Source of the DNA: an uncultured Actinomycetes bacterium
GTDB taxonomy: Bacteria > Actinomycetota > Acidimicrobiia > Spongiisociales > DATADW01
Length of the DNA: 64,000 nucleotides
Direction: 5' to 3'
Assembly (NCBI GenBank): GCA_963824995.1
Contig: CAWGRK010000002.1
Location: 1 to 64,000 of the forward strand
Part shown: positions 1 to 64,000 of the stretch, piece by piece
Layout: every line of letters starts with the position of its first letter
How positions within the stretch are numbered: the first letter of the stretch is position 1
Position numbers and translations under genes: made by a program
The notes under the pieces: model-generated
What the model saw: the letters and a program-made list of their open reading frames with translations, nothing else
What the model was told of the DNA's origin: nothing
Databases searched by the model: none

Positions 1-2
1 CC

Positions 3-185
3 GGGCTGATGCAGATCCAAGCGGACGTGCCGATAGAGATCATCGACGTGATCCAGGCCGTGATCCTGTTCTTCCTGGCCGCCGATGTGATCGTCCGCAA
101 GCTGCTCCGGCTGCGTGTTGCCCGAGCAGGAGTGGACGAGGTGCAGACGGTGACCCGGTCCTACGGTGAGCAGGCGGTGGGCTGA
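3..185 (+). CDS. ABC transporter permease, C-terminal fragment (nucleoside/BMP-type), truncated by window edge
   Basis: Frame from nt 3 reads GLMQIQADVPIEIIDVIQAVILFFLAA...; TGA at 183-185 overlaps the ATG of the next permease. Confidence 0.75.
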   Translation, partial: GLMQIQADVPIEIIDVIQAVILFFLAADVIVRKLLRLRVARAGVDEVQTVTRSYGEQAVG

Positions 186-1405
186 TGGAGGGAGTGCTCG
201 ACTTCCTCTACAACATCCCGGTACTCGGGTATGTCATCCAGTTCATCGCCTACCTGATCTCCGTGATCCCCGACATCGCTCCGATCGTCCTTGGGCTAGC
301 GGTGCCGATCGCGCTGGGCGCGCTCTGCGGTGTGATGAACGAACGAACCGGCGTGGTCAACATCGGCATCGAGGGGATGATGTTGATCAGCGCCTTCGCC
401 GGGTTCATGGCGGCTCTCGTCGTCAACAACGCCATCGGAGGGGAGCCCTCCGATGGGTTGTTTGCCGCCACTCCGGCGTTGCTGATCGGCGTGTTGGCGG
501 CGATGCTGGCCGGTGCCCTGGTATCGGTGCTCCATGCCTGGCTGAGCATCTCGATCCGGGCAGACCAGATCATCAGCGGCACGATCATCAATATCCTCGC
601 CCTCGGGTTGACCGGTTATCTAAACCGGTTGATCAGCCCCACCGGTGGTGCGGGGACCTTTCGCTCGTTCGACCCTCCGGAGTGGCTAGTGGACATCCCG
701 GTGGTGGGATGGATCTTCAACATGTTCCTCAATCAGGGCCCGATCGCCATGTCGGTGATCGTGTTCGTGATCGTCCTCCAGATACTCCTGTTCCGATCCC
801 GATGGGGGCTGCGCACCCGTGCCGTCGGCGAGCACCCCCGAGCAGCCGACACGGTCGGGATCGACGTACTGAGGGTCCGGTACCGCAACGTCATCGTGGG
901 GGGCGTGTTCGCCGGCCTTGCGGGTGGGTACCTCACCCTGGAGGCGACAGGCTCTTTCCAGAATGGAATGACGGCCGGACGGGGGTTCATTGCCCTGGCG
1001 GCGGTGATATTTGGGCGCTGGACTCCGATCGGAGCTTTCCTCGGCTCGATGCTCTTCATGGGGTCGCAGGCGCTCGGTGTCGCTATCCGCTCCAACCCAC
1101 CGGTCGGGGCTCTGGGCGAGACGCTCGCCGGGTTCCAGCAGTCCTACCCGAGCATCTACAACAACTTCTTCGCCGCCCTGCCATACATCCTCACCATCAT
1201 CATCCTCGCCGGTGTGGTGGGCCGGAGCATCCCACCAGCCTCCGTGGGAGTTCCTTACGAGAAGGAAGGACGACGCCTAGGCGGTCACCGCTCGCCCAAC
1301 CATCGCTCGACCTCGGTGACATCGGGGGCAGATCTGGCGCCGGCCCTGGTCGTGGAAAGAGATGCGGAGACCACGGCCCACCGCACAGCCGCTTCCAATG
1401 GTTGA
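185..1405 (+). CDS. ABC transporter permease (nucleoside/simple sugar, BPD_transp_2); true stop may be TAG 1278-1280
   Basis: Motifs ERTGVVNIGIEGMML, GLRTRAVGEHPRAADTVGI, GRGFIALAAVIFGRW; multiple TM segments; tail after PYEKE overlaps rbsK. Confidence 0.9.
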   Translation: MEGVLDFLYNIPVLGYVIQFIAYLISVIPDIAPIVLGLAVPIALGALCGVMNERTGVVNIGIEGMMLISAFAGFMAALVVNNAIGGEPSDGLFAATPALLIGVLAAMLAGALVSVLHAWLSISIRADQIISGTIINILALGLTGYLNRLISPTGGAGTFRSFDPPEWLVDIPVVGWIFNMFLNQGPIAMSVIVFVIVLQILLFRSRWGLRTRAVGEHPRAADTVGIDVLRVRYRNVIVGGVFAGLAGGYLTLEATGSFQNGMTAGRGFIALAAVIFGRWTPIGAFLGSMLFMGSQALGVAIRSNPPVGALGETLAGFQQSYPSIYNNFFAALPYILTIIILAGVVGRSIPPASVGVPYEKEGRRLGGHRSPNHRSTSVTSGADLAPALVVERDAETTAHRTAASNG

Positions 1406-2187
1406 CCGGCTGCGAGCCGGGCGGCAAGTGCTCCGGTGAAGACATCGCCAGCGCCGGTGCTGTCCACCGGTCGGACCAATGGTGCCGCCACCTCGGCGGC
1501 ATTGTTGTCGTCGAACAGGAGAGCGCCATCGGCGCCAAGCGTCACCACCACCGCGGACCCGGTCCGGCCACCCAGCACTCGGGCGCTGTCGCTCGGATCT
1601 TCCTCGCCGGTCAGAGCGGCGGCTTCGTCTCGGTTGGGGGTGAGCAGTGGTCCCATCGCCTCCAAGGCGGCGGGCAGAGGGCGGGCAGGAGCGGGGTTGA
1701 CCACGAGCTGCCGGCCGGTCCGCCCCGCCGTGCCCGCCGCCGCCAACAACGCCTCGTCTGGTATCTCGAAGTTGACCACGAGCACACCACCATCGGGGAC
1801 CTCATGGATCGCTTCCTCGACGGCGGGTGCGCTCAACTCAGAATTGGCGCCGGAGGCAACTGCGATCATGTTCTCACCACCCTGATCGACCACGATCAGC
1901 GCTACCCCGGTCGGGGCCGCTTTGGAGCGGGACATCCCGGTGAGATCGACCCCGGCTGCGTCCAGATCGGCGAGCGCTTCCCTCGCCATCTCGTCCTCGC
2001 CCACCTGGCCGATGAGCCAGACTTCGGCTCCGGCTCGCCTCGCTGCCAGCGCCTGGTTGGCTCCCTTTCCTCCGCCCCACCTGGAGAACTGCCCGCCGGT
2101 CACGGTCTCGCCGGGGCCCGGGAGGCGATCGAGGTGCACGACAAGGTCCAGGTTGACCGAACCGACGACGACAACACGAGGAGTCAT
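1285..2187 (-). CDS. rbsK: Ribokinase (PfkB family)
   Basis: VVVGSVNLD, GGKGANQA, VDSTGAGDVF motifs; adjacent to nucleoside ABC permeases. Confidence 0.9.
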   Translation of the reverse strand: MTPRVVVVGSVNLDLVVHLDRLPGPGETVTGGQFSRWGGGKGANQALAARRAGAEVWLIGQVGEDEMAREALADLDAAGVDLTGMSRSKAAPTGVALIVVDQGGENMIAVASGANSELSAPAVEEAIHEVPDGGVLVVNFEIPDEALLAAAGTAGRTGRQLVVNPAPARPLPAALEAMGPLLTPNRDEAAALTGEEDPSDSARVLGGRTGSAVVVTLGADGALLFDDNNAAEVAAPLVRPVDSTGAGDVFTGALAARLAAGQPLEAAVRWAVVSASLSTTRAGARSAPDVTEVERWLGER

Positions 2188-2216
2188 ACCGCGCTCATTG
2201 CTCGGCATTCGAACGG

Positions 2217-3125
2217 CTACTCGCCGGCCGGCCTGCCGTAGAACTCGAAGCCCATTATGAGGAGCGTGTCGTAGGGCCCGCGGTTGGCATCGAGCGCTTC
2301 ACCGGGATAGGTGCTGGTCACCCTGAAGGTGAGCTCGGCGGTTCCCACCGTTGCCACGTTGATCACGTGAGGACCGCTGGCATCGGGGATCACATTGGTC
2401 TCGACAGGACCACCCATGTCATCGGTTTCGATGACGAAACCTTGCACCCGGGCGTTCCGGGTGAACCGCTCCTCGTCGGTGGCGTTCTTTAGGACAACCT
2501 GCTCCAGCGCAACCTCGGGTGCGAAGGTGAAGACGAACTCGATGGGCTCGTCGCTACTGGAGTCGTTGTTCCACCCCTGGTCGTTGCGCCGGGCGATGAG
2601 GTTGTCGCAGCTGAATCCCTCGGCGGTGCTGGAGCAGTCGACTCCGATCGGGTTGATCCGGCGCAGCCTGGTCTGCCCGGCTGTGGTGCTGGTGGCATCA
2701 GCCGCCGCCGTGGTCTCGCTCGCCGGGGACGGCCCGCCTTGGAGGGCGTTGAAGATCGCCGCCCCGACGAACACCACGATCAGTACCGCAGAGACGGCGA
2801 TGACGGCGCGCAACCCGGCGGACGTCCCCACCGGTGGCTGGGGAGCGACCGGAAGTTGCTGACGGGAAAGACGGGCGCCGCACTCCTCGCAGTGGCGGTT
2901 GGAGGCAGGGTTGGCAGCACCGCATGACGGGCAGGGCGTCGTTTGCTGCGCTGCGGTGACCATCGGCGGCTCCCATGCCGCATCCTCGGCAGGTGCCTCC
3001 CCAAGGACGAACTCCTCGTCGTTGCCCTCGCCGGTTTCCAACGGGTCAACCCATGCCCCGCAGGTCGGGCAGAAGCGCTCGTTGGAGAAGGAGGCGCCGC
3101 AGTTGGTGCATGTGTGACGAGCCAT
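2217..3125 (-). CDS. Double zinc-ribbon, single-TM protein with extracellular beta-sandwich (discoidin/carbohydrate-binding-like) domain
   Basis: CxxC pairs CTNC/CPTC and CPSC/CEEC; hydrophobic helix AVIAVSAVLIVVFVGAAIF; C-terminal beta-rich domain. Confidence 0.7.
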   Translation of the reverse strand: MARHTCTNCGASFSNERFCPTCGAWVDPLETGEGNDEEFVLGEAPAEDAAWEPPMVTAAQQTTPCPSCGAANPASNRHCEECGARLSRQQLPVAPQPPVGTSAGLRAVIAVSAVLIVVFVGAAIFNALQGGPSPASETTAAADATSTTAGQTRLRRINPIGVDCSSTAEGFSCDNLIARRNDQGWNNDSSSDEPIEFVFTFAPEVALEQVVLKNATDEERFTRNARVQGFVIETDDMGGPVETNVIPDASGPHVINVATVGTAELTFRVTSTYPGEALDANRGPYDTLLIMGFEFYGRPAGE

Positions 3126-3176
3126 GAGGTCCGCGAGGGGTTGCTTGATCCCGGGTGGGTATTGTGCCACGGCGCA

Positions 3177-3299
3177 ATGGTGTGGGCGATCATCGAGGCA
3201 GAGCCATGGACCCCGCTGAGCTTGATCGCCGGCGGTCTGCTCCTGGTCGGCGTCATCGCCGGGCTGGTGTGGGCCATCCGTGTCTCAGCCCGCCGATAG
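3177..3299 (+). CDS. Putative 40-aa single-TM small protein
   Basis: ATG 3177: MVWAIIEAEPWTPLSLIAGGLLLVGVIAGLVWAIRVSARR; GC-rich third positions; fills the gap before radA. Confidence 0.5.
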   Translation: MVWAIIEAEPWTPLSLIAGGLLLVGVIAGLVWAIRVSARR

Positions 3300-3313
3300 C
3301 ATCCCGCGGCGTG

Positions 3314-4630
3314 ATGACCTCCTTCTCGTGCTCCGGTTGCGGATACGTGGCTCCGAAGTGGATGGGCTTCTGTCCACAGTGCCGGCTTGAGGAGCCACTC
3401 GTCGAGGAACGCTCCAAGCCGAAGAGCAGGTCCGGTCCTCCACCCGTCCCGATACCGCTGGCCGAGGCGGGCGGCAATGCCTCTACCCGCGCCGCGGTGG
3501 GCATCGGGGAGGTCGACCGGGTTCTCGGCGGCGGCCTGGTGCCCGGAGCGGTGCTGCTCCTCGGGGGCGAACCCGGAGTCGGGAAGTCCACCCTGGTGCT
3601 CCAGATCGCCGCCGCTATGACCGCGTCGGGCAGGAGGGTGCTCATCGCCTCGGCCGAGGAGTCGGTGGACCAGGTGGGTCTGCGAGCCCAGCGGCTCGGG
3701 GTGATGCGCGGTCCGCTCTTTCTCCTGGCTGAGGACGATGTCGACCGCATCCTCGAATCTGCCGCCGAGATGGCCCCCGACCTGATCGTCATCGACTCGA
3801 TCCAGACGGTTTCGGCGACCGAGGTCGGGAGCGCTCCCGGGGCGACCACCCAGGTGCGCGAGTGTGCTGCCCGGGTGATCCGATTCGCCAAGGAGCACGG
3901 GATCGCCGCGGTGCTCGTGGGTCATGTCACCAAGGACGGCTCCATCGCTGGCCCCAAGACCCTGGAGCACATGGTGGACGTCGTCCTCTACCTGGAGGGG
4001 GAGGGCGACCGCGGGCTGCGGGCTCTACGGGGGTGGAAGAACCGGTTCGGTCCGGCGCATGTAGCCGGGCTTTTCGAAATGAGCCAGGACGGGTTGGTCG
4101 AGGTGGCGGACCCGTCGCGTGCCTTCCTCGCCGAGTGGGAGTCGTCGGTCCCGGGCACCGTCGTCTTCCCCACCATCGACGGGAGACGGCCCGTCCTGGT
4201 CGAGGTGCAGGCGCTCGTGTCGCCGGGGGAGTTCACCCCATCGCGGCGCAGCGCCCGCGGCCTCGATCCGGTCCGTCTGCATCAGCTTCTGGCTGTGCTC
4301 GACCGACATGCCGGGGTCGGGTTCCCACAGCGGGACGTTTACGTGGGGGTGGTCGGAGGGCTGACGCTTTCCGATCCGGGGATCGACCTTCCGGTGGCGC
4401 TCGCGCTGGTCAGCTCTCTGCAGGACGTCCCGCTTGGGCCGTTGGCGGCATGGGGGGAGGTCGGGTTGACGGGCGAGGTCCGTCAGGTGCCGCTGGCGGC
4501 ACGGCGCATGGAGGAGGCGGAGAGGGTCGGTGCCCGAGTACTCGCTCCCTCCAACGGGTCGCGGCTTCGCTTGCCCGAGGCGCTCGAGGCTGCCGGTCTC
4601 GGGATCGGTTCGTTGGCTGGGCGCATCTGA
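3314..4630 (+). CDS. radA: DNA repair protein RadA/Sms
   Basis: C4 zinc finger CSGCG..KWMGFCPQC, Walker A GEPGVGKST, KNRFG motif, Lon-like C-terminus. Confidence 0.97.
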   Translation: MTSFSCSGCGYVAPKWMGFCPQCRLEEPLVEERSKPKSRSGPPPVPIPLAEAGGNASTRAAVGIGEVDRVLGGGLVPGAVLLLGGEPGVGKSTLVLQIAAAMTASGRRVLIASAEESVDQVGLRAQRLGVMRGPLFLLAEDDVDRILESAAEMAPDLIVIDSIQTVSATEVGSAPGATTQVRECAARVIRFAKEHGIAAVLVGHVTKDGSIAGPKTLEHMVDVVLYLEGEGDRGLRALRGWKNRFGPAHVAGLFEMSQDGLVEVADPSRAFLAEWESSVPGTVVFPTIDGRRPVLVEVQALVSPGEFTPSRRSARGLDPVRLHQLLAVLDRHAGVGFPQRDVYVGVVGGLTLSDPGIDLPVALALVSSLQDVPLGPLAAWGEVGLTGEVRQVPLAARRMEEAERVGARVLAPSNGSRLRLPEALEAAGLGIGSLAGRI

Positions 4631-4685
4631 CCCGAGTGGACATCGCCCGGCGTCGATGATGTCCGGCTGATACCCTGAACCGCGG

Positions 4686-5753
4686 ATGAGCCCTGAGCAG
4701 CTCACGCAGAGAGCGGTCTTCGAGCGTCTCGCCCCGGGCACCCCGTTGCGCGCCGGTTTGGAGAGGATCATTCAGCAGGGGAACGGGGCTCTGGTGGTCC
4801 TCGGGGGGGGAAGGGCCGTAGACGCCATATGCACCGGTGGCTTCGAGTTGGCCGATTCCAACTTCTCTCCGGCCCGGCTGGCCGAGCTGGCCAAGATGGA
4901 TGGCGCCGTCGTTCTCAACGACGACTGCACGCGCATCATCCGCGCCAATGTCCACCTCGTTCCCTCGTCGTCGATACGCACCGATGAGACCGGTTCACGC
5001 CATCGCACCGCCGAGCGAGTTGCGGTGCAAACCGAGAAGCCGGTGGTTGCGGTGAGCGAGGATCGCAGAGCGGCCACCGTCTTCTTCGGGCAGACGACGC
5101 ACGAGTTGGAGAACCCGACCGAGCTGGTAGCCAAGGCAAATCAGTCGCTGCAGACGTTGGAGCGTTTCCGGCGGCGACTCGATGACGCCTTGGAGAGGCT
5201 GACCCGAATGGAGGTGAGCGACGTGGCGAGCAATCGCGCCGTCGTCACCGTGGTTCAGCGAGCCGAGCTGGTGCGACGGCTCGGCGCCGAGATCGACCGG
5301 GACGCGGTCAACCTTGGCGGGAGCGGAGAGATCATCCGCCTCCAGTTGGCCGACCTCATCCAGGGTGTGGAGACGCAGCAATCCCTGACCTTGCGGGACT
5401 ACGTGAGGCCGAGCCGAATGGCCACGGCTCGCACCGCCCTGGAGACGCTGGGTTCGTTGGCGGTTACCGACCTGAACGACCCGTCCAAGGTCGCCGCCGC
5501 AGTTGGCCTCGACGACCTCGACGACCACGTGCGACCGCTCGGATACCGGTTGCTCGCCACGGTCCCCCGCCTTCCGGAGAACGTCCGCAACGCCTTGACC
5601 GGGCATTTCAAGGACTTTCAGAAGATGCTCCTCGCCGACGTGGCGGAGCTGGACGACGTCGAGGGGATAGGGACGTCGCGGGCGGTCCAACTCCGGCGCT
5701 ACTTCGACCGGCTTCTCGACGCCACCCGGGCGTGGGCCCCCGAGATCGCCTGA
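4686..5753 (+). CDS. disA: DNA integrity scanning diadenylate cyclase DisA
   Basis: DAC motifs KMDGA and GSRHRTA, C-terminal HhH (VEGIG); follows radA. Confidence 0.96.
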   Translation: MSPEQLTQRAVFERLAPGTPLRAGLERIIQQGNGALVVLGGGRAVDAICTGGFELADSNFSPARLAELAKMDGAVVLNDDCTRIIRANVHLVPSSSIRTDETGSRHRTAERVAVQTEKPVVAVSEDRRAATVFFGQTTHELENPTELVAKANQSLQTLERFRRRLDDALERLTRMEVSDVASNRAVVTVVQRAELVRRLGAEIDRDAVNLGGSGEIIRLQLADLIQGVETQQSLTLRDYVRPSRMATARTALETLGSLAVTDLNDPSKVAAAVGLDDLDDHVRPLGYRLLATVPRLPENVRNALTGHFKDFQKMLLADVAELDDVEGIGTSRAVQLRRYFDRLLDATRAWAPEIA

Positions 5754-5812
5754 CCCTGGAGCGGTCTGAGGGACCGCTACACTCCGCTTCGTTCCCCGAC
5801 CTCCTGAGGCCG

Positions 5813-6397
5813 ATGCCTGCCACCAAGCGCACCCGAAAAGACAGCGACGCGCCCGAAGAGGTGCCCAAGCCGCCGCCTACCCGCCGCAGGGGACCCGCTT
5901 TCGGGGTCGGCGACCGGGTGGTCCATCCTCAGCATGGCGCCGCCGTGATCACCAAGAAGGTGAAGCAGAAGACCATCGACGGGTCGAGCCGTGATTACTA
6001 CGTGCTCGAGATCGCTACCGACCAGCTCACCGTGTTCGTCCCGGTGGACTCGATCGAGGAGGCGGTCCGTTCGGTCATCTCGAAGAACCAGACCCGCAAG
6101 GTCTTCCAGATCTTCAAGGAGGAGCCACAGGACGCCGGTTCCAACTGGAGCCGCTGGTACAAGGTCCTCAACGAGAAGATGACCAGCGGCGACATCTACC
6201 AGGTGGCCGAGGTGATCCGCGATCTGAGCTGGGCGCAGCAGACCAAGGGGATCTCGCCGGCGCTGAAAAGGATGCTCTCCAGGGCTCGGCTCACGCTGAT
6301 CAGCGAGCTCCGCTTCGCCCTCGAGGTGGACGAGGAGGAGGCGACCCGGCGTCTCGACAGGGCGCTCCCCAAGGCGGAGAAGGTAGAGGAGAGCTGA
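5813..6397 (+). CDS. carD: CarD family transcriptional regulator
   Basis: FGVGDRVVHPQHGAA, NWSRWYK, SGDIYQVAEVIRDL; conserved position before ispF-cysS. Confidence 0.92.
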   Translation: MPATKRTRKDSDAPEEVPKPPPTRRRGPAFGVGDRVVHPQHGAAVITKKVKQKTIDGSSRDYYVLEIATDQLTVFVPVDSIEEAVRSVISKNQTRKVFQIFKEEPQDAGSNWSRWYKVLNEKMTSGDIYQVAEVIRDLSWAQQTKGISPALKRMLSRARLTLISELRFALEVDEEEATRRLDRALPKAEKVEES

Positions 6398-6879
6398 ACT
6401 CTCTCCGGGTCGGCTGGGGATTCGATGCCCATCGTTTCGGGGGGAACCCTCCCATCGTTCTTGCCGGGATCGTGGTCGATCCCGACCGCGGGTTGCTGGC
6501 AACCTCGGACGGCGACGTTGCCGCCCACGCCGTAGCCGACTCCCTGTTGGGAGCGGCGGCTCTCGAGGATATCGGCGCACTTTTCCCCTCGAGCGACCCC
6601 CGGTGGGAGGGTGCCGACTCGATGTTGCTGCTCTCCGAGGTGGTGCGGCTGATCAGCAAAGAAGGGTGGGAAGTGGCGCACGTTGACCTGACTGTCATCG
6701 CCCAGTCGGTCCGGGTGGCTCCACAGCGGGATTCGATGCGGCGTTCAATTGCCGACGTGCTCGGGTTGCCGATGGACGTCGTCTCGGTCAAGGCGACCAC
6801 CACCGACCACATGGGCTCGATCGGCCGCGACGAGGGTATGGCTGCGGTGGCTGTGGCGACGTTGGTCGACGCAACCTGA
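6394..6879 (+). CDS. ispF: 2-C-methyl-D-erythritol 2,4-cyclodiphosphate synthase (probable CTG start)
   Basis: In-frame LRVGWGFDAH lies upstream of the first GTG (6472); SDGDVAAHA, DIGALFP, VSVKATT motifs. Confidence 0.88.
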   Translation: MNSLRVGWGFDAHRFGGNPPIVLAGIVVDPDRGLLATSDGDVAAHAVADSLLGAAALEDIGALFPSSDPRWEGADSMLLLSEVVRLISKEGWEVAHVDLTVIAQSVRVAPQRDSMRRSIADVLGLPMDVVSVKATTTDHMGSIGRDEGMAAVAVATLVDAT

Positions 6880-6952
6880 CGTAATAGGGGCACTGGTAGT
6901 CGGCCACAGCCTTCGGTTGCCCGGCGCGGCCCCCGTTACCATCGCCTGGCGA

Positions 6953-8336
<1,384 letters not shown>

Positions 8337-8365
<29 letters not shown>

Positions 8366-9080
8366 GGTCGAGGGGCTCCACGCCACCGCCGCCGCCCTCG
8401 CCACCGGGAGGCTCATCCGGCTCATAGCGGAGCGGGGCCGCGCCGATCGGGATCCACTTGCCGGGTTGGTCGCCCAGGCCCGTCAGCGCGGGCTCCGGGT
8501 GGATCTGGTCGACGATGTCCGTCCGGAGGCGGGGACCGAGGCCCCTCAGGGCGTGGTCGGCGTGGGATCGCCCATCCCGTACAGCTCTCTCGGCGACCTG
8601 GTCGCCAGAGCGTCACCCGTAGCTCTGCTGGTTCTCGACCACATCGAGGATCCCCACAACCTCGGTGCCGCCGCCCGTTCGGCGCTGGCAGCAGGGATTG
8701 ACGGGCTGGTCATCCCATTGCGGCGAGCGGCCCCACCCGGCCCGGCGGCGATGAAGGCGGCCGCCGGTGCGCTCGAATCGCTCCCAGTCGCCGCGGTGAA
8801 CTCGATCGCTGAAGGCCTGGAGATGCTCCGCCGGTTGGGTGTGTGGACGCTGGGTCTCGACGCCCACGCCGAGCGCAGCCTCTTCGGCCTCGAACTGTTG
8901 ACCGAACCGGTGGCGGTGGTGGTCGGCGGAGAAGCCAAGGGACTCGGCCGGTTGGTCGCCGAGCGGTGCGACATGGTCGCTTCGATCCCGATCGATCCCC
9001 GGGTGGAGAGCCTCAACGCATCGATCGCCGCTGCGCTGGCATGTTTCGAGATCCGCAGGGCGCGTTCAATCGTCCGTTGA
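8337..9080 (+). CDS. rlmB: 23S rRNA (Gm2251) SPOUT methyltransferase
   Basis: LDHIEDPHNLGAAARS, VVGGEAKGL, ESLNASIA; follows cysS. Confidence 0.9.
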
Positions 9081-9111
9081 CCACTTCGCCCGGGCGATAC
9101 GATGGCGTCGC

Positions 9112-9184
9112 GCCGGGTTAGCTCAGTTGGTAGAGCACGTCTCTTGTAAAGACGATGTCGCCGGTTCGATTCCGGCACCCGGCT
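9112..9184 (+). tRNA. tRNA-Thr(TGT)
   Basis: Cloverleaf GCCGGGT/ACCCGGC, GCTC/GAGC, CGTCT-CTTGTAA-AGACG, GCCGG-TTCGATT-CCGGC; CCA not encoded. Confidence 0.96.
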
Positions 9185-9241
9185 CGAAGAGAGGCCGACT
9201 CGCACGACGATGACTGTCGCCCTACGTTGGCCAGCACAGCT

Positions 9242-9853
9242 ATGGCGCACCTAGGAATCCTTGCTTACGGGTCCCTCATCTGGCATCCAGGTCCACTACT
9301 CGATGCGGTGACGGCAAGACGGATACCGAGGGTCACTACGCCGTTCCAGGTTGAGTTCGCCAGAAGAAGCCGAAGACGGGGCGGCGCTCCAACACCTGTC
9401 CCCGTCGATGGTGAGGGAGCCAACGTCGAGGCCGTGCTCTTGGTACTGGATGAGAACGTCTCGCTCGACCAGGCCAAGGACATGCTGTGGAGACGCGAGA
9501 CTCACCAGGATTCCACCGATAGGCGTTATCCGTCCAAGGAAAGCCCTGACTCCAACGACGTTTTCATCAGGGATCTCGAGGACCTCAGGGGGATCGAGCA
9601 CGTGTTATACGCCGAGCTAAAGGCCAACATTCCGCCAGCCTCCCGGAGCGCGGAGCGGCTGACTGACCTTGCCATTGAGAGCGTGGCCGCCGTCGGCGAG
9701 AAGGGTCTCGATGGCATTTCCTACCTCATCGATGTCAAGGCACATGGTCTCGCCACACCCTTGATGGACGCCTACGAGAGCGAGATTCTTTGCCGCACAG
9801 AAACCAAATCTCTGCAGGCGGCGCGACGCCGGGTTCTCCGCGACTGTTCGTGA
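9242..9853 (+). CDS. Gamma-glutamylcyclotransferase/ChaC-like protein
   Basis: N-terminal ILAYGSLIW, LWRRE, DGISYL motifs typical of the GGCT fold. Confidence 0.7.
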   Translation: MAHLGILAYGSLIWHPGPLLDAVTARRIPRVTTPFQVEFARRSRRRGGAPTPVPVDGEGANVEAVLLVLDENVSLDQAKDMLWRRETHQDSTDRRYPSKESPDSNDVFIRDLEDLRGIEHVLYAELKANIPPASRSAERLTDLAIESVAAVGEKGLDGISYLIDVKAHGLATPLMDAYESEILCRTETKSLQAARRRVLRDCS

Positions 9854-9875
9854 CCCCACACTTGTAGGCGCAGGC

Positions 9876-11465
9876 CTAGATGTGGACGGGAGCTTCCTCG
9901 AGTGCGGCCCGCGCTTCGGCGAGCAGCGTCTTCTCTGCACGCTGGTAAGTCGCCTCGGCCTCGGCAGGCGTGTTCCCCACAGCCGTCATTCCCACCCGAC
10001 CATGCTCCGTGACGCAGCTCATCATGTGGAACACGACTCCCACCTGGCGCGCCTGGTCGAAGTGCAGGCGGTTCCGTGCGACGATGTCGAAGAGATCGTC
10101 GGTGGTTAGCGCCCGCAGGCTCTCCGCCTCCAGATGATCCGTCGCCACCAAGTGCTTCTCATCACCCCCAGGGGTCATGAAGAGTCCGCTCGGTCCGTCG
10201 TACCGGCCGTCGGTGAGGAACTGCAGCGTCAGGAAAGGATGCGTCGTGCCGCCCTTGCGGAGGTTCAGCTCGATGGCGTACGAACTCCATTCGCCGGCGG
10301 CGTTGCGGACTGACACGAAGTCAATGGCGAAGCGCCCGATCACCCCCTCGCGAGCAAGACGCGCACCGATGACCTTCGCCTCGTCACTTATCGCGACCGC
10401 GTAACCGAAATCGGCTGGGAACCGGCAGCCGAGATAGCTCTGCCCGCTCGGTCCTCCGAGCACCTGGTCGTGGGTCGACAACAACTCGACCTCGCCCGCC
10501 GGCGTCACCCGGAGCTGCACGCTCGGGCTTCGCAGCTCAACGCCGGCGATCAGTTCCTCGACGATGCCGCCCCGCTCGGCGAGCTTGGCCAGGTATGGCT
10601 CGAGCAGAATGTCAGGGCTCTCGAACCGCATTTGGCGCAGGCGCGCCATGATCTCGACGCGCTCCTGCGGGCCGCCGGACTCGGGAAGACCGCGGAAGTC
10701 CACCTGCGCATTGCCCTTACCGGAGACACCCTCGTTGAGCTTGACAATCACGTCGGTGATGGCGGACCGTTGCCGCCTCATCGAGACCACAGCTTCCACG
10801 ACGTCATCGAGATTGTGCACATCCTCTTGCCCGAGAGGATGGCGAACCCCCTCTTCGGCGAAGAGCCGCCGGCAGCCGGTCTTCGTGCCGAGGTGCACCA
10901 ACCGGGGATCTGCACCGTACATGGGTATCCCAAGGGCGACGGCGATGTCGCGCTCGAGCTCGGTGGTGTTGTACGGGACGAGGTGGGAGAGCGATGGGTC
11001 CGGGATGAGTGCGGCGATCCGGCGGAGTAGTCGCGGTCGCTCGAGCAACTTTTCGCTGAGCGATCGGGGGGTGCTGTCGCCAACGGAGACGAGGGTCAGG
11101 CGGGCGCGGGCATGGCTGGGAATGACGCCAGGGAGCAGCGCCAGGTAATACTCGATGATCGTCGGCGCGATCGGTGTCGATGTGACGTACACCATGCGCA
11201 GCCGCGGCTCGCGCAGCAGCAGAAGCAGAAAGAGGAACCGCTCCTCGTAGGCCTGTGTCATGCTGCCGCTGCCACCGCTGAGACGATCGAGTGTCACCGA
11301 CGGGATGACCACCACCGACTCGTTCTCGAGGTTGAGGCGCATCGCGTCCCACACCGCCGGCAGGTTGCGCTGAAGGCGATCGAAGATCTCGTATCGCTGC
11401 TCATTGTTGAGGTCGGACAGGTTGACCGTCTGGTTCCCGAGCGCAGCCGTATCAATCGTGCTCAT
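9876..11465 (-). CDS. PGM1-related ATP-grasp peptide ligase
   Basis: AYEERFLFLLLLLREPRLRMVYVTS pre-ATP-grasp segment, VKLNEGVSGKGNA, SPSVQ, STHDQVLGG, IELNLRKGGTTHP. Confidence 0.85.
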   Translation of the reverse strand: MSTIDTAALGNQTVNLSDLNNEQRYEIFDRLQRNLPAVWDAMRLNLENESVVVIPSVTLDRLSGGSGSMTQAYEERFLFLLLLLREPRLRMVYVTSTPIAPTIIEYYLALLPGVIPSHARARLTLVSVGDSTPRSLSEKLLERPRLLRRIAALIPDPSLSHLVPYNTTELERDIAVALGIPMYGADPRLVHLGTKTGCRRLFAEEGVRHPLGQEDVHNLDDVVEAVVSMRRQRSAITDVIVKLNEGVSGKGNAQVDFRGLPESGGPQERVEIMARLRQMRFESPDILLEPYLAKLAERGGIVEELIAGVELRSPSVQLRVTPAGEVELLSTHDQVLGGPSGQSYLGCRFPADFGYAVAISDEAKVIGARLAREGVIGRFAIDFVSVRNAAGEWSSYAIELNLRKGGTTHPFLTLQFLTDGRYDGPSGLFMTPGGDEKHLVATDHLEAESLRALTTDDLFDIVARNRLHFDQARQVGVVFHMMSCVTEHGRVGMTAVGNTPAEAEATYQRAEKTLLAEARAALEEAPVHI

Positions 11466-12607
11466 GGTGTGATTCGAGCGGTGTCGACGCCCTTCACATC
11501 GAACGCCCGCACCGGCCGGCTGAAGCCGGCCAGTTCCAGATCGCCGGCCGGCGTGCTGACGACGAATTCCTCTGCGCTGGTGAGCACGCGCTGGGTGACG
11601 AGGATTTGCCACGGCTGCGCCACGGCGCAAAGCCGAGCGGCGAGGTTGACGACGCTGCCGATGGCGGTGTAGTCGAAGCGGCCCTCGAACCCGATTCGGC
11701 CCAGGGTCGCGTATCCCTGCGCGATGCCGACGCCGAAGGCGAGATCGTGTCCATGACGTGACCAGGTGGCAGCGAGATCACGCACTCTGGTCCGCATGGA
11801 GACGGCCATGCGGATGGCTCGCAAGCCCGGGTCTTCACACGGTATTGGGTCGTTGAATACGACCATAAGACCGTCACCGGTGAACCGTTCCAGGGTGCCC
11901 TCGAATCGGAAGACCAAGTCGCCAAGCGCGGCGTGATAGTCGGCCAGCACACCCATGATCTCTTCGGGCTCGGCGGACTCGGCAAACGCGGTGAAATGCC
12001 GGAGGTCGCAGAAGACGACGACGATCTCGCGGCGGTGACTCTCCAGGAACGACTCATCTCCAGAGTCCAGGATCATCTCGGCCATCTGCGGGGGGAGGAA
12101 ACGCCGCAGACGCGTGGCCCGTTCGAGCTCCGCGACCTGTGCTTGGACGCGTTCTTCCAGCTGACGATTCCACGTCTCCAACTCTTCGGACTGACGGCGA
12201 ATCGTGTCTTGATAGTTCTTGACTCGAACCAGTGACTTGACCCTGGCAAGCAACTCGGCCTGATCGAAGGGTTTGGTGATGAAGTCGTCGGCCCCGGCCT
12301 CGATGGCGCGTACCTTCTGCTGGGCCTCGCTCGCGGTGACCATCACCACCGGCAGAAAGGCGGTGTCGGGGTTCTCGCGGATCCGCCGGCACACCTCGTA
12401 GCCGTCCATGCCAGGCATCAGGATGTCCAGCAGGACAAGGTGCGGCTGCTCCGCACGCAGCAGATCCAATGCCTCCTCTCCAGAGGAGGCACTCAGCACC
12501 CGATAGCCGCGCGGGCTCAGTACCGCGTCGAGCAGGCGGACGTTCTGCGGCTGGTCGTCGACGACGAGGATCGTCGTCTCGTCAGTCATGTCAGGCATGT
12601 CAGTCAT
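11462..12607 (-). CDS. Response regulator receiver fused to class III adenylate/guanylate cyclase
   Basis: REC (VVDD, LLDILMP, KP) + FCDLRHFT, ERFTGDG, VNLAARL. Confidence 0.93.
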   Translation of the reverse strand: MTDMPDMTDETTILVVDDQPQNVRLLDAVLSPRGYRVLSASSGEEALDLLRAEQPHLVLLDILMPGMDGYEVCRRIRENPDTAFLPVVMVTASEAQQKVRAIEAGADDFITKPFDQAELLARVKSLVRVKNYQDTIRRQSEELETWNRQLEERVQAQVAELERATRLRRFLPPQMAEMILDSGDESFLESHRREIVVVFCDLRHFTAFAESAEPEEIMGVLADYHAALGDLVFRFEGTLERFTGDGLMVVFNDPIPCEDPGLRAIRMAVSMRTRVRDLAATWSRHGHDLAFGVGIAQGYATLGRIGFEGRFDYTAIGSVVNLAARLCAVAQPWQILVTQRVLTSAEEFVVSTPAGDLELAGFSRPVRAFDVKGVDTARITP

Positions 12608-12987
12608 GGTGATCCTGCAGGCAGGAAGCTGCGCACCTGCCCTGGTAGCTCGCGGACACCGAAAGGCTTCACCAGATACCCGTCGAAGCCGGCCCGAAGC
12701 ACTCGCTCTTGATCCTCCCGCATGGCGAACGCCGTGACCGCGACCACGGGAACGTCCTGGGTCAGGGGACTGGCCCGCAACTGCCGCAATGCTTCGATGC
12801 CATCGATGCCCGGCAGTTGGAGGTCCATGAGGACGAGGTCCGGAAGGCACTCCGCTGCGAGCTCGACACCCTGCTCGCCTGTTCGTGCCTCGACCACCTC
12901 GTAGCCGGCGTAGCCGAGGACGTCGCGGACGAGCTTGAGGTTCAGCTCGTTGTCCTCGACTACGAGGATGCGGTGGCAGTCGCTCAT
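12604..12987 (-). CDS. Single-domain response regulator (DivK/CheY-like)
   Basis: VVEDNELN, LMDLQLPGIDG, TAFAM, KP. Confidence 0.93.
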   Translation of the reverse strand: MSDCHRILVVEDNELNLKLVRDVLGYAGYEVVEARTGEQGVELAAECLPDLVLMDLQLPGIDGIEALRQLRASPLTQDVPVVAVTAFAMREDQERVLRAGFDGYLVKPFGVRELPGQVRSFLPAGSP

Positions 12988-15269
12988 CGACGGTCCTCCG
13001 ACTCGAGCGCCCGCGCCGACGCGCCAAGCGGTTCCGGGATCACCCGAGCTCGGGCCAGCGCGGCTAACAGGTGATCGCGGCTGACGGGCTTGACGAGATA
13101 ATCGGTGGCGCCGAGCGAGAGGCCCTTCGCTCGCTCGTCGACAATCGACACGACGATCACGGGGATTGAAGCGGTCTCGGGGTCACGCTTGAGGGTGGCA
13201 AGGACGTCCCAGCCGTTGACGAGCGGCAGCAGGATGTCGAGGACGACTGCCACCGGCTTCATGCGGCGTATGGCTTCCAACCCGCTTGGCCCATCCTGCG
13301 CACTCGAGACCTTGAAGCCGGCACTCTCGAGGTAGACGGTCAGCAAGTCGGTGGATGGACGATCGTCATCGATCACCACGACCGTCGCCGAGCCCAACTC
13401 GACAGGTGCTCTCGACGGGCCACCGTCCGGCAGTGGCTGCGGTCCCGTGGGGACCGTGAACCCGAACGTGCTACCGACGCCCAACTCGCTGTCGAGCCAC
13501 ATCTGGCCACCCATCAGCCCGACGATGCGCCGGGACAACGTGAGTCCCAGGCCCGTGCCCTCCTGGGCGAGAGCACCGCGCGACCCCTGCTGGAACGACT
13601 CGAAAATACGCTCGCAGTCCTCCGGTGCAACACCGACGCCTGTGTCGGCGACAGTGATCACGAAGTCGTCTCCCTCGACCTTCGCCGCAACGACGATCTC
13701 GCCGCCATCGGGCGTGAATTTCACTGCGTTGCTGAGCAGATTGAGCACCACCTGCTTGAACCGCAGCTCATCGGTCTCTATGGCGCCGACCTCCGGGTCG
13801 ACGTCGAGGATCAGGGCGAGGCCATGCGCAGCGGCCCGTTCACGGATCATCGAGAGCCCATACTCGAGCGCATCGGGTACAGAGAACGTGACTTTCTCCA
13901 TTTCCATACGCCCGGCCTCGACCTTGGACAGGTCCAGGATCTCGCTGAGAAGTGCCAGGAGGTGCTTTCCAGAGCTCCAGATGTCGCGGAGGTACTCCTC
14001 TTGGCGATCGTTGATCTCACCGAACATGCGGTCGAGCAGCACCTCCGAAAACCCGATCACGGCGTTGAGGGGGGTCCGCAGCTCGTGCGACATGCTGGCG
14101 AGGAACTCCGACTTGTGGCGGCTGACCACCTCCAACTCGGTGGACTTGCGTTCAAGCTCTCGAAACAGCCGAGCGTTGAGGATCGCCAACGCCGACTGGC
14201 CGGCGAACGTCTGGAGCAGTTCTTCGGTCTCTTCAGGGAAGTCGCCGGCCCGCTTTCGCCGCACGACGAACACACCCACGATCTGTCCCTCGCGGAGCAT
14301 CGGTATCGCCAGCATCGACCGCCAGCCCGCGTCATAGAGAACCTGCTGATGAACGTCCAGGCTCAAGCCGTGCATGTCTGCGATCTGAATCGGCCGCGCC
14401 TCGAACGTGGCGCGGCCGACGAAGGTGCCGTGCAGCGAGATAGTCACGTTCCGGAGCTGCTCGAGCACCGCGTCGCTAGTCCCGTAGGCAGTCCGCACGA
14501 AGAAGCTCTCTTGGGCCTCGTCGAACTCCATCAACGAGCCCCCGTCGGTGCCGGACAGCTGCACTGCGTGCATCACGATCGTCGAGAGCACCGTGTCGAG
14601 GTCCAGGCTGGAGCTCACCGCCTCCCCGACCTGGCCCAGCGCCTCCAACTGACCCACCTTGCGGGCTAGCTCGGCGCGACGACCCTCGAGGGCGCGGATG
14701 AGATCCAGGTTGCGGACGGCGATGGCCGCCGCCGCGGCGAACGCGGTAAGGAGCGCGGTTGCGCGCTCATCGAAGGGGTCGACCTCGGTACGCCAAACCA
14801 ACAGAACGCCGACGACGTCCTCGTCGAGCAGCATCGGTGCGCCCATGATCGTGCGAAAGCCCGCAATCCGCTGGTCGTCCTGGCGGCCGTAGCTGGGGTC
14901 GGCGAGCACGTCGGGGATCTGCGTAGTGCGCCGGTCGAGACTGACGCGGCCGGTGAGCGAGCCGCGGTCGCGGAGGACGGGGTGATCCGTCATGTGCTCG
15001 ACAAAGCTGGGGGACAGTCCCGACGAGCGAGCGAGGCGGTATACCGGTCCGTCGACCAGATTTAGCTGCACACCGTCTGCGCGGCACAGCTTTCGGGCGC
15101 TGTCGACGATGGTCCCGAGAACCAGGTCGAGGTCAGAAGCGGACCTTCCCATCGCGGTGAGCACCTCGTTGGTAGCCACGATCTGCTCTCGAGCATCGAC
15201 GAGATCCCGTCGCAGCTGTTCGATCTCGGACGCGTCGACCACGCTGCCGCCGAGACCCTCCGACATCAT
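12984..15269 (-). CDS. Soluble GAF-GAF hybrid histidine kinase with C-terminal receiver
   Basis: Two GAF-like domains, H-box MSHELRTPLN, N-box NLLSNAVKFT, DTGVG, GTGLGL, REC domain; no TM segment. Confidence 0.94.
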   Translation of the reverse strand: MMSEGLGGSVVDASEIEQLRRDLVDAREQIVATNEVLTAMGRSASDLDLVLGTIVDSARKLCRADGVQLNLVDGPVYRLARSSGLSPSFVEHMTDHPVLRDRGSLTGRVSLDRRTTQIPDVLADPSYGRQDDQRIAGFRTIMGAPMLLDEDVVGVLLVWRTEVDPFDERATALLTAFAAAAAIAVRNLDLIRALEGRRAELARKVGQLEALGQVGEAVSSSLDLDTVLSTIVMHAVQLSGTDGGSLMEFDEAQESFFVRTAYGTSDAVLEQLRNVTISLHGTFVGRATFEARPIQIADMHGLSLDVHQQVLYDAGWRSMLAIPMLREGQIVGVFVVRRKRAGDFPEETEELLQTFAGQSALAILNARLFRELERKSTELEVVSRHKSEFLASMSHELRTPLNAVIGFSEVLLDRMFGEINDRQEEYLRDIWSSGKHLLALLSEILDLSKVEAGRMEMEKVTFSVPDALEYGLSMIRERAAAHGLALILDVDPEVGAIETDELRFKQVVLNLLSNAVKFTPDGGEIVVAAKVEGDDFVITVADTGVGVAPEDCERIFESFQQGSRGALAQEGTGLGLTLSRRIVGLMGGQMWLDSELGVGSTFGFTVPTGPQPLPDGGPSRAPVELGSATVVVIDDDRPSTDLLTVYLESAGFKVSSAQDGPSGLEAIRRMKPVAVVLDILLPLVNGWDVLATLKRDPETASIPVIVVSIVDERAKGLSLGATDYLVKPVSRDHLLAALARARVIPEPLGASARALESEDRR

Positions 15270-15770
15270 GGCCCCCCGATCGCAAGCCCCCAGCCGGACA
15301 ACAGCCCAGCGACAGCCATCATCATTCTCCCTCGGTCCACTGAACGTCAGCGGACCGCGTCAGCTTGACACTAGGTCGTTGGCTCAGAGGGCGTTGGCGG
15401 AACGGCGCCGTCGGCGACAGCGATGCCAGCGTGGCGCAAAATTCCAACAAGTTGGGAGGCGGTCGGTGGGTGCCCGTCGCCCGCGCGGGCCGTCGGCGCC
15501 CGGTCCGGTTGGTCGTGCCCACGCCAGGTGCTTATAGGCCCCCGCTCGATTAGCGGGGTTTGGCGAGCGCTCGAGGTGTAGGGTCGCGGGGATGGGTCCC
15601 GTCTGTGGCCCCTCCGATTATTGGAGTGTGCCGGTTGCGAAAGCGGAAGCGGCATACGTACTGGCGCCTCGCGGCCTCACCCCGGGTAGTCCCGTTACAT
15701 CGGCGACCGAGATCCAACCAAGCTGACCCTCCAGACGCAACGAGACCCGGGACACCTATGGAGGTAGACG

Positions 15771-16160
15771 ATGAGCCACCCCTACGAAGAACTGGTTCAC
15801 CGCGGTTATGACGCTCTTGCTAGCGGTGACATGACGCCATTTCAGGAACTGCTCGATCCGGACGTGGTCTGGCACGTTCCCGGTAACAACCCCACGGCAG
15901 GGGAGTACCACGGGATCGAAGGGGTTATGACGTTCATCGCCGAGGCCTTTCAACGAACCGAGGGGAACATGCGCTTCGAGCTGCACGACGTACTCGCCAA
16001 CGACGAGCACGCCGTCGCCTTGCAGCACCTCTCCGCAACGAGAGGTGATCGGACGCTCGACGCCCACGACGTGGTCGTGTACCACGTCCGTGATGGCAAG
16101 GCGACCGAAATCTGGTTCCATTCCGGCGACCAAGCCGCCCACGACGCCTTCTGGTCTTGA
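15771..16160 (+). CDS. SnoaL-like / NTF2-fold protein
   Basis: Y.AL..GD....ELLDPDVVWHVPG..P.AG.Y.G pattern; SD GGAGG. Confidence 0.85.
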   Translation: MSHPYEELVHRGYDALASGDMTPFQELLDPDVVWHVPGNNPTAGEYHGIEGVMTFIAEAFQRTEGNMRFELHDVLANDEHAVALQHLSATRGDRTLDAHDVVVYHVRDGKATEIWFHSGDQAAHDAFWS

Positions 16161-16170
16161 GCCCGTTGGG

Positions 16171-16725
16171 TTAGTCGGCTGACGACCTGAAACGACTCAT
16201 GTAGCCCTGTTCGGCGAGGCGCCTTCCGATCTGGTCGTAGGCCTCGTCCTCGGTTGGCGTGATCGCCGCAAGCCCGTCGACGTACCGATTGGCCATCGAG
16301 AAGAAGGCGGCTACCAGCACCGCGTCATGGATGTCCTCGTCGCCGGCGCCGGCCGCCCGGGCCTGCGCAACATCTTCGGGGGTTACCTCGAGACCGGAGC
16401 GCTGCACTTTGGCGGCGATATTGAGCAGCGCCTTCATCTTGTCTGTCACCGGCGAGGACTCCGGATCGGAAACCACACTCCACACCGCCTCGTAGTCCCC
16501 GTCCATCAGGTGCGCCGCGGTCGCGGCGTGCGAGTGGGCACAGTAGAAGCACTCGTTACGTGACGACACGAGCACCGCGACCATCTCTCGCTCCGATTCG
16601 CTGAGTGGTGACGGTCCCCGCAGGATCTGTTCGGCCAGCTCGCTGAACTTGAGACCAGTTGAAGGCTTGTAGAGCAAAAGGCCGCCCATTCCGGGCACCT
16701 CTTCCGAGACAGAGATGTGGGGCAC
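16171..16725 (-). CDS. AhpD/carboxymuconolactone decarboxylase-family peroxidase-related protein
   Basis: EREMVAVLVSSRNECFYCAHSH (CxxC-H). Confidence 0.88.
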   Translation of the reverse strand: MPHISVSEEVPGMGGLLLYKPSTGLKFSELAEQILRGPSPLSESEREMVAVLVSSRNECFYCAHSHAATAAHLMDGDYEAVWSVVSDPESSPVTDKMKALLNIAAKVQRSGLEVTPEDVAQARAAGAGDEDIHDAVLVAAFFSMANRYVDGLAAITPTEDEAYDQIGRRLAEQGYMSRFRSSAD

Positions 16726-16878
16726 GCAGGCTCCTTCGTGTCGTGCTGCCTGGCTCCGGCATAGCCTGACAGCGGGTGAGCGTACCCGTGGTCTGAGGCG
16801 GTATCGCCTACCGAGACCCTTGTGTCAACTCGATGGGTGGAGGTGCCTGGCCGACCCAGTATCCGACTCAATGGGCGT

Positions 16879-17118
16879 CTAGTCGTCGGAGTCGAGGATC
16901 TTGTCGGCCTTGCGGTCGATCCGCTCTTTTTGAGCCTTGGTCAGATTCCCTGCTTCATACTGCTGAGTGGACCGGGCTTTGGCGTTGGCAGCATGCGACT
17001 TGTCCGGCATGGGGTAGTTGCCGGTTTCCTTCTTCGCCTCGTCTGACCTGGCCCTTTCGGGTAGGCCGAACTCCTTCGCCGGGAGCTTGGCCCGCTTCTT
17101 CTCGCTGAGCTCTGACAT
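16879..17118 (-). CDS. Small basic DUF6582-like protein (79 aa)
   Basis: SD GGAGG before ATG 17118; LSEKKRAKLP..EFGLP...YPMPDKSHAANAKAR motif; family recognised from recall. Confidence 0.7.
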   Translation of the reverse strand: MSELSEKKRAKLPAKEFGLPERARSDEAKKETGNYPMPDKSHAANAKARSTQQYEAGNLTKAQKERIDRKADKILDSDD

Positions 17119-17142
17119 ACGGCCTCCTTGGTCAATTACGAG

Positions 17143-17168
17143 ATACCCGTCCACGTCATACTCCAATC
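17143..17168 (-). promoter_or_regulatory. SigB/SigF-type promoter candidate
   Basis: GATT-N16-GGGTAT upstream of the small DUF6582-like gene. Confidence 0.45.
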
Positions 17169-17179
17169 GTGAGATTGGC

Positions 17180-18433
17180 TCATCGTCCAGGGCGCAGGGC
17201 CGCTGCCATCGAGTTCAGATAGCGCCGCACGGGGAAGCTCATTGCCCCGGCGGCGGCTTCCTCGAAGCACATCCGAGCCGCTTCCCGTTCCCCGGCCATG
17301 TCCAGCAGATGTGCCCGCACCGCGTGGAGGCGATGGTCCCGGGAAATGCGCTCGTCATCACCCAACGCATCGACCAAGGCAAGCCCGGACCGTGGTCCGT
17401 CGACCATGGAAACGGCAACCGCGTGGTTCAACGCCATCATCGGGTTGTTGGAGAGGTCCATGAGCACCTCATACAGCTTCACGATCTGCGGCCAGTCGGT
17501 CTCCTCGGCGCTGCGTGCCTCGTCGTGGACGGCGGCGATCGCCGCTTGGAGTTGGTAGGGCCCAGTCGGTCCCACAGGAAGTGCTTTCGTGATCAGGGCG
17601 ACTCCCTCGGCGATGGCGTCGGTGTCCCAGGCGGTCCGATCCTGATCCGCCATCGGTATCAAGGCACCGTCCCTCCCGAGGCGCGCCGGCCGCCTGGCGT
17701 CGGTGAGGAGCATCAAGGCGAGCAGACCGGTCACCTCGCCGTCGTCGGGTAGAGCATGGTGGACAATTCGGGTGAGCCGGATTGCCTCGGCAGACAGGTC
17801 CGCCCGATAGAGACTCGGGCCCGACGTGGCGGCGTAACCCTCGTTGAATATCAGATAGAGGGTATGGAGTACCGCGCCAAGCCGCTCACCACGATTCTCG
17901 ACCGGGGGAAGACCGAAGGGGATTCCGCTATCTCTTATCTGCTGTTTCGCCCTGGTGATGCGCCGGGTCATGGTGGGTTCGGGAACCAGGAACGCTCGTG
18001 CGATTTCGGCGGTGGTGAGACCCCCTACCGCACGCATGGTCAGCGCAATCTGTGACATCGGAGAGAGCGACGGATGACAGCAAAGTAAGAGCAGGATCAG
18101 ACTGTCGTCGGATTGGGCATCCTCGTCTGCCGCCGGCATCCGCCAATGGTCCGGCACCGTCCACCGGGCGACTTTGTCCTCGCGGCGCTGGCGAGCCTGC
18201 CTTGAACGAAGCAAATCGGTGAGGCGGCGTGATGCGACCGTGATCAGCCAGGCGCGAGGGTTGTCAGGTGTCCCCTGCTCCGGCCACTGCTGGGAGGCGG
18301 CGATGAGCGCCTCCTGGACGGCGTCCTCCGCCAGGTCGAAATTGCCGTAGCGCCGCGTCAAGGCGCCGAGGACCTGCGGCGCCAAGGTTCGCAGCAGGTC
18401 CTCGATCGTTCCGGCGGTTGGGGCGATTGTCAC
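17180..18433 (-). CDS. ECF sigma factor with long C-terminal extension (DUF6596/TPR; ECF42-like)
   Basis: AEDAVQEALIAA..QWP, LLCCHPSLS, GGLTTAEIARAFLV, YLIFNEGY, GPYQLQAAIAAVH; coupled to YciI gene. Confidence 0.9.
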   Translation of the reverse strand: MTIAPTAGTIEDLLRTLAPQVLGALTRRYGNFDLAEDAVQEALIAASQQWPEQGTPDNPRAWLITVASRRLTDLLRSRQARQRREDKVARWTVPDHWRMPAADEDAQSDDSLILLLLCCHPSLSPMSQIALTMRAVGGLTTAEIARAFLVPEPTMTRRITRAKQQIRDSGIPFGLPPVENRGERLGAVLHTLYLIFNEGYAATSGPSLYRADLSAEAIRLTRIVHHALPDDGEVTGLLALMLLTDARRPARLGRDGALIPMADQDRTAWDTDAIAEGVALITKALPVGPTGPYQLQAAIAAVHDEARSAEETDWPQIVKLYEVLMDLSNNPMMALNHAVAVSMVDGPRSGLALVDALGDDERISRDHRLHAVRAHLLDMAGEREAARMCFEEAAAGAMSFPVRRYLNSMAAALRPGR

Positions 18434-18843
18434 GCCTCCAGATCGGCGATTCCGTCGATGATCGGACGCACCTCGACATACGCTCCGTCGACATCACCCG
18501 GTCCCGGGCTCTTGGTGATACGCGATGCGATCTCGGTCGCCCGGTCGAAGCTGTCGCATTCGACGATCGTGTACCCGGCGAGTACCTCCTGGGTCTCGGG
18601 GTAAGGCCCGTCCGTCACCACGGGTACACCCTTCTCCAATCCCTGGATCCGCCTGGTGTGAACCGGGGCGGCCAAGCCGTGGGCGTCGACGAACTCGCCC
18701 GATTCGACCAGGTCGTTGTTCCACGTCGCCATGAACTCGTGCATCGCCGCCACGTCGTCCGATGACCAAGCGTGATCCGCCGGCTTCCCCGCCATCCGGT
18801 CGTAGTCCTGTTGCGAGGCGTAGAGCAGGATCATGTACTTCAC
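18430..18843 (-). CDS. YciI/DGPF-family protein
   Basis: KYMILLY, VTDGPYPETQEVLAGY, VEVRP; overlaps the sigma start. Confidence 0.9.
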   Translation of the reverse strand: MKYMILLYASQQDYDRMAGKPADHAWSSDDVAAMHEFMATWNNDLVESGEFVDAHGLAAPVHTRRIQGLEKGVPVVTDGPYPETQEVLAGYTIVECDSFDRATEIASRITKSPGPGDVDGAYVEVRPIIDGIADLEA

Positions 18844-18990
18844 GGTCTCTCCTTCCTCTCCCGGCGCCTTCTTGGCGCCGATCACCGGAGACGTCGAATC
18901 TGACCTCCGGTACCGGACACGTTCGCGGAGATTGCTTCGGAATCCCTCGGCAGGTCCATGACCGACAACAGAACTGTATGAGATTCCCCG

Positions 18991-19015
18991 GTTTGGCTCG
19001 CTTGGTGGTGGGTAC
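18991..19015 (+). promoter_or_regulatory. SigB/SigF-type promoter candidate
   Basis: GTTTGG-N13-GGGTAC about 30 nt upstream of ATG 19047. Confidence 0.5.
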
Positions 19016-19046
19016 AGAGCGTTCCCCGCCTACCAAGGGAGTTGCA

Positions 19047-19808
19047 ATGTCAGACAGGTGGAGTCAATCGGAGCCGGATGCGACCGAGCCGGACATAGAC
19101 CCCCTTCCCGCGCAAAGCCGCGCCGATGCCACTGCGGCGCTAGTGGACGAGGGCCCGCTCACCGGCGTCGACTCCGAGCAATCGTCCGCCTCTGGCCTGT
19201 CCGATGCCGTGGATACTGCGCGTCGGGAAGCAGAGAAGGTCGGGGAGACCGCAAAGGAGCAGGCCGGCCAAGTCGCCGGGGAAGTAGGGCGTCAAGCTCG
19301 CAATCTTCTCGACGAGACACGGTCCCAGTTGCGCAGTCAGGCACAAGAACAAACCGACCGAATCTCGATCACCTTGTCCGACCTGGCCAACGAGCTCCGT
19401 GGCATGGCCGACAACGCTCCCGATCCCTCTAGCTCGGTGGCCAACCTCGTCGGCGACGGCGCCAGGCGTCTCGAGGATTTCGCCACCAACCTCCAGGCAG
19501 GGGGCCTCGACAGCGTGGTGGACGACCTGAAGACGATGGCCCGCCGCCGCCCCGGGACTTTCCTGGCAGGAGCAGCCGTGGCCGGGGTGGTTGTCGGTCG
19601 TCTCTTCCGCAACGTGGATTTGAGCCAGCAGCCGAGCGGCGACGACGGGTTCCGACCCGCAAACGAAGGCCCGAATGGTCCGACAGGCTTGACGACTTCC
19701 GGACAGACGCCAAATCCAGCCACCGCAGGATCCATGGAAACGGGAAATGGTCCGCAAAGAGGCACTTCGGGCACCTCCACCGATCCGGAGGCCGGCAGTG
19801 GATGGTGA
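19047..19808 (+). CDS. Hypothetical helical protein (first gene of holin-X/DUF3618 operon)
   Basis: LEA-like helical repeats, ARRRPGTFLAGAAVAGVVVGRL membrane anchor. Confidence 0.75.
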   Translation: MSDRWSQSEPDATEPDIDPLPAQSRADATAALVDEGPLTGVDSEQSSASGLSDAVDTARREAEKVGETAKEQAGQVAGEVGRQARNLLDETRSQLRSQAQEQTDRISITLSDLANELRGMADNAPDPSSSVANLVGDGARRLEDFATNLQAGGLDSVVDDLKTMARRRPGTFLAGAAVAGVVVGRLFRNVDLSQQPSGDDGFRPANEGPNGPTGLTTSGQTPNPATAGSMETGNGPQRGTSGTSTDPEAGSGW

Positions 19809-20202
19809 GCCGTTCGAGCTAAACGAACCGGAGGCTTCCCTCGGCGACCTTGTGGGCCGTCTCAGCAATGAGGCGGGGAATCTGATCCGAACGCACATCG
19901 AGTTGGCCAAAGCCGAAGTGAAAGAGGAGATCAAGAACGCCGCGGCTGGCGCGGGCATGCTCGCCGGTGGAGGTGTCGCAGCCCACCTCGCGCTCTTCAT
20001 CTTGTCTATTGCCGCTGGGTGGGGTCTCGCCGAAGTGATGTCGATTTGGCTGGCATTTCTCGTGGTGGGTCTCATCTGGGTGGTGGTGGCTGCTGTGCTG
20101 TTCGTGGTCGGGCGGGCCCGGCTTCGCCGGGTGGAGCCACCAAAAGAGACTCTGGCGGAGATTCAGGAGGACAAGGAATGGCTGAAACAACAGGCGAGCT
20201 GA
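19798..20202 (+). CDS. Actinobacterial holin-X / phage holin family (DUF1469) membrane protein
   Basis: SLGDLV..LS...LIR..IELAKAEVKEE, two TM helices, P.ET...IQED; SD GGAGG. Confidence 0.85.
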   Translation: MDGEPFELNEPEASLGDLVGRLSNEAGNLIRTHIELAKAEVKEEIKNAAAGAGMLAGGGVAAHLALFILSIAAGWGLAEVMSIWLAFLVVGLIWVVVAAVLFVVGRARLRRVEPPKETLAEIQEDKEWLKQQAS

Positions 20203-20783
20203 GGCGGGAACTCGACGAGCAGCGGGACGAGATGTCTCGCACGGTCGATGAGATTCAGAACCGGGTCAGCCCGGGTCGGGTGTGGGCTCGGGGAAATTAT
20301 CGGATGCGTAACCGCATCACCGACTGGAAGGACCGAATCATGGGCAATGACCAGCCCGATTACTCGAGCGGCTATCGGCCCGGTTCCCCATATGGATCCG
20401 AAGGGACCGGCAGTAATCTCGGTGACCGGTTCTCCGACGCCAAGGAGTCGGTGGCCGGGGCGCCAGAGGCGTTGCGTCGCCAGACCCAGGGGAACCCGCT
20501 GGCCGCCGGATTGATCGCATTCGGTGCCGGCCTGCTGGTGTCAAGCCTCATACCCGAGACCGAGCGTGAGCAGAAGCTCGCCGAGGGTATCCAGCCACTG
20601 GTTTCTGATGTTGTCGGCGAAGCTCGCCAGGCGGCATCGGCGGTTGCACAGGAACTGAAAGAGCCCGCCGAGCAGGCTGTCCAGGATGTCAAGGACGTGG
20701 CTCAGCAGGCGGCCTCCCAGGTGCGGGACACCGCCCAGGGGAGCGTAGACGAGGTCCGTCAACAAGCGTCAAACGAGAGCTGA
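20178..20783 (+). CDS. DUF3618 domain protein
   Basis: ELRRELDEQRDEMSRTVDEIQNRVSP; QGNPLAAGLIAFGAGLLVSSLIP. Confidence 0.82.
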   Translation: MAETTGELRRELDEQRDEMSRTVDEIQNRVSPGRVWARGNYRMRNRITDWKDRIMGNDQPDYSSGYRPGSPYGSEGTGSNLGDRFSDAKESVAGAPEALRRQTQGNPLAAGLIAFGAGLLVSSLIPETEREQKLAEGIQPLVSDVVGEARQAASAVAQELKEPAEQAVQDVKDVAQQAASQVRDTAQGSVDEVRQQASNES

Positions 20784-21112
20784 CCTCGGAAGGCGCCGCC
20801 CCGTCAAAGCTCGGGCTCCAGATACCTCGCACCAACCGCCGCCTCGAAACCCCGAGGCGAGCCTTATCAGGGGCCCGCACGCTCCAATGGGCGCCGACCA
20901 TTTCGAGGGGCCTGAGGTTGAAGGGGCTTGCTTCAACCCGGGGTGGACGAGCCGAAGCCGGTTCCCGGCGGCTGACTCCAATTGCCTCTTCCTCGCATGG
21001 TCGAGGTCGTGCTCGCCGAGGGCACTTGCGGCCGCACCAAGTCTGAGTCGAGCTTCCTGGGTAGGCTCGACTTGCGGGTCGCCCGCTGCGACGCCGCGTC
21101 GAGGAGGTAGCG

Positions 21113-24100
21113 GTGGGAGGCGTCCTCCCCGTAGATCAGGGGGAGAGCGCATCCCTTGGCGGATCCACCGGTCGCTCCGGCCGCCAGCCGGACGGGGATC
21201 AGCCCCACCGGGAGGATGCCCCCAGAGGGCCCCTGCCCGCTGGGTTGATCACATTCGTGATGACCGACATCGAAGGATCGACACGACTCTTCCGACGGCT
21301 CGGTGACTCCTATCTCGACGTCTTGGAAACGCACAGGGCTCTTCTCGGTGGTGCTTTCGCAGCACACGGAGGCGTCGAGGTCGACACCGAGGGAGATGCG
21401 CTCTTCGTGGTGTTCGCCGACGCGTCCGATGCGGTCGCCGGCTGTTTGGAGGGACAAATTGCCCTGGCATCTCATTCCTGGCCGCCCGATGGTGAGGTAC
21501 GGGTCCGGATCGGGCTGCACACCAGCGAAGCCAGACCAGTCGGTCGCCGCTACGTCGATCTCGGGGTCCACCAGGTCGCTCGTATCTGCGCCGGAGCGCA
21601 CGGTGGCCAGGTGGTCATGTCGGAGGAGACGGTCTCGGCACTTGCCGATCGCCTCCCGCCCTCATCGAGTCTCGTTGCGCTGGGCACGTTCCATTTGCGT
21701 GGCTTCTCGGAGCCGGTCCGACTGAGCCAACTTCGCCATCCACAGCTACGCGAGAACTTCCCGCCGTTGCGGGCAATTGGCGTGGTGGTTCATAACTTGC
21801 CGTTTCTCCGGGCGAGCTTCGTCGGCCGAGATGAGGAGATTCCGGCGTTGATAGCGCAGCTACGGACCACCGGCATCCTCACCCTTGTCGGGTTGGGCGG
21901 GGTCGGAAAGACCCGCCTCGCCCTCCAAATTGCACAGAACGTCCTGGGCGATTTCCCCGACGGAGTCTGGCTGGTCGAGTTGGCACCACTGTCGGATCCG
22001 GCATTCGTGCCGCGGGCCGTCGCCGATGCGGCACGTGTCCCCGAAGTGCCCGGACGCGCCATCGAGGAAGTCCTCGTAGAGGCGATGGCGGACAAGTCAT
22101 CCTTGTTGATACTCGACAACTGCGAGCATGTCGTCGAGGCCGTTGCGGTTCTCGCCGAGCGGCTCTCCAGCCATTGCCCGCAACTCGTGATCCTGGCAAC
22201 CAGCAGGGAGCCGCTCGACATCGAGGGTGAGGTGGTGTGGCGAGTCCAGCCGTTGTCCATGCCAGCCGCCCCACATGTCTCGAGCGCCGCTGATGTGGTA
22301 GCGGTGGATTCTGTTCGGCTGTTCGTCGAGCGAGCACAGTTGTCCAGCCCCGGCTTCGAGCTGTCCGACGAGAACGCCGCCGATGTCGCTCGAATCGTGG
22401 GCCACCTCAACGGGATCCCTCTGGCCATCGAGCTTGCGGCATCGACGCTCAGCGACCAGCCGCTATCGGGCATATTGGCCGGGCTCGACGACCGCTTCGC
22501 TCTTCTCACTCGGGGTCGGCGGACCGCACCCGTGCGTCACCAGACGCTTCGGGCCGCGTTGGAGTGGAGCCTCGACCTGCTCGAAGAGCCGGAGCGCCTC
22601 CTTTTCGGCCGGCTGGCGGCGTTCGCCCCGGGTCTGACCACCGCGGCTGTGGTGGGAGTGTGCCGGGGTTTGCCGGGGACCGACAAAGATCTGACGTCCG
22701 GTCTCCACCGCCTGGCCCGTGCGTCGTTGCTGATCCCCCACCCAGATCTTCCCGATCGCTGGTCGATGTTGGAGTCGGTGCGGGAGTTGGCCGCAATCGA
22801 GCTCGAGGCCGCGGGCGAGACCGATGTTCTCTCCAAGCAACATCGCGACTGGTATTTCCTGCACGTCGAGGAGGTCGGGCCATTCCTGGGCCGCACAGGC
22901 CGGGCAGACGTGATGCGGGATCTGGCACTCGATCATGACAACGTGCGGCGCGCCATCGACACCGCCATAACTGACGGCGACGCGGTAGTCGCCCTTCGGT
23001 TGTGTACGGCGATGTCCCCCTTCTGGACGTCACACGGCGATTGGACAGAAGGGTCCGAGCGACTCCGATCCGCCCTGCTCCTTAGGGGCAGCCACGATGA
23101 GCAGTTCAGGGGAAGAGCCGTGGCCGCACTCGGCAACCTGACGCTGTTGCGCGGCGACCTGGCCGCTGCCGAGAAGCTGTTCGAGGAGAGTCGAGAGCGA
23201 ACCGCCGCTTCGGGCGATGAAGTCTTCCTGGCACGATCCCTCGCCGGCGCCGGGTACGTGGCCTTTCGGCGTTCCCAGCTACCGGAGGCTGACTCCCTCT
23301 GGCGGGAGGCGCTCGAGGCGGCCGAGCAGGCGGGCGACGAGCGAGTCGCCGCCGGCGTCCTCCGCAGCCTGGCTATCGCGGCAGCGACCGCCGGCCAGCA
23401 GGGCCGAGCGGGGGAGTTGCTCGATCAGGCAATCGCCTCGGCTCGGCGGGTCGAGGATGACCAGCTCCTCCGATTGCTTCTCGGCTCTTCTGCCGAAAGG
23501 CACATGTGGCTGGGCAGCTACCAGGAGGCTGAGGATGCCTACGGCGACGCCCTCGGGCTTGCCACCGAGATCGGCGATCTCTCGGCAAGGCCACTGTTGC
23601 TGGCCGAGCTGGGGTGGGTGGCACTCCTGCGTGGAGCTGTACCGCGAGCCGAGCGACTCGCTGTCGAGGCAGCCGAATTGGCCGAGGACCTGGGAAATCG
23701 CCGGGTGCTGGCGCACTCGCTGCCGACTGATCGGCGAAGCGCTGATCCGGAAAGGCGAAACAGATGCGCCGAGGAGGTGCTCGAGCGCGCCCTCGCCGTG
23801 GCGCAGGAACTCGACGCGCCGGCAGAGGTGGCCGGGGTGATGTGCACAAGGGCATGCTTGTCCTTGGAGAGGCTTCGATTGGACGAAGCCCGGGAACGGG
23901 CCGAGGGAGGGTTGGCGCTCTCCGCCTTGCCCCATTCGATGCGTCGGGTGTCTCTGAGGTGGGTGCTGGGAGTGGTCGCCCTTCTCGAGGGAGACCCCGA
24001 CGAGTCCGAGACCCTGTTCCGGGCGGACTTGAAGTCGGCCGAGGAAGGGAAGATGCGACGACATGAGGCCACCAGCGCTTGGGGCCTGGCATGTGTCAGC

Positions 24101-24469
24101 TCCGCACGGGGGGACACGCCAAGATCGCTTGCCTTGCACCGACGGGCACTGGCGATCCGCGACGAGATCGAGGATCGGCTTGGTGTGGTCGACTCGTTGG
24201 TGGCGATGGCAGGGGTTGTAGCTCCAAGTCGGCCCAAGGAGGCGGCGTTGCTGACCGGCGCGGCGACCTCGCTCCGTCGGCGGACTGGGTCGGTCGCTAC
24301 TCCCCGCGAAGCCGCCGAGGTCGCTCATGTCGAGTCATCGATCGAGGCCGCACTCGATCGGTCGGCGATGGCGCAAGCTGGAGAGGAGGGTGCACGCATC
24401 GACGAGGAGACCGCAGTGGGATTGGCCCTGGATCTGGCACCGGACGGGAGCGGGCCGGGTTTGCCGTGA
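21113..24469 (+). CDS. Class III cyclase - STAND (NB-ARC-like) ATPase - TPR protein
   Basis: MTDIEGST cyclase, GLGGVGKTRLA, LILDNCEH, TSRE, GIPLAIELAA, RHQTLRAALEWS, TPR repeats; SD GAGGAGG; short compensated frameshift ~23722-23768. Confidence 0.92.
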   Translation: MGGVLPVDQGESASLGGSTGRSGRQPDGDQPHREDAPRGPLPAGLITFVMTDIEGSTRLFRRLGDSYLDVLETHRALLGGAFAAHGGVEVDTEGDALFVVFADASDAVAGCLEGQIALASHSWPPDGEVRVRIGLHTSEARPVGRRYVDLGVHQVARICAGAHGGQVVMSEETVSALADRLPPSSSLVALGTFHLRGFSEPVRLSQLRHPQLRENFPPLRAIGVVVHNLPFLRASFVGRDEEIPALIAQLRTTGILTLVGLGGVGKTRLALQIAQNVLGDFPDGVWLVELAPLSDPAFVPRAVADAARVPEVPGRAIEEVLVEAMADKSSLLILDNCEHVVEAVAVLAERLSSHCPQLVILATSREPLDIEGEVVWRVQPLSMPAAPHVSSAADVVAVDSVRLFVERAQLSSPGFELSDENAADVARIVGHLNGIPLAIELAASTLSDQPLSGILAGLDDRFALLTRGRRTAPVRHQTLRAALEWSLDLLEEPERLLFGRLAAFAPGLTTAAVVGVCRGLPGTDKDLTSGLHRLARASLLIPHPDLPDRWSMLESVRELAAIELEAAGETDVLSKQHRDWYFLHVEEVGPFLGRTGRADVMRDLALDHDNVRRAIDTAITDGDAVVALRLCTAMSPFWTSHGDWTEGSERLRSALLLRGSHDEQFRGRAVAALGNLTLLRGDLAAAEKLFEESRERTAASGDEVFLARSLAGAGYVAFRRSQLPEADSLWREALEAAEQAGDERVAAGVLRSLAIAAATAGQQGRAGELLDQAIASARRVEDDQLLRLLLGSSAERHMWLGSYQEAEDAYGDALGLATEIGDLSARPLLLAELGWVALLRGAVPRAERLAVEAAELAEDLGNRRVLAHSLPTDRRSADPERRNRCAEEVLERALAVAQELDAPAEVAGVMCTRACLSLERLRLDEARERAEGGLALSALPHSMRRVSLRWVLGVVALLEGDPDESETLFRADLKSAEEGKMRRHEATSAWGLACVSSARGDTPRSLALHRRALAIRDEIEDRLGVVDSLVAMAGVVAPSRPKEAALLTGAATSLRRRTGSVATPREAAEVAHVESSIEAALDRSAMAQAGEEGARIDEETAVGLALDLAPDGSGPGLP

Positions 24470-24495
24470 ATAGGTACCAATAGAGAGGGTGACAT

Positions 24496-25302
24496 ATGGG
24501 TTGGCTTGACGGCGATACGGCTCTGATCACCGGTGCCGGGTCGGGTTTGGGACGAGCCCTCGTGGACCGCTTCGTGGCTGAGGGAGCGCGGGTGGTCGCG
24601 ATGGACCGCCTCGAGGACCGACTGAGTGAGGTCGCGGCGGTTCATGGCGAGGCGGTGACCGGTGTGGTTGGTGACGTCACCCAGGTGGCGGACAACGAAC
24701 GTGCCGTCGCCGCCGCCCTGTCGTCCTTTGGCCGCCTCGACACGTTCATCGGCAATGCCGGGATGTTCGACTACGGCGCCGGCGTGATCGACACCCAAGC
24801 CGAGGCGCTCGCCGAAGCATTCGACGAGCTCTTCGCGGTGAATGTCAAGGGATACCTCTTGGGAGTCAAGGCGGCAGTTCCGGCATTGATGGAGAGCGGA
24901 GGCTCCGTGCTCCTGACCGCATCGATGTCGTCCACCCACGCCGGCATTGGCGGTGTCGTATACACCGCATCGAAGCATGCCGTGGTCGGCTTGGTCCGCC
25001 AGTTGGCTTTCGAGCTCGCTCCTGGGGTACGGGTCAATGGCGTGGCGCCCGGCTTCATGCGGACCGACATCCGCGGTCCCAGGTCACTTGGTCTCGCGGA
25101 GCGCACGCCGTCGTCGATTGACGGTCTCGAGCAGTTCGCCAGTTCCGTGGTCCCTCTGAAGTTCTTGCCAAACCCAGAGGACTACACCGGGCACTACGTG
25201 CAGCTTGCATCACGCAGCAACGCGGCGGCGACAACCGGATTGGTGGTCTCGTCCGACGGTGGCCTCGACGTGCGGGGGTTGGGACCGACGCCGGGCGGAT
25301 GA
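24496..25302 (+). CDS. SDR, cis-dihydrodiol dehydrogenase (BphB/HcaB-like)
   Basis: MGWL..., TGAGSGLG, NAGMFDY, AFDELFAVNVKGYLLGVKA, YTASKHAVVGLVRQLAFELAP. Confidence 0.85.
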   Translation: MGWLDGDTALITGAGSGLGRALVDRFVAEGARVVAMDRLEDRLSEVAAVHGEAVTGVVGDVTQVADNERAVAAALSSFGRLDTFIGNAGMFDYGAGVIDTQAEALAEAFDELFAVNVKGYLLGVKAAVPALMESGGSVLLTASMSSTHAGIGGVVYTASKHAVVGLVRQLAFELAPGVRVNGVAPGFMRTDIRGPRSLGLAERTPSSIDGLEQFASSVVPLKFLPNPEDYTGHYVQLASRSNAAATTGLVVSSDGGLDVRGLGPTPGG

Positions 25303-25329
25303 GCCGCTCGGACTGAGTGAGGCTGACTG

Positions 25330-26682
25330 TCAGCCCGACGTAGGGATGCTGCCGACGGCGGCAACGGTCATGACCGCTCCCAGAGCGAGCACGATCACCG
25401 CCGCCGTACCGGGCACCCAACGGAGCAGATGGCCGGTGCGTGGCCGATGCTGGAACATCCTCCACCCGAACCGGTGCGCGGCGACGGCGAGCAGTCCTGA
25501 CCCCACGAGAGCGAGCGCCATACCGACTCCGAAGCCGCTGACGAGAAGCACGCCGAACCACGCCCGACCCACGTGCACCGCCCCGAGCAGCAGCACTACC
25601 GCTGATGCAGAGGGCACCAGTCCGCCGGTGAGACCCAGTGCCGCCACCGAGCGCCAGCCGAGCGGTCGAGGGTGCGGGTGGCGATGGTCGTGGTGTTCGT
25701 GGTCATGGCGGTGATGGCGTCCTCGCCGAAGCGCCACCCAGAGCAATCGGCCGCCGATCACGAGGACGACGGTTCCGGCGATGACGGAGAGGTAGGGGTA
25801 CAACCGAGCGGGGTCGAACCTGGAGGCGGCCGTTGCGATGATCATGCCCAGCACCGCCACGCCGATCGTGTGGGAGAAGGCTGTTGTCGCCGCAAGGAGC
25901 ACCGCTTGGCGAGCCGTTCCCCTCGTCCCGACCAGATAGGCGGCGACGATCGTCTTCCCGTGCCCGGGTGCCAGGGCGTGACCGGCGCCGAGGGCGATAG
26001 CCGCAGCCAGCGCGGCCAGTGCCGGTCCGGCCCCGAACCGGTCGAGCCTGATCATCGATCCGAGTCGTTCGACTGTGCCGACGGCAGCGGCTTGGCGGAC
26101 GATCTCACCGCTCCCCACTTCGATCGTTGCGGTGCGTACGTCGAGCAGGGAGCCATCGTCCGGGTAGGAGGTGAGCACGTCGCTCGGTGAGGCCGCAGGG
26201 AGGTCGCTCGTCACCGGGGTGTCGGTGGAGGTCACCGTCATCTCGCGCCATCCGAGCCGGTCGGGGTAGTTGTGGTTCTCGACGGTGAGCGAGCCTGGGC
26301 GCACGCCGGTGGTGTAGCGGCACTCGATGCGGAGGGTGGGAACCCCGGCATCACCCGGCGGGGTGGAAGCTGTGGCGCCCGCCGCATCGAGACCGAGCAA
26401 TTCACCGTCGAGCGTCGTCACCAGTCCTTCCGTTAGCTGCTCGCAGGTGGTCGTCGCATAGCGCGCCGGGTGAGGTGACAACTTCTTCGTCTCGGTGAAT
26501 GCAGGTATCTCGGCCATGTCCACAACGTATGCCAGTCGGAGTTCGTCGCCCGCCACTTCGATCCCGAGGTGCTGGTTGGTGGTGAAGTTCCCCAGAGGGT
26601 GGGCTTGGGCCGGAGAGGCGAGAGCGATTGCGACGCCCGTCAGGAGAAGCACGGTGAGCCAACGTGCCCCGCCACGGCTCAT
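25330..26682 (-). CDS. Nickel/cobalt transporter (RcnA/NicO-like) with N-terminal extracytoplasmic domain
   Basis: Signal peptide + HPLGNFT, HALAPGHGKTIVAAYLVG, SHT, His-rich loop HHRHDHEHHDHRHPH, GGLVPS. Confidence 0.88.
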   Translation of the reverse strand: MSRGGARWLTVLLLTGVAIALASPAQAHPLGNFTTNQHLGIEVAGDELRLAYVVDMAEIPAFTETKKLSPHPARYATTTCEQLTEGLVTTLDGELLGLDAAGATASTPPGDAGVPTLRIECRYTTGVRPGSLTVENHNYPDRLGWREMTVTSTDTPVTSDLPAASPSDVLTSYPDDGSLLDVRTATIEVGSGEIVRQAAAVGTVERLGSMIRLDRFGAGPALAALAAAIALGAGHALAPGHGKTIVAAYLVGTRGTARQAVLLAATTAFSHTIGVAVLGMIIATAASRFDPARLYPYLSVIAGTVVLVIGGRLLWVALRRGRHHRHDHEHHDHRHPHPRPLGWRSVAALGLTGGLVPSASAVVLLLGAVHVGRAWFGVLLVSGFGVGMALALVGSGLLAVAAHRFGWRMFQHRPRTGHLLRWVPGTAAVIVLALGAVMTVAAVGSIPTSG

Positions 26683-26841
26683 GGCAACTCCTCCCGTGAC
26701 CCGCGCTGCCTCCACCGCTGCCTCCTCTGATGCTCCGCCGGTTCATGTCGGTTCGGAGCATCTGGCTGGATGGCTTGGGAAGGTGGGGTGGTACTGCTCA
26801 ATGCGCCGGCCATCTCCGTGCCACCGGTACCCTGCCCGTCC

Positions 26842-27897
26842 ATGGCCGACACCCCAGTCGAGAGCGGTTCCGGGAGCGACTCCGGGGCGAGAACCCAGTC
26901 TGCGCCGGCACCGACTGCGCCGCCACCGCCACCAACCGGCCCCAAGGTCGCGGTCGAGGACGCCCCGCCGGCCCCTCCGAGCAAGCCGATTGTGGAGCCT
27001 GTGACCACGGGGACCGAGGTGCAGGCGGCACCGACGGCACCGGCCCCCGCGACGCCCCCGAAGAAGCGGTCGCGAGGGGCCTGGGTCGTTCTCGGTGTGG
27101 TGGTGGTGCTCTTCGTCGTTGCCGTGATCACCGGCCTGCTCTCACCGACCGTGGTGCTCGACCTGGCCGCGCTGTGGCCCATCGGGCTTGGTCTGGTGGC
27201 ATTGGCGGTCCTCGTCGGTCTGCTCAAGCGCCGCAGCGGGGGGTCGCTCGGGCCTTTGGTGGCGCTTGCTCTGGCTTCTTGGGTTCTCATCTCGGTGGGT
27301 CTCCACCTCACCGGATGGTCGGCCCTCCCGTCCTCGGCGGGCGATGTGGTCGCCGAGGCAACGGGCGACGGACCTGCTCGGATAAACCTGGTCAGCAAGG
27401 GCACGGTGCAGATCGGTCGCGGATCGGAGCCGCTCTACGAAGTGGTCCCGGTACGGCGCGGCGGCCCCACCACCGCACCCAGCGTCCTCGAACAGGTGGT
27501 TGGGGAACGCTCGACGGTGAGGGTCCTCGAGTACCCGTCCGCAGGTTGGTTCCGATTCGCCGGTTGGGACGTATCGCTATCGCCGGATCCGGTCTGGACC
27601 GTCTCGATCACATCTCCCAACTTCGATGCCGACCTCCGCCAGTTGGATGTAGCCGGTGTGACTTTGGACGGCGACGGCAGCGTGCTCCTTCCGGCGGCTA
27701 CTCGTCACGGCGTGATCGAGGTGAACGGCGAGGTGACGGTCGAGATCCCGACGGGAACCCCCGCCGAGGTGATCGGTGCAGCCGAGACACCGATCGGGTG
27801 GGAGATAACCGATCGGGGTGCCACGGCTCCTGTCACGGGTGCGGGCTGGGAGATCGTCGTCGGCGAGGGCGCGGTTGTCAGGGTGGAGGAGTCCTGA
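26842..27897 (+). CDS. Hypothetical membrane protein (Pro-rich N-terminus, TM bundle, beta-rich C-terminus; LiaF-like)
   Basis: ORF with typical codon bias; LWP motif, 3 TM segments. Confidence 0.6.
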   Translation: MADTPVESGSGSDSGARTQSAPAPTAPPPPPTGPKVAVEDAPPAPPSKPIVEPVTTGTEVQAAPTAPAPATPPKKRSRGAWVVLGVVVVLFVVAVITGLLSPTVVLDLAALWPIGLGLVALAVLVGLLKRRSGGSLGPLVALALASWVLISVGLHLTGWSALPSSAGDVVAEATGDGPARINLVSKGTVQIGRGSEPLYEVVPVRRGGPTTAPSVLEQVVGERSTVRVLEYPSAGWFRFAGWDVSLSPDPVWTVSITSPNFDADLRQLDVAGVTLDGDGSVLLPAATRHGVIEVNGEVTVEIPTGTPAEVIGAAETPIGWEITDRGATAPVTGAGWEIVVGEGAVVRVEES

Positions 27898-27925
27898 GCC
27901 CTCTCTGGGTAAACTCAGCGCGGGA

Positions 27926-29197
27926 GTGAGAGACGGGCTGACCTCGCAGCGGCTGAGGCACTTGGGGATCGGTGCCTGGAGTCTCCTCGGCGGTGCCCTC
28001 CTCCTGGCCGCGTTGGTCTGGCTCATGGTCCAGGTCAAGGTCGTCCTGCTTCCTCTGGCCCTGGCTGTTGGCATCGTCTATATCCTCAACCCGGCGATAA
28101 CCTGGTTGCACCGGCGCGGAGTCCACCGAATGGTGGGGGCGACGCTCACCTATCTGGTTATGGCCGGTCTTCTCACCCTGGCAGCCGTGCTCCTTGCCCC
28201 TGTGTTGCGCGAGCAGGGCGAACAATTCGCCCACGCCCTCCCGGCGCTGGTGACAGACGTCCTCGTCTGGCTGCAGGGCATATCGGAGAGTCTCGGGATA
28301 AACCTCGGGCTTGTGACGAGCCTGGAGGCGCTCCAGGCATGGGTTTCCGACCCAGCCAACCAGGAGGTGATCCGCGAGTTCCTCGGCGGTGCCGGCGGCG
28401 TGGTGGCCCAGGTCTTCCGCGGGGTCTTCGAGTTCGTGGTGGTGGCGGTGGTCGGTGTGGTGCTCGCCTTCTACCTGCTGATCGACCTCCCTGCCCAACA
28501 GGTGCGCGCCCGCCAGCTACTCCCTGAGACATTCCGGCAGGAGGGTGTTTTCCTGGGACATCAACTGAGCACCGCCGTCGGCGGGTTCGTTCGCGGCCAG
28601 TTGCTGGTGGCGCTGGTGGTGGGGGTCCTCTCATCGATCGGTCTCGCCATCATCGGTCTGCCCTTCTGGCTGCTGATCGGGATGACCGCCGGGGTGCTCA
28701 ACATCATCCCCTTCGTCGGTCCCTGGGTGGGTGGCGTCCTCGCCGTGCTGATGGCGCTCCTGACCGGCGACGCCGGCGACGCAGTGCTCGCCGCGCTGGT
28801 CATGCTCGGTGTTCAGCAACTCGACAACCACATCATCACCCCCTCGGTGATGAGAGCCACCGTCAAGCTGCACCCCGGGTTGATGGTGCTCGCCCTCCTC
28901 ATCGGCGGAGCACAAGGGGGATTGGTGGGGGTGGTCCTGGCGATCCCGGTAGCGGCTGCGCTCAAGATCCTCATCGGTCACTTCTGGCGCACCAGGGTGC
29001 TCGGAGAGACCTGGGACGAGGTGGCAGAGGCGCAACTCCACGAGTACCAACCGGTGCACCCCGAGAGATTGCTCTCCCGGTTCCGAGGGGTGCGCCGAAT
29101 CAGGGTACGGGGCGACGGACTGCAGCAGACCCTGCCGCTCGACGGCTACGACGAAGCGATCACCGAGGAACTTCCCACCGTAGGCGCCGACAGATAG
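27926..29197 (+). CDS. AI-2E family transporter
   Basis: YILNPAI, GFVRGQL, LNIIPFVGPW, QQLDNHIITP, GVVLAIPVAA. Confidence 0.9.
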   Translation: MRDGLTSQRLRHLGIGAWSLLGGALLLAALVWLMVQVKVVLLPLALAVGIVYILNPAITWLHRRGVHRMVGATLTYLVMAGLLTLAAVLLAPVLREQGEQFAHALPALVTDVLVWLQGISESLGINLGLVTSLEALQAWVSDPANQEVIREFLGGAGGVVAQVFRGVFEFVVVAVVGVVLAFYLLIDLPAQQVRARQLLPETFRQEGVFLGHQLSTAVGGFVRGQLLVALVVGVLSSIGLAIIGLPFWLLIGMTAGVLNIIPFVGPWVGGVLAVLMALLTGDAGDAVLAALVMLGVQQLDNHIITPSVMRATVKLHPGLMVLALLIGGAQGGLVGVVLAIPVAAALKILIGHFWRTRVLGETWDEVAEAQLHEYQPVHPERLLSRFRGVRRIRVRGDGLQQTLPLDGYDEAITEELPTVGADR

Positions 29198-29224
29198 ACG
29201 GAAGGCCTTCCGCCTTCCGTCTAT
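29194..29224. terminator. Bidirectional hairpin between convergent genes
   Basis: ATAGACGGAAGGC-CTTCC-GCCTTCCGTCTAT, perfect 13-bp stem including both TAG stops. Confidence 0.7.
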
Positions 29225-29964
29225 TCCTCTTTGAATTCGCCAAGGTAGGCCTGGCTGAGGCGGGGGTCGGCGAGGAGGGTGTCGGCGCGGTCTGACATCA
29301 CGATCCCGCCGGTCTGCAGCACATAGCCCCGATCGGCGATGCTGAGGGCGACGTGGGCGTTCTGCTCCACCAGGAAGACTGTTGTTCCCTGACCGTTGAT
29401 CTCCTGGATGGTCTCGAACACCTGCTCCACAAGGATGGGGGCCAGACCCATCGATGGCTCGTCCATGAGGATCACCTTGGGATCGGCGAGCAGGGCGCGC
29501 CCAATGGCGAGCATCTGTTGCTCGCCGCCGGAGAGAGTTCCCGCCTTCTGCTTGATGCGCTCCTTGAGCCGGGGGAAGAGGGTCATCACCCTCCCGATGT
29601 CACCCTCTACCTCGTCCTTTTCACCACGTCGCAGGTTGGCGCCGATCTCGAGGTTCTCCAGAACCGACATTTTGGCGAACAGCCGTCGGTTCTCGGGGAC
29701 CATGGTGAGGCGTTTGGCGACGATCTCTGGTGTCGTCAGCCCATCGATCCTCTCCCCCTCGAGCAGGATCTCACCAGCGCTCGGGCGGACCATCCCCAGG
29801 ATGGTCCGCAAAGTCGTGGTCTTCCCGGCGGCGTTCGAGCCGAGGAGGCAGACGATCTCTCCCGGAAACACCTCGAGGCTCATGTCCTCCAGCACCCGGA
29901 CCGGGCCGTACGAAGCCCTGACGTTGCGCAGTTCGAGGATCGGTTGATCACCGTTGGTGGTCAT
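29221..29964 (-). CDS. livF: Branched-chain amino acid ABC transporter ATPase
   Basis: GSNAAGKTT, LSGGEQQMLAIGRAL, DEPSMGLAP, VEQNA. Confidence 0.93.
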   Translation of the reverse strand: MTTNGDQPILELRNVRASYGPVRVLEDMSLEVFPGEIVCLLGSNAAGKTTTLRTILGMVRPSAGEILLEGERIDGLTTPEIVAKRLTMVPENRRLFAKMSVLENLEIGANLRRGEKDEVEGDIGRVMTLFPRLKERIKQKAGTLSGGEQQMLAIGRALLADPKVILMDEPSMGLAPILVEQVFETIQEINGQGTTVFLVEQNAHVALSIADRGYVLQTGGIVMSDRADTLLADPRLSQAYLGEFKEE

Positions 29965-30746
29965 GCTCCCGCCTCCGCCGACTTGCCCAGGTAGGCCTCG
30001 ATGACCCGCTGGTTGGAGGCGACCTCCTCGTAGGTGCCTTCGGCGATTTTCTGGCCGTAGTCCAAGGCGACGACCCGGTCGGAGACACCGCGGATCACCG
30101 GCATGTCGTGCTCGATGAGGACGATGGCATAACCGTGCTCGTCGCGGAGCCTCCCGATCAACTCGATGAGCCCCTCCTTCTCGGCCGGGTTCATACCGGC
30201 GGCAGGCTCGTCGAGCAGGAGGAGCAACGGCTCGGTGGCCATCGCCCTGGCGATCTCGAGCCGTCGGCGGTCGGCGTATGCCAACTCCGACGCAAGCTGA
30301 TCCTGACGGAAGCCGGCGAGGCGGTCACCGAAGAAGGCAAGCGCCTGGCGCGACCGGTCGAGGATCTTCTCCTCCTCGGCATGGGTGCGCCGACCTCGGA
30401 ACAGGGCGCCGCTGAAGCCCGCCTTGCTCCTGGTGTGCTGGCCGACCATTGCGTTCTCGAGGACGGTCATGTTGGCGAACAGACGCACCGCCTGGAAGGT
30501 ACGGGAGATACCCAGGTGCGTGATCTGGTTGGGCTTCAGCCCGGTGATTTCGGACCCGTTGAAGATGATCCGCCCGCTGTCGGGCGCATAGAAGCCGGTG
30601 ACGATGTTGAAAAGGGTGGTCTTGCCGGCGCCGTTGGGGCCAATCACGCCCACGATCTCACCCTGGTCGACCACCATGTCCACTGCCTGGACGGCCTGTA
30701 CTCCACCGAATCTCTTGGAGACGCCCTGGACCTCGAGAAGGCTCAT
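29961..30746 (-). CDS. livG: Branched-chain amino acid ABC transporter ATPase
   Basis: GPNGAGKTT, RTFQ, LEIARA, DEPAAGMN, IEHDM, VIEAYLG. Confidence 0.93.
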   Translation of the reverse strand: MSLLEVQGVSKRFGGVQAVQAVDMVVDQGEIVGVIGPNGAGKTTLFNIVTGFYAPDSGRIIFNGSEITGLKPNQITHLGISRTFQAVRLFANMTVLENAMVGQHTRSKAGFSGALFRGRRTHAEEEKILDRSRQALAFFGDRLAGFRQDQLASELAYADRRRLEIARAMATEPLLLLLDEPAAGMNPAEKEGLIELIGRLRDEHGYAIVLIEHDMPVIRGVSDRVVALDYGQKIAEGTYEEVASNQRVIEAYLGKSAEAGA

Positions 30747-30768
30747 CGCTTCGACTCCGCCACGCCGG

Positions 30769-32509
30769 TCATATCCTCTCCGACGCCGTGGAGAGGGCGA
30801 CGTCCTCCGCGATCGAGGGGTCGCCTTCGACGTGAAGCTCGCGCCGGCGTCGCCGGTTGGGGATGAGACCCTCGGGTCGGAAGATCATGATCGCCACCAG
30901 GATCACCCCATAGAAGAGCAACCGGTACTCGGCGAATTCGCGGAGCAACTCGGGCAGGGCAACCAGCACCAGAGCACCGACGACCACTCCCGGGACGCTT
31001 CCCATCCCACCAAGGACGATCACGGCAAGAACATTGATCGAGACCAGCAGTCCGAAGCTGTTGGGGAAGATCGACCCGATCTTGGCGGCGAAGAAGGCAC
31101 CGCCTAGACAGCCGATCCCGGCACCGATGGCGAAAGCAAGCATCTTGTATCGGACCACCGACACCCCCATTGCCTCGGCGACCGATTCGTCTTCCCGCAT
31201 GGCCGCCCAGGCGCGGCCCACCCGAGCATCTACCAGCCGCCAGGCGATAAAGGCGGCGACGATGACGAATGCCAGGATCAGGTAATAGGTCATTTGGGGA
31301 TCACGCAGGTCGAGCCCTTCCGGTGGCGGGGCCGGCACCTGCGTGATCCCCTGGGCGCCTCCGAGGTACGGGGCAAGCCAGTCGGAGAGCACCAAAGTCC
31401 GGATGATCTCGCCGAACCCGAGGGTGACGATGGCCAGGTAGTCGCCTCGGAGCCGCAGCACCGGAGCGCCGATCAACACCCCGATCAGCACGGCGATGAT
31501 CACAGTCGGGATCAGGGCCACCCAGAAGTTGGTCAACCCCGCCTCGGCGACGTCCACCGCCCTCGGGCCGGACGAGGAACGACTGCGGCGAGGTGAAGAT
31601 CGCGATCGAGTAGGCGCCGACCGCGAAGAAGGCCACATACCCGAGGTCGAGCAGTCCGGCGTACCCGACCACGATGTTGAGACCGAGACCGAGCAGCACA
31701 TACAGGCCGACTGTCCCGAGGATGTCGGCGATGCGGTCACCCACCACCCAGGGGAGCACCAACAGGACCACCCCGACGATGGCGAGCACGATCCGGTTGC
31801 GGGTGATGATCGGTCGATCGGTGATCGGCGTTGGGGCTTGCTCCTCCGCGGGAGAAGGTGGTTTGCGGAAGCGCTCCCGCGAGTAGATGAGACCAGCCGA
31901 GACCAAGAAGATGACGATGGCTCCGGCGACAGTGAGTCCACCGCTTTGATATAGGAATTCACCCACGAAGCGCAACCCGATCCCGTTGAAGACCGGAGTC
32001 AGCAGTGGCTCGGACAGGCTGACCAGAAGCATCGCGGCCAACCCGTAGAGCACCGGTCGCCGCCATTGATCCGAGAGAACCCGGACGCTGGCACCGGCAA
32101 GACCGACCACTAACCCGACTGCGGCGTCCACCAGCAACGCCATGAACCCGGTGCTGCCAAAACCGACGATCTCCAGCATGCGCGGAGTCACCGCGATGAA
32201 GACTCCGCGGACATTGACCCCCGCATCGAGCAGAAGGGTGAGGACCACGACGAAAACACCGCAAAGCACGCCTGCGGCCACCCCGGCGACACCTCCGGAA
32301 ATCAGGCGGTTGCCTTCGAGCCGTTGGCCCTTTGGCGGCCGAGCGGCGAGATAGCCGGTGAGGAAGAAGGCGGTGAGGATCATTGTCCGGCCCAGCCCAA
32401 TTACTCCGGTGATGACGGGACGTTGGTCAAACCTCTCCAGGATCCCGGTCATCGCCAGATAGATGACGACGCTCCCCCCGATGAGCCCGATCTTCACCGA
32501 CCGGGTCAC
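30769..32509 (-). CDS. livM: Branched-chain amino acid ABC permease with extra N-terminal TM region; frameshift ~31560
   Basis: GLNIVVGYAGLLDLGYVAF (frame 1) joins LRLRGDYLAIVTLGFGEI (frame 2) across a G run. Confidence 0.88.
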
Positions 32510-33594
32510 GCCCGCTTCTCCTCGGGGGCGCCGAGCAGGCCACCCGGGAGGAAGATGAGGACCAGCACCAGGATCCCGAACGAAATCACCGGTTGCAACT
32601 GGTTGGGCGAGGGGACACCGAACCCGGTGAGGAAGAGGATCGGTCCTACCGCCTCGAGCACCCCGAGTATGAGCCCCCCCAGGGCTGCGCCCGTAATGCT
32701 CCCGATCCCACCGAGCACCGCCGCGGTGAAGGCCTTGATCCCGGGGAAGAATCCCATGGTGAAGATGACCTGGTTGAAAAGCAGGATGTAGAGAATCCCG
32801 GCTGCGCCTGCAAGCGCACCCCCGATGGCGAAGGTGGTGACGATGGTGCGATCGACGTTGATCCCCATCAGGGCGGCGATCTCACGGTCCTCGCCAACCG
32901 CCCGCATGCTCCTACCAGTCCTGGTCCGTGCGACGAACATGAACAGCACCAGCCAGAGAAGGATCGCTCCCAGGATGACGATCACCTGGGCGCGGGGGAT
33001 CTCGTAGCCGAAGACCGACCACGAGCCTTGGAGCGAAGGGATTGGCGGGTAAGCGCGGACATTGGCGCCGAATAAGCCGCGCGCCGTGTATTGGAGGAAG
33101 AGCGTGGCCCCGATGGCAGTGATCAGCGGGACCAGGCGCGGAGCGCTGCGCAGGGGTCGGTAGGCGATCCGCTCCAACAGCACGGCGACCGTCATAGAGA
33201 CCAGCATCGAGACGGCAAGGATGACGACGATCCCGAGGACGGGTTGGGATTCGAGTATTCCGTTGGTGCCGAGGGCGGTCGCAGCGAAGAAGGCGGCGAA
33301 CGCACCAAACATGAAAACCTCGCCGTGGGCGAAGTTGATAAGGAAGAGAATTCCGTACACGAGGGTGTAGCCGAGTGCGATCAGGGCATAGACGCTTCCC
33401 CTGGCCACACCGTTTACGATTAGACCCGCCCAGTCTTCTGCGGAGAAGCGGCCGGTCTGCAGGGTCGCCACCGACCCGGCGACGACGAACCAGATGATGA
33501 TGATGCCCAGCACCCATTGGATGGCCCGGCGGACCGGGAAGCGTTCCAGCCGGACCCGCCAAGGGCTGGTATCCGCCGGCGTGATGTCGGTCAT
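32506..33594 (-). CDS. livH: Branched-chain amino acid ABC permease
   Basis: GSVYALIALGYTLVYG..INFAHGE, KAFTAAVLGGIG. Confidence 0.93.
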   Translation of the reverse strand: MTDITPADTSPWRVRLERFPVRRAIQWVLGIIIIWFVVAGSVATLQTGRFSAEDWAGLIVNGVARGSVYALIALGYTLVYGILFLINFAHGEVFMFGAFAAFFAATALGTNGILESQPVLGIVVILAVSMLVSMTVAVLLERIAYRPLRSAPRLVPLITAIGATLFLQYTARGLFGANVRAYPPIPSLQGSWSVFGYEIPRAQVIVILGAILLWLVLFMFVARTRTGRSMRAVGEDREIAALMGINVDRTIVTTFAIGGALAGAAGILYILLFNQVIFTMGFFPGIKAFTAAVLGGIGSITGAALGGLILGVLEAVGPILFLTGFGVPSPNQLQPVISFGILVLVLIFLPGGLLGAPEEKRA

Positions 33595-33671
33595 TTGCCT
33601 CCCGGCCTGTCGAGGTGGGCGGATTCGATGCCGGGGCGAGCGCTAGGCCCGCCCCGACGATCGACTCGGTA

Positions 33672-35117
33672 TCAGCCTCCGCCCTGGACGTCGGCCAGAT
33701 TGATCGTCTGGCTGAAGACCGGCTCGGTGCTGAACTCGCCGTTCTCGACCACCACAATGGCCATGGTGGCCGTGCTCTGGCAGTCGCCGTTGTCGTCGCA
33801 GGTCAGGGTGCCGGTGACGCCTTGGTAGTCCTCGACGTCGTAGAGGGCGTCCTTGAGCGCGGTGCGCGGGACGTAGAGGGTGCCGTCCTCTTCGATGGCG
33901 ACTTCCTCGATAGCCTGGAACACCAGGTTGGTCGCGTCGAAGGCGTGGGCGTGGAACACCGAATTCGGCTCGCTGCCGAACCGCTCCTCGTAGGCCGGAA
34001 GGAACTGTTCGCTGTAGAACTCCGGATTGGCCAGCGCCGTCAGGTCCGGGCCCGAGATGTAGACGCCGTCGGCATTCGCGGCGCCGGCTGCTTCGATCCA
34101 GTCGGTGGTGAACATCCCGTCGGAGCCGGCGAGCACGGTGTCGGCCATTTCGGGGAGCGCCCGAGCCTGCTGGGTGATCAGCCCGCCCTCCGCCACGAAG
34201 ATGGGGAAGTAGAGCATCTCGGGCGAGTCGGCAGCGATGTCGGTAAGCACCGAGGTGAAGTCGGTGTCACCCACCTGGATCGCCTCTTGCTTGGTGATGG
34301 TCCCTCCCGTCGAGAACACATCGGCGAAGGCCTGCTGCAGACCGTCGGCGTATGGGCTCCCGTCGTGGATGGTCGCCGCAGAGGTGATTTCCTGCTCGAT
34401 CGCGAAGTTGGCGACGGCTGCACCCTGGATCAGGTCGTTGTGCGCCGTGCGCAGGTAGAAGGGCTGGTGCTCTGCCGGGTCGGTCAGCGCCGGGCCCGTG
34501 TTCGACGGGGAGATGATGGAGATGCCATTATCGCTGAGGATCGTGTCCGCCACCCCGAGCGCTGCGCTCGAGCAGCTGGTGCCGATCACCGCAACCACCT
34601 TCTCGTCGGAGGCGAGAGCCTGGGCGCCGGCCTGTCCGCCCTCGGCGGAGCAACCGTCGTCCTGGTGGTTGAAGGCGACATCGCGGCCCATGAACTGGCC
34701 AGCTTCACCGTCAAAGCTGCCATCGATGTAGTCGGCCGCGAGCTCGACACCGTACTGGCTATCGGTCCCGAGGCTTGCGTTGGTTCCGGAGATCACGAGC
34801 AGGCTGCCGATGGTGATTGGCTCACCCTCGGCGTACTCGACGCAGCCGAACTCGTCGGCAGCGCAAGCGTCGGCCGCAGAACCACCGGTGGCGGTCGCAG
34901 TCGTGTCCGTCCCCGCTGTAGTCGTGTCTGTGCCCGCCGCCGTGGTGTCCGTGCCGGCTGCGGTAGTGTCCGTGCCGGCTGCGGTGGTGTCCGTCCCGCC
35001 CGCTGCTGTGGTGTCGGCGCCGCCGGTGGTGTCGGTGGTGGTACCGCCACAGGCGGCGAGTACCAACAAGAGAGCGAGCGAGAGACCAATGAGGCCTCTC
35101 CGTCTCGGATTCCTCAT
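33672..35117 (-). CDS. livK: Branched-chain amino acid ABC substrate-binding lipoprotein
   Basis: Lipobox LAAC, DDGCS, GTSCSS, SPSNT, RTAHND, YADGL. Confidence 0.9.
   Translation of the reverse strand: MRNPRRRGLIGLSLALLLVLAACGGTTTDTTGGADTTAAGGTDTTAAGTDTTAAGTDTTAAGTDTTTAGTDTTATATGGSAADACAADEFGCVEYAEGEPITIGSLLVISGTNASLGTDSQYGVELAADYIDGSFDGEAGQFMGRDVAFNHQDDGCSAEGGQAGAQALASDEKVVAVIGTSCSSAALGVADTILSDNGISIISPSNTGPALTDPAEHQPFYLRTAHNDLIQGAAVANFAIEQEITSAATIHDGSPYADGLQQAFADVFSTGGTITKQEAIQVGDTDFTSVLTDIAADSPEMLYFPIFVAEGGLITQQARALPEMADTVLAGSDGMFTTDWIEAAGAANADGVYISGPDLTALANPEFYSEQFLPAYEERFGSEPNSVFHAHAFDATNLVFQAIEEVAIEEDGTLYVPRTALKDALYDVEDYQGVTGTLTCDDNGDCQSTATMAIVVVENGEFSTEPVFSQTINLADVQGGG
34900..35040 (-). 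repeat. Coding tandem repeat (~21 bp, TDTTAAG) forming the Thr/Ala linker of LivK
   Basis: Protein TDTTAAGTDTTAAGTDTTAAGTDTTTAG; DNA GTGTCCGTGCCGGCTGCGGT repeated. Confidence 0.8.
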
Positions 35118-35233
35118 TCCTACCTTCCTTCCTAGTTGGAACACCCGGGAACCAGCCGATCAGGGCGTGGATTCACGAATGGCGCGGAAGCATACCGACG
35201 GAAGGGCGTCCCGCGCCTCTCAGAGACAGAATG

Positions 35234-35680
35234 TCAGTCGTCGCGCGATCTGACTGTCAGAGTTCCCTGAGGGCGGCCCTCGTCGCCAGTGACGCTGTAA
35301 AACGGCCAGGAGCCGACTCCGAGCGTGTCGCCAATCCGGCCCACCGTCACTGTCGCGCCCGACGGGATGCTCAACTCGATCAGCGTGTGGCGTGGGTTGG
35401 GCCCGGGTGGGTCGACGACATTGAAGGTGTGATCCACGGAGGATCGGTTGCTGACGCTCAAGATCGAGTCGGTGGTAACGATGAGGCAGGCGGGTTCGAA
35501 TCCTCCGTCCGTCACCACCAACTCGACCGAATCCTCTCTCCGATCGGCGCAGTCGCCATCGAGCGGGTCGTGACCTGTGGCGGCATGGACGTCCTCCCGG
35601 TTGGTGGTGACGGTCAGCGGATCGGCGGTCCCGCATCCGGCGAGAAGCAACGCCAGCAATAGAGGAGCACAACGTCGCAC
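35234..35680 (-). CDS. Cupredoxin-like lipoprotein lacking C-terminal Cu ligands
   Basis: Lipobox LAGC, GFEP, V.N....HTF, G.WPFYS. Confidence 0.6.
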   Translation of the reverse strand: MRRCAPLLLALLLAGCGTADPLTVTTNREDVHAATGHDPLDGDCADRREDSVELVVTDGGFEPACLIVTTDSILSVSNRSSVDHTFNVVDPPGPNPRHTLIELSIPSGATVTVGRIGDTLGVGSWPFYSVTGDEGRPQGTLTVRSRDD

Positions 35681-35774
35681 GGCTGCAGGCTAGATGGCGC
35701 CGGATGCTCGACCTCGAGCGGGGAACCCGGGAGACTGGGGGTCGTTCTACATATGACCCCATGACGCGACACCG

Positions 35775-36743
35775 ATGATCGACTTCGTGCTCGGCCTGAC
35801 ACTCGCCGGCCTTGCCGTGCGGGGGTGGTCCCGCGGGTTCGCACGCGAGGCGATGGATCTGGTTGGCGTGGTCGCAGGGCTGCTCCTCGCCTTCCGGCTC
35901 GGCGCTCCACTCGGCGACGAGCTCGTAGCCCGGTTCGGGATAGCGCCGGAAGCGGGCCGGATAGTCGCCGCGGTCGTCATCTTTCTCCTCGTGGGCGCCG
36001 CGGCGGCGGTGGGCGCCCACTTCCTCTCAAAGGCGCTCACCCTCCCCGGGTTGTCACTGGGCAATCGGGTGCTAGGGGTCGGGATAGCGCTCGCATCGGG
36101 GGTGTTCCTCCTGCTCCTACTGGTCTCGCTGGCACGGGTTGCGTCGCTGCCCGATCAGGTGGAGGGGGTGATCGACGACTCTCGGGTGGTAGGGGCGGTG
36201 GCGGCACCCGAGTCGGTAACAAGCCGCTGGTTCCATGCCTTGGCAGGTGATCGGGTGGTCGAAGCCGTCACCAACCTCGAGCGCGAGGTGGGAGAGCGCC
36301 GCGTCGTTCTCGAGGAGGGGGAACGTGCATCGATCCCCGCCGCCGAACCCTCCGAGCTGACGGCGTCCTTTCAGGAGAGCCGTGACGTGTACGACCTGGT
36401 CAACCGGGCGAGGCTCGATGCAGGCAGGGATCCCCTCGCCTGGTCGCCTTCGCTGGCCAAGGTGGCCCGTGCCCACGCCGGCGAGATGTACAGGCGCGGT
36501 TACTTCTCTCACCGCTCTCCGGTTACGGGATCGCCGCTCGACCGTGTGCTCGACGCCGGGATCGTCATCGGTCGTGTCGGCGAGAACCTGGCATTGGCGG
36601 CAACGCCGGTTGCCGCCCACCAGGGTTTGATGGAGAGCGATGGGCACAGGAGGAACCTGCTGGCGACATCGTGGACGACGGTGGGTGTCGGTGTCGTAGA
36701 CGGACCCCTGGGACTGATGGTGGTGGAGGTCTTCTCCGATTAG
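35775..36743 (+). CDS. CvpA (colicin V production) family membrane domain fused to CAP/SCP domain
   Basis: RGWSRGFARE...NRVLG; LVNRAR, ARAHA.EM..RGYFSH, GENLA, LMESDGHRRNLL. Confidence 0.85.
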   Translation: MIDFVLGLTLAGLAVRGWSRGFAREAMDLVGVVAGLLLAFRLGAPLGDELVARFGIAPEAGRIVAAVVIFLLVGAAAAVGAHFLSKALTLPGLSLGNRVLGVGIALASGVFLLLLLVSLARVASLPDQVEGVIDDSRVVGAVAAPESVTSRWFHALAGDRVVEAVTNLEREVGERRVVLEEGERASIPAAEPSELTASFQESRDVYDLVNRARLDAGRDPLAWSPSLAKVARAHAGEMYRRGYFSHRSPVTGSPLDRVLDAGIVIGRVGENLALAATPVAAHQGLMESDGHRRNLLATSWTTVGVGVVDGPLGLMVVEVFSD

Positions 36744-36751
36744 CGGTGGTG

Positions 36752-37471
36752 ATGGCAGTGGACAGCCCGAGATTGATCGATGTCTTTGTCGGCGCGTACC
36801 GGCCATATGTGCTCGGGCGGCTGGAGGAGCTTGGGATCGACCCGCCGGACCGCATGTCCGAGTCGCTCGATGATGGAGAGCAATGGTTGCGCCAAGCGCT
36901 CGAGGAACTGCTTGCCAAGCCCTATCCCGATCAGCGACGAGGACCGCTCGAGGTGTTACAGGAGGCGATGAGCCATCCGACCGAGGTGTTGCTCGAGGCG
37001 GGCCTATCACCTGGGAACCGCGACCCGGTGGCGGCTTCGGCGCTCCCCGGCGATCTCTTCGACCTGGCGCCTGCTTCCTCGCAGTCTCTGGGGGAGGAGG
37101 CATGGCGAGCCCACCTCGCGTGGGGTGCCGCCAAAGCGGCTGCGATCACTTCCCCGGCGAAGCGTGCCGTGCTGGTCGTTTCTGCCAATCTGCTCGACAG
37201 AAGCCGGATCGAGTCGGCGGTCCATGGCAGTGGCCTCGGTCTGGCTGCGTCGGACTCGGACCCGAGATCATTAGCCAGGGCGTTGGTCGATCTGGAGGCA
37301 CCCGGTGCCATCCAGCAGATAGAGCAACTGGCCGCTGCAGGTGTGGAAGTGATCGCCTTTGGCCCACACGTAGACACCTCGGCACTCGAAGCAGCAGCCG
37401 CTGCCGGTGCCACGGAATCTCTGCCCCGTTCTGTCTTCTTCCGACGCCTCGACGAGATCGTCAGTGGGTGA
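36752..37471 (+). CDS. Hypothetical protein with C-terminal receiver-like domain
   Basis: C-terminal NLLDRSRI...LVDL...IAFGPHVD...A...GA..LPRS.F pattern. Confidence 0.65.
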   Translation: MAVDSPRLIDVFVGAYRPYVLGRLEELGIDPPDRMSESLDDGEQWLRQALEELLAKPYPDQRRGPLEVLQEAMSHPTEVLLEAGLSPGNRDPVAASALPGDLFDLAPASSQSLGEEAWRAHLAWGAAKAAAITSPAKRAVLVVSANLLDRSRIESAVHGSGLGLAASDSDPRSLARALVDLEAPGAIQQIEQLAAAGVEVIAFGPHVDTSALEAAAAAGATESLPRSVFFRRLDEIVSG

Positions 37472-37539
37472 GACGGCAGACGGCAGAAGACAGCCGGTCC
37501 AGTCCAAGCGGAAGGGCTACCAGCGTGCGGGGACATCCG

Positions 37540-39021
37540 TTACAGGTCTTCTGGCGCTGCCTTCTTCGAGGCCCGGCGGCGATCGGATGGTGGCGAGGCC
37601 GCCCTTCGTGCCGCAGCCAACAGTTGTTCGTGAGAGTCGCGCAGTGAGGCAATCAAATCTGGCAGGTCGGGGACGATGTCCCAGTCGGCCTGCACCCCCC
37701 AACCCATCCGGCCGTCGTAGCTGAAGAGAGCTATCCCCGCTCCGTGGTGCTCCCATAGCGGCACCGCCGCATAGAGGGCGAGGATTTTCGACTCCATCAA
37801 GTACATCGGGAACTGCGGGCCGGGCACATTTGTCACGGTGAGGTTGAACGGGCGCAGCACCTGTCCGGCGAGCCGGGCCCCCAATCCGACCAGCGTGGTC
37901 GGGGCGCCGGCTGACATTTGGACGATGGTGGCGGCACCCAAGGCCTGATCGGTCTCTTTCAGCTTGGACGTCTCGGCGGTGATCGCCCGCAGGCGCCGGA
38001 CGGGATCGCCTTCAGCCAGCGGCATCTTGACCAGCCACATTGCGATCTGATTTCCCAACTCGCCATGTGATGGACCCGGCCGAACGCTCACCGGCGCCAT
38101 CACCCTGAAATCGAGGTCAGCGAGTGAGAACGAGCGCCTCTCGGTGAGAAAGCGGCGGATGCCCCCGGCCACGATTGCCAAGATGACGTCGTTGACGCTC
38201 CCTCCGAATTGTTGCTTCACCTCCTTCACCTCGGCAAGCGGAACCTCGAACCAGTCGAAACGCCTATTGGGCCCGATGTCGCCGTTGAGTGGGGTCATCG
38301 ACGTCGCCCGCAACCAACCCGAGGCAAGCGAGGCGGCGGTGGCACGCGCTCGTCGTCGGCTCGATGACCAAAGCGTGGAGGCAGGAGCATCGAGCCGACC
38401 GAAGCTGCGTACTGCGTCGGTCACCCGGCGGGTGCGGCGGGCAGCCTCGGCGACCATGAGCTGGGTGCCCTCAGGGGCGGGTCTCGGTTGCCACTCGTCG
38501 AGTGGCTCGATCTTCACGTCCGGTGATAGGCCAAATAGCACTGCCATCAGGTCGACCCCGGCAATGCCATCGATCATGCAATGGTGGACCTTGGCGATCA
38601 GCGCGAATCGGTCGTCATCGAGGCCCTCGGCGACCCAAAACTCCCAGAGCGGCTGGGCGTGATCGAGTTGCTGGGAGAGGACGCGCCCGGCGAGTCGTTT
38701 CAGTTGTGCTTCCGTTCCCGGGCGAGGCAGGCTCGTGTGGCGGACGTGGTACTCGATATCGAAGTGGTCGGCGTCAACCCAAATGGGGGATCGCCCCAGT
38801 GGTGTCCAGGCGAGCCGTTGGCGGTAACGGGGGACGTACTTCAGTCGAGAGGCGATGAAGGCCCGGATTCGATCGATGTCGATCCCGCCGTCAGATGTGC
38901 GCAGGGGCCCCGCGTCGAGGATGGCAACGCTGGCGACATGGAAGTGTGCTCGACCTGTCTCCAGAGCCAGGAACGAGGCGTCGAGGGGCGAGAGGCGCTC
39001 GTAATAGGTGGCGGTGTTCAC
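37540..39021 (-). CDS. Wax ester synthase/diacylglycerol acyltransferase (WS/DGAT)
   Basis: RLSPLDASFL, PLWE, HHCMIDG active-site motif, NDV, TNVPGP. Confidence 0.95.
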   Translation of the reverse strand: MNTATYYERLSPLDASFLALETGRAHFHVASVAILDAGPLRTSDGGIDIDRIRAFIASRLKYVPRYRQRLAWTPLGRSPIWVDADHFDIEYHVRHTSLPRPGTEAQLKRLAGRVLSQQLDHAQPLWEFWVAEGLDDDRFALIAKVHHCMIDGIAGVDLMAVLFGLSPDVKIEPLDEWQPRPAPEGTQLMVAEAARRTRRVTDAVRSFGRLDAPASTLWSSSRRRARATAASLASGWLRATSMTPLNGDIGPNRRFDWFEVPLAEVKEVKQQFGGSVNDVILAIVAGGIRRFLTERRSFSLADLDFRVMAPVSVRPGPSHGELGNQIAMWLVKMPLAEGDPVRRLRAITAETSKLKETDQALGAATIVQMSAGAPTTLVGLGARLAGQVLRPFNLTVTNVPGPQFPMYLMESKILALYAAVPLWEHHGAGIALFSYDGRMGWGVQADWDIVPDLPDLIASLRDSHEQLLAAARRAASPPSDRRRASKKAAPEDL

Positions 39022-39126
39022 ATGGTTGCCTTTGCCAAGAACCGAATCTACGTCACGGCACTCGACCACCTGCCCGAGATTCCGCGACAGTTCTCGGTCC
39101 TGATTGACAGCTGAGTCAGGGTGGTC

Positions 39127-39873
39127 TCAGCTGTCGGGCACCAGAGAACCGAGATCGGTCACGACGACATCGGCGCCGGCCCGGCGCAACTCGTCGGCGA
39201 CATCGAGCCGATCAACCCCGATCACCAGACCGAAACCACCCGCCTTTCCGGCGGCGACCCCCGAGATGGCGTCTTCGACCACCACGCATCGGTCTGGTTT
39301 GACTGCCAGTCGGCGCGCAGCCTCGAGGAAGCAGTCGGGAGCGGGTTTGCCGGGGAGTCCGTCATTCGAGATTGTGATCCCGTCGACGCTGGTATCGAAC
39401 ATGTCCTCCAACTCGGCCTTGGCCACCACTGCCGCACGGTTTTTGCTCGAGGTGACGACCGCCGTCTTCATTCCCTGCTCGCGGACCCACTTCAGGAACC
39501 GGACTGAGCCGTCGTAGACCTCGACCCCATCGGAATCCAGCACCTGGTTGAACAGCTCGTCCTTCCGATTTCCCAGCCCACACACCGTTTCCCGATCGGG
39601 CGAATCAGAGGGTTTGCCTTCTGGAAGGTCGATTCTGCGCGAGGTGAGAAACGTCCGCACCCCGTCGTAGCGCGGCCTGCCGTCGATGTAGTTCAAGTAA
39701 TCGTCTTCGGTGAACGGCCGGAACGGCTCATCCAACGAAGCCGCCCGTGCCTCCAGGTACTCGTCGAACATGCGCTTCCAGGCAGAGGCGTGGACGTGGG
39801 CGGTGGCGGTGATCACACCGTCGAGGTCGAAGAGGACGGCGTCGTAGCTGTCGGGGCCGACTGTCGGTGCCAC
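39127..39873 (-). CDS. Beta-phosphoglucomutase-family HAD hydrolase
   Basis: FDLDGVIT, DGRPRYDGV, GKPAPD, VEDAISGV. Confidence 0.9.
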   Translation of the reverse strand: MAPTVGPDSYDAVLFDLDGVITATAHVHASAWKRMFDEYLEARAASLDEPFRPFTEDDYLNYIDGRPRYDGVRTFLTSRRIDLPEGKPSDSPDRETVCGLGNRKDELFNQVLDSDGVEVYDGSVRFLKWVREQGMKTAVVTSSKNRAAVVAKAELEDMFDTSVDGITISNDGLPGKPAPDCFLEAARRLAVKPDRCVVVEDAISGVAAGKAGGFGLVIGVDRLDVADELRRAGADVVVTDLGSLVPDS

Positions 39874-39903
39874 CGGAGCGATGGTAGGTGGCGAGCTCTC
39901 CGC

Positions 39904-40224
39904 TCAGCGCTTGGGGAGTCCCTTGCCACCAACGGGAACGGTCTCGGTGCCACCTGGGATATCTGCGATCAGAGGCATCGCCTCTTCGATCAGCGCCAGG
40001 GTCTCTGACACGTTGAGCGAGGCGCGGTGCGCCTCTTTGTTCACCCAGACCTCGCTGACCCAAACGGCATCGGGTTCGTCTTCGGAGCGGTGGATCACGT
40101 AGAGCTCGCAGCCAGGATCGTCTCCGAGCACCTCGGCGGCACTCAATAGGATCTCGGCGAGGGCATCACCCCTCCCCGGATTGGCCACCATCTTCCCGTG
40201 TAACCCGTATCTGGGCATTGTCAT
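39904..40224 (-). CDS. Antibiotic biosynthesis monooxygenase (ABM) family protein
   Basis: PGRGDAL, PGCELY, VWVSEVW...AHRASL. Confidence 0.85.
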   Translation of the reverse strand: MTMPRYGLHGKMVANPGRGDALAEILLSAAEVLGDDPGCELYVIHRSEDEPDAVWVSEVWVNKEAHRASLNVSETLALIEEAMPLIADIPGGTETVPVGGKGLPKR

Positions 40225-40233
40225 CCGATCGCT

Positions 40234-40309
40234 TGGCGCCCTCGGTAGGACTCGAACCTACGACACCCAACTTAGGAGGTTGGTGCTCTATCCCCTGAGC
40301 TACGAGGGC
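40234..40309 (-). tRNA. tRNA-Arg(CCT)
   Basis: GCCCTCG/CGAGGGC, GCTC/GAGC, CCAAC-CTCCTAA-GTTGG, GTAGG-TTCGAGT-CCTAC, G-CCA. Confidence 0.97.
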
Positions 40310-40377
40310 CTGAAAAAGTGGTCTGATCTGGGGTTTCGTTTCAGTGGCTACCTCACAAGAACTAGCACAACGGTGGA

Positions 40378-40413
40378 GAGCACCAAACTCGTCGGGGACG
40401 CGAGCACCAAACT
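40378..40413 (+). repeat. Two copies of GAGCACCAAACT (40378-40389, 40402-40413); third copy at 43468-43479
   Basis: Exact 12-mers inside both ends of the element. Confidence 0.8.
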
Positions 40414-40692
40414 AAACAATCCACACCAACATCGCAGCGGCGCCTGCGACCCCAAGGTGATAGGCCCGCTCTTGGCGCCGGCACCTGTTCGGGGTCGACC
40501 GCCTGGAGCTCTTTGGGTCGGGACGCCACCATCTGCGGGGCGATGCCAACTGGGCAGATCATCCGTCCTGACGATTCGTAGGGGGCGGTTTGTCAGACCT
40601 CAGGCGCGGTCATGCGAGCAACTCGAGGTTTGTCGATCACCAGCTCGGCCACCTCGTAGTCCATCGACCCTGTGCGGTCGTAACCTGGCTGC

Positions 40693-41892
40693 GTGGCCTC
40701 GGATTCCTTCTTCGAAGCCCCCGAAGAGCCGGACCTGCCACAGGACCGTGGATACGGATGGTTGCCGCTTGCAGCCATGGCCGGCGCCGCGCTCGTTGTG
40801 ATCGGAATGATCCTGCTCTGGCCGCGGAGCGACAGGCTTCCCGACCCGACAGGGCTGGGTTTGGCTCAGACCGCAATCCGGGCCGAGGTCACCACCGTGG
40901 AGCCGGGGCCATGTCCGGGGACGCGCCGGGCCGATGACATCGAGTGCACCCTGGTCGGTTTTCGCCTCCTCGAGGGAAGGGACAGCGGCGAGACCGTGGT
41001 TCTCGGCTTCGGGGAAGCCGAATCGACGCCCGAGTTCGCCGAGGGGGACAGGGTGGTGCTCTATGACCAGGGTGGCAACGCCCGACTGGACCGCCGCTAC
41101 CAGTTCGCCGACAGGGAACGCCGCCCCGTCCTCCTCTTCGTCACGTTGGCGTTCGCCTTGGCCGTAGTCGCCCTGGGCCGGTGGCGAGGGTTGGCGTCTC
41201 TCGCCGGATTGGCCATCAGCGTCGTTGTGCTCACCGTTTTCATCATCCCGTCAATCCTCTCGGGTCGCCCGGCAACGTTGGTCGCTGTGGTCGGCGCCGC
41301 CGCCATCGCCTATACGGCCTTGTATCTCTCCCACGGGTTCAACCCGCACACTCATGTCGCCCTGCTCGGCACGCTGGGCGCGCTCGCTCTCACCGTGGCG
41401 TTGTCGGCGCTGGTCACCGCCCTCGCTCAACTGAGCGGATTCGCATCAGAGGAGGCGCTTTTGGTGTCGCAACTCGGTGCGACCGTCGACGTGAGCGGGC
41501 TGATCCTCGCCGGGATCGTGCTCGGGGCGGTGGGCGCTCTCGACGATGTCACCGTCACCCAGACCTCGACCGTGTGGGAGCTTCGGCTTGCCAACCCGGC
41601 GCTGAGCGGCGGCCCTCTGCTTCGGGCGGCTCTTAGGGTTGGGCGCGACCACGTGGTGTCCTCGGTGAACACCCTGCTGCTCGCCTACGCCGGAGCGGCG
41701 ATACCGCTGCTCATCCTTTTCAGCCTGTCTGATCTTGGTCTCGGCACCGTTGCCAACAGCGAGATCGTCGCCACCGAGATCATCCGTACCCTCGTCGGGT
41801 CGATCGGGCTTGTGGCGGCCGTGCCCATCACCACCTGGCTCGCCTCCGAAGTGGCCGGATCGATCCCGCATTCGGAGTTACGAAGGCATTGA
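40693..41892 (+). CDS. YibE/F family membrane protein
   Basis: Y.FADRER, GRWRGL.SL, GALDDVTVTQ, VGRDH..S.VNTLLLAYAG, EIIRTLVGSIGL..AVP.TT; TAACCT 6 nt before GTG. Confidence 0.9.
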   Translation: MASDSFFEAPEEPDLPQDRGYGWLPLAAMAGAALVVIGMILLWPRSDRLPDPTGLGLAQTAIRAEVTTVEPGPCPGTRRADDIECTLVGFRLLEGRDSGETVVLGFGEAESTPEFAEGDRVVLYDQGGNARLDRRYQFADRERRPVLLFVTLAFALAVVALGRWRGLASLAGLAISVVVLTVFIIPSILSGRPATLVAVVGAAAIAYTALYLSHGFNPHTHVALLGTLGALALTVALSALVTALAQLSGFASEEALLVSQLGATVDVSGLILAGIVLGAVGALDDVTVTQTSTVWELRLANPALSGGPLLRAALRVGRDHVVSSVNTLLLAYAGAAIPLLILFSLSDLGLGTVANSEIVATEIIRTLVGSIGLVAAVPITTWLASEVAGSIPHSELRRH

Positions 41893-41979
41893 CCGTACCC
41901 GAGGTGGTACCCGGTTAGGACCTAAAAGCGGTCGACAGCCAACCTCAGCGGGGGCGCTGCAGATGCTGGCGACGACTCG

Positions 41980-42215
41980 CTATCTGCCAGCGCTTGTGAG
42001 AACGGCCGCGACGAAGGCGTCGCGACCGGTCCGCGTGGCGAACCCCAAACGACGACGGCCGCCGAATGGGTCGACCTGGAGCGCCGCCCATGGATCGGGC
42101 GCCTCCACGACGAGCTCTGCCACCTCGGCCGCGGGGGCCCCTCGTCGACGTGGTGGGACAAGTCCGCGTCGAAGCCGAAGCTGCCAACCACATGGCACGG
42201 ACGCCCGGAGCTCAC
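41980..42215 (-). CDS. Small hypothetical protein (~78 aa), one frameshift ~42138
   Basis: GTG overlaps the cyclase TGA; ...HHVDEG joins PAAEVAELVVEAPDPW...VLTSAGR if one base is restored in the G/C run. Confidence 0.5.
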
Positions 42216-43030
42216 AGCCGTAGCGGAGGGAACCTCATCGGTAGGCCCTTGCTGGCGATCTGAAATAGCGCCACCTCTGCGTGCAGCCCTTTCAGGCGGT
42301 GCGACCCGAGGTCGACGAAGCGCACGCCCGCCGCTGACGTTGCCCTGACCGCCTCCCTAGTGTTGGCCGTCACCACGATCTGGCCGCCGTGCCCGGCGGC
42401 GCACACCCGTGACGCGGTGTTGACGTCGATGCCGACATAGTTCCCAGGGGTGGGCGTCGGGTACCCACTGTGGATACCGATGCGGACGCGCACGGAGACG
42501 TTGTCGACCCACGCCTGCGCAGCCAGCGCCAGCTGCATGGCGATCGCCGCGTCCACGGCGGCGCGTGGCGCCTCGAACGCAGCGAAGAACTCGTCGGCGC
42601 GGGCCTCTACGACGCAGCCACCAGCATTGTCGACCGCGCCGCGGAGTACAGCGACGACGTCATCGATCAGGGTGCCGAAGCGGCCGCCGAGTTGGTTGAC
42701 CAGGCTCGTCGAGCCTTCGACGTCGGTCATGAGCAGCGTGACGAACCCGGCCGGAACGCTGACCGGACCGTCCCGGCGGCTTGCCGCCTCTAGCTGACTG
42801 GTGATGAAACCGACGGGCACGATGCGGAACCGCCTGGCCGCTCGGAGCAGCCGGCTGCGTGCCCGGTCACGGGCCGCTTCGTCCTCGAAGTCGACCTGGT
42901 TGAAGCGGGCGAGAGCGTTGCGGACGTGCGCGGCGTCATGGATCGGCAGCCGCCTCATGCCGCGTGAGTCGATGTAGGCAAATGCGCGGTCGGGGAGGGC
43001 GGCGCGTTCTCGGGCGCTGAGGGTCGCCAT
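42212..43030 (-). CDS. DUF6582-like domain fused to class III nucleotidyl cyclase
   Basis: LSARERAALPDRAFAY...RLPIHDAAHVRNALARFNQV + MTDVEGST, ADEF, RIGIHSG, VNTASRV, GHGGQ; TACCGT 6 nt before ATG. Confidence 0.88.
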   Translation of the reverse strand: MATLSARERAALPDRAFAYIDSRGMRRLPIHDAAHVRNALARFNQVDFEDEAARDRARSRLLRAARRFRIVPVGFITSQLEAASRRDGPVSVPAGFVTLLMTDVEGSTSLVNQLGGRFGTLIDDVVAVLRGAVDNAGGCVVEARADEFFAAFEAPRAAVDAAIAMQLALAAQAWVDNVSVRVRIGIHSGYPTPTPGNYVGIDVNTASRVCAAGHGGQIVVTANTREAVRATSAAGVRFVDLGSHRLKGLHAEVALFQIASKGLPMRFPPLRL

Positions 43031-43555
43031 GTCGAGACGGTACCAACAGAATGTCGGACCGAACGGCGAGACATGACGGCCACGGGCATCCCACAGTGCC
43101 GATTCCACCGGCACCCACGCTCGTGTCCGCGTTGGGAATCACCTCTATTCGTCAAGCGAAAACTGCAGCCGAGTCACGCCTGCGGAGGCGCTCACGCCGG
43201 CCACGGGACTCCGCCATCGACCCCCACCCCGCGACCCCGGGGGTGCGACCGACGGTTGGACTCCAGGACCAGACCACGGTCGGCCGTGGATGACGCCCGT
43301 CAATGCGATCGACTGACACCGGAGGTCTTTCGAGCTCGTGAGGTGGGCCGTTTCACGGAACGCCCGGGAGAGGTGGTCCCAGATCACCCACGGAGGGACC
43401 GGTTTCACCCCTCAAGGACGGGGAATTCCGTCGATGCTGCTCCGACTTCCGGGGGAGTGGAACCTTCGAGCACCAAACTGGACGCTGTACGGACGGGCGG
43501 TCGTCGGGGCCTACCTGGCAGAACGCGATCGAGCACAGCGGTAAGCCTCAACGAG

Positions 43556-43593
43556 TTAGGAGGTTGGTGCTCTATCCCCTGAGCTACGAGGGC
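43556..43593 (-). repeat. 5' half of tRNA-Arg(CCT) (att-site duplicate)
   Basis: GCCCTCGTAGCTCAGGGGATAGAGCACCAACCTCCTAA; identity ends at the 3' edge of the anticodon loop. Confidence 0.92.
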
Positions 43594-43672
43594 ATGAGGG
43601 TGAGTATCGCGGGGCGGTGTCGACCTCAGGTGATGGCCCGATCGCGTGGCGTCGCCACCGGAACTCGTCACC

Positions 43673-44740
43673 TCATCCGGCGGCGACGGTGATGCTCCCC
43701 GAACTGGTGCGGACCACGATGCTGCTGTCAGCCGCGGGATCTTGGTCAACCCCACGACCTCCTCGTCTCCCGAGGAGGAGTCGAGGTCGATCGCGTAGGC
43801 CCCCTCGGGTACCACGAGGTGGGCGTCACCCGATCCGATGGACACCTCCACCCAGGTTCGGCGCATCTGTAGATGCGAGGATCACGCTGCCCGAACTGGT
43901 GCTGGCGGTGAGCGCCGAGGTGGACAGGCTCTCCGACCTGATGTCACCCGAGCCGGTCTCCAGGGAGGTTTCGCCGACGACGCCCTCCACCTCGATCGAG
44001 CCGGAGCTGGCAATGGCGGTGAGGGCCGAGGCGGTGAGGTCCAGAGCTCGGATGTCGCCCGAGCCAGTCTCCAACGATGCCTCGCCGGCATCGCCGTAGA
44101 TCTCGATCGAACCGGAACTGGTGGTGGCGGTGAGTGCGGGCACGTCGAAGTCGCGACCTCGGATGTCTCCCGAGCCGGTCTCCAGCGAGGTCTCACCCGA
44201 GACGCTCTCGACCGCGATCGAACCGGAGCTGGTGGCGAGGTTGACGCCCCCGATCAAGCCCCGTGCGTTCAAGTCACCGGAGCCCGAGTCGACGATCAAC
44301 TCGACCGACGCGGGGGCAGTGACCTGGTAGTCGACACTGCACGACGAGAAGAACAATTCGTTTGGGCAAAGGACCTCGATGTGGAGCACCCCGTTCACCA
44401 CCTCCTCCGTCACGCTCGGTCGGTTGGCGCGGAAACGGCTGACCCGCTCCAGGTGAACATCCTCTTCCCCTGCGGCAACCTCAATCGATCCCGAATCGGA
44501 GGTCACCTCGATTCGCTGGATTGGCTCGGTGAACGCGGCAGTCGTGGTCTCGATGGTCTCGGGCTCGATCCACCGGCTCCATGCCCAGAAGCCGGCGCCG
44601 ATCAGCGCTGCGGCCGCCACGAGGGCGAGGATCGGCATCAGCAGCCCGGCCAGTGCGACGCTGACCGAAGGTGGTCGCGTGTCACTGGGTGGAGAGACTT
44701 CGGTCGAGGGGACTGGGGGGATGCGGACGTCGTTTGACAT
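43673..44740 (-). CDS. DUF4097 beta-strand-repeat (adhesin-like) membrane protein; frameshifts ~43853 and ~43742
   Basis: TM anchor, repeated SSGSI/TGSGDI motifs, 37-aa (111-bp) repeats; C-terminus continues in other frames to TGA 43673. Confidence 0.82.
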
Positions 44741-44741
44741 G

Positions 44742-45386
44742 TCAGGACTCCAGGTATCGAAGGACGGCGAGCACCCGGCGATGGTCGCCGGGGGTGGGCG
44801 GCAGGTCGAGCTTGGTGAGGATGTTGCCGATGTGCTTCTCGACGGCACCGGCACTGACGGTGAGCGCCTCGGCGATCGCGTTGTTGGAGCATCCCTCGGC
44901 CATCAACGAGAGCACTGTCCGTTCCCGGTCGGTGAGACGGTCGAGAGGGTCTCGGCGGCGACTGCGCACCAGGAGTTGGGAAACCACCTCGGGGTCGAGG
45001 ACGGTGCCGCCGGCGGCGACTCGACGGGCCGACTCGACGAATTCGGAGACGTCGGCCACTCGATCCTTGAGGAGATATCCCACACCTCCGGGATGGTCGG
45101 CGAGGAGTTCCGAGGCGTACTCCTCCTCGACGTATTGGCTGAGGACCAGCACGGCCGTGTCGGGATGGCGTTGTCGAAGTTCGAGGGCAGCGCGGATCCC
45201 CTCGTCGCGGTAGGTCGGGGGCATCCGGACGTCGACAATTGCCAAGTCGGGTCGTTCCCTTGCCACCGCTTCGATCAGATGATCGCCATCTCCCGCTTCG
45301 GCGACCACCTCTTCGCCGGCATCGCTGAGCAACCTGACCAAGCCGGCGCGCAGCAGCACCGAGTCCTCGGCGATGGCGATCCGCAC
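44742..45386 (-). CDS. NarL/LuxR family response regulator
   Basis: IAEDSVLLRAG, VDVRMPP, LSQYVE, YLLKDRV, HTH LTDRE..VL.LMAEG. Confidence 0.93.
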   Translation of the reverse strand: MRIAIAEDSVLLRAGLVRLLSDAGEEVVAEAGDGDHLIEAVARERPDLAIVDVRMPPTYRDEGIRAALELRQRHPDTAVLVLSQYVEEEYASELLADHPGGVGYLLKDRVADVSEFVESARRVAAGGTVLDPEVVSQLLVRSRRRDPLDRLTDRERTVLSLMAEGCSNNAIAEALTVSAGAVEKHIGNILTKLDLPPTPGDHRRVLAVLRYLES

Positions 45387-45387
45387 C

Positions 45388-46696
45388 TCATTCCCCTTCT
45401 GGACCGCAGGGAATCTCGGCGCGGAGCACGGTGGGTCCGCCCGGTGGGCTCTCGATCTGGAATCTCCCGTCGACCGCGGCAACTCTGTCCGCCAGGCCGG
45501 CGAGGCCGGTGCCCAACGCCGCATCGGCGCCACCCCGTCCATTGTCGCTGACCTCGATCTCGAGAACATCGCCGCGCACAACCGTCCGAACAGAAGCTCC
45601 GGTTGCCCCGGAATGACGGGCGACATTGGCGAGTGCCTCGCATACCAGGTAGTAGGCAATGCCCTCGACCCCGGGGTCGAGCCGATGCGGCAAGTTGACC
45701 TCGAGCGCCACGGGAATTGTCGAGCGAGCCGCAACCGAAGAAAGTGCAGCGCCCAGCCCCCGGTCGGACAAGATCGCCGGGCTGATCCCCCGCACGATGT
45801 TGCGCAGCGTGGCGAGGGCTTGCTTCGCCTCCTGGTGGCCTTCGTCAACGAGGGCTCGTGCGGCCTCGGGGTCTGTGGCGAACTTCTCCTTGGCCATGCC
45901 GAGCGTCATCGCCAAGGACACCAACTGCTGGCCGGCGCCATCGTGGAGGTCACGTTCGATACGGCGACGCTCCTGTTCGGTGGCGTCGACCATGCGTGAC
46001 CGGCTCGAGGCGAGCTCGGAAACGCGCCTCCCGAGGCGGTCCCCCTCCGTGGGGCCGAGCATCGCGTGAGCGACGGCGATATCGAGGCGGGCAAGGGCAC
46101 CGATCATCCAGGGAAGCCAGGCGAGCGCGGCAAGGCCGACGAGAGGCGAGGCAATCGCGAGCATCAGGAACCCGGGTGCAGTGAGGTCGGCGCCGAGTTG
46201 AGCCATCAGAAATGGGGTTGCGAGCAGGGAAAGCGGAATGCTCCATGCGAGCAGGGCGAGAGGTGAAGGTGAAGATCCCAAGCGGGAGAAGCAGCTGAAG
46301 GTAGGCGAACTCCCTCCACGTGACCGGATCCGACATCGAGGACCAAAACCGGTGGTGCCACGATCCGCCACCGCGTCGGCGTGGCGGAAGAGGGATGTCC
46401 GAACGGAGCAGGACGCCGACGCGGGCGCGATCGAACGCCGCCATACCACGCACCACCCAGAGCCATGAGAACAGCACCAGGAGGCCGATCGGGTACACGA
46501 TCAGGAGGGGGATTCCCAAGAGGAGCAGGGTCAGGCTGAGCACAAACCCCACGATCCCCATGGGAAGATCGAGGAGGAGGTGCGCGGTGGACCCGAACAG
46601 TCGTCGGAACGAATCGCCGATGTGCCTCCAGTTCCAAGCCGAAGAGGCAGCCGGACCCGATGTAGTTACGGGCGTGGAAGGGGGCGCACTGGACAC
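45388..46696 (-). CDS. Membrane sensor histidine kinase (HisKA_3); frameshift ~46260
   Basis: TM sensor region, ERRRIERDLHDGA, EALANVARHS, DNGRGG, GTGLAGL. Confidence 0.9.
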
Positions 46697-46903
46697 GATG
46701 GCACGGTACGTCAGGCGTTGTCTCGGCACAATGAAGCCTCCCGGTGTCTCGGGAGTGGGGATCGCCCTACCCCGCGACCCCTGGCCGGGCGAAGTCCGCA
46801 GCAACCCCCTCGGGGACCACCTCGTGACTTGGAAGGACTGACAGCAGGGCCGCGTTGTCGGCGCGTGGCGCCACTAGACGTCTGTGGTGTCGGGCGCCTG
46901 CGT

Positions 46904-48397
46904 TCAGCCGAATCGATCGACGAGTAGGCCGTGGCGAAGCGCCCGGTCGCTCACGGTCAGCGTGTCGCGATTCAGCTTCTTCATGACCGTGGAGACGATG
47001 CAGGCTCCTGCCAGGATTATGTCGGCACGCTGCGGCTGAAGACCGACGATGGAACGCCGTGCCTCGGTGTCCATCGAGCGGTACATCTCGATCTGCCTCA
47101 TGATCTCGGCGTGGTCGAGGACCGTCCCTTGGACCGCGTCCGGGTCGTAGGTCGCAAGGGATTTGCTGACGGCGGTGATGTTGGTAACGGCGCCGCCCAT
47201 GGCTACAAGATGATCCGGTGATGGGCGGTCGTCTATGCGGGACAGGTCGTTGGACATGGCAGCGAGGGCCTCGTCGAGGACCTCGGGCGCGACGACTCCA
47301 TCGAGTTTGAAGCGTTCGGTGAAACGGACCGCACCGACCTCGACGCTGAAGCGTTCGGCGACCTCAGGACCTCTACCGAAGGTGAACTGGGTGCTTCCAC
47401 CACCTGTGTCGAACACGACCAAAGAGCCGTCACCCAGCCCGAGACCGGCCTGGACCGCAAGGTAAGCGAGACGGCCCTCCTCCTCCCCGGAAATCATCTC
47501 GATCTCGATGCCGGTGCGTTGGCGAATTGCCTCGACAACTTCCGCTGCGTTCCGGGCGATACGCATCCAGGCCGTCCCCACCACGGCGATCGCTTGGCTG
47601 TCATGTCGCTTGGCCTCTTCGAGCATCAGCCGTCATCGCGATCGCGGTGCGGTCCAGCGGCTCACGGGGCTGATCTCCCCGTGTTTATCCAAACCCTCGC
47701 CGAGACGGGTCACCTCGGCGCGATCGACGACCTTCTTCCACGACGTGTCGTCGCCCAGCTCTGCGATATGGAACTTGACCGAATTCGTACCGACGTCGAT
47801 CACGGCGAAGCGGGCGGGGTGCTGATCGACGACCGCGGCCAGTCCGCGTGGGTAGCTGGTGTTGACGTGCCCCCCCAGACCCATGGCGCGGACCGATGAG
47901 ATGACTGCAGACGGGTCCGGTGCCTCGATGGCGATGGTCCGGATGGGTTCGCCGTTCACCTTTACATCAGTGACCTCCGCCGTACACCCACCCACCGTGT
48001 AGCGGACCCGTCGCTTCTGTACGTCAACCGGGCGGAGGCGACCATCCGGCTCGATCACCTCGGCAAGCAGTTGGTCGAGGGTGTATTCCTCGCGGTCGAG
48101 TTGCGGGAGGTCGAGTCCCAGCGCCTCGAACATGTCCGACACTTCGCTGGCCGGGAGGGGGAATCCGGCCTTCATCACCGGAATCCATTGCTCCAACCCG
48201 TCGGCATTGACCTCTTGGAGCACCTTGATGTCCATGAGGTCATCACGAATCTTGGCGCTGGCGTCGTCTCCGCGAAGGAGGTACAACTCCTCGCTTTCTT
48301 GGATGCCTCCAGGCGTCAATGCAGCGAAGGCGGCTTCAGCCGGACCGAAGCGCCTCCCGAATGTGCGCCATTCCCACCGTGGAACTATTGCAGCCAC
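46904..48397 (-). CDS. CYTH-like domain fused to Ppx/GppA exopolyphosphatase; frameshifts ~47630-47665
   Basis: RWEWRTFG...KRRVRY N-domain; AVIDVGTNSVK, TRLGEG, GEEEGRLAY, DTGGGSTQ, RADII.AG, SDRALRHG. Confidence 0.85.
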
Positions 48398-48544
48398 TCA
48401 GAGCTCCTTTTCCGAAGAGACGTCGAGAGTCCAAGTTACGCCGATTGACCCGAAACGCTCTGAAGAGCCGATCCGGATCGACAGTAGTTCGGGGCAATCG
48501 CCCTGGGGGATGTCTCGACCACTCGGCTTACCTTCCCGGCATTG

Positions 48545-48639
48545 GCGGACAGTCGGCGAGCGCACTCGGCCACGTTGGCGGCGGCGTCGTTGAACAGCTC
48601 GAAGAACCGGGCGTCGGTTGGCAGCAGACGGAACCGCAC
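48545..48639 (-). pseudogene. N-terminal remnant of DUF47/PhoU-like phosphate transport regulator
   Basis: MRFRLLPTDARFFELFNDAAANVAECARRL, then similarity is lost; no room for the rest before ppx. Confidence 0.65.
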
Positions 48640-48763
48640 GAACTATCACGCTAGCGGTCGAGAAGGCAGTGATCACGGGTCGGGACTCGGTCCAGGCGGG
48701 GACGAGCGCCTTCTCTGTGACGGGTACACCCCTCGTGCGGAGGACCCGACGTCGTCCCCAGCT

Positions 48764-50076
48764 CTAGACGCCCCTGGGCTGCTCCCAACCGCCGGTGATT
48801 TCGAGGGCATGCGCCGCGGCTATCGCTACGTGGTCCCTCCATGGCCGGGCAGCGATCTGGACGCCGATGGGTAGACCGTTGGGATCGCGACCGTAGGGGA
48901 CGACTACCGCCGGCTGGCCGGTCAGGCTGAAGGCCAGGGTGTAGGTGTATGGGACTTCCTCTCCGAGCCCGACGGCAGGGCCGTCAGCGGCCGGCAAGAG
49001 CAGGAGGTCGAAGTCGGTCATGAATCGGGCGATGTCGCGACGGAAGCGCCCCCATCGGAAACGGAACTCCTGAATGTCGTTCGCCGAGAGAGAGCTTTCG
49101 GTGTTTGGCTGCCAAGCATCGAGGTCATCCGATTCGGGGAGCGACCAGTAGATCCGCGTGAGCGGCCACACTTCGTCGAGTCCCTCGGGACGAGTCTCGA
49201 TCACGTCGGCCCCGGCCCCCTCGAGTGCCGCCGCTGCCCGCTTCACTGTTTCCTTCGTCTGGGGTGTCGGTCGCCCCTCCGACTGATCTGTCCACCATGC
49301 GATCCGCAGTCTGCTCACGTCCACATCGCGCCATTCCTCAAACGCCGACCGGCGCCACACTCGGGTCGATTCCGTCCTCCCCCGACGATGACCCCGAGCG
49401 CCAGCGCCAGGTCCTCGACGGTGCGGGCGATGGGACCGATGACAGTCCGTGGGTCGAGCATTGGCTCGATCACCGGGAAGTGCCCGGTCAGTGGGACGAG
49501 CCCAGTGGTCGGTTTGATCGTGGCCACCCCACAGAGGTGCGCCGGCTGGCGGAGACTTCCACCCGAGTCCGAGCCGAGGCCGAGAGCGGATCCCCCGGCG
49601 GCGATAATGGCTGCCTCCCCACTCGAACTACCGCCCGGGGACCTGGTCAGGTCGTGGGGATTGAATGTGGGCCCGTATACCTCGTTGTCGGCCATGACGT
49701 TTGTCTTGCCGAGGACGATGGCGCCGGCCGAGCGGAGGCGGGAGACGACGGAGGCGTCCTCGCTCGGAATGCGATCACGGAACTCCGGGTCGCCACCGGT
49801 GCAGGGGAGGCCGGCGACATCGATCCAGTCCTTGATCGTCACCGGCACCCCATGGAGAGGGCCGAGCGCTGCCCCTTTTGCTCTCAGGGAGTCCGCGTCG
49901 CGGGCGGAGGCGAGGGCGGCGTCGACATCCAGGGCCACCACGGCGTTCAGCATCGGGTTGACCTCGGCAATCCGATCCAGGTGTGCACCGACTACGTCGA
50001 GCGCAGAGATCTGACCCGACCGCATCAGGTGCGCCAGTTCGTGAGCTGGCAGAAATTCGATCGGAGCACCATCCAT
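48764..50076 (-). CDS. Amidase signature family enzyme; frameshift ~49360
   Basis: GPLHGVPVTIKD, GKTN, PGGSSSGE, GSDSGGSLR, GLPIGVQI. Confidence 0.9.
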
Positions 50077-50217
50077 CCGCTGGACAGTACGACTGGCGAA
50101 TGTCGTGCACTGGCCGGGCTGGCATCAGCGCGAGCGGCCTCGTCATGATGCCGTAACGCCCAAGGAACACGATCGGCGAAACAACCAGTGCGCCCGACGG
50201 CACGACCAGGAGGACTC

Positions 50218-51145
50218 ATGAAGAGAGTTTCAACAATGCTGACGGCTGCTGCCGTGCTTGTTCTCGCGGCCTGCGGACAGACTGGGGCCGATACCACATC
50301 GGCCTCCGCTGAAACCACGGCCGCGCCAATCGATACGACGGCAGCGCCAGCAGATACCACCACAGCCCTGACCGAGACAACGGCAGCGGCGACCGAAACG
50401 ACCGAGGCTTCCACCGAGACGACGGCCGCTGCAGCGGAGGACGCGTTCTGCGGGCCTGCACTCGGGTTGAAGACCGCGATGGCTGCCGGGCCCGATGTGG
50501 ACTTCGACTCGGCCTCGAGAGAGGAGATTGGCGCGGCATTGGCGGCGTTCGGAGCCTTGCTGGCGCCGTTCATCGAGGAGATCCAGGCGGCAGCCCCACC
50601 CGAGATCGCTGACGACGTCACCACGGTGACCGACACCGTGACCGAAGCGCTCGAGTCGGGGGATGACTCACTGTTCGAATCGGAGGAGTACGTCGCCGCG
50701 GACGGCGCGATCAACGACTTCTTGGTGGCCAACTGCGGGCTCGAATCGGTGTCGGTGTCAGCCACCGAGTACGAGTTCACGGGGATCCCCGACACGCTCT
50801 CAGCGGGGCAGACTGTGTTCGAGTTCTCCAACGGTGGTCAAGAGGCCCACGAGATGGTGGTCTTCCGCATCAACGAAGGAGTGACCTCAGTCGGCGGAGG
50901 AGCTCTTTGAGCTCCCCGAAAGGCGGGTAAATGAGCTGGTGACCGATGTTGGCGGCACCTTCGCCTTGCCAGGTCAATCGAACACGACACTGTTGAACCT
51001 CGAGGCGGGCCGTTACGCCTTTATCTGCTTCATCCCGGTCGGGGCCACACCCGAGAATCTCGCTGCACTCGAGTCGGGCGACTTTGAGGGCGGGCCTCCT
51101 CACTTCACCCAAGGAATGGTCAGCGAACTAACCGTCGAGGACTGA
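50218..51145 (+). CDS. Lipoprotein with C-terminal type-1 copper (cupredoxin) domain; frameshift ~50888
   Basis: Lipobox LAAC, T/A-rich linker, AHEM ... YAFICFIP ... PPHFTQGM (His, Cys, His, Met). Confidence 0.8.
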
Positions 51146-51156
51146 AACGGAATATG

Positions 51157-51185
51157 GGACCGGGCGGCCAGTGACCGCCCGGTCC
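51157..51185 (+). terminator. GC-rich hairpin after the cupredoxin gene
   Basis: GGACCGGGCGG-7nt-CCGCCCGGTCC. Confidence 0.55.
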
Positions 51186-51335
51186 TCGTACTTCAATTCG
51201 GCGGCTACGGGCGCCCTCTCGTGAAGCTGGTACGAATTCGATGCCGAGCGCCATCCACATGGCCCGACAGTACGACCAGCCCACAAACCGGCCGGGCTGG
51301 GAGAATCGGACGCTGGCGAGAGTCGGAAGGGGCAG

Positions 51336-51920
51336 ATGCGCAAGCTGATCGTGTGCAACATCGTTTCGCTAGACGGCTATGTGTCGGGACCGGACGACGA
51401 CGTGATGGTCATGCCCTTCGACCGGGGGTTCAGTGAGTACAACGCCGAGCGGCTTCGTGGCGCCGACACAGTTCTGCTCGGCCGGAAGTCCTTTGAGGGG
51501 TTCAGGAGCTATTGGCCCACGATCGCCGACGACCCGGATGCCGAACCCGTGGAGCGGGAGATCTCGCGTCTCAACAACGCCATCGAGAGAATCGTCGTCT
51601 CCGACAGCCTGCCCGAGAGCCTGGACGAACCTTGGAGCGACACCCGGATCGTCCGGAGGGACGAAGCCCATCGCGTCGTGGCCGAACTGAAAGCGAGTGG
51701 CGGCAGGGACATATTGACCTTTGGCAGCCACATACTTTGGAATGACCTGCTCGCCCACGGATTGGTCGACGAACTGCATCTCATGTTCGGGCCGGGGGTG
51801 CTCGGTGAGGGTATTCGTGCATTCGAAACGCGCCCGCCCGTCTCGTTGCGCTTGATCGACACCCGGACGTGGGACGACTCCAGCCTTCTCCTCGCCGCCT
51901 ACGCCGTGGAGCCGGCCTAG
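51336..51920 (+). CDS. Dihydrofolate reductase / RibD C-terminal family protein
   Basis: MRKLIV..IVSLDGY, LLGRKSF, GLVDE..L...P.VLGEG. Confidence 0.9.
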   Translation: MRKLIVCNIVSLDGYVSGPDDDVMVMPFDRGFSEYNAERLRGADTVLLGRKSFEGFRSYWPTIADDPDAEPVEREISRLNNAIERIVVSDSLPESLDEPWSDTRIVRRDEAHRVVAELKASGGRDILTFGSHILWNDLLAHGLVDELHLMFGPGVLGEGIRAFETRPPVSLRLIDTRTWDDSSLLLAAYAVEPA

Positions 51921-51933
51921 CGAGCGGCTTCGC

Positions 51934-52314
51934 CTACTTGGCGATTTCCCAGATGTGACCGCCCGGGTCGCGGAAAGCTGCGGTCCGCACGCCCCAAGGA
52001 CGGTCCATTGGCCCGTTCAATAGCTCCACCCCTCGGGCAGCCAGTTCCTTGCACATCGCATCGACGTCGTCGACACCGATGGTGAACACCGAACGAGACC
52101 CGGACTCGGGGCCAGCCACGGGTGCCGGTTCGATCAACTCGCCGGCTGCCGAGGACTCGAGCAGGTTGACGGTGGCGTTCCCGAAATCGAAGACTATGGA
52201 TTCCTCGTCCTCGAAGACAATGGAAAGCCCGAACACATCTGTGTAGAAGTGCCTCGCCGCGGCCAGGTCTTCGACAAACAAGGTCACGGTGCTGATACCG
52301 CTCGGCCAGGACAA
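51934..52314 (-). CDS. VOC/glyoxalase family protein
   Basis: TLFVEDL.AARHFY..VFGL, VDDVDA, PWGVRTAAFRDPGGHIWE; GGAGG before TTG 52314. Confidence 0.88.
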   Translation of the reverse strand: MSWPSGISTVTLFVEDLAAARHFYTDVFGLSIVFEDEESIVFDFGNATVNLLESSAAGELIEPAPVAGPESGSRSVFTIGVDDVDAMCKELAARGVELLNGPMDRPWGVRTAAFRDPGGHIWEIAK

Positions 52315-52407
52315 GGGAGACCTCCGGGTCGACAACGACGCCTGATGCATTCTTGTCGCGCCAAACCGAGCTTGCATCAGACCGCGGTCGGCCGAATCGA
52401 TGGGGAA

Positions 52408-54756
52408 TCAGCCGGCGGTGTCGGTGGGCCGTTCGACTTCGGCGTGGGTTTCGAGGCCGTCCTTGCCGTTGGGACCAACCAGGTGCCATGGCACGCTGGT
52501 GACCGCTACGCCCGGCTCAAACAACAGCGTCGCCTTGATGGCGAAGGAAGTCTGGTTGTGGAGGAACTGGGGAACCCACCCGGGCACTATGAACTCCGGG
52601 ATGACAACGTTGACCAACACGTCGGGCCCAAGGTCGCGCTTGAGACGCCGGATGTAGCGGAGGATCGGCCGCACGATCCCGCGATATGGGCTCTCGACCA
52701 CCTCGAGATCACCGAGGTCGAGGTCCCAGTTGCGGAGCACCCTGGTCAACTGCTCGGAGTCAATGTCGAGGTGGACCGCCCGGTAGCGGGTGCCTTGCAT
52801 CAGGCTTGTGTAGGCGAGGGCATTGCGGGTCGGTTGGGTCACGTCGCTGATGAGAACCACTGCGTCCTGGCGGACGAACGGCGGTGGCAGGCCGGCTTCT
52901 CGGCCAAGGCGAGGCCGGCGCTGTTGGGTGAGATCGGTCACGACCACACCTCTCTCGAAAAGGAGCAGCAACTTGATCATCAGGCTGTGGGGATGGATGA
53001 AGACGCTCCACAGCCGACGGCTCCTCACCAGTTCGGGGATCACGACCGTCACGAAGCTGTCGGGGTTGGCCTCGTGCTCCTGGCGTATCACCTTTCGCAT
53101 CGTGCGATAGGTGCGGCCCCGATCGGCCGCGACCACTGTGAGCGGCCGGGTCGGGAAGAGGTGGGGCCAGGTCTCCACCAACTCCTCGTCGCGCTCCTCC
53201 TTTACGTGCAGGGCACGTACCGAATCGGCTCCGATCATCTCGGCGTAATTGAATGCCCTGAGAGTGGCCTCTCCGAGGTGGGAGACGAGCACCACGACCC
53301 GGTTCCGGCTCGGTGAGATCGGAGTCGTCGGGGCGAGCCGGAGTTGGGCGGCGACGTTGAGGTAATGGCGCCGCGTCGCTGCCATCAACGCCACCAACAT
53401 CGGGATGGCGATGAGCACGATCCAGGCACCGCGAGCGAACTTCACAGAGGCGATCACCACCAGGACCAAGCCAGTGGTGACGGCTCCCAACCCGCTGATG
53501 GCGGCGTAGCGGCGCCACTTCGGCGGTCGCAGCCTCAGCCAACGGCGAACCATGCCGAACTGACTGAGCGTGAAGTCGATGAAGACGCCGACGACATAAA
53601 GCTGGATGAGCCGGGTCACCTCGGCGTCGAAGGCGATGATGAGCAGCGACGCGATCACCGCCAGGGCGATGACCCCGTTTGAGAAGACCAGCCTGTCGCC
53701 GAGGTTGCGGAACTGGCGAGGCATCAGCTTGTTCCTGGCCAGGATCGCCGACAACCGGGGAAAGTCCTGGTAGGCGGTGTTGGCCGCCAAGATCAGGATC
53801 CCGGCCGTCACCACCTGGAGGATCCAGAAGCCAACACCGCCGTTGAAAGCGGCCCTGCCTATCTGGGAGAGCACGGTACCGAACTCATCGAGCGTGTCCT
53901 CGGTGACCCTCACGTTGAACAGACGGGCGAGGGTGGAGATCCCGAGAAACATGGTTATCGCAATCGCGCCCATGATCCCGAGGGTCGTTGCCGCGTTGTG
54001 CGCCTTCGGTTCGCGGAAGGCCTGGACGCCATTTGCGATCGCCTCTACCCCGGTGAGTGCCGTCGATCCGGAGGCGAAGGCACGCAAGATCAAGAAGAGC
54101 GAGATCGCCGCCATCTCACCCTCCACGACAAGCCCCGACGAGGCGGCCTGGGGGCAGGTGCCGTCGATGCACTGCACGGCCCCGACGATCAACGTCACGA
54201 AGACCGTTGCCACGAAGGCGTATGTCGGCAGGGCGAAAACGGTGCTCGATTCCTTGACTCCCCGCAGGTTCGCCAAGGTGAGGAGGAAGACGAGGCTGAC
54301 TGCGATCAACACTCTCCATGGGAGAAGGGATGGCAAAGCCGACGTCATGGCGGCCACACCTGCCGAGACCGAGACCGAGACTGTGAGTGTGTAGTCGGTG
54401 AGCAGGGCGGCACCCGCCACCATGGCGGGGCCCATACCCAGGTTGTCCAGGCTGACGATGAATCCGCCACCGCCGTCGGGGTAGGCCCGGATCGTCTGCC
54501 GATAGGAGATGATGACGATCAGGAGCAGCGCGGCGATTGCAAACGAGATCGGGGTGATGTAGACGAACGCCGCTGCACCAGCCAGGGCGAGCACGAGCAT
54601 CGCCTCCTCGGTGGCGTAGGCCACGGAGGAGAGTGGGTCCGAAGCGAAAACTGGAAGCGCCAGCGTCTTGGGAAGGAGCTGTCCGTGGAGTTCGTCGGAC
54701 GCAAGCGGCCGGCCTATTACAGATTTCTTGAAGGTCGCCCAGCGAACCAAATCCAC
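52408..54756 (-). CDS. APC-family K+ transporter (KimA/YdaO-like) with two cytosolic C-terminal domains
   Basis: ASDPLSSVAYATEE, SYRQTI.AYP.GGG, ALTGVEAIANG, FPRL, LYVVGVF; repeated VVIPE...H...IK..LLFE.GV.VT. Confidence 0.88.
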   Translation of the reverse strand: MDLVRWATFKKSVIGRPLASDELHGQLLPKTLALPVFASDPLSSVAYATEEAMLVLALAGAAAFVYITPISFAIAALLLIVIISYRQTIRAYPDGGGGFIVSLDNLGMGPAMVAGAALLTDYTLTVSVSVSAGVAAMTSALPSLLPWRVLIAVSLVFLLTLANLRGVKESSTVFALPTYAFVATVFVTLIVGAVQCIDGTCPQAASSGLVVEGEMAAISLFLILRAFASGSTALTGVEAIANGVQAFREPKAHNAATTLGIMGAIAITMFLGISTLARLFNVRVTEDTLDEFGTVLSQIGRAAFNGGVGFWILQVVTAGILILAANTAYQDFPRLSAILARNKLMPRQFRNLGDRLVFSNGVIALAVIASLLIIAFDAEVTRLIQLYVVGVFIDFTLSQFGMVRRWLRLRPPKWRRYAAISGLGAVTTGLVLVVIASVKFARGAWIVLIAIPMLVALMAATRRHYLNVAAQLRLAPTTPISPSRNRVVVLVSHLGEATLRAFNYAEMIGADSVRALHVKEERDEELVETWPHLFPTRPLTVVAADRGRTYRTMRKVIRQEHEANPDSFVTVVIPELVRSRRLWSVFIHPHSLMIKLLLLFERGVVVTDLTQQRRPRLGREAGLPPPFVRQDAVVLISDVTQPTRNALAYTSLMQGTRYRAVHLDIDSEQLTRVLRNWDLDLGDLEVVESPYRGIVRPILRYIRRLKRDLGPDVLVNVVIPEFIVPGWVPQFLHNQTSFAIKATLLFEPGVAVTSVPWHLVGPNGKDGLETHAEVERPTDTAG

Positions 54757-54939
54757 CCTCGGCGTGACGGGAGACCCATGCTATCGGCGGTGACGGTTGA
54801 ATCTTTCACTTCAACTTCCCGAATCGACCGAGGGTCACGAGGCAGGAAGTTCTACCCCTTGGGGCCGACAGGGACAGATTCGTTACAACGACGAAGATCC
54901 GACTGGGAGAGAGAGAGTCGCTAGCCGACGGTCGTTCCG

Positions 54940-57900
54940 TCAGGCGGAGGCGGGGTCCGGCTCGGCGTTTACGGTGTTGCGCTTCGCAAGAACCTTCTCG
55001 CCGCGCTCCTCAGCTCGCTTGACGTAGGCCGTCGCGCCCTTTGCCTGGAACAACGTGATCGCTTCGTGGATCGAGCTGATGGCTTCATGCCAGCGGGCGG
55101 CCACCTCGTGGACCTCGGCGAGGCTCAGGAGCGCCCCTCCATGGAACACGGGATCGCCGGCCGCCCCTGCCCGAGCCACGGCATCCGTGGCCAGCCATAG
55201 GGCCGCTCGCGGATCTTGCGTGGCGACGGCACGGGCGCGGGCGCTCCGCCAGAGGACCTGAGAAATGTAGTCGTCCTCGGCAGAAATACGCTCCGCCTGC
55301 TCCGTCAGCGTTAGCGCCTCGTCCATCACACCGCGATCGCAGAGCACATGCGCCAGGAAGCCGGCCGTAGTCGAGCCCAACCGCCGTTCGTCCGCTTCCA
55401 TGAGGGTCTCGTAATCGGCGCGCAACTCAGCCTCGGCCACCTCCAGGTTGCCAGCCAGGCGTTCCATCGGCCCCGATGCATGAGAGGTCGAGGCCGCCTC
55501 GAAGACATGGCCCAGATCGAGCGCGATCGAGCGCGAAAGAGCCGCGGCCTCTCGTGCCTCATCGAAGCGCCCAGTCATTCCATACAGCTCGACAAGGTTG
55601 AACAACATGAAGGACCGCGAGATAGGGCTGCCCTCGACCTCAGGCAGGAGTGGCTCGATGGCCTCGATCACCTCTGCTGCAGGCAGGGGTCCACTTGCCC
55701 ACAGCTGAGCCCGAAAAGCGAGGCTCGCCGCCACCACATGGCGATCCTGGCTGAGCCTGGCCTGGACGACGGACAATTCAGCGAACCGAAGCGCCTCATC
55801 AAGGCGGCTGCCATCGAAGTGCGTGACGGCGATGAGTCGGTGGGCCTTGGCTGCCTCTCGATGCAGTCCGACGGTCTCCAGGACAGCGGCCGCAGCCGCC
55901 ACGGCGGCACTGTCGTCCCGGGACACACCACTCGGATCCAAGTTGAAGCTGGCGCTCGTGAGGGCGACCGTGGCAACTGCCTCGATGATGTCGTTCCCGG
56001 CGTTGGAAGCCCAGCCAAGCGCCTCTTCGATGTAGGGCTGCCCGTCTGCGAGGTGGCCGGCGCGGCCGATGGCCTCCCCGAGCGCGATCAGAGTCTCAGC
56101 CCTGCCGGCGCTCGGCTCTGTTCCGAGCGCCAACGCACGCTCCAGGAGCATGATCGCCGCGGCGGATCCATTGATGTCGAGCGCGCGGCGACCGGCTGAG
56201 GCGAGCCGCTCGGCGGCACGCTCCGCCAGCGCTGCGCTGGCGGAGTCCGGCAGCCCGAGCTCGGCGCGGTAGCTGTATGCCTGTTCGAGGTGGTAGCCGA
56301 TGATCTCTTCGTACTCCTCCAGCCTGTCGCCGCTGACGCGCTCCAGCCAGTCGCCGAAGCGTGCGTGCAACTCGGCGCGCTCGGCCTTGGGCAAGGCGTC
56401 ATAGGCGGCATCACGGATGAGCAGGTGCCGGAATTGGTAGGCATCACCGGCGGACAGCAGCGACCGATCGGGGCGGATCAGGTCCTTGCGCACAAGCGCA
56501 AGCAGGTCGCGTGCCAGCGCGTTGCGCTGGCCGGCCGGCACCAGTTCGGCCAGCGCCGCCTGCTCGAACGACTTGCCCATAACGCTCGCCCGCTCTGCCA
56601 GGCTGCGCTCACCGGGAGGCAGTTGGTCGAGCCGTGCGGCCAGCAGGGCCGAGATGCTGGGTGGCACATCCACCGCGGCCAGCGCGCTGCTCGTGTGCCA
56701 GGCTCCATCGTCGGCGAGGGCCAGGTGGCTCTCGTCGACCAACATGCCAAGCATCTCCTCCACGAACAGGGGATTGCCCTCGGCGGCGTCAAGGATGCGG
56801 GCCTGCAGCGGCTCGGGCAGGACACTGCCTCCCGGTAGGTGCTCGATCAGCTGGGCCGCCGACTCGGTTGCCAGCGGCTCGAGCCTCAGGCTGGTGGCCT
56901 GGGGTAGTCCGCTGCCCCAGCCTGGTCGTCGGTCGAGCAGGTCGGGCCGCGCCGGACATACGAGTAGGAGGGGGGCGTCAAAGGTCAGGCTGACGATGTA
57001 CTCGAGCAGGTCGAGGAAGGCCTCGTCGGCCCACTGTATGTCGTCGAACTCAATCACCAGGGGGCGTCGGCGTGCCTGCGTCTCGAGCAGCTGGCGGGTC
57101 GCCCAGGAGATCTCCTCGGCAGGTGCCGAGCCAGTGGCCAGTCCGATCGCCAAGCCGATCCGCTCCGCCACTAGCTCGACGTCCGCGACACCGGCCGACA
57201 CGAAGCGCAGCTTCGCCATGGCCGCATCGCGGTCGTCGGCCTCGTCGATGGCCGCAGCCATGCGCACCACCTCGGCCAGCGGCCAATAGGTGATCCCCTC
57301 ACCATATGGCAGGCAGCGACCCGACAGCACGGTGGCGCGATCCGCCACCAAACCGCCGAACTCGGCCAGCAGCCGGCTCTTACCGACACCGGCCGCGCCG
57401 AGAAGGGTTACCAACCTGCAACGTCGCTCGGCCAGCGCCGCGGCGAAGGCTTGCTGGAGAACGGCCAGCTCTGACTCGCGCCCGACTAGCGGCGCGTCCA
57501 GGCGACGAGCATGGCCCGCCGCGCCGGGGATGACGGACAGGAGCCGGTAGGCGTGTACGGGCCGCTCCTTGCCCTTTAGCGCCAGCGGCGCCAAGGGTTC
57601 CACCGATACCGCATCGCGCACCAGTTGATGGGTGGTCGGCCCGATGACGATCTCGCCTGGGGCGGCGGTCTGCTCCAGGCGTGCGGCGGTGTTGACCGCG
57701 TCGCCGGTGATCAGTGTCTGACCGTCGGTCGGGTCGCCGGCTATCACCTCCCCGGTGTTGACTCCGGTTCGGAAGCGGATGGCTATGCCACGTTCTGCGT
57801 CGAGCTCGACATTCAGAAGCATCAGGCGCTCGCGGATCTCGGTGGCCGCCCGCACCGCGCGAAGCGCGTCATCCTCGTGCAGCTGAGGAATGCCGAAGAC

Positions 57901-58173
57901 CGCCATAACCGCATCGCCGATGAACTTCTCGACCGTCCCGCCGTGACGCTCGATAATCGTTCGCATCTCGGCGAAGTAGCGGCCCATCAGCGTGCGCATC
58001 GATTCTGCGTCGAGCTGCTCACCCAGACTCGTGGAGCCTGATACATCGGCGAACAGGATGGTCACCGTCCGACGCAATCCGCGCGGCTTCAGCACGATCG
58101 GTGCAGCGCACTCGGCGCAGAACTTCGCACTGTCGGAGTTCTCCGTGCCGCAGGAGGTACACACCACGGCCAT
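54940..58173 (-). CDS. Zinc ribbon - class III adenylate cyclase - AAA/STAND ATPase - TPR protein
   Basis: CTSC/CAEC, FADVSGST, EKFIGDAVMAVFG, GDAVNTAARL, GAAGVGKSRL, DDIQWAD, GNPLF; TACACT 6 nt before ATG. Confidence 0.93.
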   Translation of the reverse strand: MAVVCTSCGTENSDSAKFCAECAAPIVLKPRGLRRTVTILFADVSGSTSLGEQLDAESMRTLMGRYFAEMRTIIERHGGTVEKFIGDAVMAVFGIPQLHEDDALRAVRAATEIRERLMLLNVELDAERGIAIRFRTGVNTGEVIAGDPTDGQTLITGDAVNTAARLEQTAAPGEIVIGPTTHQLVRDAVSVEPLAPLALKGKERPVHAYRLLSVIPGAAGHARRLDAPLVGRESELAVLQQAFAAALAERRCRLVTLLGAAGVGKSRLLAEFGGLVADRATVLSGRCLPYGEGITYWPLAEVVRMAAAIDEADDRDAAMAKLRFVSAGVADVELVAERIGLAIGLATGSAPAEEISWATRQLLETQARRRPLVIEFDDIQWADEAFLDLLEYIVSLTFDAPLLLVCPARPDLLDRRPGWGSGLPQATSLRLEPLATESAAQLIEHLPGGSVLPEPLQARILDAAEGNPLFVEEMLGMLVDESHLALADDGAWHTSSALAAVDVPPSISALLAARLDQLPPGERSLAERASVMGKSFEQAALAELVPAGQRNALARDLLALVRKDLIRPDRSLLSAGDAYQFRHLLIRDAAYDALPKAERAELHARFGDWLERVSGDRLEEYEEIIGYHLEQAYSYRAELGLPDSASAALAERAAERLASAGRRALDINGSAAAIMLLERALALGTEPSAGRAETLIALGEAIGRAGHLADGQPYIEEALGWASNAGNDIIEAVATVALTSASFNLDPSGVSRDDSAAVAAAAAVLETVGLHREAAKAHRLIAVTHFDGSRLDEALRFAELSVVQARLSQDRHVVAASLAFRAQLWASGPLPAAEVIEAIEPLLPEVEGSPISRSFMLFNLVELYGMTGRFDEAREAAALSRSIALDLGHVFEAASTSHASGPMERLAGNLEVAEAELRADYETLMEADERRLGSTTAGFLAHVLCDRGVMDEALTLTEQAERISAEDDYISQVLWRSARARAVATQDPRAALWLATDAVARAGAAGDPVFHGGALLSLAEVHEVAARWHEAISSIHEAITLFQAKGATAYVKRAEERGEKVLAKRNTVNAEPDPASA

Positions 58174-58296
58174 GCGGCGAGTGTACGACCGGTCCGCCTG
58201 GGATCGGCCGTACAGCAGTCGGCGGCCAATAGCCGAAGTTGGTGAAGAGGGTGGGCCTTCAATCTTCGACGTTCTCTGCGCCACTAGCTTTTGCCC

Positions 58297-59154
58297 ATGT
58301 CCATGCGACCCGCCCCGCGTTGGGCGGTGGCGTTGCTGATCGTTGCTGTCGTCGCATTGGCGGGACTGATAGGGATCGGCGCCCGGCAACTCCCCGGCGG
58401 TGAGGTGCGGCCGCCTCCTTTCGTGTTCCAGGTGGATCCCGCCACGGTGGTCACTTGGGTCTTCCTGGTCCTGGTCGTGGCGGGCGCCGTGCTGCTGCTC
58501 TATGTGGTGCTCACCGCCGCCCGCCGACCCGGCGGGGGGTCACGTCGCCGGCGGACGTCTCCAATAGCCATCGTGGCCGCTCTGATCGTGATCGCCGCCC
58601 TGATCCTCTACGGGCCGATGGACCGCATCAGAGAAGTGCTCAGCGGAATCATCCCGACCGGGGCGGATGCCGTCGCCTCGGGTGGTGGGGCGGTGACGCC
58701 TGTGGGTATGCCTGGGCCTACCGGGTCGCCGTGGTGGGTGGCTGTGCTCGTGGTTGCGGTGGCACTGGTGGTCGTGGCATTAGCTGCCATGTGGCGGCGG
58801 GCGGCAGTCATCGAGGATCGCGGGGAAGTCGCCAGCGACGATGTCGTCGAGGATGCCGCTAGGGAGGCGCTGGCCGAATTGCGGCTGGGTGACGACCCGC
58901 GCTCGGCCGTGCTGCGCGCCTATGCCGCCATGGAGCAAGCACTCGCCGAAGCAGGGTGGGAGCGCCGGACTTGGGAGGCGCCCGGCGAATATCTAGCCCG
59001 GGTCGCACCCCGGATCGGTTCGGACAGCACCGCCGGGCTGACGCTGACCCGGGTGTTCGAGGTGGCTCGATTCGGGCAACGTGCCATGTCCGAGGCCGAT
59101 CGCGCCGCGGCCGAAGAAGCACTCATCGAGGTACGCGCCCGGGTGACCCAATGA
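58297..59154 (+). CDS. DUF4129 domain membrane protein
   Basis: TM helices + DPRSAVLRAYAAME...EAP.EY..R...LT.VFE.ARF. Confidence 0.85.
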   Translation: MSMRPAPRWAVALLIVAVVALAGLIGIGARQLPGGEVRPPPFVFQVDPATVVTWVFLVLVVAGAVLLLYVVLTAARRPGGGSRRRRTSPIAIVAALIVIAALILYGPMDRIREVLSGIIPTGADAVASGGGAVTPVGMPGPTGSPWWVAVLVVAVALVVVALAAMWRRAAVIEDRGEVASDDVVEDAAREALAELRLGDDPRSAVLRAYAAMEQALAEAGWERRTWEAPGEYLARVAPRIGSDSTAGLTLTRVFEVARFGQRAMSEADRAAAEEALIEVRARVTQ

Positions 59155-59622
59155 CCCGGGTCATCCTGCTTTCGCTGGCTGCCCTGGTGGCGGCTGCGGT
59201 GGCCCTGGTCTGGCTGGACGGACCTGCGGAAGTTCTGGTCTACGAGGTGGCACTGATCGTGGTTGCGGTGGCATGGTGGAGACGGGTCGCCGCGGCCACC
59301 CCGGCGGTGGCCCCGTCCCGCAAGCCGAGACTGACATCGCAGCGCACCATCCCCAGCTCGCTGGCTCGCATCGAACGGGTGGTGGCCTTCGCCAGCAGTG
59401 GGCTTCGAAGCCGAGCACCGTCTCTTGCCTCTGCTGCGCCGGCTCGCCCGCGACCGGCTGGCAAGCGCACACGGAGTCGATATCGAGCTTCAGCCCGACA
59501 AAGCGGAAACGTTGCTCGGTCCCGAGACCTGGGCTCTGGTCGGCCCCGGCGATGACGAGAGCCGCGCCACGGTCCCCTTGGATCGGATCGAGCGGGCGGT
59601 GACGGCGTTGGAGCGATTGTGA
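59151..59622 (+). CDS. Hypothetical membrane protein of MoxR operon; frameshift ~59398
   Basis: Two TM helices, then RLLPLLRRLARDRL..HGVD...LGPETWALV...V.ALERL in the next frame. Confidence 0.7.
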
Positions 59623-60594
59623 ACCGCGCGCCGGCCACTTCGGAGCTGACGGCACTCGCCCACCGCGCCCTCGACGAGGTCGAGAGGGCCGTGGTGGGGA
59701 AGCGCCCGGTTCTCGAGTTGCTCCTGGTGGCCATCCTGGCGAACGGGCACGTTCTGATCGAGGACGTCCCCGGTGTGGCGAAAGACGCTGATCGCCCGCT
59801 CGTTTGCCAAGGTGCTGGGGCTCAGGTTCTCAAGAGTCCAATTCACACCCGACCTGATGCCGATGGACGTCACCGGCTCGGTCTTCCCGGGCATCGCCGG
59901 CGGTGAGATGGCATTCCGGCCCGGTCCGATATTTGCCAACCTCGTGCTCGCAGACGAGGTCAACCGTGCGCCGGCGAAGACGCAGGCCGCTCTGCTCGAA
60001 GCGATGGAGGAGCGTCAGGTCACCGCCGACGGGTCCGCCCACCCACTGGAGAGGCCCTTCCTGGTGATAGCCACGCAGAACCCGATCGAGTTCGAGGGGA
60101 CCTATCCCCTCCCCGAAGCTGAGCTCGACCGGTTCATCGTCCGACTCCGGGTGGGATATCCAACAGCCGACGAGGAATGGCAGATATTGGCGAGACGCCA
60201 GCAGCGGGAGCGTGACGAGGTCGACTTGGTGTCGGTCATCAACCGCCAGGACCTGCTCGATGCACAACAGGCGCTGGAGACGGTCCATGTGTCCGAAGAC
60301 GTCGGGCGCTACATGGTGGCTTTGGTCAACGAGACCCGCAATCGGAGCCGTGCCCGACTCGGAGCGAGCCCGCGCGGATCGTTGGCCCTTCTCAAGCTGA
60401 GTCGTGGCTTGGCGCTGCTGCGGGGCCGCGACTTCGTCACTCCCGACGATGTCAAGGTGGTGGCCGTGCCGGCCCTGGGTCACCGTCTCGTGCTGCGTCC
60501 CGAGCTTTGGGTTCAAGATCTGACCGGCGACGACGTGGTGTTGGAGTCGCTCGAAGAGGTCCCCGTCCCGCCGACGCTCCCGCCCGGCGAATGA
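59619..60594 (+). CDS. moxR: MoxR family AAA+ ATPase; frameshift ~59783
   Basis: GHVLIEDVPGVAK(T), RVQFTPDLMP.D, ADEVNRAPAKTQAALLEAMEE, ATQNPIE.EGTYPLPEA.LDRF. Confidence 0.93.
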
Positions 60595-61904
60595 CCCGGA
60601 AGCTGACTGGGAGGGCCCGTTCCTTGGCCATGGTCGGAGGGGCATCACTGTTGCTCGCGCTGGCGCTCGGCGTTCCCGAGCTGGCGGCGATCGGAGCGGG
60701 CGCGGTGGTGGTCCTGCTGGTCGGTCTCCACCTCGGCGGCGAATCCCAAGTGGACCTATCGGTGGTGGCGGGAGGGCAAAGGGTGGTCGAGGGTGACGCC
60801 GTCGCTCTCACGATCCGGGTTGTGACCGCAAGACGGACGACTTCTGTCGTGCTGTGGGTGACGACCGGTGGTGCCGACCCGGTCGAGATCGGCACTCCGG
60901 TGTCCTCGGTCCCGGCGAGGGTCGTCCCAACGGATGGTGGTTTCACCGCCGAGTTCCCCGCCCTCGATGGCCCGGCACAAATTGACGTCGAGGTGAAGTA
61001 CAAGCGGTGGGGTATCCATCCGCTCCCCGAGGTCGGGTTGACGGTCACCGACCCGTTCGGGCTATTCGAGCAGCGGCTCGGTGCCGCGCCTGAGCGTGGG
61101 AGGGTGCGCGTCCTCCCCACCGAAGAACGGATCCGGCGCCTCTTCCTGCCCGACAGGGTGGGCGCCGGGCTTGGCGACCTGTTGTCCGCCAAACGCGGCG
61201 ACGGACTCGAGTTCGCCGAACTGAGACCGTTCCGTCCTGGCGACGATCGCCGCCGGGTCAATTACCGGGCAAGCGCCCGTGCCGGACGAACGTGGGTGGC
61301 CGACCGTCACCCGGAGCGGAACGCCGACGTGATCCTGTTCGCCGATCTGCTGTTCGACCGGGGGCCGGGGAACCGTGATGTGGTCGACCGCGTGATACGG
61401 GGGGTGGCCTCGCTCGCCTCCTCCCATCTCGGCCGGCACGACCGGGTCGGGCTTGTGGTCCTCGGTGGCACCGTCCGCTGGGTGACCCCGCGGATGGGCA
61501 CCATCCAGCGATACCGGATGCTCGATGCCTTGCTCGAGACCCAACTGCTGCATGGGTGGGCGGGGCCCATGGCCGGCCTGCTGGTGAACCGCATCGTCTC
61601 TGGTCATGCGCTTGTAGTGGTGTTGACCCCGTTGCTCGATGACGTGACCGTCACCCTCGCCTCCGATCTTCGTGGGCGTGGATTCGATCTGGTGGTGGTG
61701 GAGTGCGACCCCGAGCCGTTTCTCCCCGAGGCGCGCAACCGGTCGGAGCAGATCGCCAGGCGCATCTGGTCGATGGAGCGTGCCGCGTTGCGTCGCCGCC
61801 TCGAGGAGCGCGGAATCATCGTCGCCCGCTGGGCAGCGGGCGCACCGCTCGGCGCGGTGGTCTCCGATGCAAACTCCAGGCGACGGCTGCGGAGGCCGGC
61901 GTGA
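60591..61904 (+). CDS. DUF58 domain protein
   Basis: DPFGL, GDGLEFAELRPFRPGDDRRRVNYRASAR, DRVGL. Confidence 0.9.
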   Translation: MTRKLTGRARSLAMVGGASLLLALALGVPELAAIGAGAVVVLLVGLHLGGESQVDLSVVAGGQRVVEGDAVALTIRVVTARRTTSVVLWVTTGGADPVEIGTPVSSVPARVVPTDGGFTAEFPALDGPAQIDVEVKYKRWGIHPLPEVGLTVTDPFGLFEQRLGAAPERGRVRVLPTEERIRRLFLPDRVGAGLGDLLSAKRGDGLEFAELRPFRPGDDRRRVNYRASARAGRTWVADRHPERNADVILFADLLFDRGPGNRDVVDRVIRGVASLASSHLGRHDRVGLVVLGGTVRWVTPRMGTIQRYRMLDALLETQLLHGWAGPMAGLLVNRIVSGHALVVVLTPLLDDVTVTLASDLRGRGFDLVVVECDPEPFLPEARNRSEQIARRIWSMERAALRRRLEERGIIVARWAAGAPLGAVVSDANSRRRLRRPA

Positions 61905-62413
61905 CGCCGGCGACCGTCACCCGGGCGAGTCGCGGATTCGCCGCATTTGCACTAGCCGCAGTGATGGCGCTCCCGGTTGTCCCAGCCGAGCCTCCCGCGG
62001 CGTCTTTGCTCGTCTGGTCTGGTTTGGGCGCGATTGTCGCCGGCTTGGTCACTCGGCACCGAGCCGCCATCGATGTTGGCCTCCTCCTGCTGCTCGTCCG
62101 TTATGCCGCAGTGCTCGCCTTCGCCTCGGCTGTCGATCCGTGGGTTTGGGCGAGGGCGGCGGTGACGGTGGCGTTGATTGACTTGGCCCATGGCTCGCTC
62201 GAGGCGGCGGAACCTGGCGACCCGCGGAGGATGCGGTGGGTGAGAACGCTGGTATTCGGTGCGATCGGCGCTGTCTCCGCCGGTGTGGTGATGCTGGCCA
62301 CGGCGGCGGCACCGGGCGGCCTCGTGGTCCGGATCGTCGCCCTCGGTGCGCTGGCGACGAGCCTCTCTCTGCTGGTGGTGCTCCTCCTCCGCCGCCGTGA
62401 GGAAGCTCGTTAG
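61901..62413 (+). CDS. Hypothetical integral membrane protein
   Basis: GTG overlapping the DUF58 stop; several hydrophobic helices. Confidence 0.65.
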   Translation: MTPATVTRASRGFAAFALAAVMALPVVPAEPPAASLLVWSGLGAIVAGLVTRHRAAIDVGLLLLLVRYAAVLAFASAVDPWVWARAAVTVALIDLAHGSLEAAEPGDPRRMRWVRTLVFGAIGAVSAGVVMLATAAAPGGLVVRIVALGALATSLSLLVVLLLRRREEAR

Positions 62414-62542
62414 GAGAGCGAGGCGGAGTGGGAGATTGCGTCCCTACCCAGCGCCAAGCGGCCGGTCCTTTCCCTTGCGGGGGACGGTGTTGGCTCGTCC
62501 GCCGTCTGCCCTCCGCCGTTCGCCTCCGGTACCCTCCGTACG

Positions 62543-63595
62543 GTGACCATTGACGAAGAACGCATCGCCCTATTCCTGGACTACGAGAACCTGGCAATCG
62601 GGGCCAGGGACCACCTCAAGGGCTTCGCCTTCGACTTCAGGCCGATCGCCGACGCTCTGGCCGAGCGGGGTCGAGTGGTGGTGCGACGCGCCTACGCGGA
62701 CTGGTCGTCATGGGGTGAGGACCGCAGGATGCTCACCCGCAGTCACGTCGAGTTGATCGAGATCCCTCAGCGGATGGGGGCGAACAGGAAGAACGCCGCC
62801 GACATAAAGATGTCGGTCGACGCTCTCGAGCTGGCGTTCGAGCGGGATTACGTCACGACATTCGTGCTCTGCACCGGCGACAGCGACTTCACCCCGCTGG
62901 TGCACAAGCTGCGCGAGCTCAACAAGCGGGTCATCGGCGTCGGGATCCGGGGCTCGACCTCCGACCTGCTCCCGCCGTCCTGCGACGAGTTCCTCTTCTA
63001 CGACTCGCTCGAGGGCGTCGAGATCCGGGATCCCCAGTCGGCAACACCACGGCGGCGCCGCGCTCAGCCGGTGGAGGAGGTCGTCACCGCCGCAGACCAC
63101 GAGGTGACGACCACTGCGGATCTGAGCGCACTGGTGACCCAGACTCTCTCTGGACTGCAGCGATCGACGGGCGGGGCAGTCCTGTCCTCGTCGGTCAAGC
63201 GGGCCATCCTCCGCAAGGACCCGACCTTCTCGGAGGCGGACCATGGGTTCCGCAGCTTCGGGGAGTTGCTGCGCAACCTCGAACAGCGCGATGTCATCGA
63301 ACTGTCGGAGGGGAGTGCCAAGGGGGACCCCGAGATCAATTTTCCCAGCACGGCGGGAGGCGAGGACCAGGCGTTCGAGCTGCTGCGTACGGTCGTAGGC
63401 GAGATGGAGAGCCGAAACGGCGCGCCCATCCTGTCGGGATTGAAGAACCGCCTCCGCAAGCGAGACCCTGAATTCAGCGAGAAGACCTTCGGATACGGCG
63501 GCTTTCTCCAATTCGTCAAGGCGGCGCAGGCCCGTGGGCTGGTCGAACTGGGGTGGGACGCTGACGCCGAGGACTACGTCGTGAAGACCGTTTGA
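62543..63595 (+). CDS. NYN (LabA-like PIN) domain protein with two OST-HTH/LOTUS domains
   Basis: LFLDYEN, RAYADW, KNAADI, TGDSDFTPL, CDEF; two DP.FSE...G..F repeats. Confidence 0.92.
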   Translation: MTIDEERIALFLDYENLAIGARDHLKGFAFDFRPIADALAERGRVVVRRAYADWSSWGEDRRMLTRSHVELIEIPQRMGANRKNAADIKMSVDALELAFERDYVTTFVLCTGDSDFTPLVHKLRELNKRVIGVGIRGSTSDLLPPSCDEFLFYDSLEGVEIRDPQSATPRRRRAQPVEEVVTAADHEVTTTADLSALVTQTLSGLQRSTGGAVLSSSVKRAILRKDPTFSEADHGFRSFGELLRNLEQRDVIELSEGSAKGDPEINFPSTAGGEDQAFELLRTVVGEMESRNGAPILSGLKNRLRKRDPEFSEKTFGYGGFLQFVKAAQARGLVELGWDADAEDYVVKTV

Positions 63596-63606
63596 GGGCT
63601 GGCGGG

Positions 63607-64000
63607 GTGTCCGGAACAGCCGACATCGTGGTGGTCGGTGCGGGGATCATCGGGTCGTCGATCGCCTATCAGATCGCCAGACGCTCGTCGCAGCGAGTGG
63701 TCGTACTGGAGAAGGGGGCAGGTGTCGCCGAGGGCTCCACCGGAGCCTCCTCTTCGATCGTGCGCTGCAAGTACACCTACCCCGAAGTGGTTCGACTCGC
63801 CCGCAACGGTCAGGAGGCCTATCGCGATTGGGCGATCTTCACCGGGCTCGACTCGCCCCGCTCCGGGCTCGAGCAGCCGGGCGTGCTCTGGGCGATGGGG
63901 GACCCGGCGGCGAAGGTCGAGGACGACGCAGGTCGGCTCGCCGGCCAGGGCGTGGCCGTCACCGTTTTCGATGCCGAAGAGCTGACGGCCCGGTTCCCTG
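63607..64000 (+). CDS. FAD-dependent oxidoreductase (DAO/sarcosine oxidase beta-like), truncated by window edge
   Basis: ADIVVVGAGIIGSSIAYQIA...VVVLEK...GSTGASS. Confidence 0.85.
   Translation, partial: MSGTADIVVVGAGIIGSSIAYQIARRSSQRVVVLEKGAGVAEGSTGASSSIVRCKYTYPEVVRLARNGQEAYRDWAIFTGLDSPRSGLEQPGVLWAMGDPAAKVEDDAGRLAGQGVAVTVFDAEELTARFP

Follow-up and report, generated by a model that had tools for sequence, protein, structure and literature searches.

Introduction

Islands that lie in a tRNA gene and leave a displaced 5′ fragment of it were reportedly termed "reversed" elements by Zhao and Williams in 2002. The term describes a minority: Table 1 of the Islander study (PMC4383910) lists a 5′ fragment for 159 of 3919 islands and an anticodon-centred site for 2083. 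The criteria given in the Islander description are an integrase gene inside the island, a length of 2 to 200 kb and, for a 5′ fragment, a position upstream of the tDNA (PMC4383910). A second relevant class is the cis-mobilisable element (CIME), as defined in PMC5704250.

Here we describe an island in a 64,000-nucleotide stretch of DNA (the window) from an uncultured soil member of the Acidimicrobiia, the genome of which we refer to as G000. Like the 5′-fragment islands of Islander, it is flanked by an intact tRNA gene and, upstream, by a direct copy of the 5′ part of that gene (same orientation, 100% identical); its att site is centred on the anticodon, its family has a tyrosine integrase, and its length of 3,284 bp, repeat start to repeat start, lies within the Islander range. 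It differs in having no integrase gene inside, so Islander would not catalogue it. As in a CIME, both att copies (attL and attR) and both arms are kept without an integrase, and the arms are conserved with one element (A) of the congener G004. Decay from an ICE or IME is indicated by the lack of integrase and relaxase, by integrase remnants in sister islands and by a relative with both an integrase and a TrwC relaxase. The tandem accretions known from ICE- and IME-derived islands have a parallel in the tandems and the integrase-plus-relaxase element among the window's relatives. However, described CIMEs and accretions lie at the 3′ end of their target genes, whereas the window's family lies at the 5′ half; in the one larger relative, no conjugation gene was seen other than a split TrwC relaxase. 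Islands with a 5′ fragment are thus already catalogued, and the window island is a further, decayed example.

Results

The window contains an intact tRNA-Arg(CCT) gene at 40234 to 40309 on the minus strand (ARAGORN on the window), which is the single copy among the 45 tRNA genes found by ARAGORN in the whole genome. A repeat search returned a direct repeat, 40272-40313 and 43556-43597, with 41 of 42 positions identical. The exact block within it is 38 bp long (40272-40309 and 43556-43593; 38/38 identical) and corresponds to tRNA positions 1 to 38, with the anticodon loop at positions 32 to 38. The next base on the plus strand, position 39, differs (C at 40271, G at 43555); hence, identity ends exactly at the 3′ edge of the anticodon loop. 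Both the identical 38-bp repeat of the tRNA 5′ half and its end at the loop edge had been reported in a preliminary description of the window, and our coordinates agree with it. An exact match of 38 bp cannot be due to chance. The copy at 40272 to 40309 (minus strand) is the att site beside the intact gene, and the copy at 43556 to 43593 (minus strand) is an orphan tRNA 5′ half, the displaced fragment of the host. In tRNA orientation, the native upstream region leads into the orphan half, 3.25 kb of cargo and then the intact tRNA; the order given earlier (a -10-like GATACT, orphan half, cargo, intact tRNA) was correct. The island unit is 3,284 bp, 40310-43593 or 40272-43555, its boundary being ambiguous within the repeat. 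The intact gene is a chimera of host positions 39 to 76 and element-borne positions 1 to 38, or part thereof. Among 401 genomes of the order, searched with up to two mismatches, the 38-nt 5′ half is present in 8: five in the window's genus (G000 included) and three in another genus, where the match is simply the genome's own tRNA. Only G000 has two copies.

The preliminary description had proposed a site-specific insertion in tRNA-Arg(CCT) and a search for an empty site in relatives. Such a site is present on contig C101 of the congener G001, where both flanks adjoin the tRNA without interruption and where the native sequence found ahead of the orphan half in the window lies upstream of the tRNA. 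This shows that the island was inserted; its sporadic occurrence, with a precise empty site in a relative, agrees with a TIGER-type criterion for such islands. In four of five congeners this place is occupied by islands with different cargo, in one case by a tandem. The proximal arm of 178 bp (40310 to 40487 in the window) is common to every one of the genus's five Arg(CCT) islands, being conserved in G002, G005 and both elements (A and B) of the G004 tandem, which all have different cargo. Element A of G004 additionally shares the distal arm and the orphan half, the latter with a 1-nt deletion. The orphan half was lost in G002, G005 and G004 element B, and those copies are therefore fixed. 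Between the conserved arms, every genome has entirely different cargo, which would need either independent integrations or internal replacement, two routes that are indistinguishable here.

In intact relatives, the region equivalent to 40310 to 40487 comprises the tRNA-integrase intergenic region and the first integrase codons. By alignment, the proximal arm of the window has boxes in common with the arms of integrase-bearing elements, and the proximal arms of 17 elements are alignable, with shared boxes. The window arm has two 12-nt GAGCACCAAACT boxes on the plus strand (40378-40389 and 40402-40413), candidate arm sites of the integrase; each matches tRNA positions 22 to 33 in inverted orientation, with one mismatch. 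The distal arm (43466 to 43555) has one further GAGCACCAAACT box at 43468-43479, and the distal end of G004 element A matches the distal arm plus orphan half (43466-43593) with 93% identity over 128 nt. There are exactly three copies of GAGCACCAAACT in the 2.9-Mb genome, all at island ends. Exact copies in congeners are at islands in 7 of 9 cases, and the empty-site genome G001 has none; the lone boxes on contig C9 of G003 and contig C6 of G004, with no tRNA nearby, are probably due to chance. GAGCACCAAACT is homologous to a AGTTATCCGCTCT-like box in other arms of the clade described below, and we infer that the boxes bind the integrase. In G004 element A an open frame runs through the boxes into the integrase remnant, and coding history could account for part of their conservation. 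Inverted tRNA copies are present in the arms of both Arg and Lys elements of the window's genus; none was found, at 11 of 12 matches, in the arms of Met elements from other genera. The arm alignment points instead to a clade-wide box, and we therefore rejected the notion that the box was fashioned to imitate the tRNA. A scan of genome contigs for the paired arm-box pattern returned only G002 and G005; 34 loci in metagenome contigs and one viral locus were dismissed as chance matches by BLAST, being mostly of low G+C content and without arm homology.

Between the arms lie a spacer (40488 to 40692) with no integrase similarity (tblastn; list of open reading frames) and two convergent cargo genes. 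One, at 40693 to 41892 on the plus strand, encodes a YibE/F-like membrane protein of 399 amino acids (Pfam PF07907, E = 1.2e-68). The other, at 42212 to 43114 on the minus strand, encodes a class III nucleotidyl cyclase of 300 amino acids (PF00211, E = 3e-12) with an N-terminal DUF6582 domain (PF20223, E = 1.2e-6), and it has the same orientation as the orphan half and the native tRNA promoter. The same 1.25-kb cyclase module occurs in G002 and G001 at another, non-tRNA locus. A terminator-like hairpin between the two genes (41930 to 41944, minus strand) is a consensus match only, with 2 such matches found versus 1.5 expected. The G+C content of the island (0.64 to 0.70) does not stand out from that of its flanks.

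We found no integrase domain among the island open reading frames (Pfam; no PF00589 match), and tblastn of the island with 10 clade integrases gave a best E value of only 9.5, in keeping with the earlier statement that the island has no intact integrase. Pfam likewise identified no relaxase. The sister islands of G004 (element A; E = 2e-14, with a frameshift) and G002 (E = 1e-9) have N-terminal remnants of an integrase, an Xer-like tyrosine recombinase of ~300 amino acids. Both remnants begin exactly where homology to the window arm stops, at 40487. Alignment with the sister islands thus shows the window copy to be a deletion derivative that has lost the integrase gene from 40488 onward, and the element can be called decayed, as had been surmised. 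None of the genus's five Arg(CCT) islands yielded an intact integrase, nor was an integrase-bearing Arg(CCT) element of the genus found; current mobility is therefore unsupported. A search of the genome for an integrase acting in trans, another suggestion of the preliminary description, found no clade member in the G000 assembly (85% complete). The integrase-like genes of G000 are only two Xer-like genes, which have counterparts in 3 to 5 of the congeners, and one fragment beside tRNA-Ala.

An intact member of the integrase clade is present in G004. It encodes 302 amino acids (PF00589, 67.8 bits), and its start is 97 nt away from the tRNA-Lys(TTT) 5′ end; the surrounding element of 13.8 kb has a split TrwC relaxase and is bounded by an orphan Lys 5′ half. 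This element is in tandem with a 97%-identical copy of Lys cassette 1 of G000, where a second integrase-less array consists of three cassettes upstream of tRNA-Lys(TTT), each opening with a copy of tRNA positions 1 to 38. Clade integrases combine an N-terminal SAM-like domain with a catalytic domain in ~300 amino acids, without a separate arm-binding domain. Their best NCBIfam matches are XerD and XerC at 113 to 115 bits, and a branch with 100/100 support parts the clade from the Xer-like genes of G000 itself.

We sampled 34 homologous loci across the class, including L111 and L122 from the unpublished genomes G684 and G561. A tRNA lies within ~230 nt of the integrase start at 29 of them, with its 5′ end toward the integrase in 20 and its 3′ end in 9. 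The clade tree indicates that this orientation flipped at least two times. The Thr(TGT) elements of G142 and G136 form a matched pair of 5′ and 3′ type, and G119 and G056 have intact clade integrases at Arg(CCT). Elements of the 5′-restoring type had been called rare; this holds in general (159 of 3919 islands in Table 1 of PMC4383910) but not in this clade, with its 20 of 29 loci. A partner fragment is present at 13 of 26 loci. Repeat blocks of the 5′ type end at the last loop base, and those of the 3′ type start at the first loop base; the rule holds in eight integrase-bearing 5′-type elements, and agrees with the crossover in the anticodon loop proposed earlier. Limited word searches of the open-access literature, which are not proof of absence, returned no description of an integrase clade with mixed tRNA orientation or of integrase-less 5′-half cassettes.

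The native tRNA upstream region (43594 to 43640, minus strand), with the -10-like GATACT at 43603-43608, is at present directed into the island. Its homologue at the G001 empty site immediately precedes the tRNA, and GATACT recurs there; G002 has GATATT. The intact tRNA is thus parted from its native promoter, as had been noted before: the host's upstream sequence remains beside the orphan half, and the intact gene has the 178-bp arm in front of it. The proximal arm may supply the promoter of the intact tRNA. A scan of 40100-43800, proximal arm included, detected no sigma-70-type promoter, and the -10-like position of the arm in the window's genus is CAGATC, a poor match. RNA folding gave nothing usable for the distal arm plus orphan half (z = 0.05) or for the proximal arm with the tRNA (z = -2.45, driven by pairing between box and tRNA).

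Discussion

The window island is probably a decayed integrated element of the CIME type, for which a tyrosine integrase once joined a 5′-half attP to the anticodon loop of tRNA-Arg(CCT) and from which the integrase gene was later lost. The integrase would have inserted the element or its ancestor by recombining attP with the loop. The attP would have carried the 5′ part of the tRNA (positions 1 to 38), up to the crossover region, in place of the usual 3′ part, and so would have displaced the 5′ half and promoter of the host by 3.3 kb in the upstream direction. The working gene would then be an element-borne 5′ half, with the element arm ahead of it, fused to the 3′ half of the host. Intact members of the family encode an Xer-like integrase of ~300 amino acids. 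Its gene begins ~100 nt away from the 5′ end of the tRNA and is transcribed in the divergent direction; a relaxase is present in at least one member, which would be an integrative mobilisable element. The island retains the two att copies, the two arms with the repeated 12-nt boxes and, as unrelated cargo, genes for a YibE/F protein and a cyclase. An integrase ~100 nt from the tRNA is complete at Lys(TTT) in G004 and also in other genera, is a remnant in G004 element A and G002, and is deleted from the window copy; the window copy is a derivative of the Xer-like clade elements and not a full member. It could presumably be moved only by a cognate integrase in trans.

In a competing account the island is alive, an integrase-less cassette mobilised by a clade integrase on another element, with repeated capture building arrays upstream of tRNA genes. 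We consider this unlikely, although several observations fit it. The att copies are 38/38 identical, and both arms and all three boxes are intact. Tandem arrays with attP-like junctions (distal arm, 5′ half, proximal arm) occur at Arg(CCT) in G004 and at Lys(TTT) in G000 and G004, and the integrase-bearing element of G004 stands beside its near-identical copy of G000 Lys cassette 1. Mobile elements are often left unbinned in metagenome-assembled genomes, and this one is only 85% complete. Nevertheless, G000 has no cognate integrase, no intact integrase specific to Arg(CCT) was found in any congener, and the copies in G002, G005 and G004 element B are fixed, their orphan halves gone. Of the sequencing runs, 20 matched, none recorded as RNA and each with a share of at most 0.15. 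The contigs of runs X1 to X4, only 100 to 700 nt long, include none that joins 40271 to 43556 and no circle junction, with coverage far too thin for this to count as evidence.

A different inserting enzyme is much less probable still. A classical integrase of ~420 amino acids that targets tRNA-Arg(CCT) from the 3′ side is encoded on contig C9 of G002 and contig C138 of G001, adjoining an orphan 3′ part (tRNA positions 27 to 76) with the same anticodon stem-loop. However, it has no tblastn match at E ≤ 1 in any Arg(CCT) island, whereas the Xer-like clade gives matches down to 2e-14; the arms of its element lack the GAGCACCAAACT box at up to one mismatch, and the window proximal arm aligns with those of the Xer-like clade instead. 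Least credible is that no mobile element was involved and that ordinary chromosomal genes lie within a local partial duplication of the tRNA or an assembly artefact. The unremarkable G+C content, the ordinary cargo and the lack of an integrase would suit this reading, but it is refuted by the precise empty site in G001 and the integrase remnants, with conserved arms, in sister islands. Also against it, the same architecture recurs at another tRNA and in other genera. The artefact considered in the preliminary description is countered by the matching architecture in G004 and by soil-run contigs that span both junctions: record 7 of X1 covers 43480-43628 (orphan half) and record 10 of X2 covers 40234-40494 (intact tRNA), from runs that may include the source sample.

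The clade integrase has Xer architecture, like XerC and XerD. It differs from them in scoring far below their cut-offs of 330 to 335 bits and in being element-borne and tRNA-linked rather than chromosomal and dif-linked. Because it is also apart from the Xer-like genes of the genome, the window island is, judging by these sequence relationships, not an IMEX exploiting the host Xer. The arrays resemble integron cassettes as small integrase-less units beside one fixed recombination site, with a fixed outward-reading promoter upstream. In contrast to integrons, there is no attC-type folded site, IntI or attI; a tRNA anticodon loop serves as the site, and a copy of the tRNA 5′ half is part of every unit. 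The likeness is one of analogy only.

A broader reading, which we offer tentatively and hold to be possible rather than probable, is that the Xer-like clade is indifferent to orientation. It would recombine in the 7-nt loop of a near-palindromic anticodon arm, and attP could evolve from either half. Insertion of the 5′ type would then be a promoter swap, in which the element gives the tRNA a new promoter and captures the host tRNA promoter for co-oriented cargo, with cassettes piling up in an integron-like manner. In the window, the captured cargo would be the cyclase at 42212-43114, read through the orphan half. The proximal arm would have been retained after integrase loss because the sole tRNA-Arg(CCT) of the cell relies on it. 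As for G002, the two halves of its tRNA-Arg(CCT) gene both appear to come from elements.

More generally, a tRNA gene can come to depend on mobile DNA for its 5′ half, and probably for its promoter, a dependence that would long outlast the integrase. For the organism the consequences are modest, as the cargo comprises one membrane protein and one cyclase. Programs that call islands only where there is an integrase gene have a blind spot here, since integrase-less cassettes and arrays, such as those at tRNA-Arg(CCT) and tRNA-Lys(TTT), go uncounted. As a natural system, the clade could be used to study how the polarity of tRNA integration is determined and why the 3′ type dominates elsewhere. 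Its att sites can be read directly, with a tRNA ~100 nt from the gene start, identity blocks bounded by the loop, and both orientations represented.

Architecture and predicted identity of the tRNA-Arg(CCT) island

The 3.3-kb insertion in tRNA-Arg(CCT) (40272-43593), a putative mobile element, is best described from comparison with its relatives as a degraded member, now lacking its integrase, of an Acidimicrobiia family of small integrative elements, some of them apparently mobilisable. Members of this family are predicted to recombine in the anticodon loop of the target tRNA, and most of those sampled appear to carry its 5′ half. Islands with a 5′ fragment are already known, with 159 of 3,919 in Table 1 of Islander (PMC4383910), and integrase-less elements that keep their att sites are described as CIMEs (PMC5704250). 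We regard the window island as a new example of these known kinds. A limited literature search found no description of an integrase clade in which both orientations occur and the 5′ type prevails, or of arrays of integrase-less 5′-half cassettes.

ARAGORN placed the intact tRNA-Arg(CCT) at 40234-40309 on the minus strand. The assembly (G000, 85% complete) contains 45 tRNAs, of which no other is an Arg(CCT), and includes a tRNA-Arg(TCT); all genomes compared are MAGs. A repeat finder run on the window returned a direct repeat with one mismatch (40272-40313 and 43556-43597), and comparison of the copies gave an exact 38-bp block (40272-40309 and 43556-43593) equal to tRNA positions 1 to 38. The anticodon occupies positions 34 to 36 and its loop positions 32 to 38; identity stops at the last loop base, and the following base differs between the copies. 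The preliminary description had read this repeat as the tRNA 5′ half ending at the edge of the anticodon loop, and ARAGORN, the repeat finder and the next-base mismatch all bear this out. In tRNA orientation, the native upstream region, which bears a -10-like GATACT (43603-43608), is followed by the orphan 5′ half (the displaced host copy), 3.25 kb and the intact gene, which agrees in every detail with the order claimed there, from the -10-like element through orphan half and cargo to intact tRNA.

The same site in congeners

We searched 40 relatives at the DNA level and applied BLAST to the fetched loci. An empty site had been predicted in relatives and was found in the congener G001 (contig C101), where the left flank and the whole tRNA are contiguous with the right flank. 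Sequence upstream of the G001 tRNA is homologous to the region upstream of the window's orphan half. The tRNA-Arg(CCT) site holds an island of ~3.9 kb in G005 (epimerase, ECF sigma factor), one of ~8.7 kb in G002 (ChrB-type and MFS genes), and a tandem in G004, in which a 4.3-kb element (G004A; subtilase, fn3 protein) precedes a second (G004B) that runs off the contig. The locus was not seen in the G003 assembly, which is 72% complete.

About 178 bp beside the tRNA 5′ end (the proximal arm, 40310-40487) are common to five islands: the window's, G002, G004A, G004B and G005. The distal arm (43466-43555), beside the orphan half, is common to the window island and G004A. G004A terminates in an orphan 5′ half that lacks 1 nt, and no recognisable orphan half remains in G002, G005 and G004B. 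The differing cargos between these arms could reflect independent integrations or internal replacement, and the G001 site could either never have been occupied or have lost its island by precise excision; we favor neither member of either pair.

Islands lie on both sides of the G002 tRNA-Arg(CCT) (L017, G002:C8, 14101-14176), with the 5′-type island on the upstream side. On the downstream side a classical element spans at least 22 kb; its 420-aa integrase adjoins an orphan 3′ part (tRNA positions 27-76; L018, G002:C9, 4125-5590), and both halves of the working tRNA gene may be element-derived. A 5.4-kb G001 contig (C138, L064) carries a 94%-identical classical integrase at the same junction, whereas the main G001 contig carries the empty site, which suggests population heterogeneity.

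The missing integrase

As the preliminary description had stated, the island has no intact integrase: Pfam found no recombinase in it, and tblastn with ten integrases of the clade described below found no remnant (best E, 9.5). An element with an intact relative of the lost integrase lies in G004 beside an intact tRNA-Lys(TTT). An orphan Lys 5′ half marks the boundary of this 13.8-kb element, which carries the gene for a 302-aa tyrosine recombinase (PF00589, 67.8 bits; N-terminal SAM-like domain). The gene begins 97 nt from the 5′ end of the tRNA, from which it is oriented divergently, and is followed by two ORFs that jointly match a TrwC relaxase. The integrase is Xer-like but falls far below the NCBIfam cut-offs for XerC and XerD. 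In the G000 assembly, no homologue was found beyond two Xer-like genes of 29 to 30% identity.

The same tblastn search, run against all the integrase-less islands, detected N-terminal integrase remnants in G004A (L019, ~3796-4060, frameshifted; E, 2e-14) and G002 (L017, 13769-13927; E, 1e-9). Both start exactly where homology to the window proximal arm ends (40487). Since the window has no remnant beyond this breakpoint, its copy is a deletion derivative that retains only the tRNA-integrase intergenic region and perhaps the first integrase codons. The ~420-aa classical integrase, which targets tRNA-Arg(CCT) from the 3′ side in G002 and G001, had no match in these integrase-less islands and is considered a very unlikely source.

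tRNA linkage and orientation of the integrase clade

The G004 integrase matched 17 places in 151 genomes of the order. A tRNA lay nearby at all 12 whose identity was 39% or higher (two of them C-terminal fragments at 53 to 54%) and at none of the 5 with 32 to 36%. The tRNA 5′ end faced the integrase start (5′ type) at 11 of the 12 loci and the 3′ end (3′ type) at one, Thr(TGT) in G136. Across 401 genomes of the class there were 33 places at E ≤ 1e-40; 22 new loci were tallied, with 3 further matches outside the tally. Seventeen were tRNA-linked (9 5′ facing, 8 3′ facing) and 5 had no tRNA. Both samples together gave 34 loci, 29 of them tRNA-linked (20 and 9, respectively) and 5 without a tRNA; one 5′-type locus (L111) and one without a tRNA (L122) belong to genomes that are unpublished (G684 and G561). 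Phylogenetically, the clade is set apart from the G000 Xer-like genes by a branch with 100/100 support, and orientation must have changed at least twice on well-supported branches (six times by parsimony). Of the candidates scored in a protein search, 622 proteins reached E ≤ 1e-20; those listed are mostly of ~300 aa and named merely "XerD" or "integrase."

Likely crossover region

With up to 20 kb fetched, a partner fragment was found at 13 of 26 loci (6 of 11 plus 7 of 15), and many of the remaining loci end at contig edges. Among 5′-type elements, the identity block spans positions 1-38 (loop 32-38) for the window Arg, G000 Lys and G438 Met elements, 1-40 (loop 34-40) for Met elements of G149, G143 and G202, 1-39 (loop 33-39) for G097 Met, and 1-40 (loop 32-38) for G486 Met. 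Among 3′-type elements, it spans 32-74 (loop 32-38) in two, 33-77 (loop 33-39) in one and 27-74 (loop 32-38) in one; at G675 Val (loop 33-39) the whole tRNA is duplicated. The segment common to both types is thus the 7-nt anticodon loop, which is likely the overlap region, as would fit the att class that Islander calls "anticodon-centred." The G675 element (L137, G675:C2:113420-133419), of ~13 kb with a clade integrase, lies between two complete, identical tRNA-Val(TAC) genes (40-114 and 13099-13173), and the attP of this element seems to include the complete tRNA.

Integrase-less cassettes at tRNA-Lys(TTT)

We scanned all 45 G000 tRNAs for partial copies. Positions 1 to 38 of tRNA-Lys(TTT) on contig C8 recur upstream at 100%, 97% and ~80% identity, each copy preceding one of three tandem integrase-less cassettes of 4.7, 1.9 and 1.1 kb (C8:82015-89698; L063, 4016-11699). 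A STAND/LuxR regulator and a DUF2214 protein are among the cassette cargo, and the distal arms of the cassettes hold inverted copies of the matching tRNA-Lys segment, each with one mismatch. In G004, the Lys integrase element is followed in tandem by a copy of cassette 1 that is 97% identical.

On G000 contigs C1, C13, C16 and C17, 3′-part duplicates lie downstream of tRNA-Ala(TGC), tRNA-Ala(CGC), tRNA-Arg(ACG), tRNA-Met and tRNA-SeC. An integrase fragment lies between the tRNA-Ala(CGC) copies, and the tRNA-SeC duplicate (positions 39-93) is 2.8 kb away. We interpret these duplicates as remnants of the usual classical 3′-type islands.

Predicted promoter of the intact tRNA

The native upstream region remains with the orphan half and an element arm precedes the intact gene, confirming that the gene is separated from its native promoter region. 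We aligned 17 arms, which were drawn from eleven genomes and represent five target tRNA species. They share a AGTTATCCGCTCT-like box, a position occupied in the window by AGTTTGGTGCTCT; a CGTTGTGCTA box; and an AAACCC motif followed by an A/T-rich -10-like stretch ~17 to 28 nt before the tRNA. In Arg arms of the genus this stretch is CAGATC, a poor -10, and a sigma-70 promoter scan of the region found none; therefore, that the element arm supplies the promoter is something we infer. Transcripts that start at the native promoter are unlikely to extend as far as the tRNA. Between that promoter and the tRNA lie first a cyclase gene, which is co-oriented, and then a terminator-like hairpin (41944-41930), with a YibE/F gene antisense between.

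The arms of the window island carry GAGCACCAAACT, an inverted copy of tRNA positions 22 to 33 with one mismatch. Its copies at 40378, 40402 and 43468 are the only exact ones in the 2.9-Mb genome. Exact copies number 2 in G002, 5 in G004, 1 each in G005 and G003, and 0 in G001, and 7 of these 9 are located at islands. The arm boxes are candidate binding sites.

Cargo and flanks

Pfam identified two cargo genes, encoding a YibE/F-like membrane protein (40693-41892, plus strand) and a class III cyclase with DUF6582 (42212-43114, minus strand). Island G+C content is no different from that of the flanks. A 1.25-kb module with the cyclase (42202-43455) has a 92 to 95% identical copy at another, non-tRNA chromosomal locus in G002 (L022, G002:C7, 3726-4988) and G001 (C436:13695-14640), and is absent from the corresponding place on G000 contig C7. 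These copies indicate that cargo moves between island and chromosome.

The left tRNA flank (37500-40233) is only ~83% identical to all four congeners and the right flank (43594-46500) is 93 to 95% identical, an asymmetry that suggests recombination import on one side. Immediately right of the island, a DUF4097 "toastrack" gene (43826-44854, minus strand) contains three tandem 111-nt repeats (43889-44221; 70 to 72% identity). Farther right (45388-46804, minus strand), two overlapping ORFs (45388-46449 and 45950-46804) share one split "Sensor" domain adjoining HisKA_3/HATPase. The sensor kinase gene, which lies upstream of one for a LuxR-type response regulator, may be frameshifted.

Follow-up and report, generated by a model that had tools for sequence, protein, structure and literature searches.

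Bacterial signalling through cGMP is, to our knowledge, known from few cases. The purine substrate of class III nucleotidyl cyclases is read by a pair of residues, Lys with Asp or Thr for adenine and Glu with Cys or Ser (or Gly) for guanine, and cyclases with a non-canonical pair can still make mainly cAMP, as do Rv0386 (Gln/Asn) and Rv1900c (Asn/Asp) of Mycobacterium tuberculosis. Glutamate at the position of the lysine is known as the guanylate-cyclase signature, and the second residues described for guanylate cyclases are Cys, Ser and Gly, not Asn (PMC7384201). For Ma1120, an adenylyl cyclase of Mycobacterium avium, the published account states that the enzyme is active although it lacks the canonical Asn, and that the K101E substitution lowers ATP turnover about 20-fold and raises guanylate cyclase activity about 4-fold at pH 7.5, with about 40% of the adenylate cyclase activity left at pH 9 (PMC4215837). 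In that account the kcat/Km of K101E is 0.82 for ATP vs. 0.05 for GTP (x10^6; Table 3), and its authors hold that every cyclase has to be judged on its own merit (PMC4215837).

In this report, we describe a class III cyclase gene found in a stretch of 64,000 nucleotides (the window), compare it with its relatives, and evaluate several readings of its function. With moderate confidence we regard the protein as a stand-alone, soluble and regulated class III cyclase that is translated from a leaderless mRNA, takes its input through an N-terminal DUF6582 module, and is likely to produce cGMP or a mixture of cGMP and cAMP.

Gene and domain layout

The protein MATLSARERAALPDRAFAY...FPPLRL, whose ending had been quoted in an earlier note on this DNA, is encoded by the open reading frame 42212-43030 on the minus strand, as its translation confirms (Table 1), and the codon-position GC of the gene is 0.72/0.52/0.84. 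The earlier note described a DUF6582-like domain joined to a class III cyclase with no TM, STAND or HTH domain. The Pfam scan agrees with this: a DUF6582 match that is marginal (residues 14-69; 28.9 bits vs. a cut-off of 27.3), a Guanylate_cyc match (residues 95-257; 47.4 bits vs. a cut-off of 21.9), and no domain beyond these two. The full-length AlphaFold2 model, built with 26 close homologs, is too poor to use (mean pLDDT 52.5) and does not show how the N-terminal module meets the cyclase domain.

Table 1. Features of the cyclase locus and its surroundings (window coordinates)
Feature	Coordinates	Strand	Basis and remarks
Intact tRNA-Arg (CCT)	40234..40309	-	ARAGORN; Rfam 66.6 bits; one end of the 3.28-kb segment
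YibE/F-family membrane protein gene	40693..41892	+	Pfam PF07907, 231.7 bits; inside the bracketed segment
97-aa ORF, GTG overlapping the cyclase stop	41922..42215	-	Judged to be no conserved gene
DUF6582-class III cyclase gene	42212..43030	-	272 aa + stop at 42212-42214; translation, Pfam, homologs, codon GC
Class III nucleotidyl cyclase catalytic domain, residues 95-257	42260..42748	-	Pfam PF00211; Ma1120 alignment
N-terminal module, residues 1-84	42779..43030	-	DUF6582 core + conserved linker IVPVGFI, then helix
DUF6582 core, residues 14-69	42824-42991	-	Pfam PF20223
Extended -10 element TGG TACCGT	43037..43045	-	6 nt upstream of ATG; sequence, conservation
AGTTTGGTGCTC motif	43468-43479	-	Exact copies also at 40378-40389 and 40402-40413 (-)
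38-nt copy of tRNA-Arg nucleotides 1-38	43556..43593	-	blastn 38/38; repeat family D2; other end of the segment

A conserved family with a probable leaderless start

Within the Acidimicrobiia the cyclase is part of a family that is large and strongly conserved. In species-level genomes 530 stretches came up as candidates and 344 of these proved to be relatives, mostly from Acidimicrobiia; by a hand count of record titles, 60 of the 80 loci kept for comparison bear the label Acidimicrobiia, Acidimicrobiales, Acidimicrobiaceae or Ilumatobacteraceae. The best 120 homologs listed are 65–100% identical over 99–100% of the query. Members of the family share one architecture, in which the DUF6582 module is followed by a conserved IVPxGF linker and then by the cyclase domain. 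The gene itself stands alone: in relatives it is set amid ordinary metabolic and regulatory genes, and no neighbour gene is conserved, the commonest neighbour cluster being shared by only 16 of the 69 sources in which a cyclase gene was called.

At the start of the gene in the window, TGGTACCGT is followed by 6 nt and the ATG, with TACCGT at 43042-43037, the spacer CTCGAC, and the ATG at 43030. This ATG, and not an upstream GTG at 43114, fits the N-termini of 26 aligned homologs; the 84-nt extension to the GTG shows no codon periodicity (GC 0.68/0.57/0.64), and in one of the two closest relatives by DNA identity (L001, 95%; L002, 92%), namely L002, it contains a frame-breaking indel. A TANNNT hexamer 4–9 nt ahead of the start occurs in 71 of 80 sources vs. 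234 of 25,382 control ATG/GTG triplets (0.9%); of those 71, 57 have G at -2 and 44 have T at -3. A Shine-Dalgarno-like motif is present in only eight of the 80. The family thus conserves an extended -10 box of the form TGnTAnnnT, 6–7 nt before the start codon. The leaderless layout that had been read from the window alone (TACCGT, 6 nt, ATG) holds well against this background, and the cyclase mRNA is very probably leaderless. A sigma-70 consensus scan of 41800-43500 returned no promoter-like site because that scan needs a -35 box. A GGAAC-type ECF -35 box upstream of the -10 element was considered as a candidate and dropped, being found in only 13 of the 71 sources.

Catalytic residues and the likely product

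A profile search of the PDB identified Ma1120 as the closest solved structure (E 2.4e-28 over residues 87-261). With Ma1120 residues named as in PMC4215837, E142 aligns on K101, N197 on D157, N204 on A164, and R208 on R168, and the metal aspartates D103 and D146 align with Asp residues of Ma1120. The key residues of the window cyclase are D103, E142, R144, D146, N197, N204, and R208, and the claim that both metal Asp and the Asn–Arg pair are kept while the usual KxxGD reads EARAD proved correct (D103, D146, N204, R208). Comparison of 200 family sequences extends this pattern to the whole family: D103, D146, R144, A145, and R208 are each present in 200/200, so that the second metal Asp is always preceded by Arg-Ala, and N197 is kept in 192/200. 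At position 142, the site of the adenine-reading Lys, there is Glu in 190/200, Asp in 10/200, and Lys in none. All catalytic positions are thus kept except the adenine-reading Lys-Asp pair, in whose place the whole family has Glu/Asp142 and Asn197. The second member of this pair is not Cys, Ser or Gly as in the guanine-reading combination, and the pair is not the adenine-reading Lys with Asp or Thr either, since Glu142 and Asn197 stand at the positions of Ma1120 K101 and D157.

The missing Lys and the missing Gly of the GD motif could be read as signs of a catalytically dead domain whose only task is to act as a scaffold or to bind nucleotides, and the transition-state Asn at position 204 is likewise variable (N in 129/200, H in 71/200). 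We find this very improbable, given that 200/200 sequences keep the two metal Asp residues as well as the Arg and that Ma1120 does work without that Asn (PMC4215837). The His found in 71 of 200 members means that the catalytic geometry may differ from the textbook.

A more serious alternative keeps the same family and architecture and takes the protein for an ordinary adenylate cyclase making cAMP, with Glu/Asn as a tolerated non-canonical variant. In its favour, the relatives carry the name 'class 3 adenylate cyclase' in public sources, Ma1120 as the nearest solved structure is an adenylyl cyclase, Asn is not a second determinant of guanylate cyclases, and the K101E variant of Ma1120 retains adenylate cyclase activity at pH 9 and has a higher kcat/Km for ATP than for GTP (PMC4215837). 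Against it stand the complete absence of Lys at position 142 in the 200 sequences and the match of Glu to the guanylate-cyclase signature (PMC7384201), together with a second cyclase in the window (54940-58389) that retains the canonical KxxGD, which argues that this genome is not generally relaxed at the Lys position. We consider an ordinary adenylate cyclase possible and somewhat unlikely. Glu at the Lys position makes a preference for GTP, or the use of both purines, probable, and for the same reason a product other than cAMP is plausible for the window cyclase.

In the reading that we prefer, a cyclase of cGMP or mixed output, the enzyme would form homodimers arranged head to tail, as Ma1120 and further class III cyclases of bacteria do, and by this analogy its active site is expected at the subunit interface. 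Two such sites would form per dimer, each holding two metal ions through D103 and D146 and stabilising the transition state through N204 and R208. GTP would be preferred or both purines used, and the output would likely be cGMP or mixed cGMP/cAMP and not cAMP alone.

The N-terminal DUF6582 module

Conservation is higher in the N-terminal module than in the cyclase domain that follows it. Among the 200 family sequences mean column entropy is 0.73 bits in the module vs. 1.06 in the cyclase domain, and the median identity with the protein of the window reaches 75% for the module vs. 65% for the cyclase domain. Its AlphaFold2 model (mean pLDDT 81.6) consists of a hairpin (17-20, 26-29) and three helices (33-45, 51-67, 73-84). 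In a Foldseek search with this model no fold of the PDB matched at E <= 0.001 (best E 2.6), phmmer gave no match to PDB sequences at E <= 10, and nothing was found in NCBIfam. The DUF6582 assignment is backed by the PHROG 16160 match described below and, as a lead only, by the nearest ESM Atlas clusters, which carry PF20223 with scores of 0.82–0.83. The view that residues 1 to about 85 belong to no known sensor family is therefore upheld by Pfam, by NCBIfam, and by the PDB at the level of both sequence and fold. In the literature searched by DUF6582 and PF20223, no published function was found.

The best clue to a function comes from other proteins carrying the same module. Among the matches listed, the module and its linker are fused to SpoIIE/PP2C phosphatases in 27 clusters of 322–344 aa, and 87 of the 93 further matches listed beside them are GAF-SpoIIE proteins, so that the module occupies the slot where the nearest PP2C relatives carry GAF. 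This fusion, in that slot, supports by architectural analogy a role of DUF6582 as an input domain. The earlier suggestion of such a role thereby gains indirect support; for the oligomerisation that it offered as an alternative, a complex prediction with two copies of the module (residues 1-90) scored 0.05 vs. a mark of 0.42, was run without controls, and is uninformative on dimerisation. We propose that the module would be the regulatory input, in which an invariant polar cluster (D21, R26, D32, H35, R37, R42) may bind a ligand or a partner, and that the signal would be passed to the catalytic dimer via the linker helix.

The occurrence of DUF6582 in phage proteins, which the earlier note had mentioned, is confirmed. 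The module matches PHROG 16160 (E 9e-10), shares the motif FAYID..G.R.LPIHD..HV with phage protein P0219, and finds phage DUF6582 folds in BFVD with probabilities of 0.98–1.00 and TM scores of 0.51–0.72 among the first ten matches. A tblastn search with the module against 50,697 phage records gave one weak and uninformative match (E 1e-3) in a Salmonella phage, overlapping the terminus of a CDS annotated as hypothetical and reaching into unannotated sequence near lysis genes.

The small downstream reading frame

The earlier note proposed that the cyclase and a small protein encoded downstream, with coupled translation, form a two-gene cyclic-nucleotide module. The overlap itself exists, as the GTG at 42215-42213 overlaps the TGA stop at 42214-42212, and it is a by-product of the last codon of the cyclase and its stop (CTG TGA). 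The frame that follows encodes 97 and not about 78 residues and runs to 41922; position 41980, given as its limit, is the end of a 72-aa frame in another phase. A GC3 of 0.80 in the 97-aa frame would suit a gene, as would the only minus-strand terminator-like hairpin (41944-41930), which lies past the small frame. On the other side, its GC2 is atypical (0.66), its product is rich in Ser, Pro and Arg, and the complementary strand carries an open frame in the same phase. Searches of Pfam, NCBIfam, PHROGs and PADLOC assigned the 97-aa frame to no family, and 5.8 billion proteins contained no homolog of it. In L001 and L002 the DNA homology breaks off at 42203 and 42202, respectively, about 10 nt past the cyclase stop. 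Some frame of at least 40 aa starts near the cyclase stop in 46 of 81 sources, and only 10 similar pairs occur among those frames, none of which includes that of the window. In tblastn searches the 97-aa frame was found at none of 80 related loci, an outcome named beforehand as refuting, and for this reason the two-gene module is unsupported. We judge the 97-aa frame to be no conserved gene and no partner of the cyclase, and consider coupling of the two extremely improbable.

A tRNA-bracketed segment

The cyclase gene is enclosed by a tRNA-Arg gene and a copy of its 5' half. The copy has the same orientation as the tRNA, lies 3,284 nt upstream of it on the tRNA strand, and its identity stops just past the anticodon loop. 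This layout agrees with the Islander criteria of an intact tDNA and a cognate end fragment in one orientation, with a 5' fragment lying upstream and 2–200 kb between them (PMC4383910); a tyrosine integrase gene inside the island is a further criterion. The three exact copies of AGTTTGGTGCTC, all on one strand, each lie near a tRNA copy, and with one mismatch allowed there are six matches in the window vs. 0.10 expected from shuffles; a decayed element may have left these copies as binding repeats for a recombinase. Pfam detected no integrase, transposase or phage gene in the 63 window ORFs scanned, with no integrase domain in the scanned ORFs between 40310 and 43866, and GC over the cyclase rises only slightly (0.70 vs. 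about 0.65). The other gene in the segment, encoding a YibE/F protein, is convergent with the cyclase and occurs at none of 80 related loci (tblastn), and thus has no association with the cyclase elsewhere. The tRNA 5'-half copy is absent from all 81 loci examined, and no tRNA-Arg was seen in the 60 related loci scanned. Island cargo, as the earlier note put it, is thus half sustained: the 38-nt copy does bracket 3.28 kb with the cyclase, and an integrase was not found. The segment appears to be a remnant of an element inserted into tRNA-Arg, and the position of the cyclase inside this 3.28-kb remnant would be a trait of the window locus and not of the family.

Such a setting invites comparison with anti-phage Pycsar systems, in which case the enzyme would make a pyrimidine cyclic nucleotide on a defence island. 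The tRNA repeats around the locus and the presence of DUF6582 in phage proteins agree with this, as does a PADLOC match to PycC, which at 14 bits (E 0.006) is weak and is the sole basis for an anti-phage role. A Pycsar assignment takes a PycC match together with an adjacent effector, and that combination was not found: the 69 sources show no effector gene or other conserved neighbour, PADLOC matched none of the five neighbouring ORFs tested, and mobility or defence genes were not found in the window. The family is moreover highly conserved amid ordinary genes in the relatives, unlike patchy defence genes. The anti-phage role suggested earlier is thus highly unlikely to apply.

Implications and comparison with known systems

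Neither the coupled small frame nor the defence island should be carried forward. What deserves attention is a broader idea, which we put forward tentatively and hold to be rather doubtful as yet: that DUF6582 with IVPxGF is a new portable sensory input module, used by cyclases and PP2C phosphatases and found in phages, and that the Acidimicrobiia family with Glu/Asp-x-Arg-Ala-Asp makes cGMP or another non-cAMP product. If so, a widespread and unrecognised signalling pathway would exist in an actinobacterial class abundant in soil and water, and phages might use their copies of the module to intercept this signal or to mimic it. A family found in hundreds of Acidimicrobiia species, and never with the adenine-reading Lys, would offer a cheap and direct test bed for cGMP signalling. 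A first testable idea of what DUF6582 does comes from its placement in the GAF slot of PP2C proteins, before a cyclase, and in proteins of phages.

Among the known systems, the closest is Ma1120, a minimal class III adenylyl cyclase (PDB 4WP3, 4WP9, 5D15), with which the window cyclase shares the catalytic fold, as judged by sequence. Both are small soluble proteins, their metal Asp pair and Arg align, and by analogy a homodimer is expected in both. They differ in that Ma1120 has Lys101/Asp157 where the window cyclase has Glu142/Asn197, Gly-Asp where it has Ala-Asp after the invariant Arg, no canonical Asn where it has N204, and no DUF6582 module. The class III guanylate cyclases, represented by Cya2 of Synechocystis, rhodopsin-GC and soluble GC, share with the window cyclase the Glu in place of Lys and are weak matches in sequence (E 5e-5 to 9e-4), whereas their second determinant is Cys, Ser or Gly instead of Asn and their input domains are unrelated. 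The DUF6582-SpoIIE/PP2C proteins follow the same logic of a small N-terminal module placed before a signalling output domain; in one of them (P0155) the module is 69% identical to that of the window and the IVPxGF-QL linker is shared, but the output is a phosphatase and not a cyclase, and these proteins are also uncharacterised. In phages, DUF6582 (PHROG 16160) occurs in small ORFs and as the N-terminal part of prohead protease and of further large phage proteins, and is thus found alone, duplicated or joined to a Mu-like protease, whereas that of the window is joined to a cyclase. Finally, the bracketed segment resembles Islander tDNA islands in its intact tDNA, same-orientation fragment, crossover at the anticodon loop and length above 2 kb (PMC4383910), and differs from them in having no integrase, only 3.28 kb and two unrelated genes. 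Its 5'-fragment type is rare among those islands, accounting for 159 of 3919 (PMC4383910).

DUF6582-cyclase fusion and its family

Pfam recognizes two domains in the 272-aa cyclase, DUF6582 (PF20223; residues 14–69, 28.9 bits, cut-off 27.3) and Guanylate_cyc (PF00211; residues 95–257, 47.4 bits, cut-off 21.9), and no third, which agrees with the earlier note that a DUF6582-like domain is fused to a cyclase ending in FPPLRL without a TM, STAND or HTH domain. Its NCBIfam matches are all sub-threshold, and AlphaFold2 gave no confident structure model of the full-length protein. A 300-aa reading from GTG 43114 found no support: 26 aligned homologs start at the ATG position, codon periodicity is absent in the 84-nt extension, and L002, one of the two closest loci, carries a frame-breaking indel inside it. 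Cyclases of this class are known, and precomputed Pfam annotations already show the fusion; neither DUF6582 nor PF20223 is mentioned in the literature library searched, which excludes subscription journals and some 1.7 million PMC articles.

A search with the cyclase against 5.8 billion proteins, in which 8000 candidates were scored, gave 7865 at E ≤ 0.001. The best 120 of these cover 99–100% of the query at 65–100% identity, most are about 270 aa long, and where an annotated name exists it reads "class 3 adenylate cyclase" or "adenylate/guanylate cyclase domain-containing protein", from Ilumatobacteraceae. At the genome level, with one genome per species, the peptide patterns ARADEFFA or [KR]IVP[VI]GFI[AT] matched 530 stretches, of which 344 were confirmed as cyclase relatives; the best 80 were retained as loci L001–L080, and a hand count of their titles gave 36 labeled Ilumatobacteraceae/Ilumatobacter, 24 other Acidimicrobiia, 8 general actinobacterial, and 12 other or none. 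The DUF6582-cyclase architecture is therefore common and present unnamed in databases. Taken together, its members look like a conserved gene of the chromosome whose surroundings vary. Some family variants in the databases (P0178 of 367 aa, P0211, P0206, and P0186) differ by ~100 aa inserted between the two domains or by an extension at the C-terminus.

Features of the window discussed in the text
Feature	Position	Strand	Description
Cyclase ORF	42212–43030	−	272 aa, MATLSARERAALPDRAFAY to FPPLRL
Small ORF	ends 41922	−	97-aa frame, GTG overlaps cyclase stop
Other-frame ORF	ends 41980		72 aa
tRNA-Arg(CCT)	40234–40309	−	
Exact copy of tRNA-Arg first 38 nt	43593–43556	same orientation as tRNA	
STAND-type cyclase	21113–24469	+	cyclase, AAA_16/NB-ARC, TPR
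STAND-type cyclase	54940–58389	−	cyclase, AAA_16/NB-ARC

Catalytic site and predicted substrate

When a profile from 26 family members was searched against solved structures, the best match was the M. avium adenylyl cyclase Ma1120 (E 2.4e-28), followed by trypanosomal and mycobacterial cyclases, with guanylate cyclases matching weakly. Residue equivalences were taken from the printed profile alignment and the Ma1120 residue names in the available text of PMC4215837, and residues were counted over 200 sequences (the window protein, 80 loci, and 119 database matches). In this alignment D103 and D146 correspond to the metal-binding Asp residues and R208 to the transition-state Arg (R168); these three, together with R144 and A145, are each present in 200/200. 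E142 is aligned with K101, the first base-reading position, which is E in 190 sequences, D in 10, and Lys in none, thus the EARAD earlier noticed in place of KxxGD is a family signature and not a local oddity; the acidic residue that the whole family carries in place of this Lys, in an Arg-Ala-Asp context, is new. N197, at the second base-reading position (D157), is retained in 192/200, and S207 corresponds to A167, which is Tyr in Cya2. The N..R pair previously described as kept holds for Arg throughout and for Asn in the window protein (N204, canonical Asn position, A164), but across the family this position is Asn in 129 of the 200 sequences and His in 71.

Adenylate cyclases read adenine by Lys plus Asp or Thr, whereas guanylate cyclases have Glu plus Cys or Ser instead, the second position being less conserved (available text of PMC7384201). 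At pH 7.5, Ma1120 with K101E as its only change turned over ATP ~20-fold more slowly and showed ~4-fold higher GC activity, with ATP still favored by kcat/Km, and the authors caution that every cyclase is to be judged individually (PMC4215837, available text). In our reading, the cyclase would be catalytically competent, with a first determinant that is guanylate-cyclase-like and a second that appears previously undescribed, and our best guess is a GTP or dual specificity. One of the two STAND-type cyclases of the window (21113–24469) is 37% identical to the cyclase over the catalytic domain and shares features with the DUF6582 cyclases: an acidic residue, here Asp, in place of the Lys, a His where the Asn is expected, and RxPxLR at the C-terminus; the other has the canonical KxxGD.

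Predicted leaderless start

The start codon is preceded by TGG TACCGT at 43045–43037 (−) and six bases. Of the 80 sources usable here (the window and 79 loci, L044 being truncated), 71 have a TANNNT hexamer 4–9 nt ahead of the start and 8 have an SD-like motif. The background for the hexamer, measured over every ATG or GTG triplet in the loci, is 0.9% (234/25,382). Many of the 71 also carry the extended −10 TGn, with G at −2 in 57 and T at −3 in 44. The leaderless cyclase mRNA suggested by the earlier note is, as a prediction from these promoters, well supported, and the conservation of this promoter is new. In many Ilumatobacteraceae relatives (L003–L045 and others) a conserved C-rich box, ACACCCC(C/G)TTGG, lies directly before the −10 hexamer, some 20 nt ahead of the start codon, and could be a candidate regulator site; the window has GACATTCTGTTGG instead.

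Small ORF and neighboring genes

The GTG-stop overlap reported earlier is real, but the frame is 97 aa and not ~78 aa long, and the coordinate 41980 belongs to an ORF in another frame. No family was found for the small ORF in Pfam, NCBIfam, PHROGs, or PADLOC, tblastn found it in 0/80 related loci, and a search of 5.8 billion proteins returned six word-sharing candidates, none at E ≤ 0.01. The window aligns with its closest relatives, L001 (95% DNA identity) and L002 (92%), only from 43148 or 43455 to 42203 or 42202, stopping ~10 nt beyond the cyclase stop. ORFs of at least 40 aa start near the stop in 46/81 sources, as expected at 65% GC, and only 10 similar pairs occur among them, none with the window. 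GC3 of the small ORF is 0.80, which favors a gene. Against this, its GC2 is 0.66 and an open frame also runs along the complementary strand in that phase. We judge that the small ORF is not a partner gene, so that the coupled pair proposed before is abandoned, and this rejection is new.

A crude gene-calling step, unsuccessful on 12 of the 81 sources, was used to survey the neighbors; among the remaining 69 no conserved partner gene lies beside the cyclase. The commonest cluster, an MFS transporter mostly on the opposite strand, occurs in 16, and in L001, L002, L003, L004, L013, and L024 the cyclase is flanked by genes of ordinary metabolism and regulation. Beyond the cyclase stop, L001 (1412–1480) and L002 (4978–5050) have about 70 nt in common that are absent in the window, therefore the downstream spacer of the window is the odd one out. 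On the other side, the 300–400 nt that precede the cyclase promoter (43145–43455, −), with an 87-aa ORF without family among them, are found in L002 (92% identity) and not in L001; the shared block stops 13 nt before a AGTTTGGTGCTC motif at 43468–43479.

A segment bracketed by tRNA-Arg

Read on the strand of the tRNA, the copy of the first tRNA-Arg half lies 3,284 nt further upstream, and its identity breaks off right after the anticodon loop. AGTTTGGTGCTC occurs in three exact copies, adjoining both tRNA copies, and six times in the window with one mismatch allowed (0.10 expected). The bracketed segment contains a YibE/F membrane protein gene, a 319-bp spacer, the cyclase, and the ~520 nt that precede the cyclase. 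Such a tDNA with a displaced 5′ fragment upstream, in the same orientation and at more than 2 kb, shares the signature of Islander islands, of which the 5′-fragment kind is rare (159/3919; available text of PMC4383910); the integrase that Islander requires is missing, since Pfam found no integrase or other mobility gene in 63 scanned window ORFs. The tRNA-Arg was found in 0/60 related loci scanned and the 38-nt half is absent from all 81 loci. Our conclusion is that the cyclase of this genome probably sits in a decayed insertion at tRNA-Arg; the view of the cyclase as island cargo applies to this locus and not to the family.

The remaining window is ordinary chromosome (RadA, DisA, CarD, CysS, transporters, two-component systems). 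The DisA-type diadenylate cyclase gene at 4686–5753 (+) adjoins radA, so the organism also has c-di-AMP signaling. Two genes are each split over two overlapping ORFs and reflect either frameshifted pseudogenes or assembly indels: a histidine kinase at 45388–46804 (−), whose Sensor domain is in a different frame from its HisKA_3 and HATPase domains, and an amidase at 48764–50076 (−; profile positions 1–213 and 331–442). Three tandem 111-nt repeats (43889–44221, 70–72% identical) lie within a DUF4097 "toastrack" gene (43826–44854, −).

N-module and its use in other proteins

Conservation is stronger in the N-module (residues 1–84, the DUF6582 core and its IVPxGF linker) than in the cyclase domain: across 200 family sequences, the N-module has a median of 75% identity with the window protein, the cyclase domain 65%, and mean column entropy is 0.73 versus 1.06 bits. 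AlphaFold2 with 150 sequences modeled residues 1–90 (mean pLDDT 81.6, pTM 0.67) as a beta hairpin (17–20, 26–29) and helices at 33–45, 51–67, and 73–84. The domain matches no known sensor family: Pfam gives DUF6582 only, NCBIfam has no family for it, phmmer found no related PDB sequence, and Foldseek no solved structure at E ≤ 0.001 (best E 2.6). Predicted viral structures likewise gave no match at E ≤ 0.001. Targets of the ten top matches (probability 0.98–1.00, TM 0.51–0.72, E 3.8e-3 to 0.17) include a prohead protease, an SNF2-type ATPase, and one 109-aa small phage protein; in most cases the match spans a short stretch of a larger phage protein (target TM 0.07–0.27), at positions that Foldseek does not give. 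PHROG 16160, of unknown function, matches residues 1–46 (E 9e-10), and ESM Atlas neighbors (scores 0.82–0.83), which are leads only, are small bacterial and phage DUF6582 proteins.

An exhaustive HMMER search with residues 1–85 gave 1092 cluster representatives at E ≤ 0.001, the best 150 being mostly fragments of the DUF6582-cyclase fusion. Twenty picked proteins, 19 from this search and P0010 from the full-length search, were scanned with Pfam. In P0219, DUF6582 precedes a Mu-like prophage protease, with the motif seen twice by eye. In P0155 it precedes a SpoIIE/PP2C phosphatase, with the linker IVPIGF..QL retained, and this architecture is found in at least 27 clusters (322–344 aa), both Pfam families being detected on 26 of the 27. 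Among the matches listed, 87 of 93 further rows are GAF-SpoIIE proteins. That the N-module is so conserved, and that PP2C phosphatases reuse it in the place that GAF has in GAF-SpoIIE proteins, is new. Since it replaces GAF before one signaling enzyme and also precedes a cyclase, such architecture would most simply make it an input domain.
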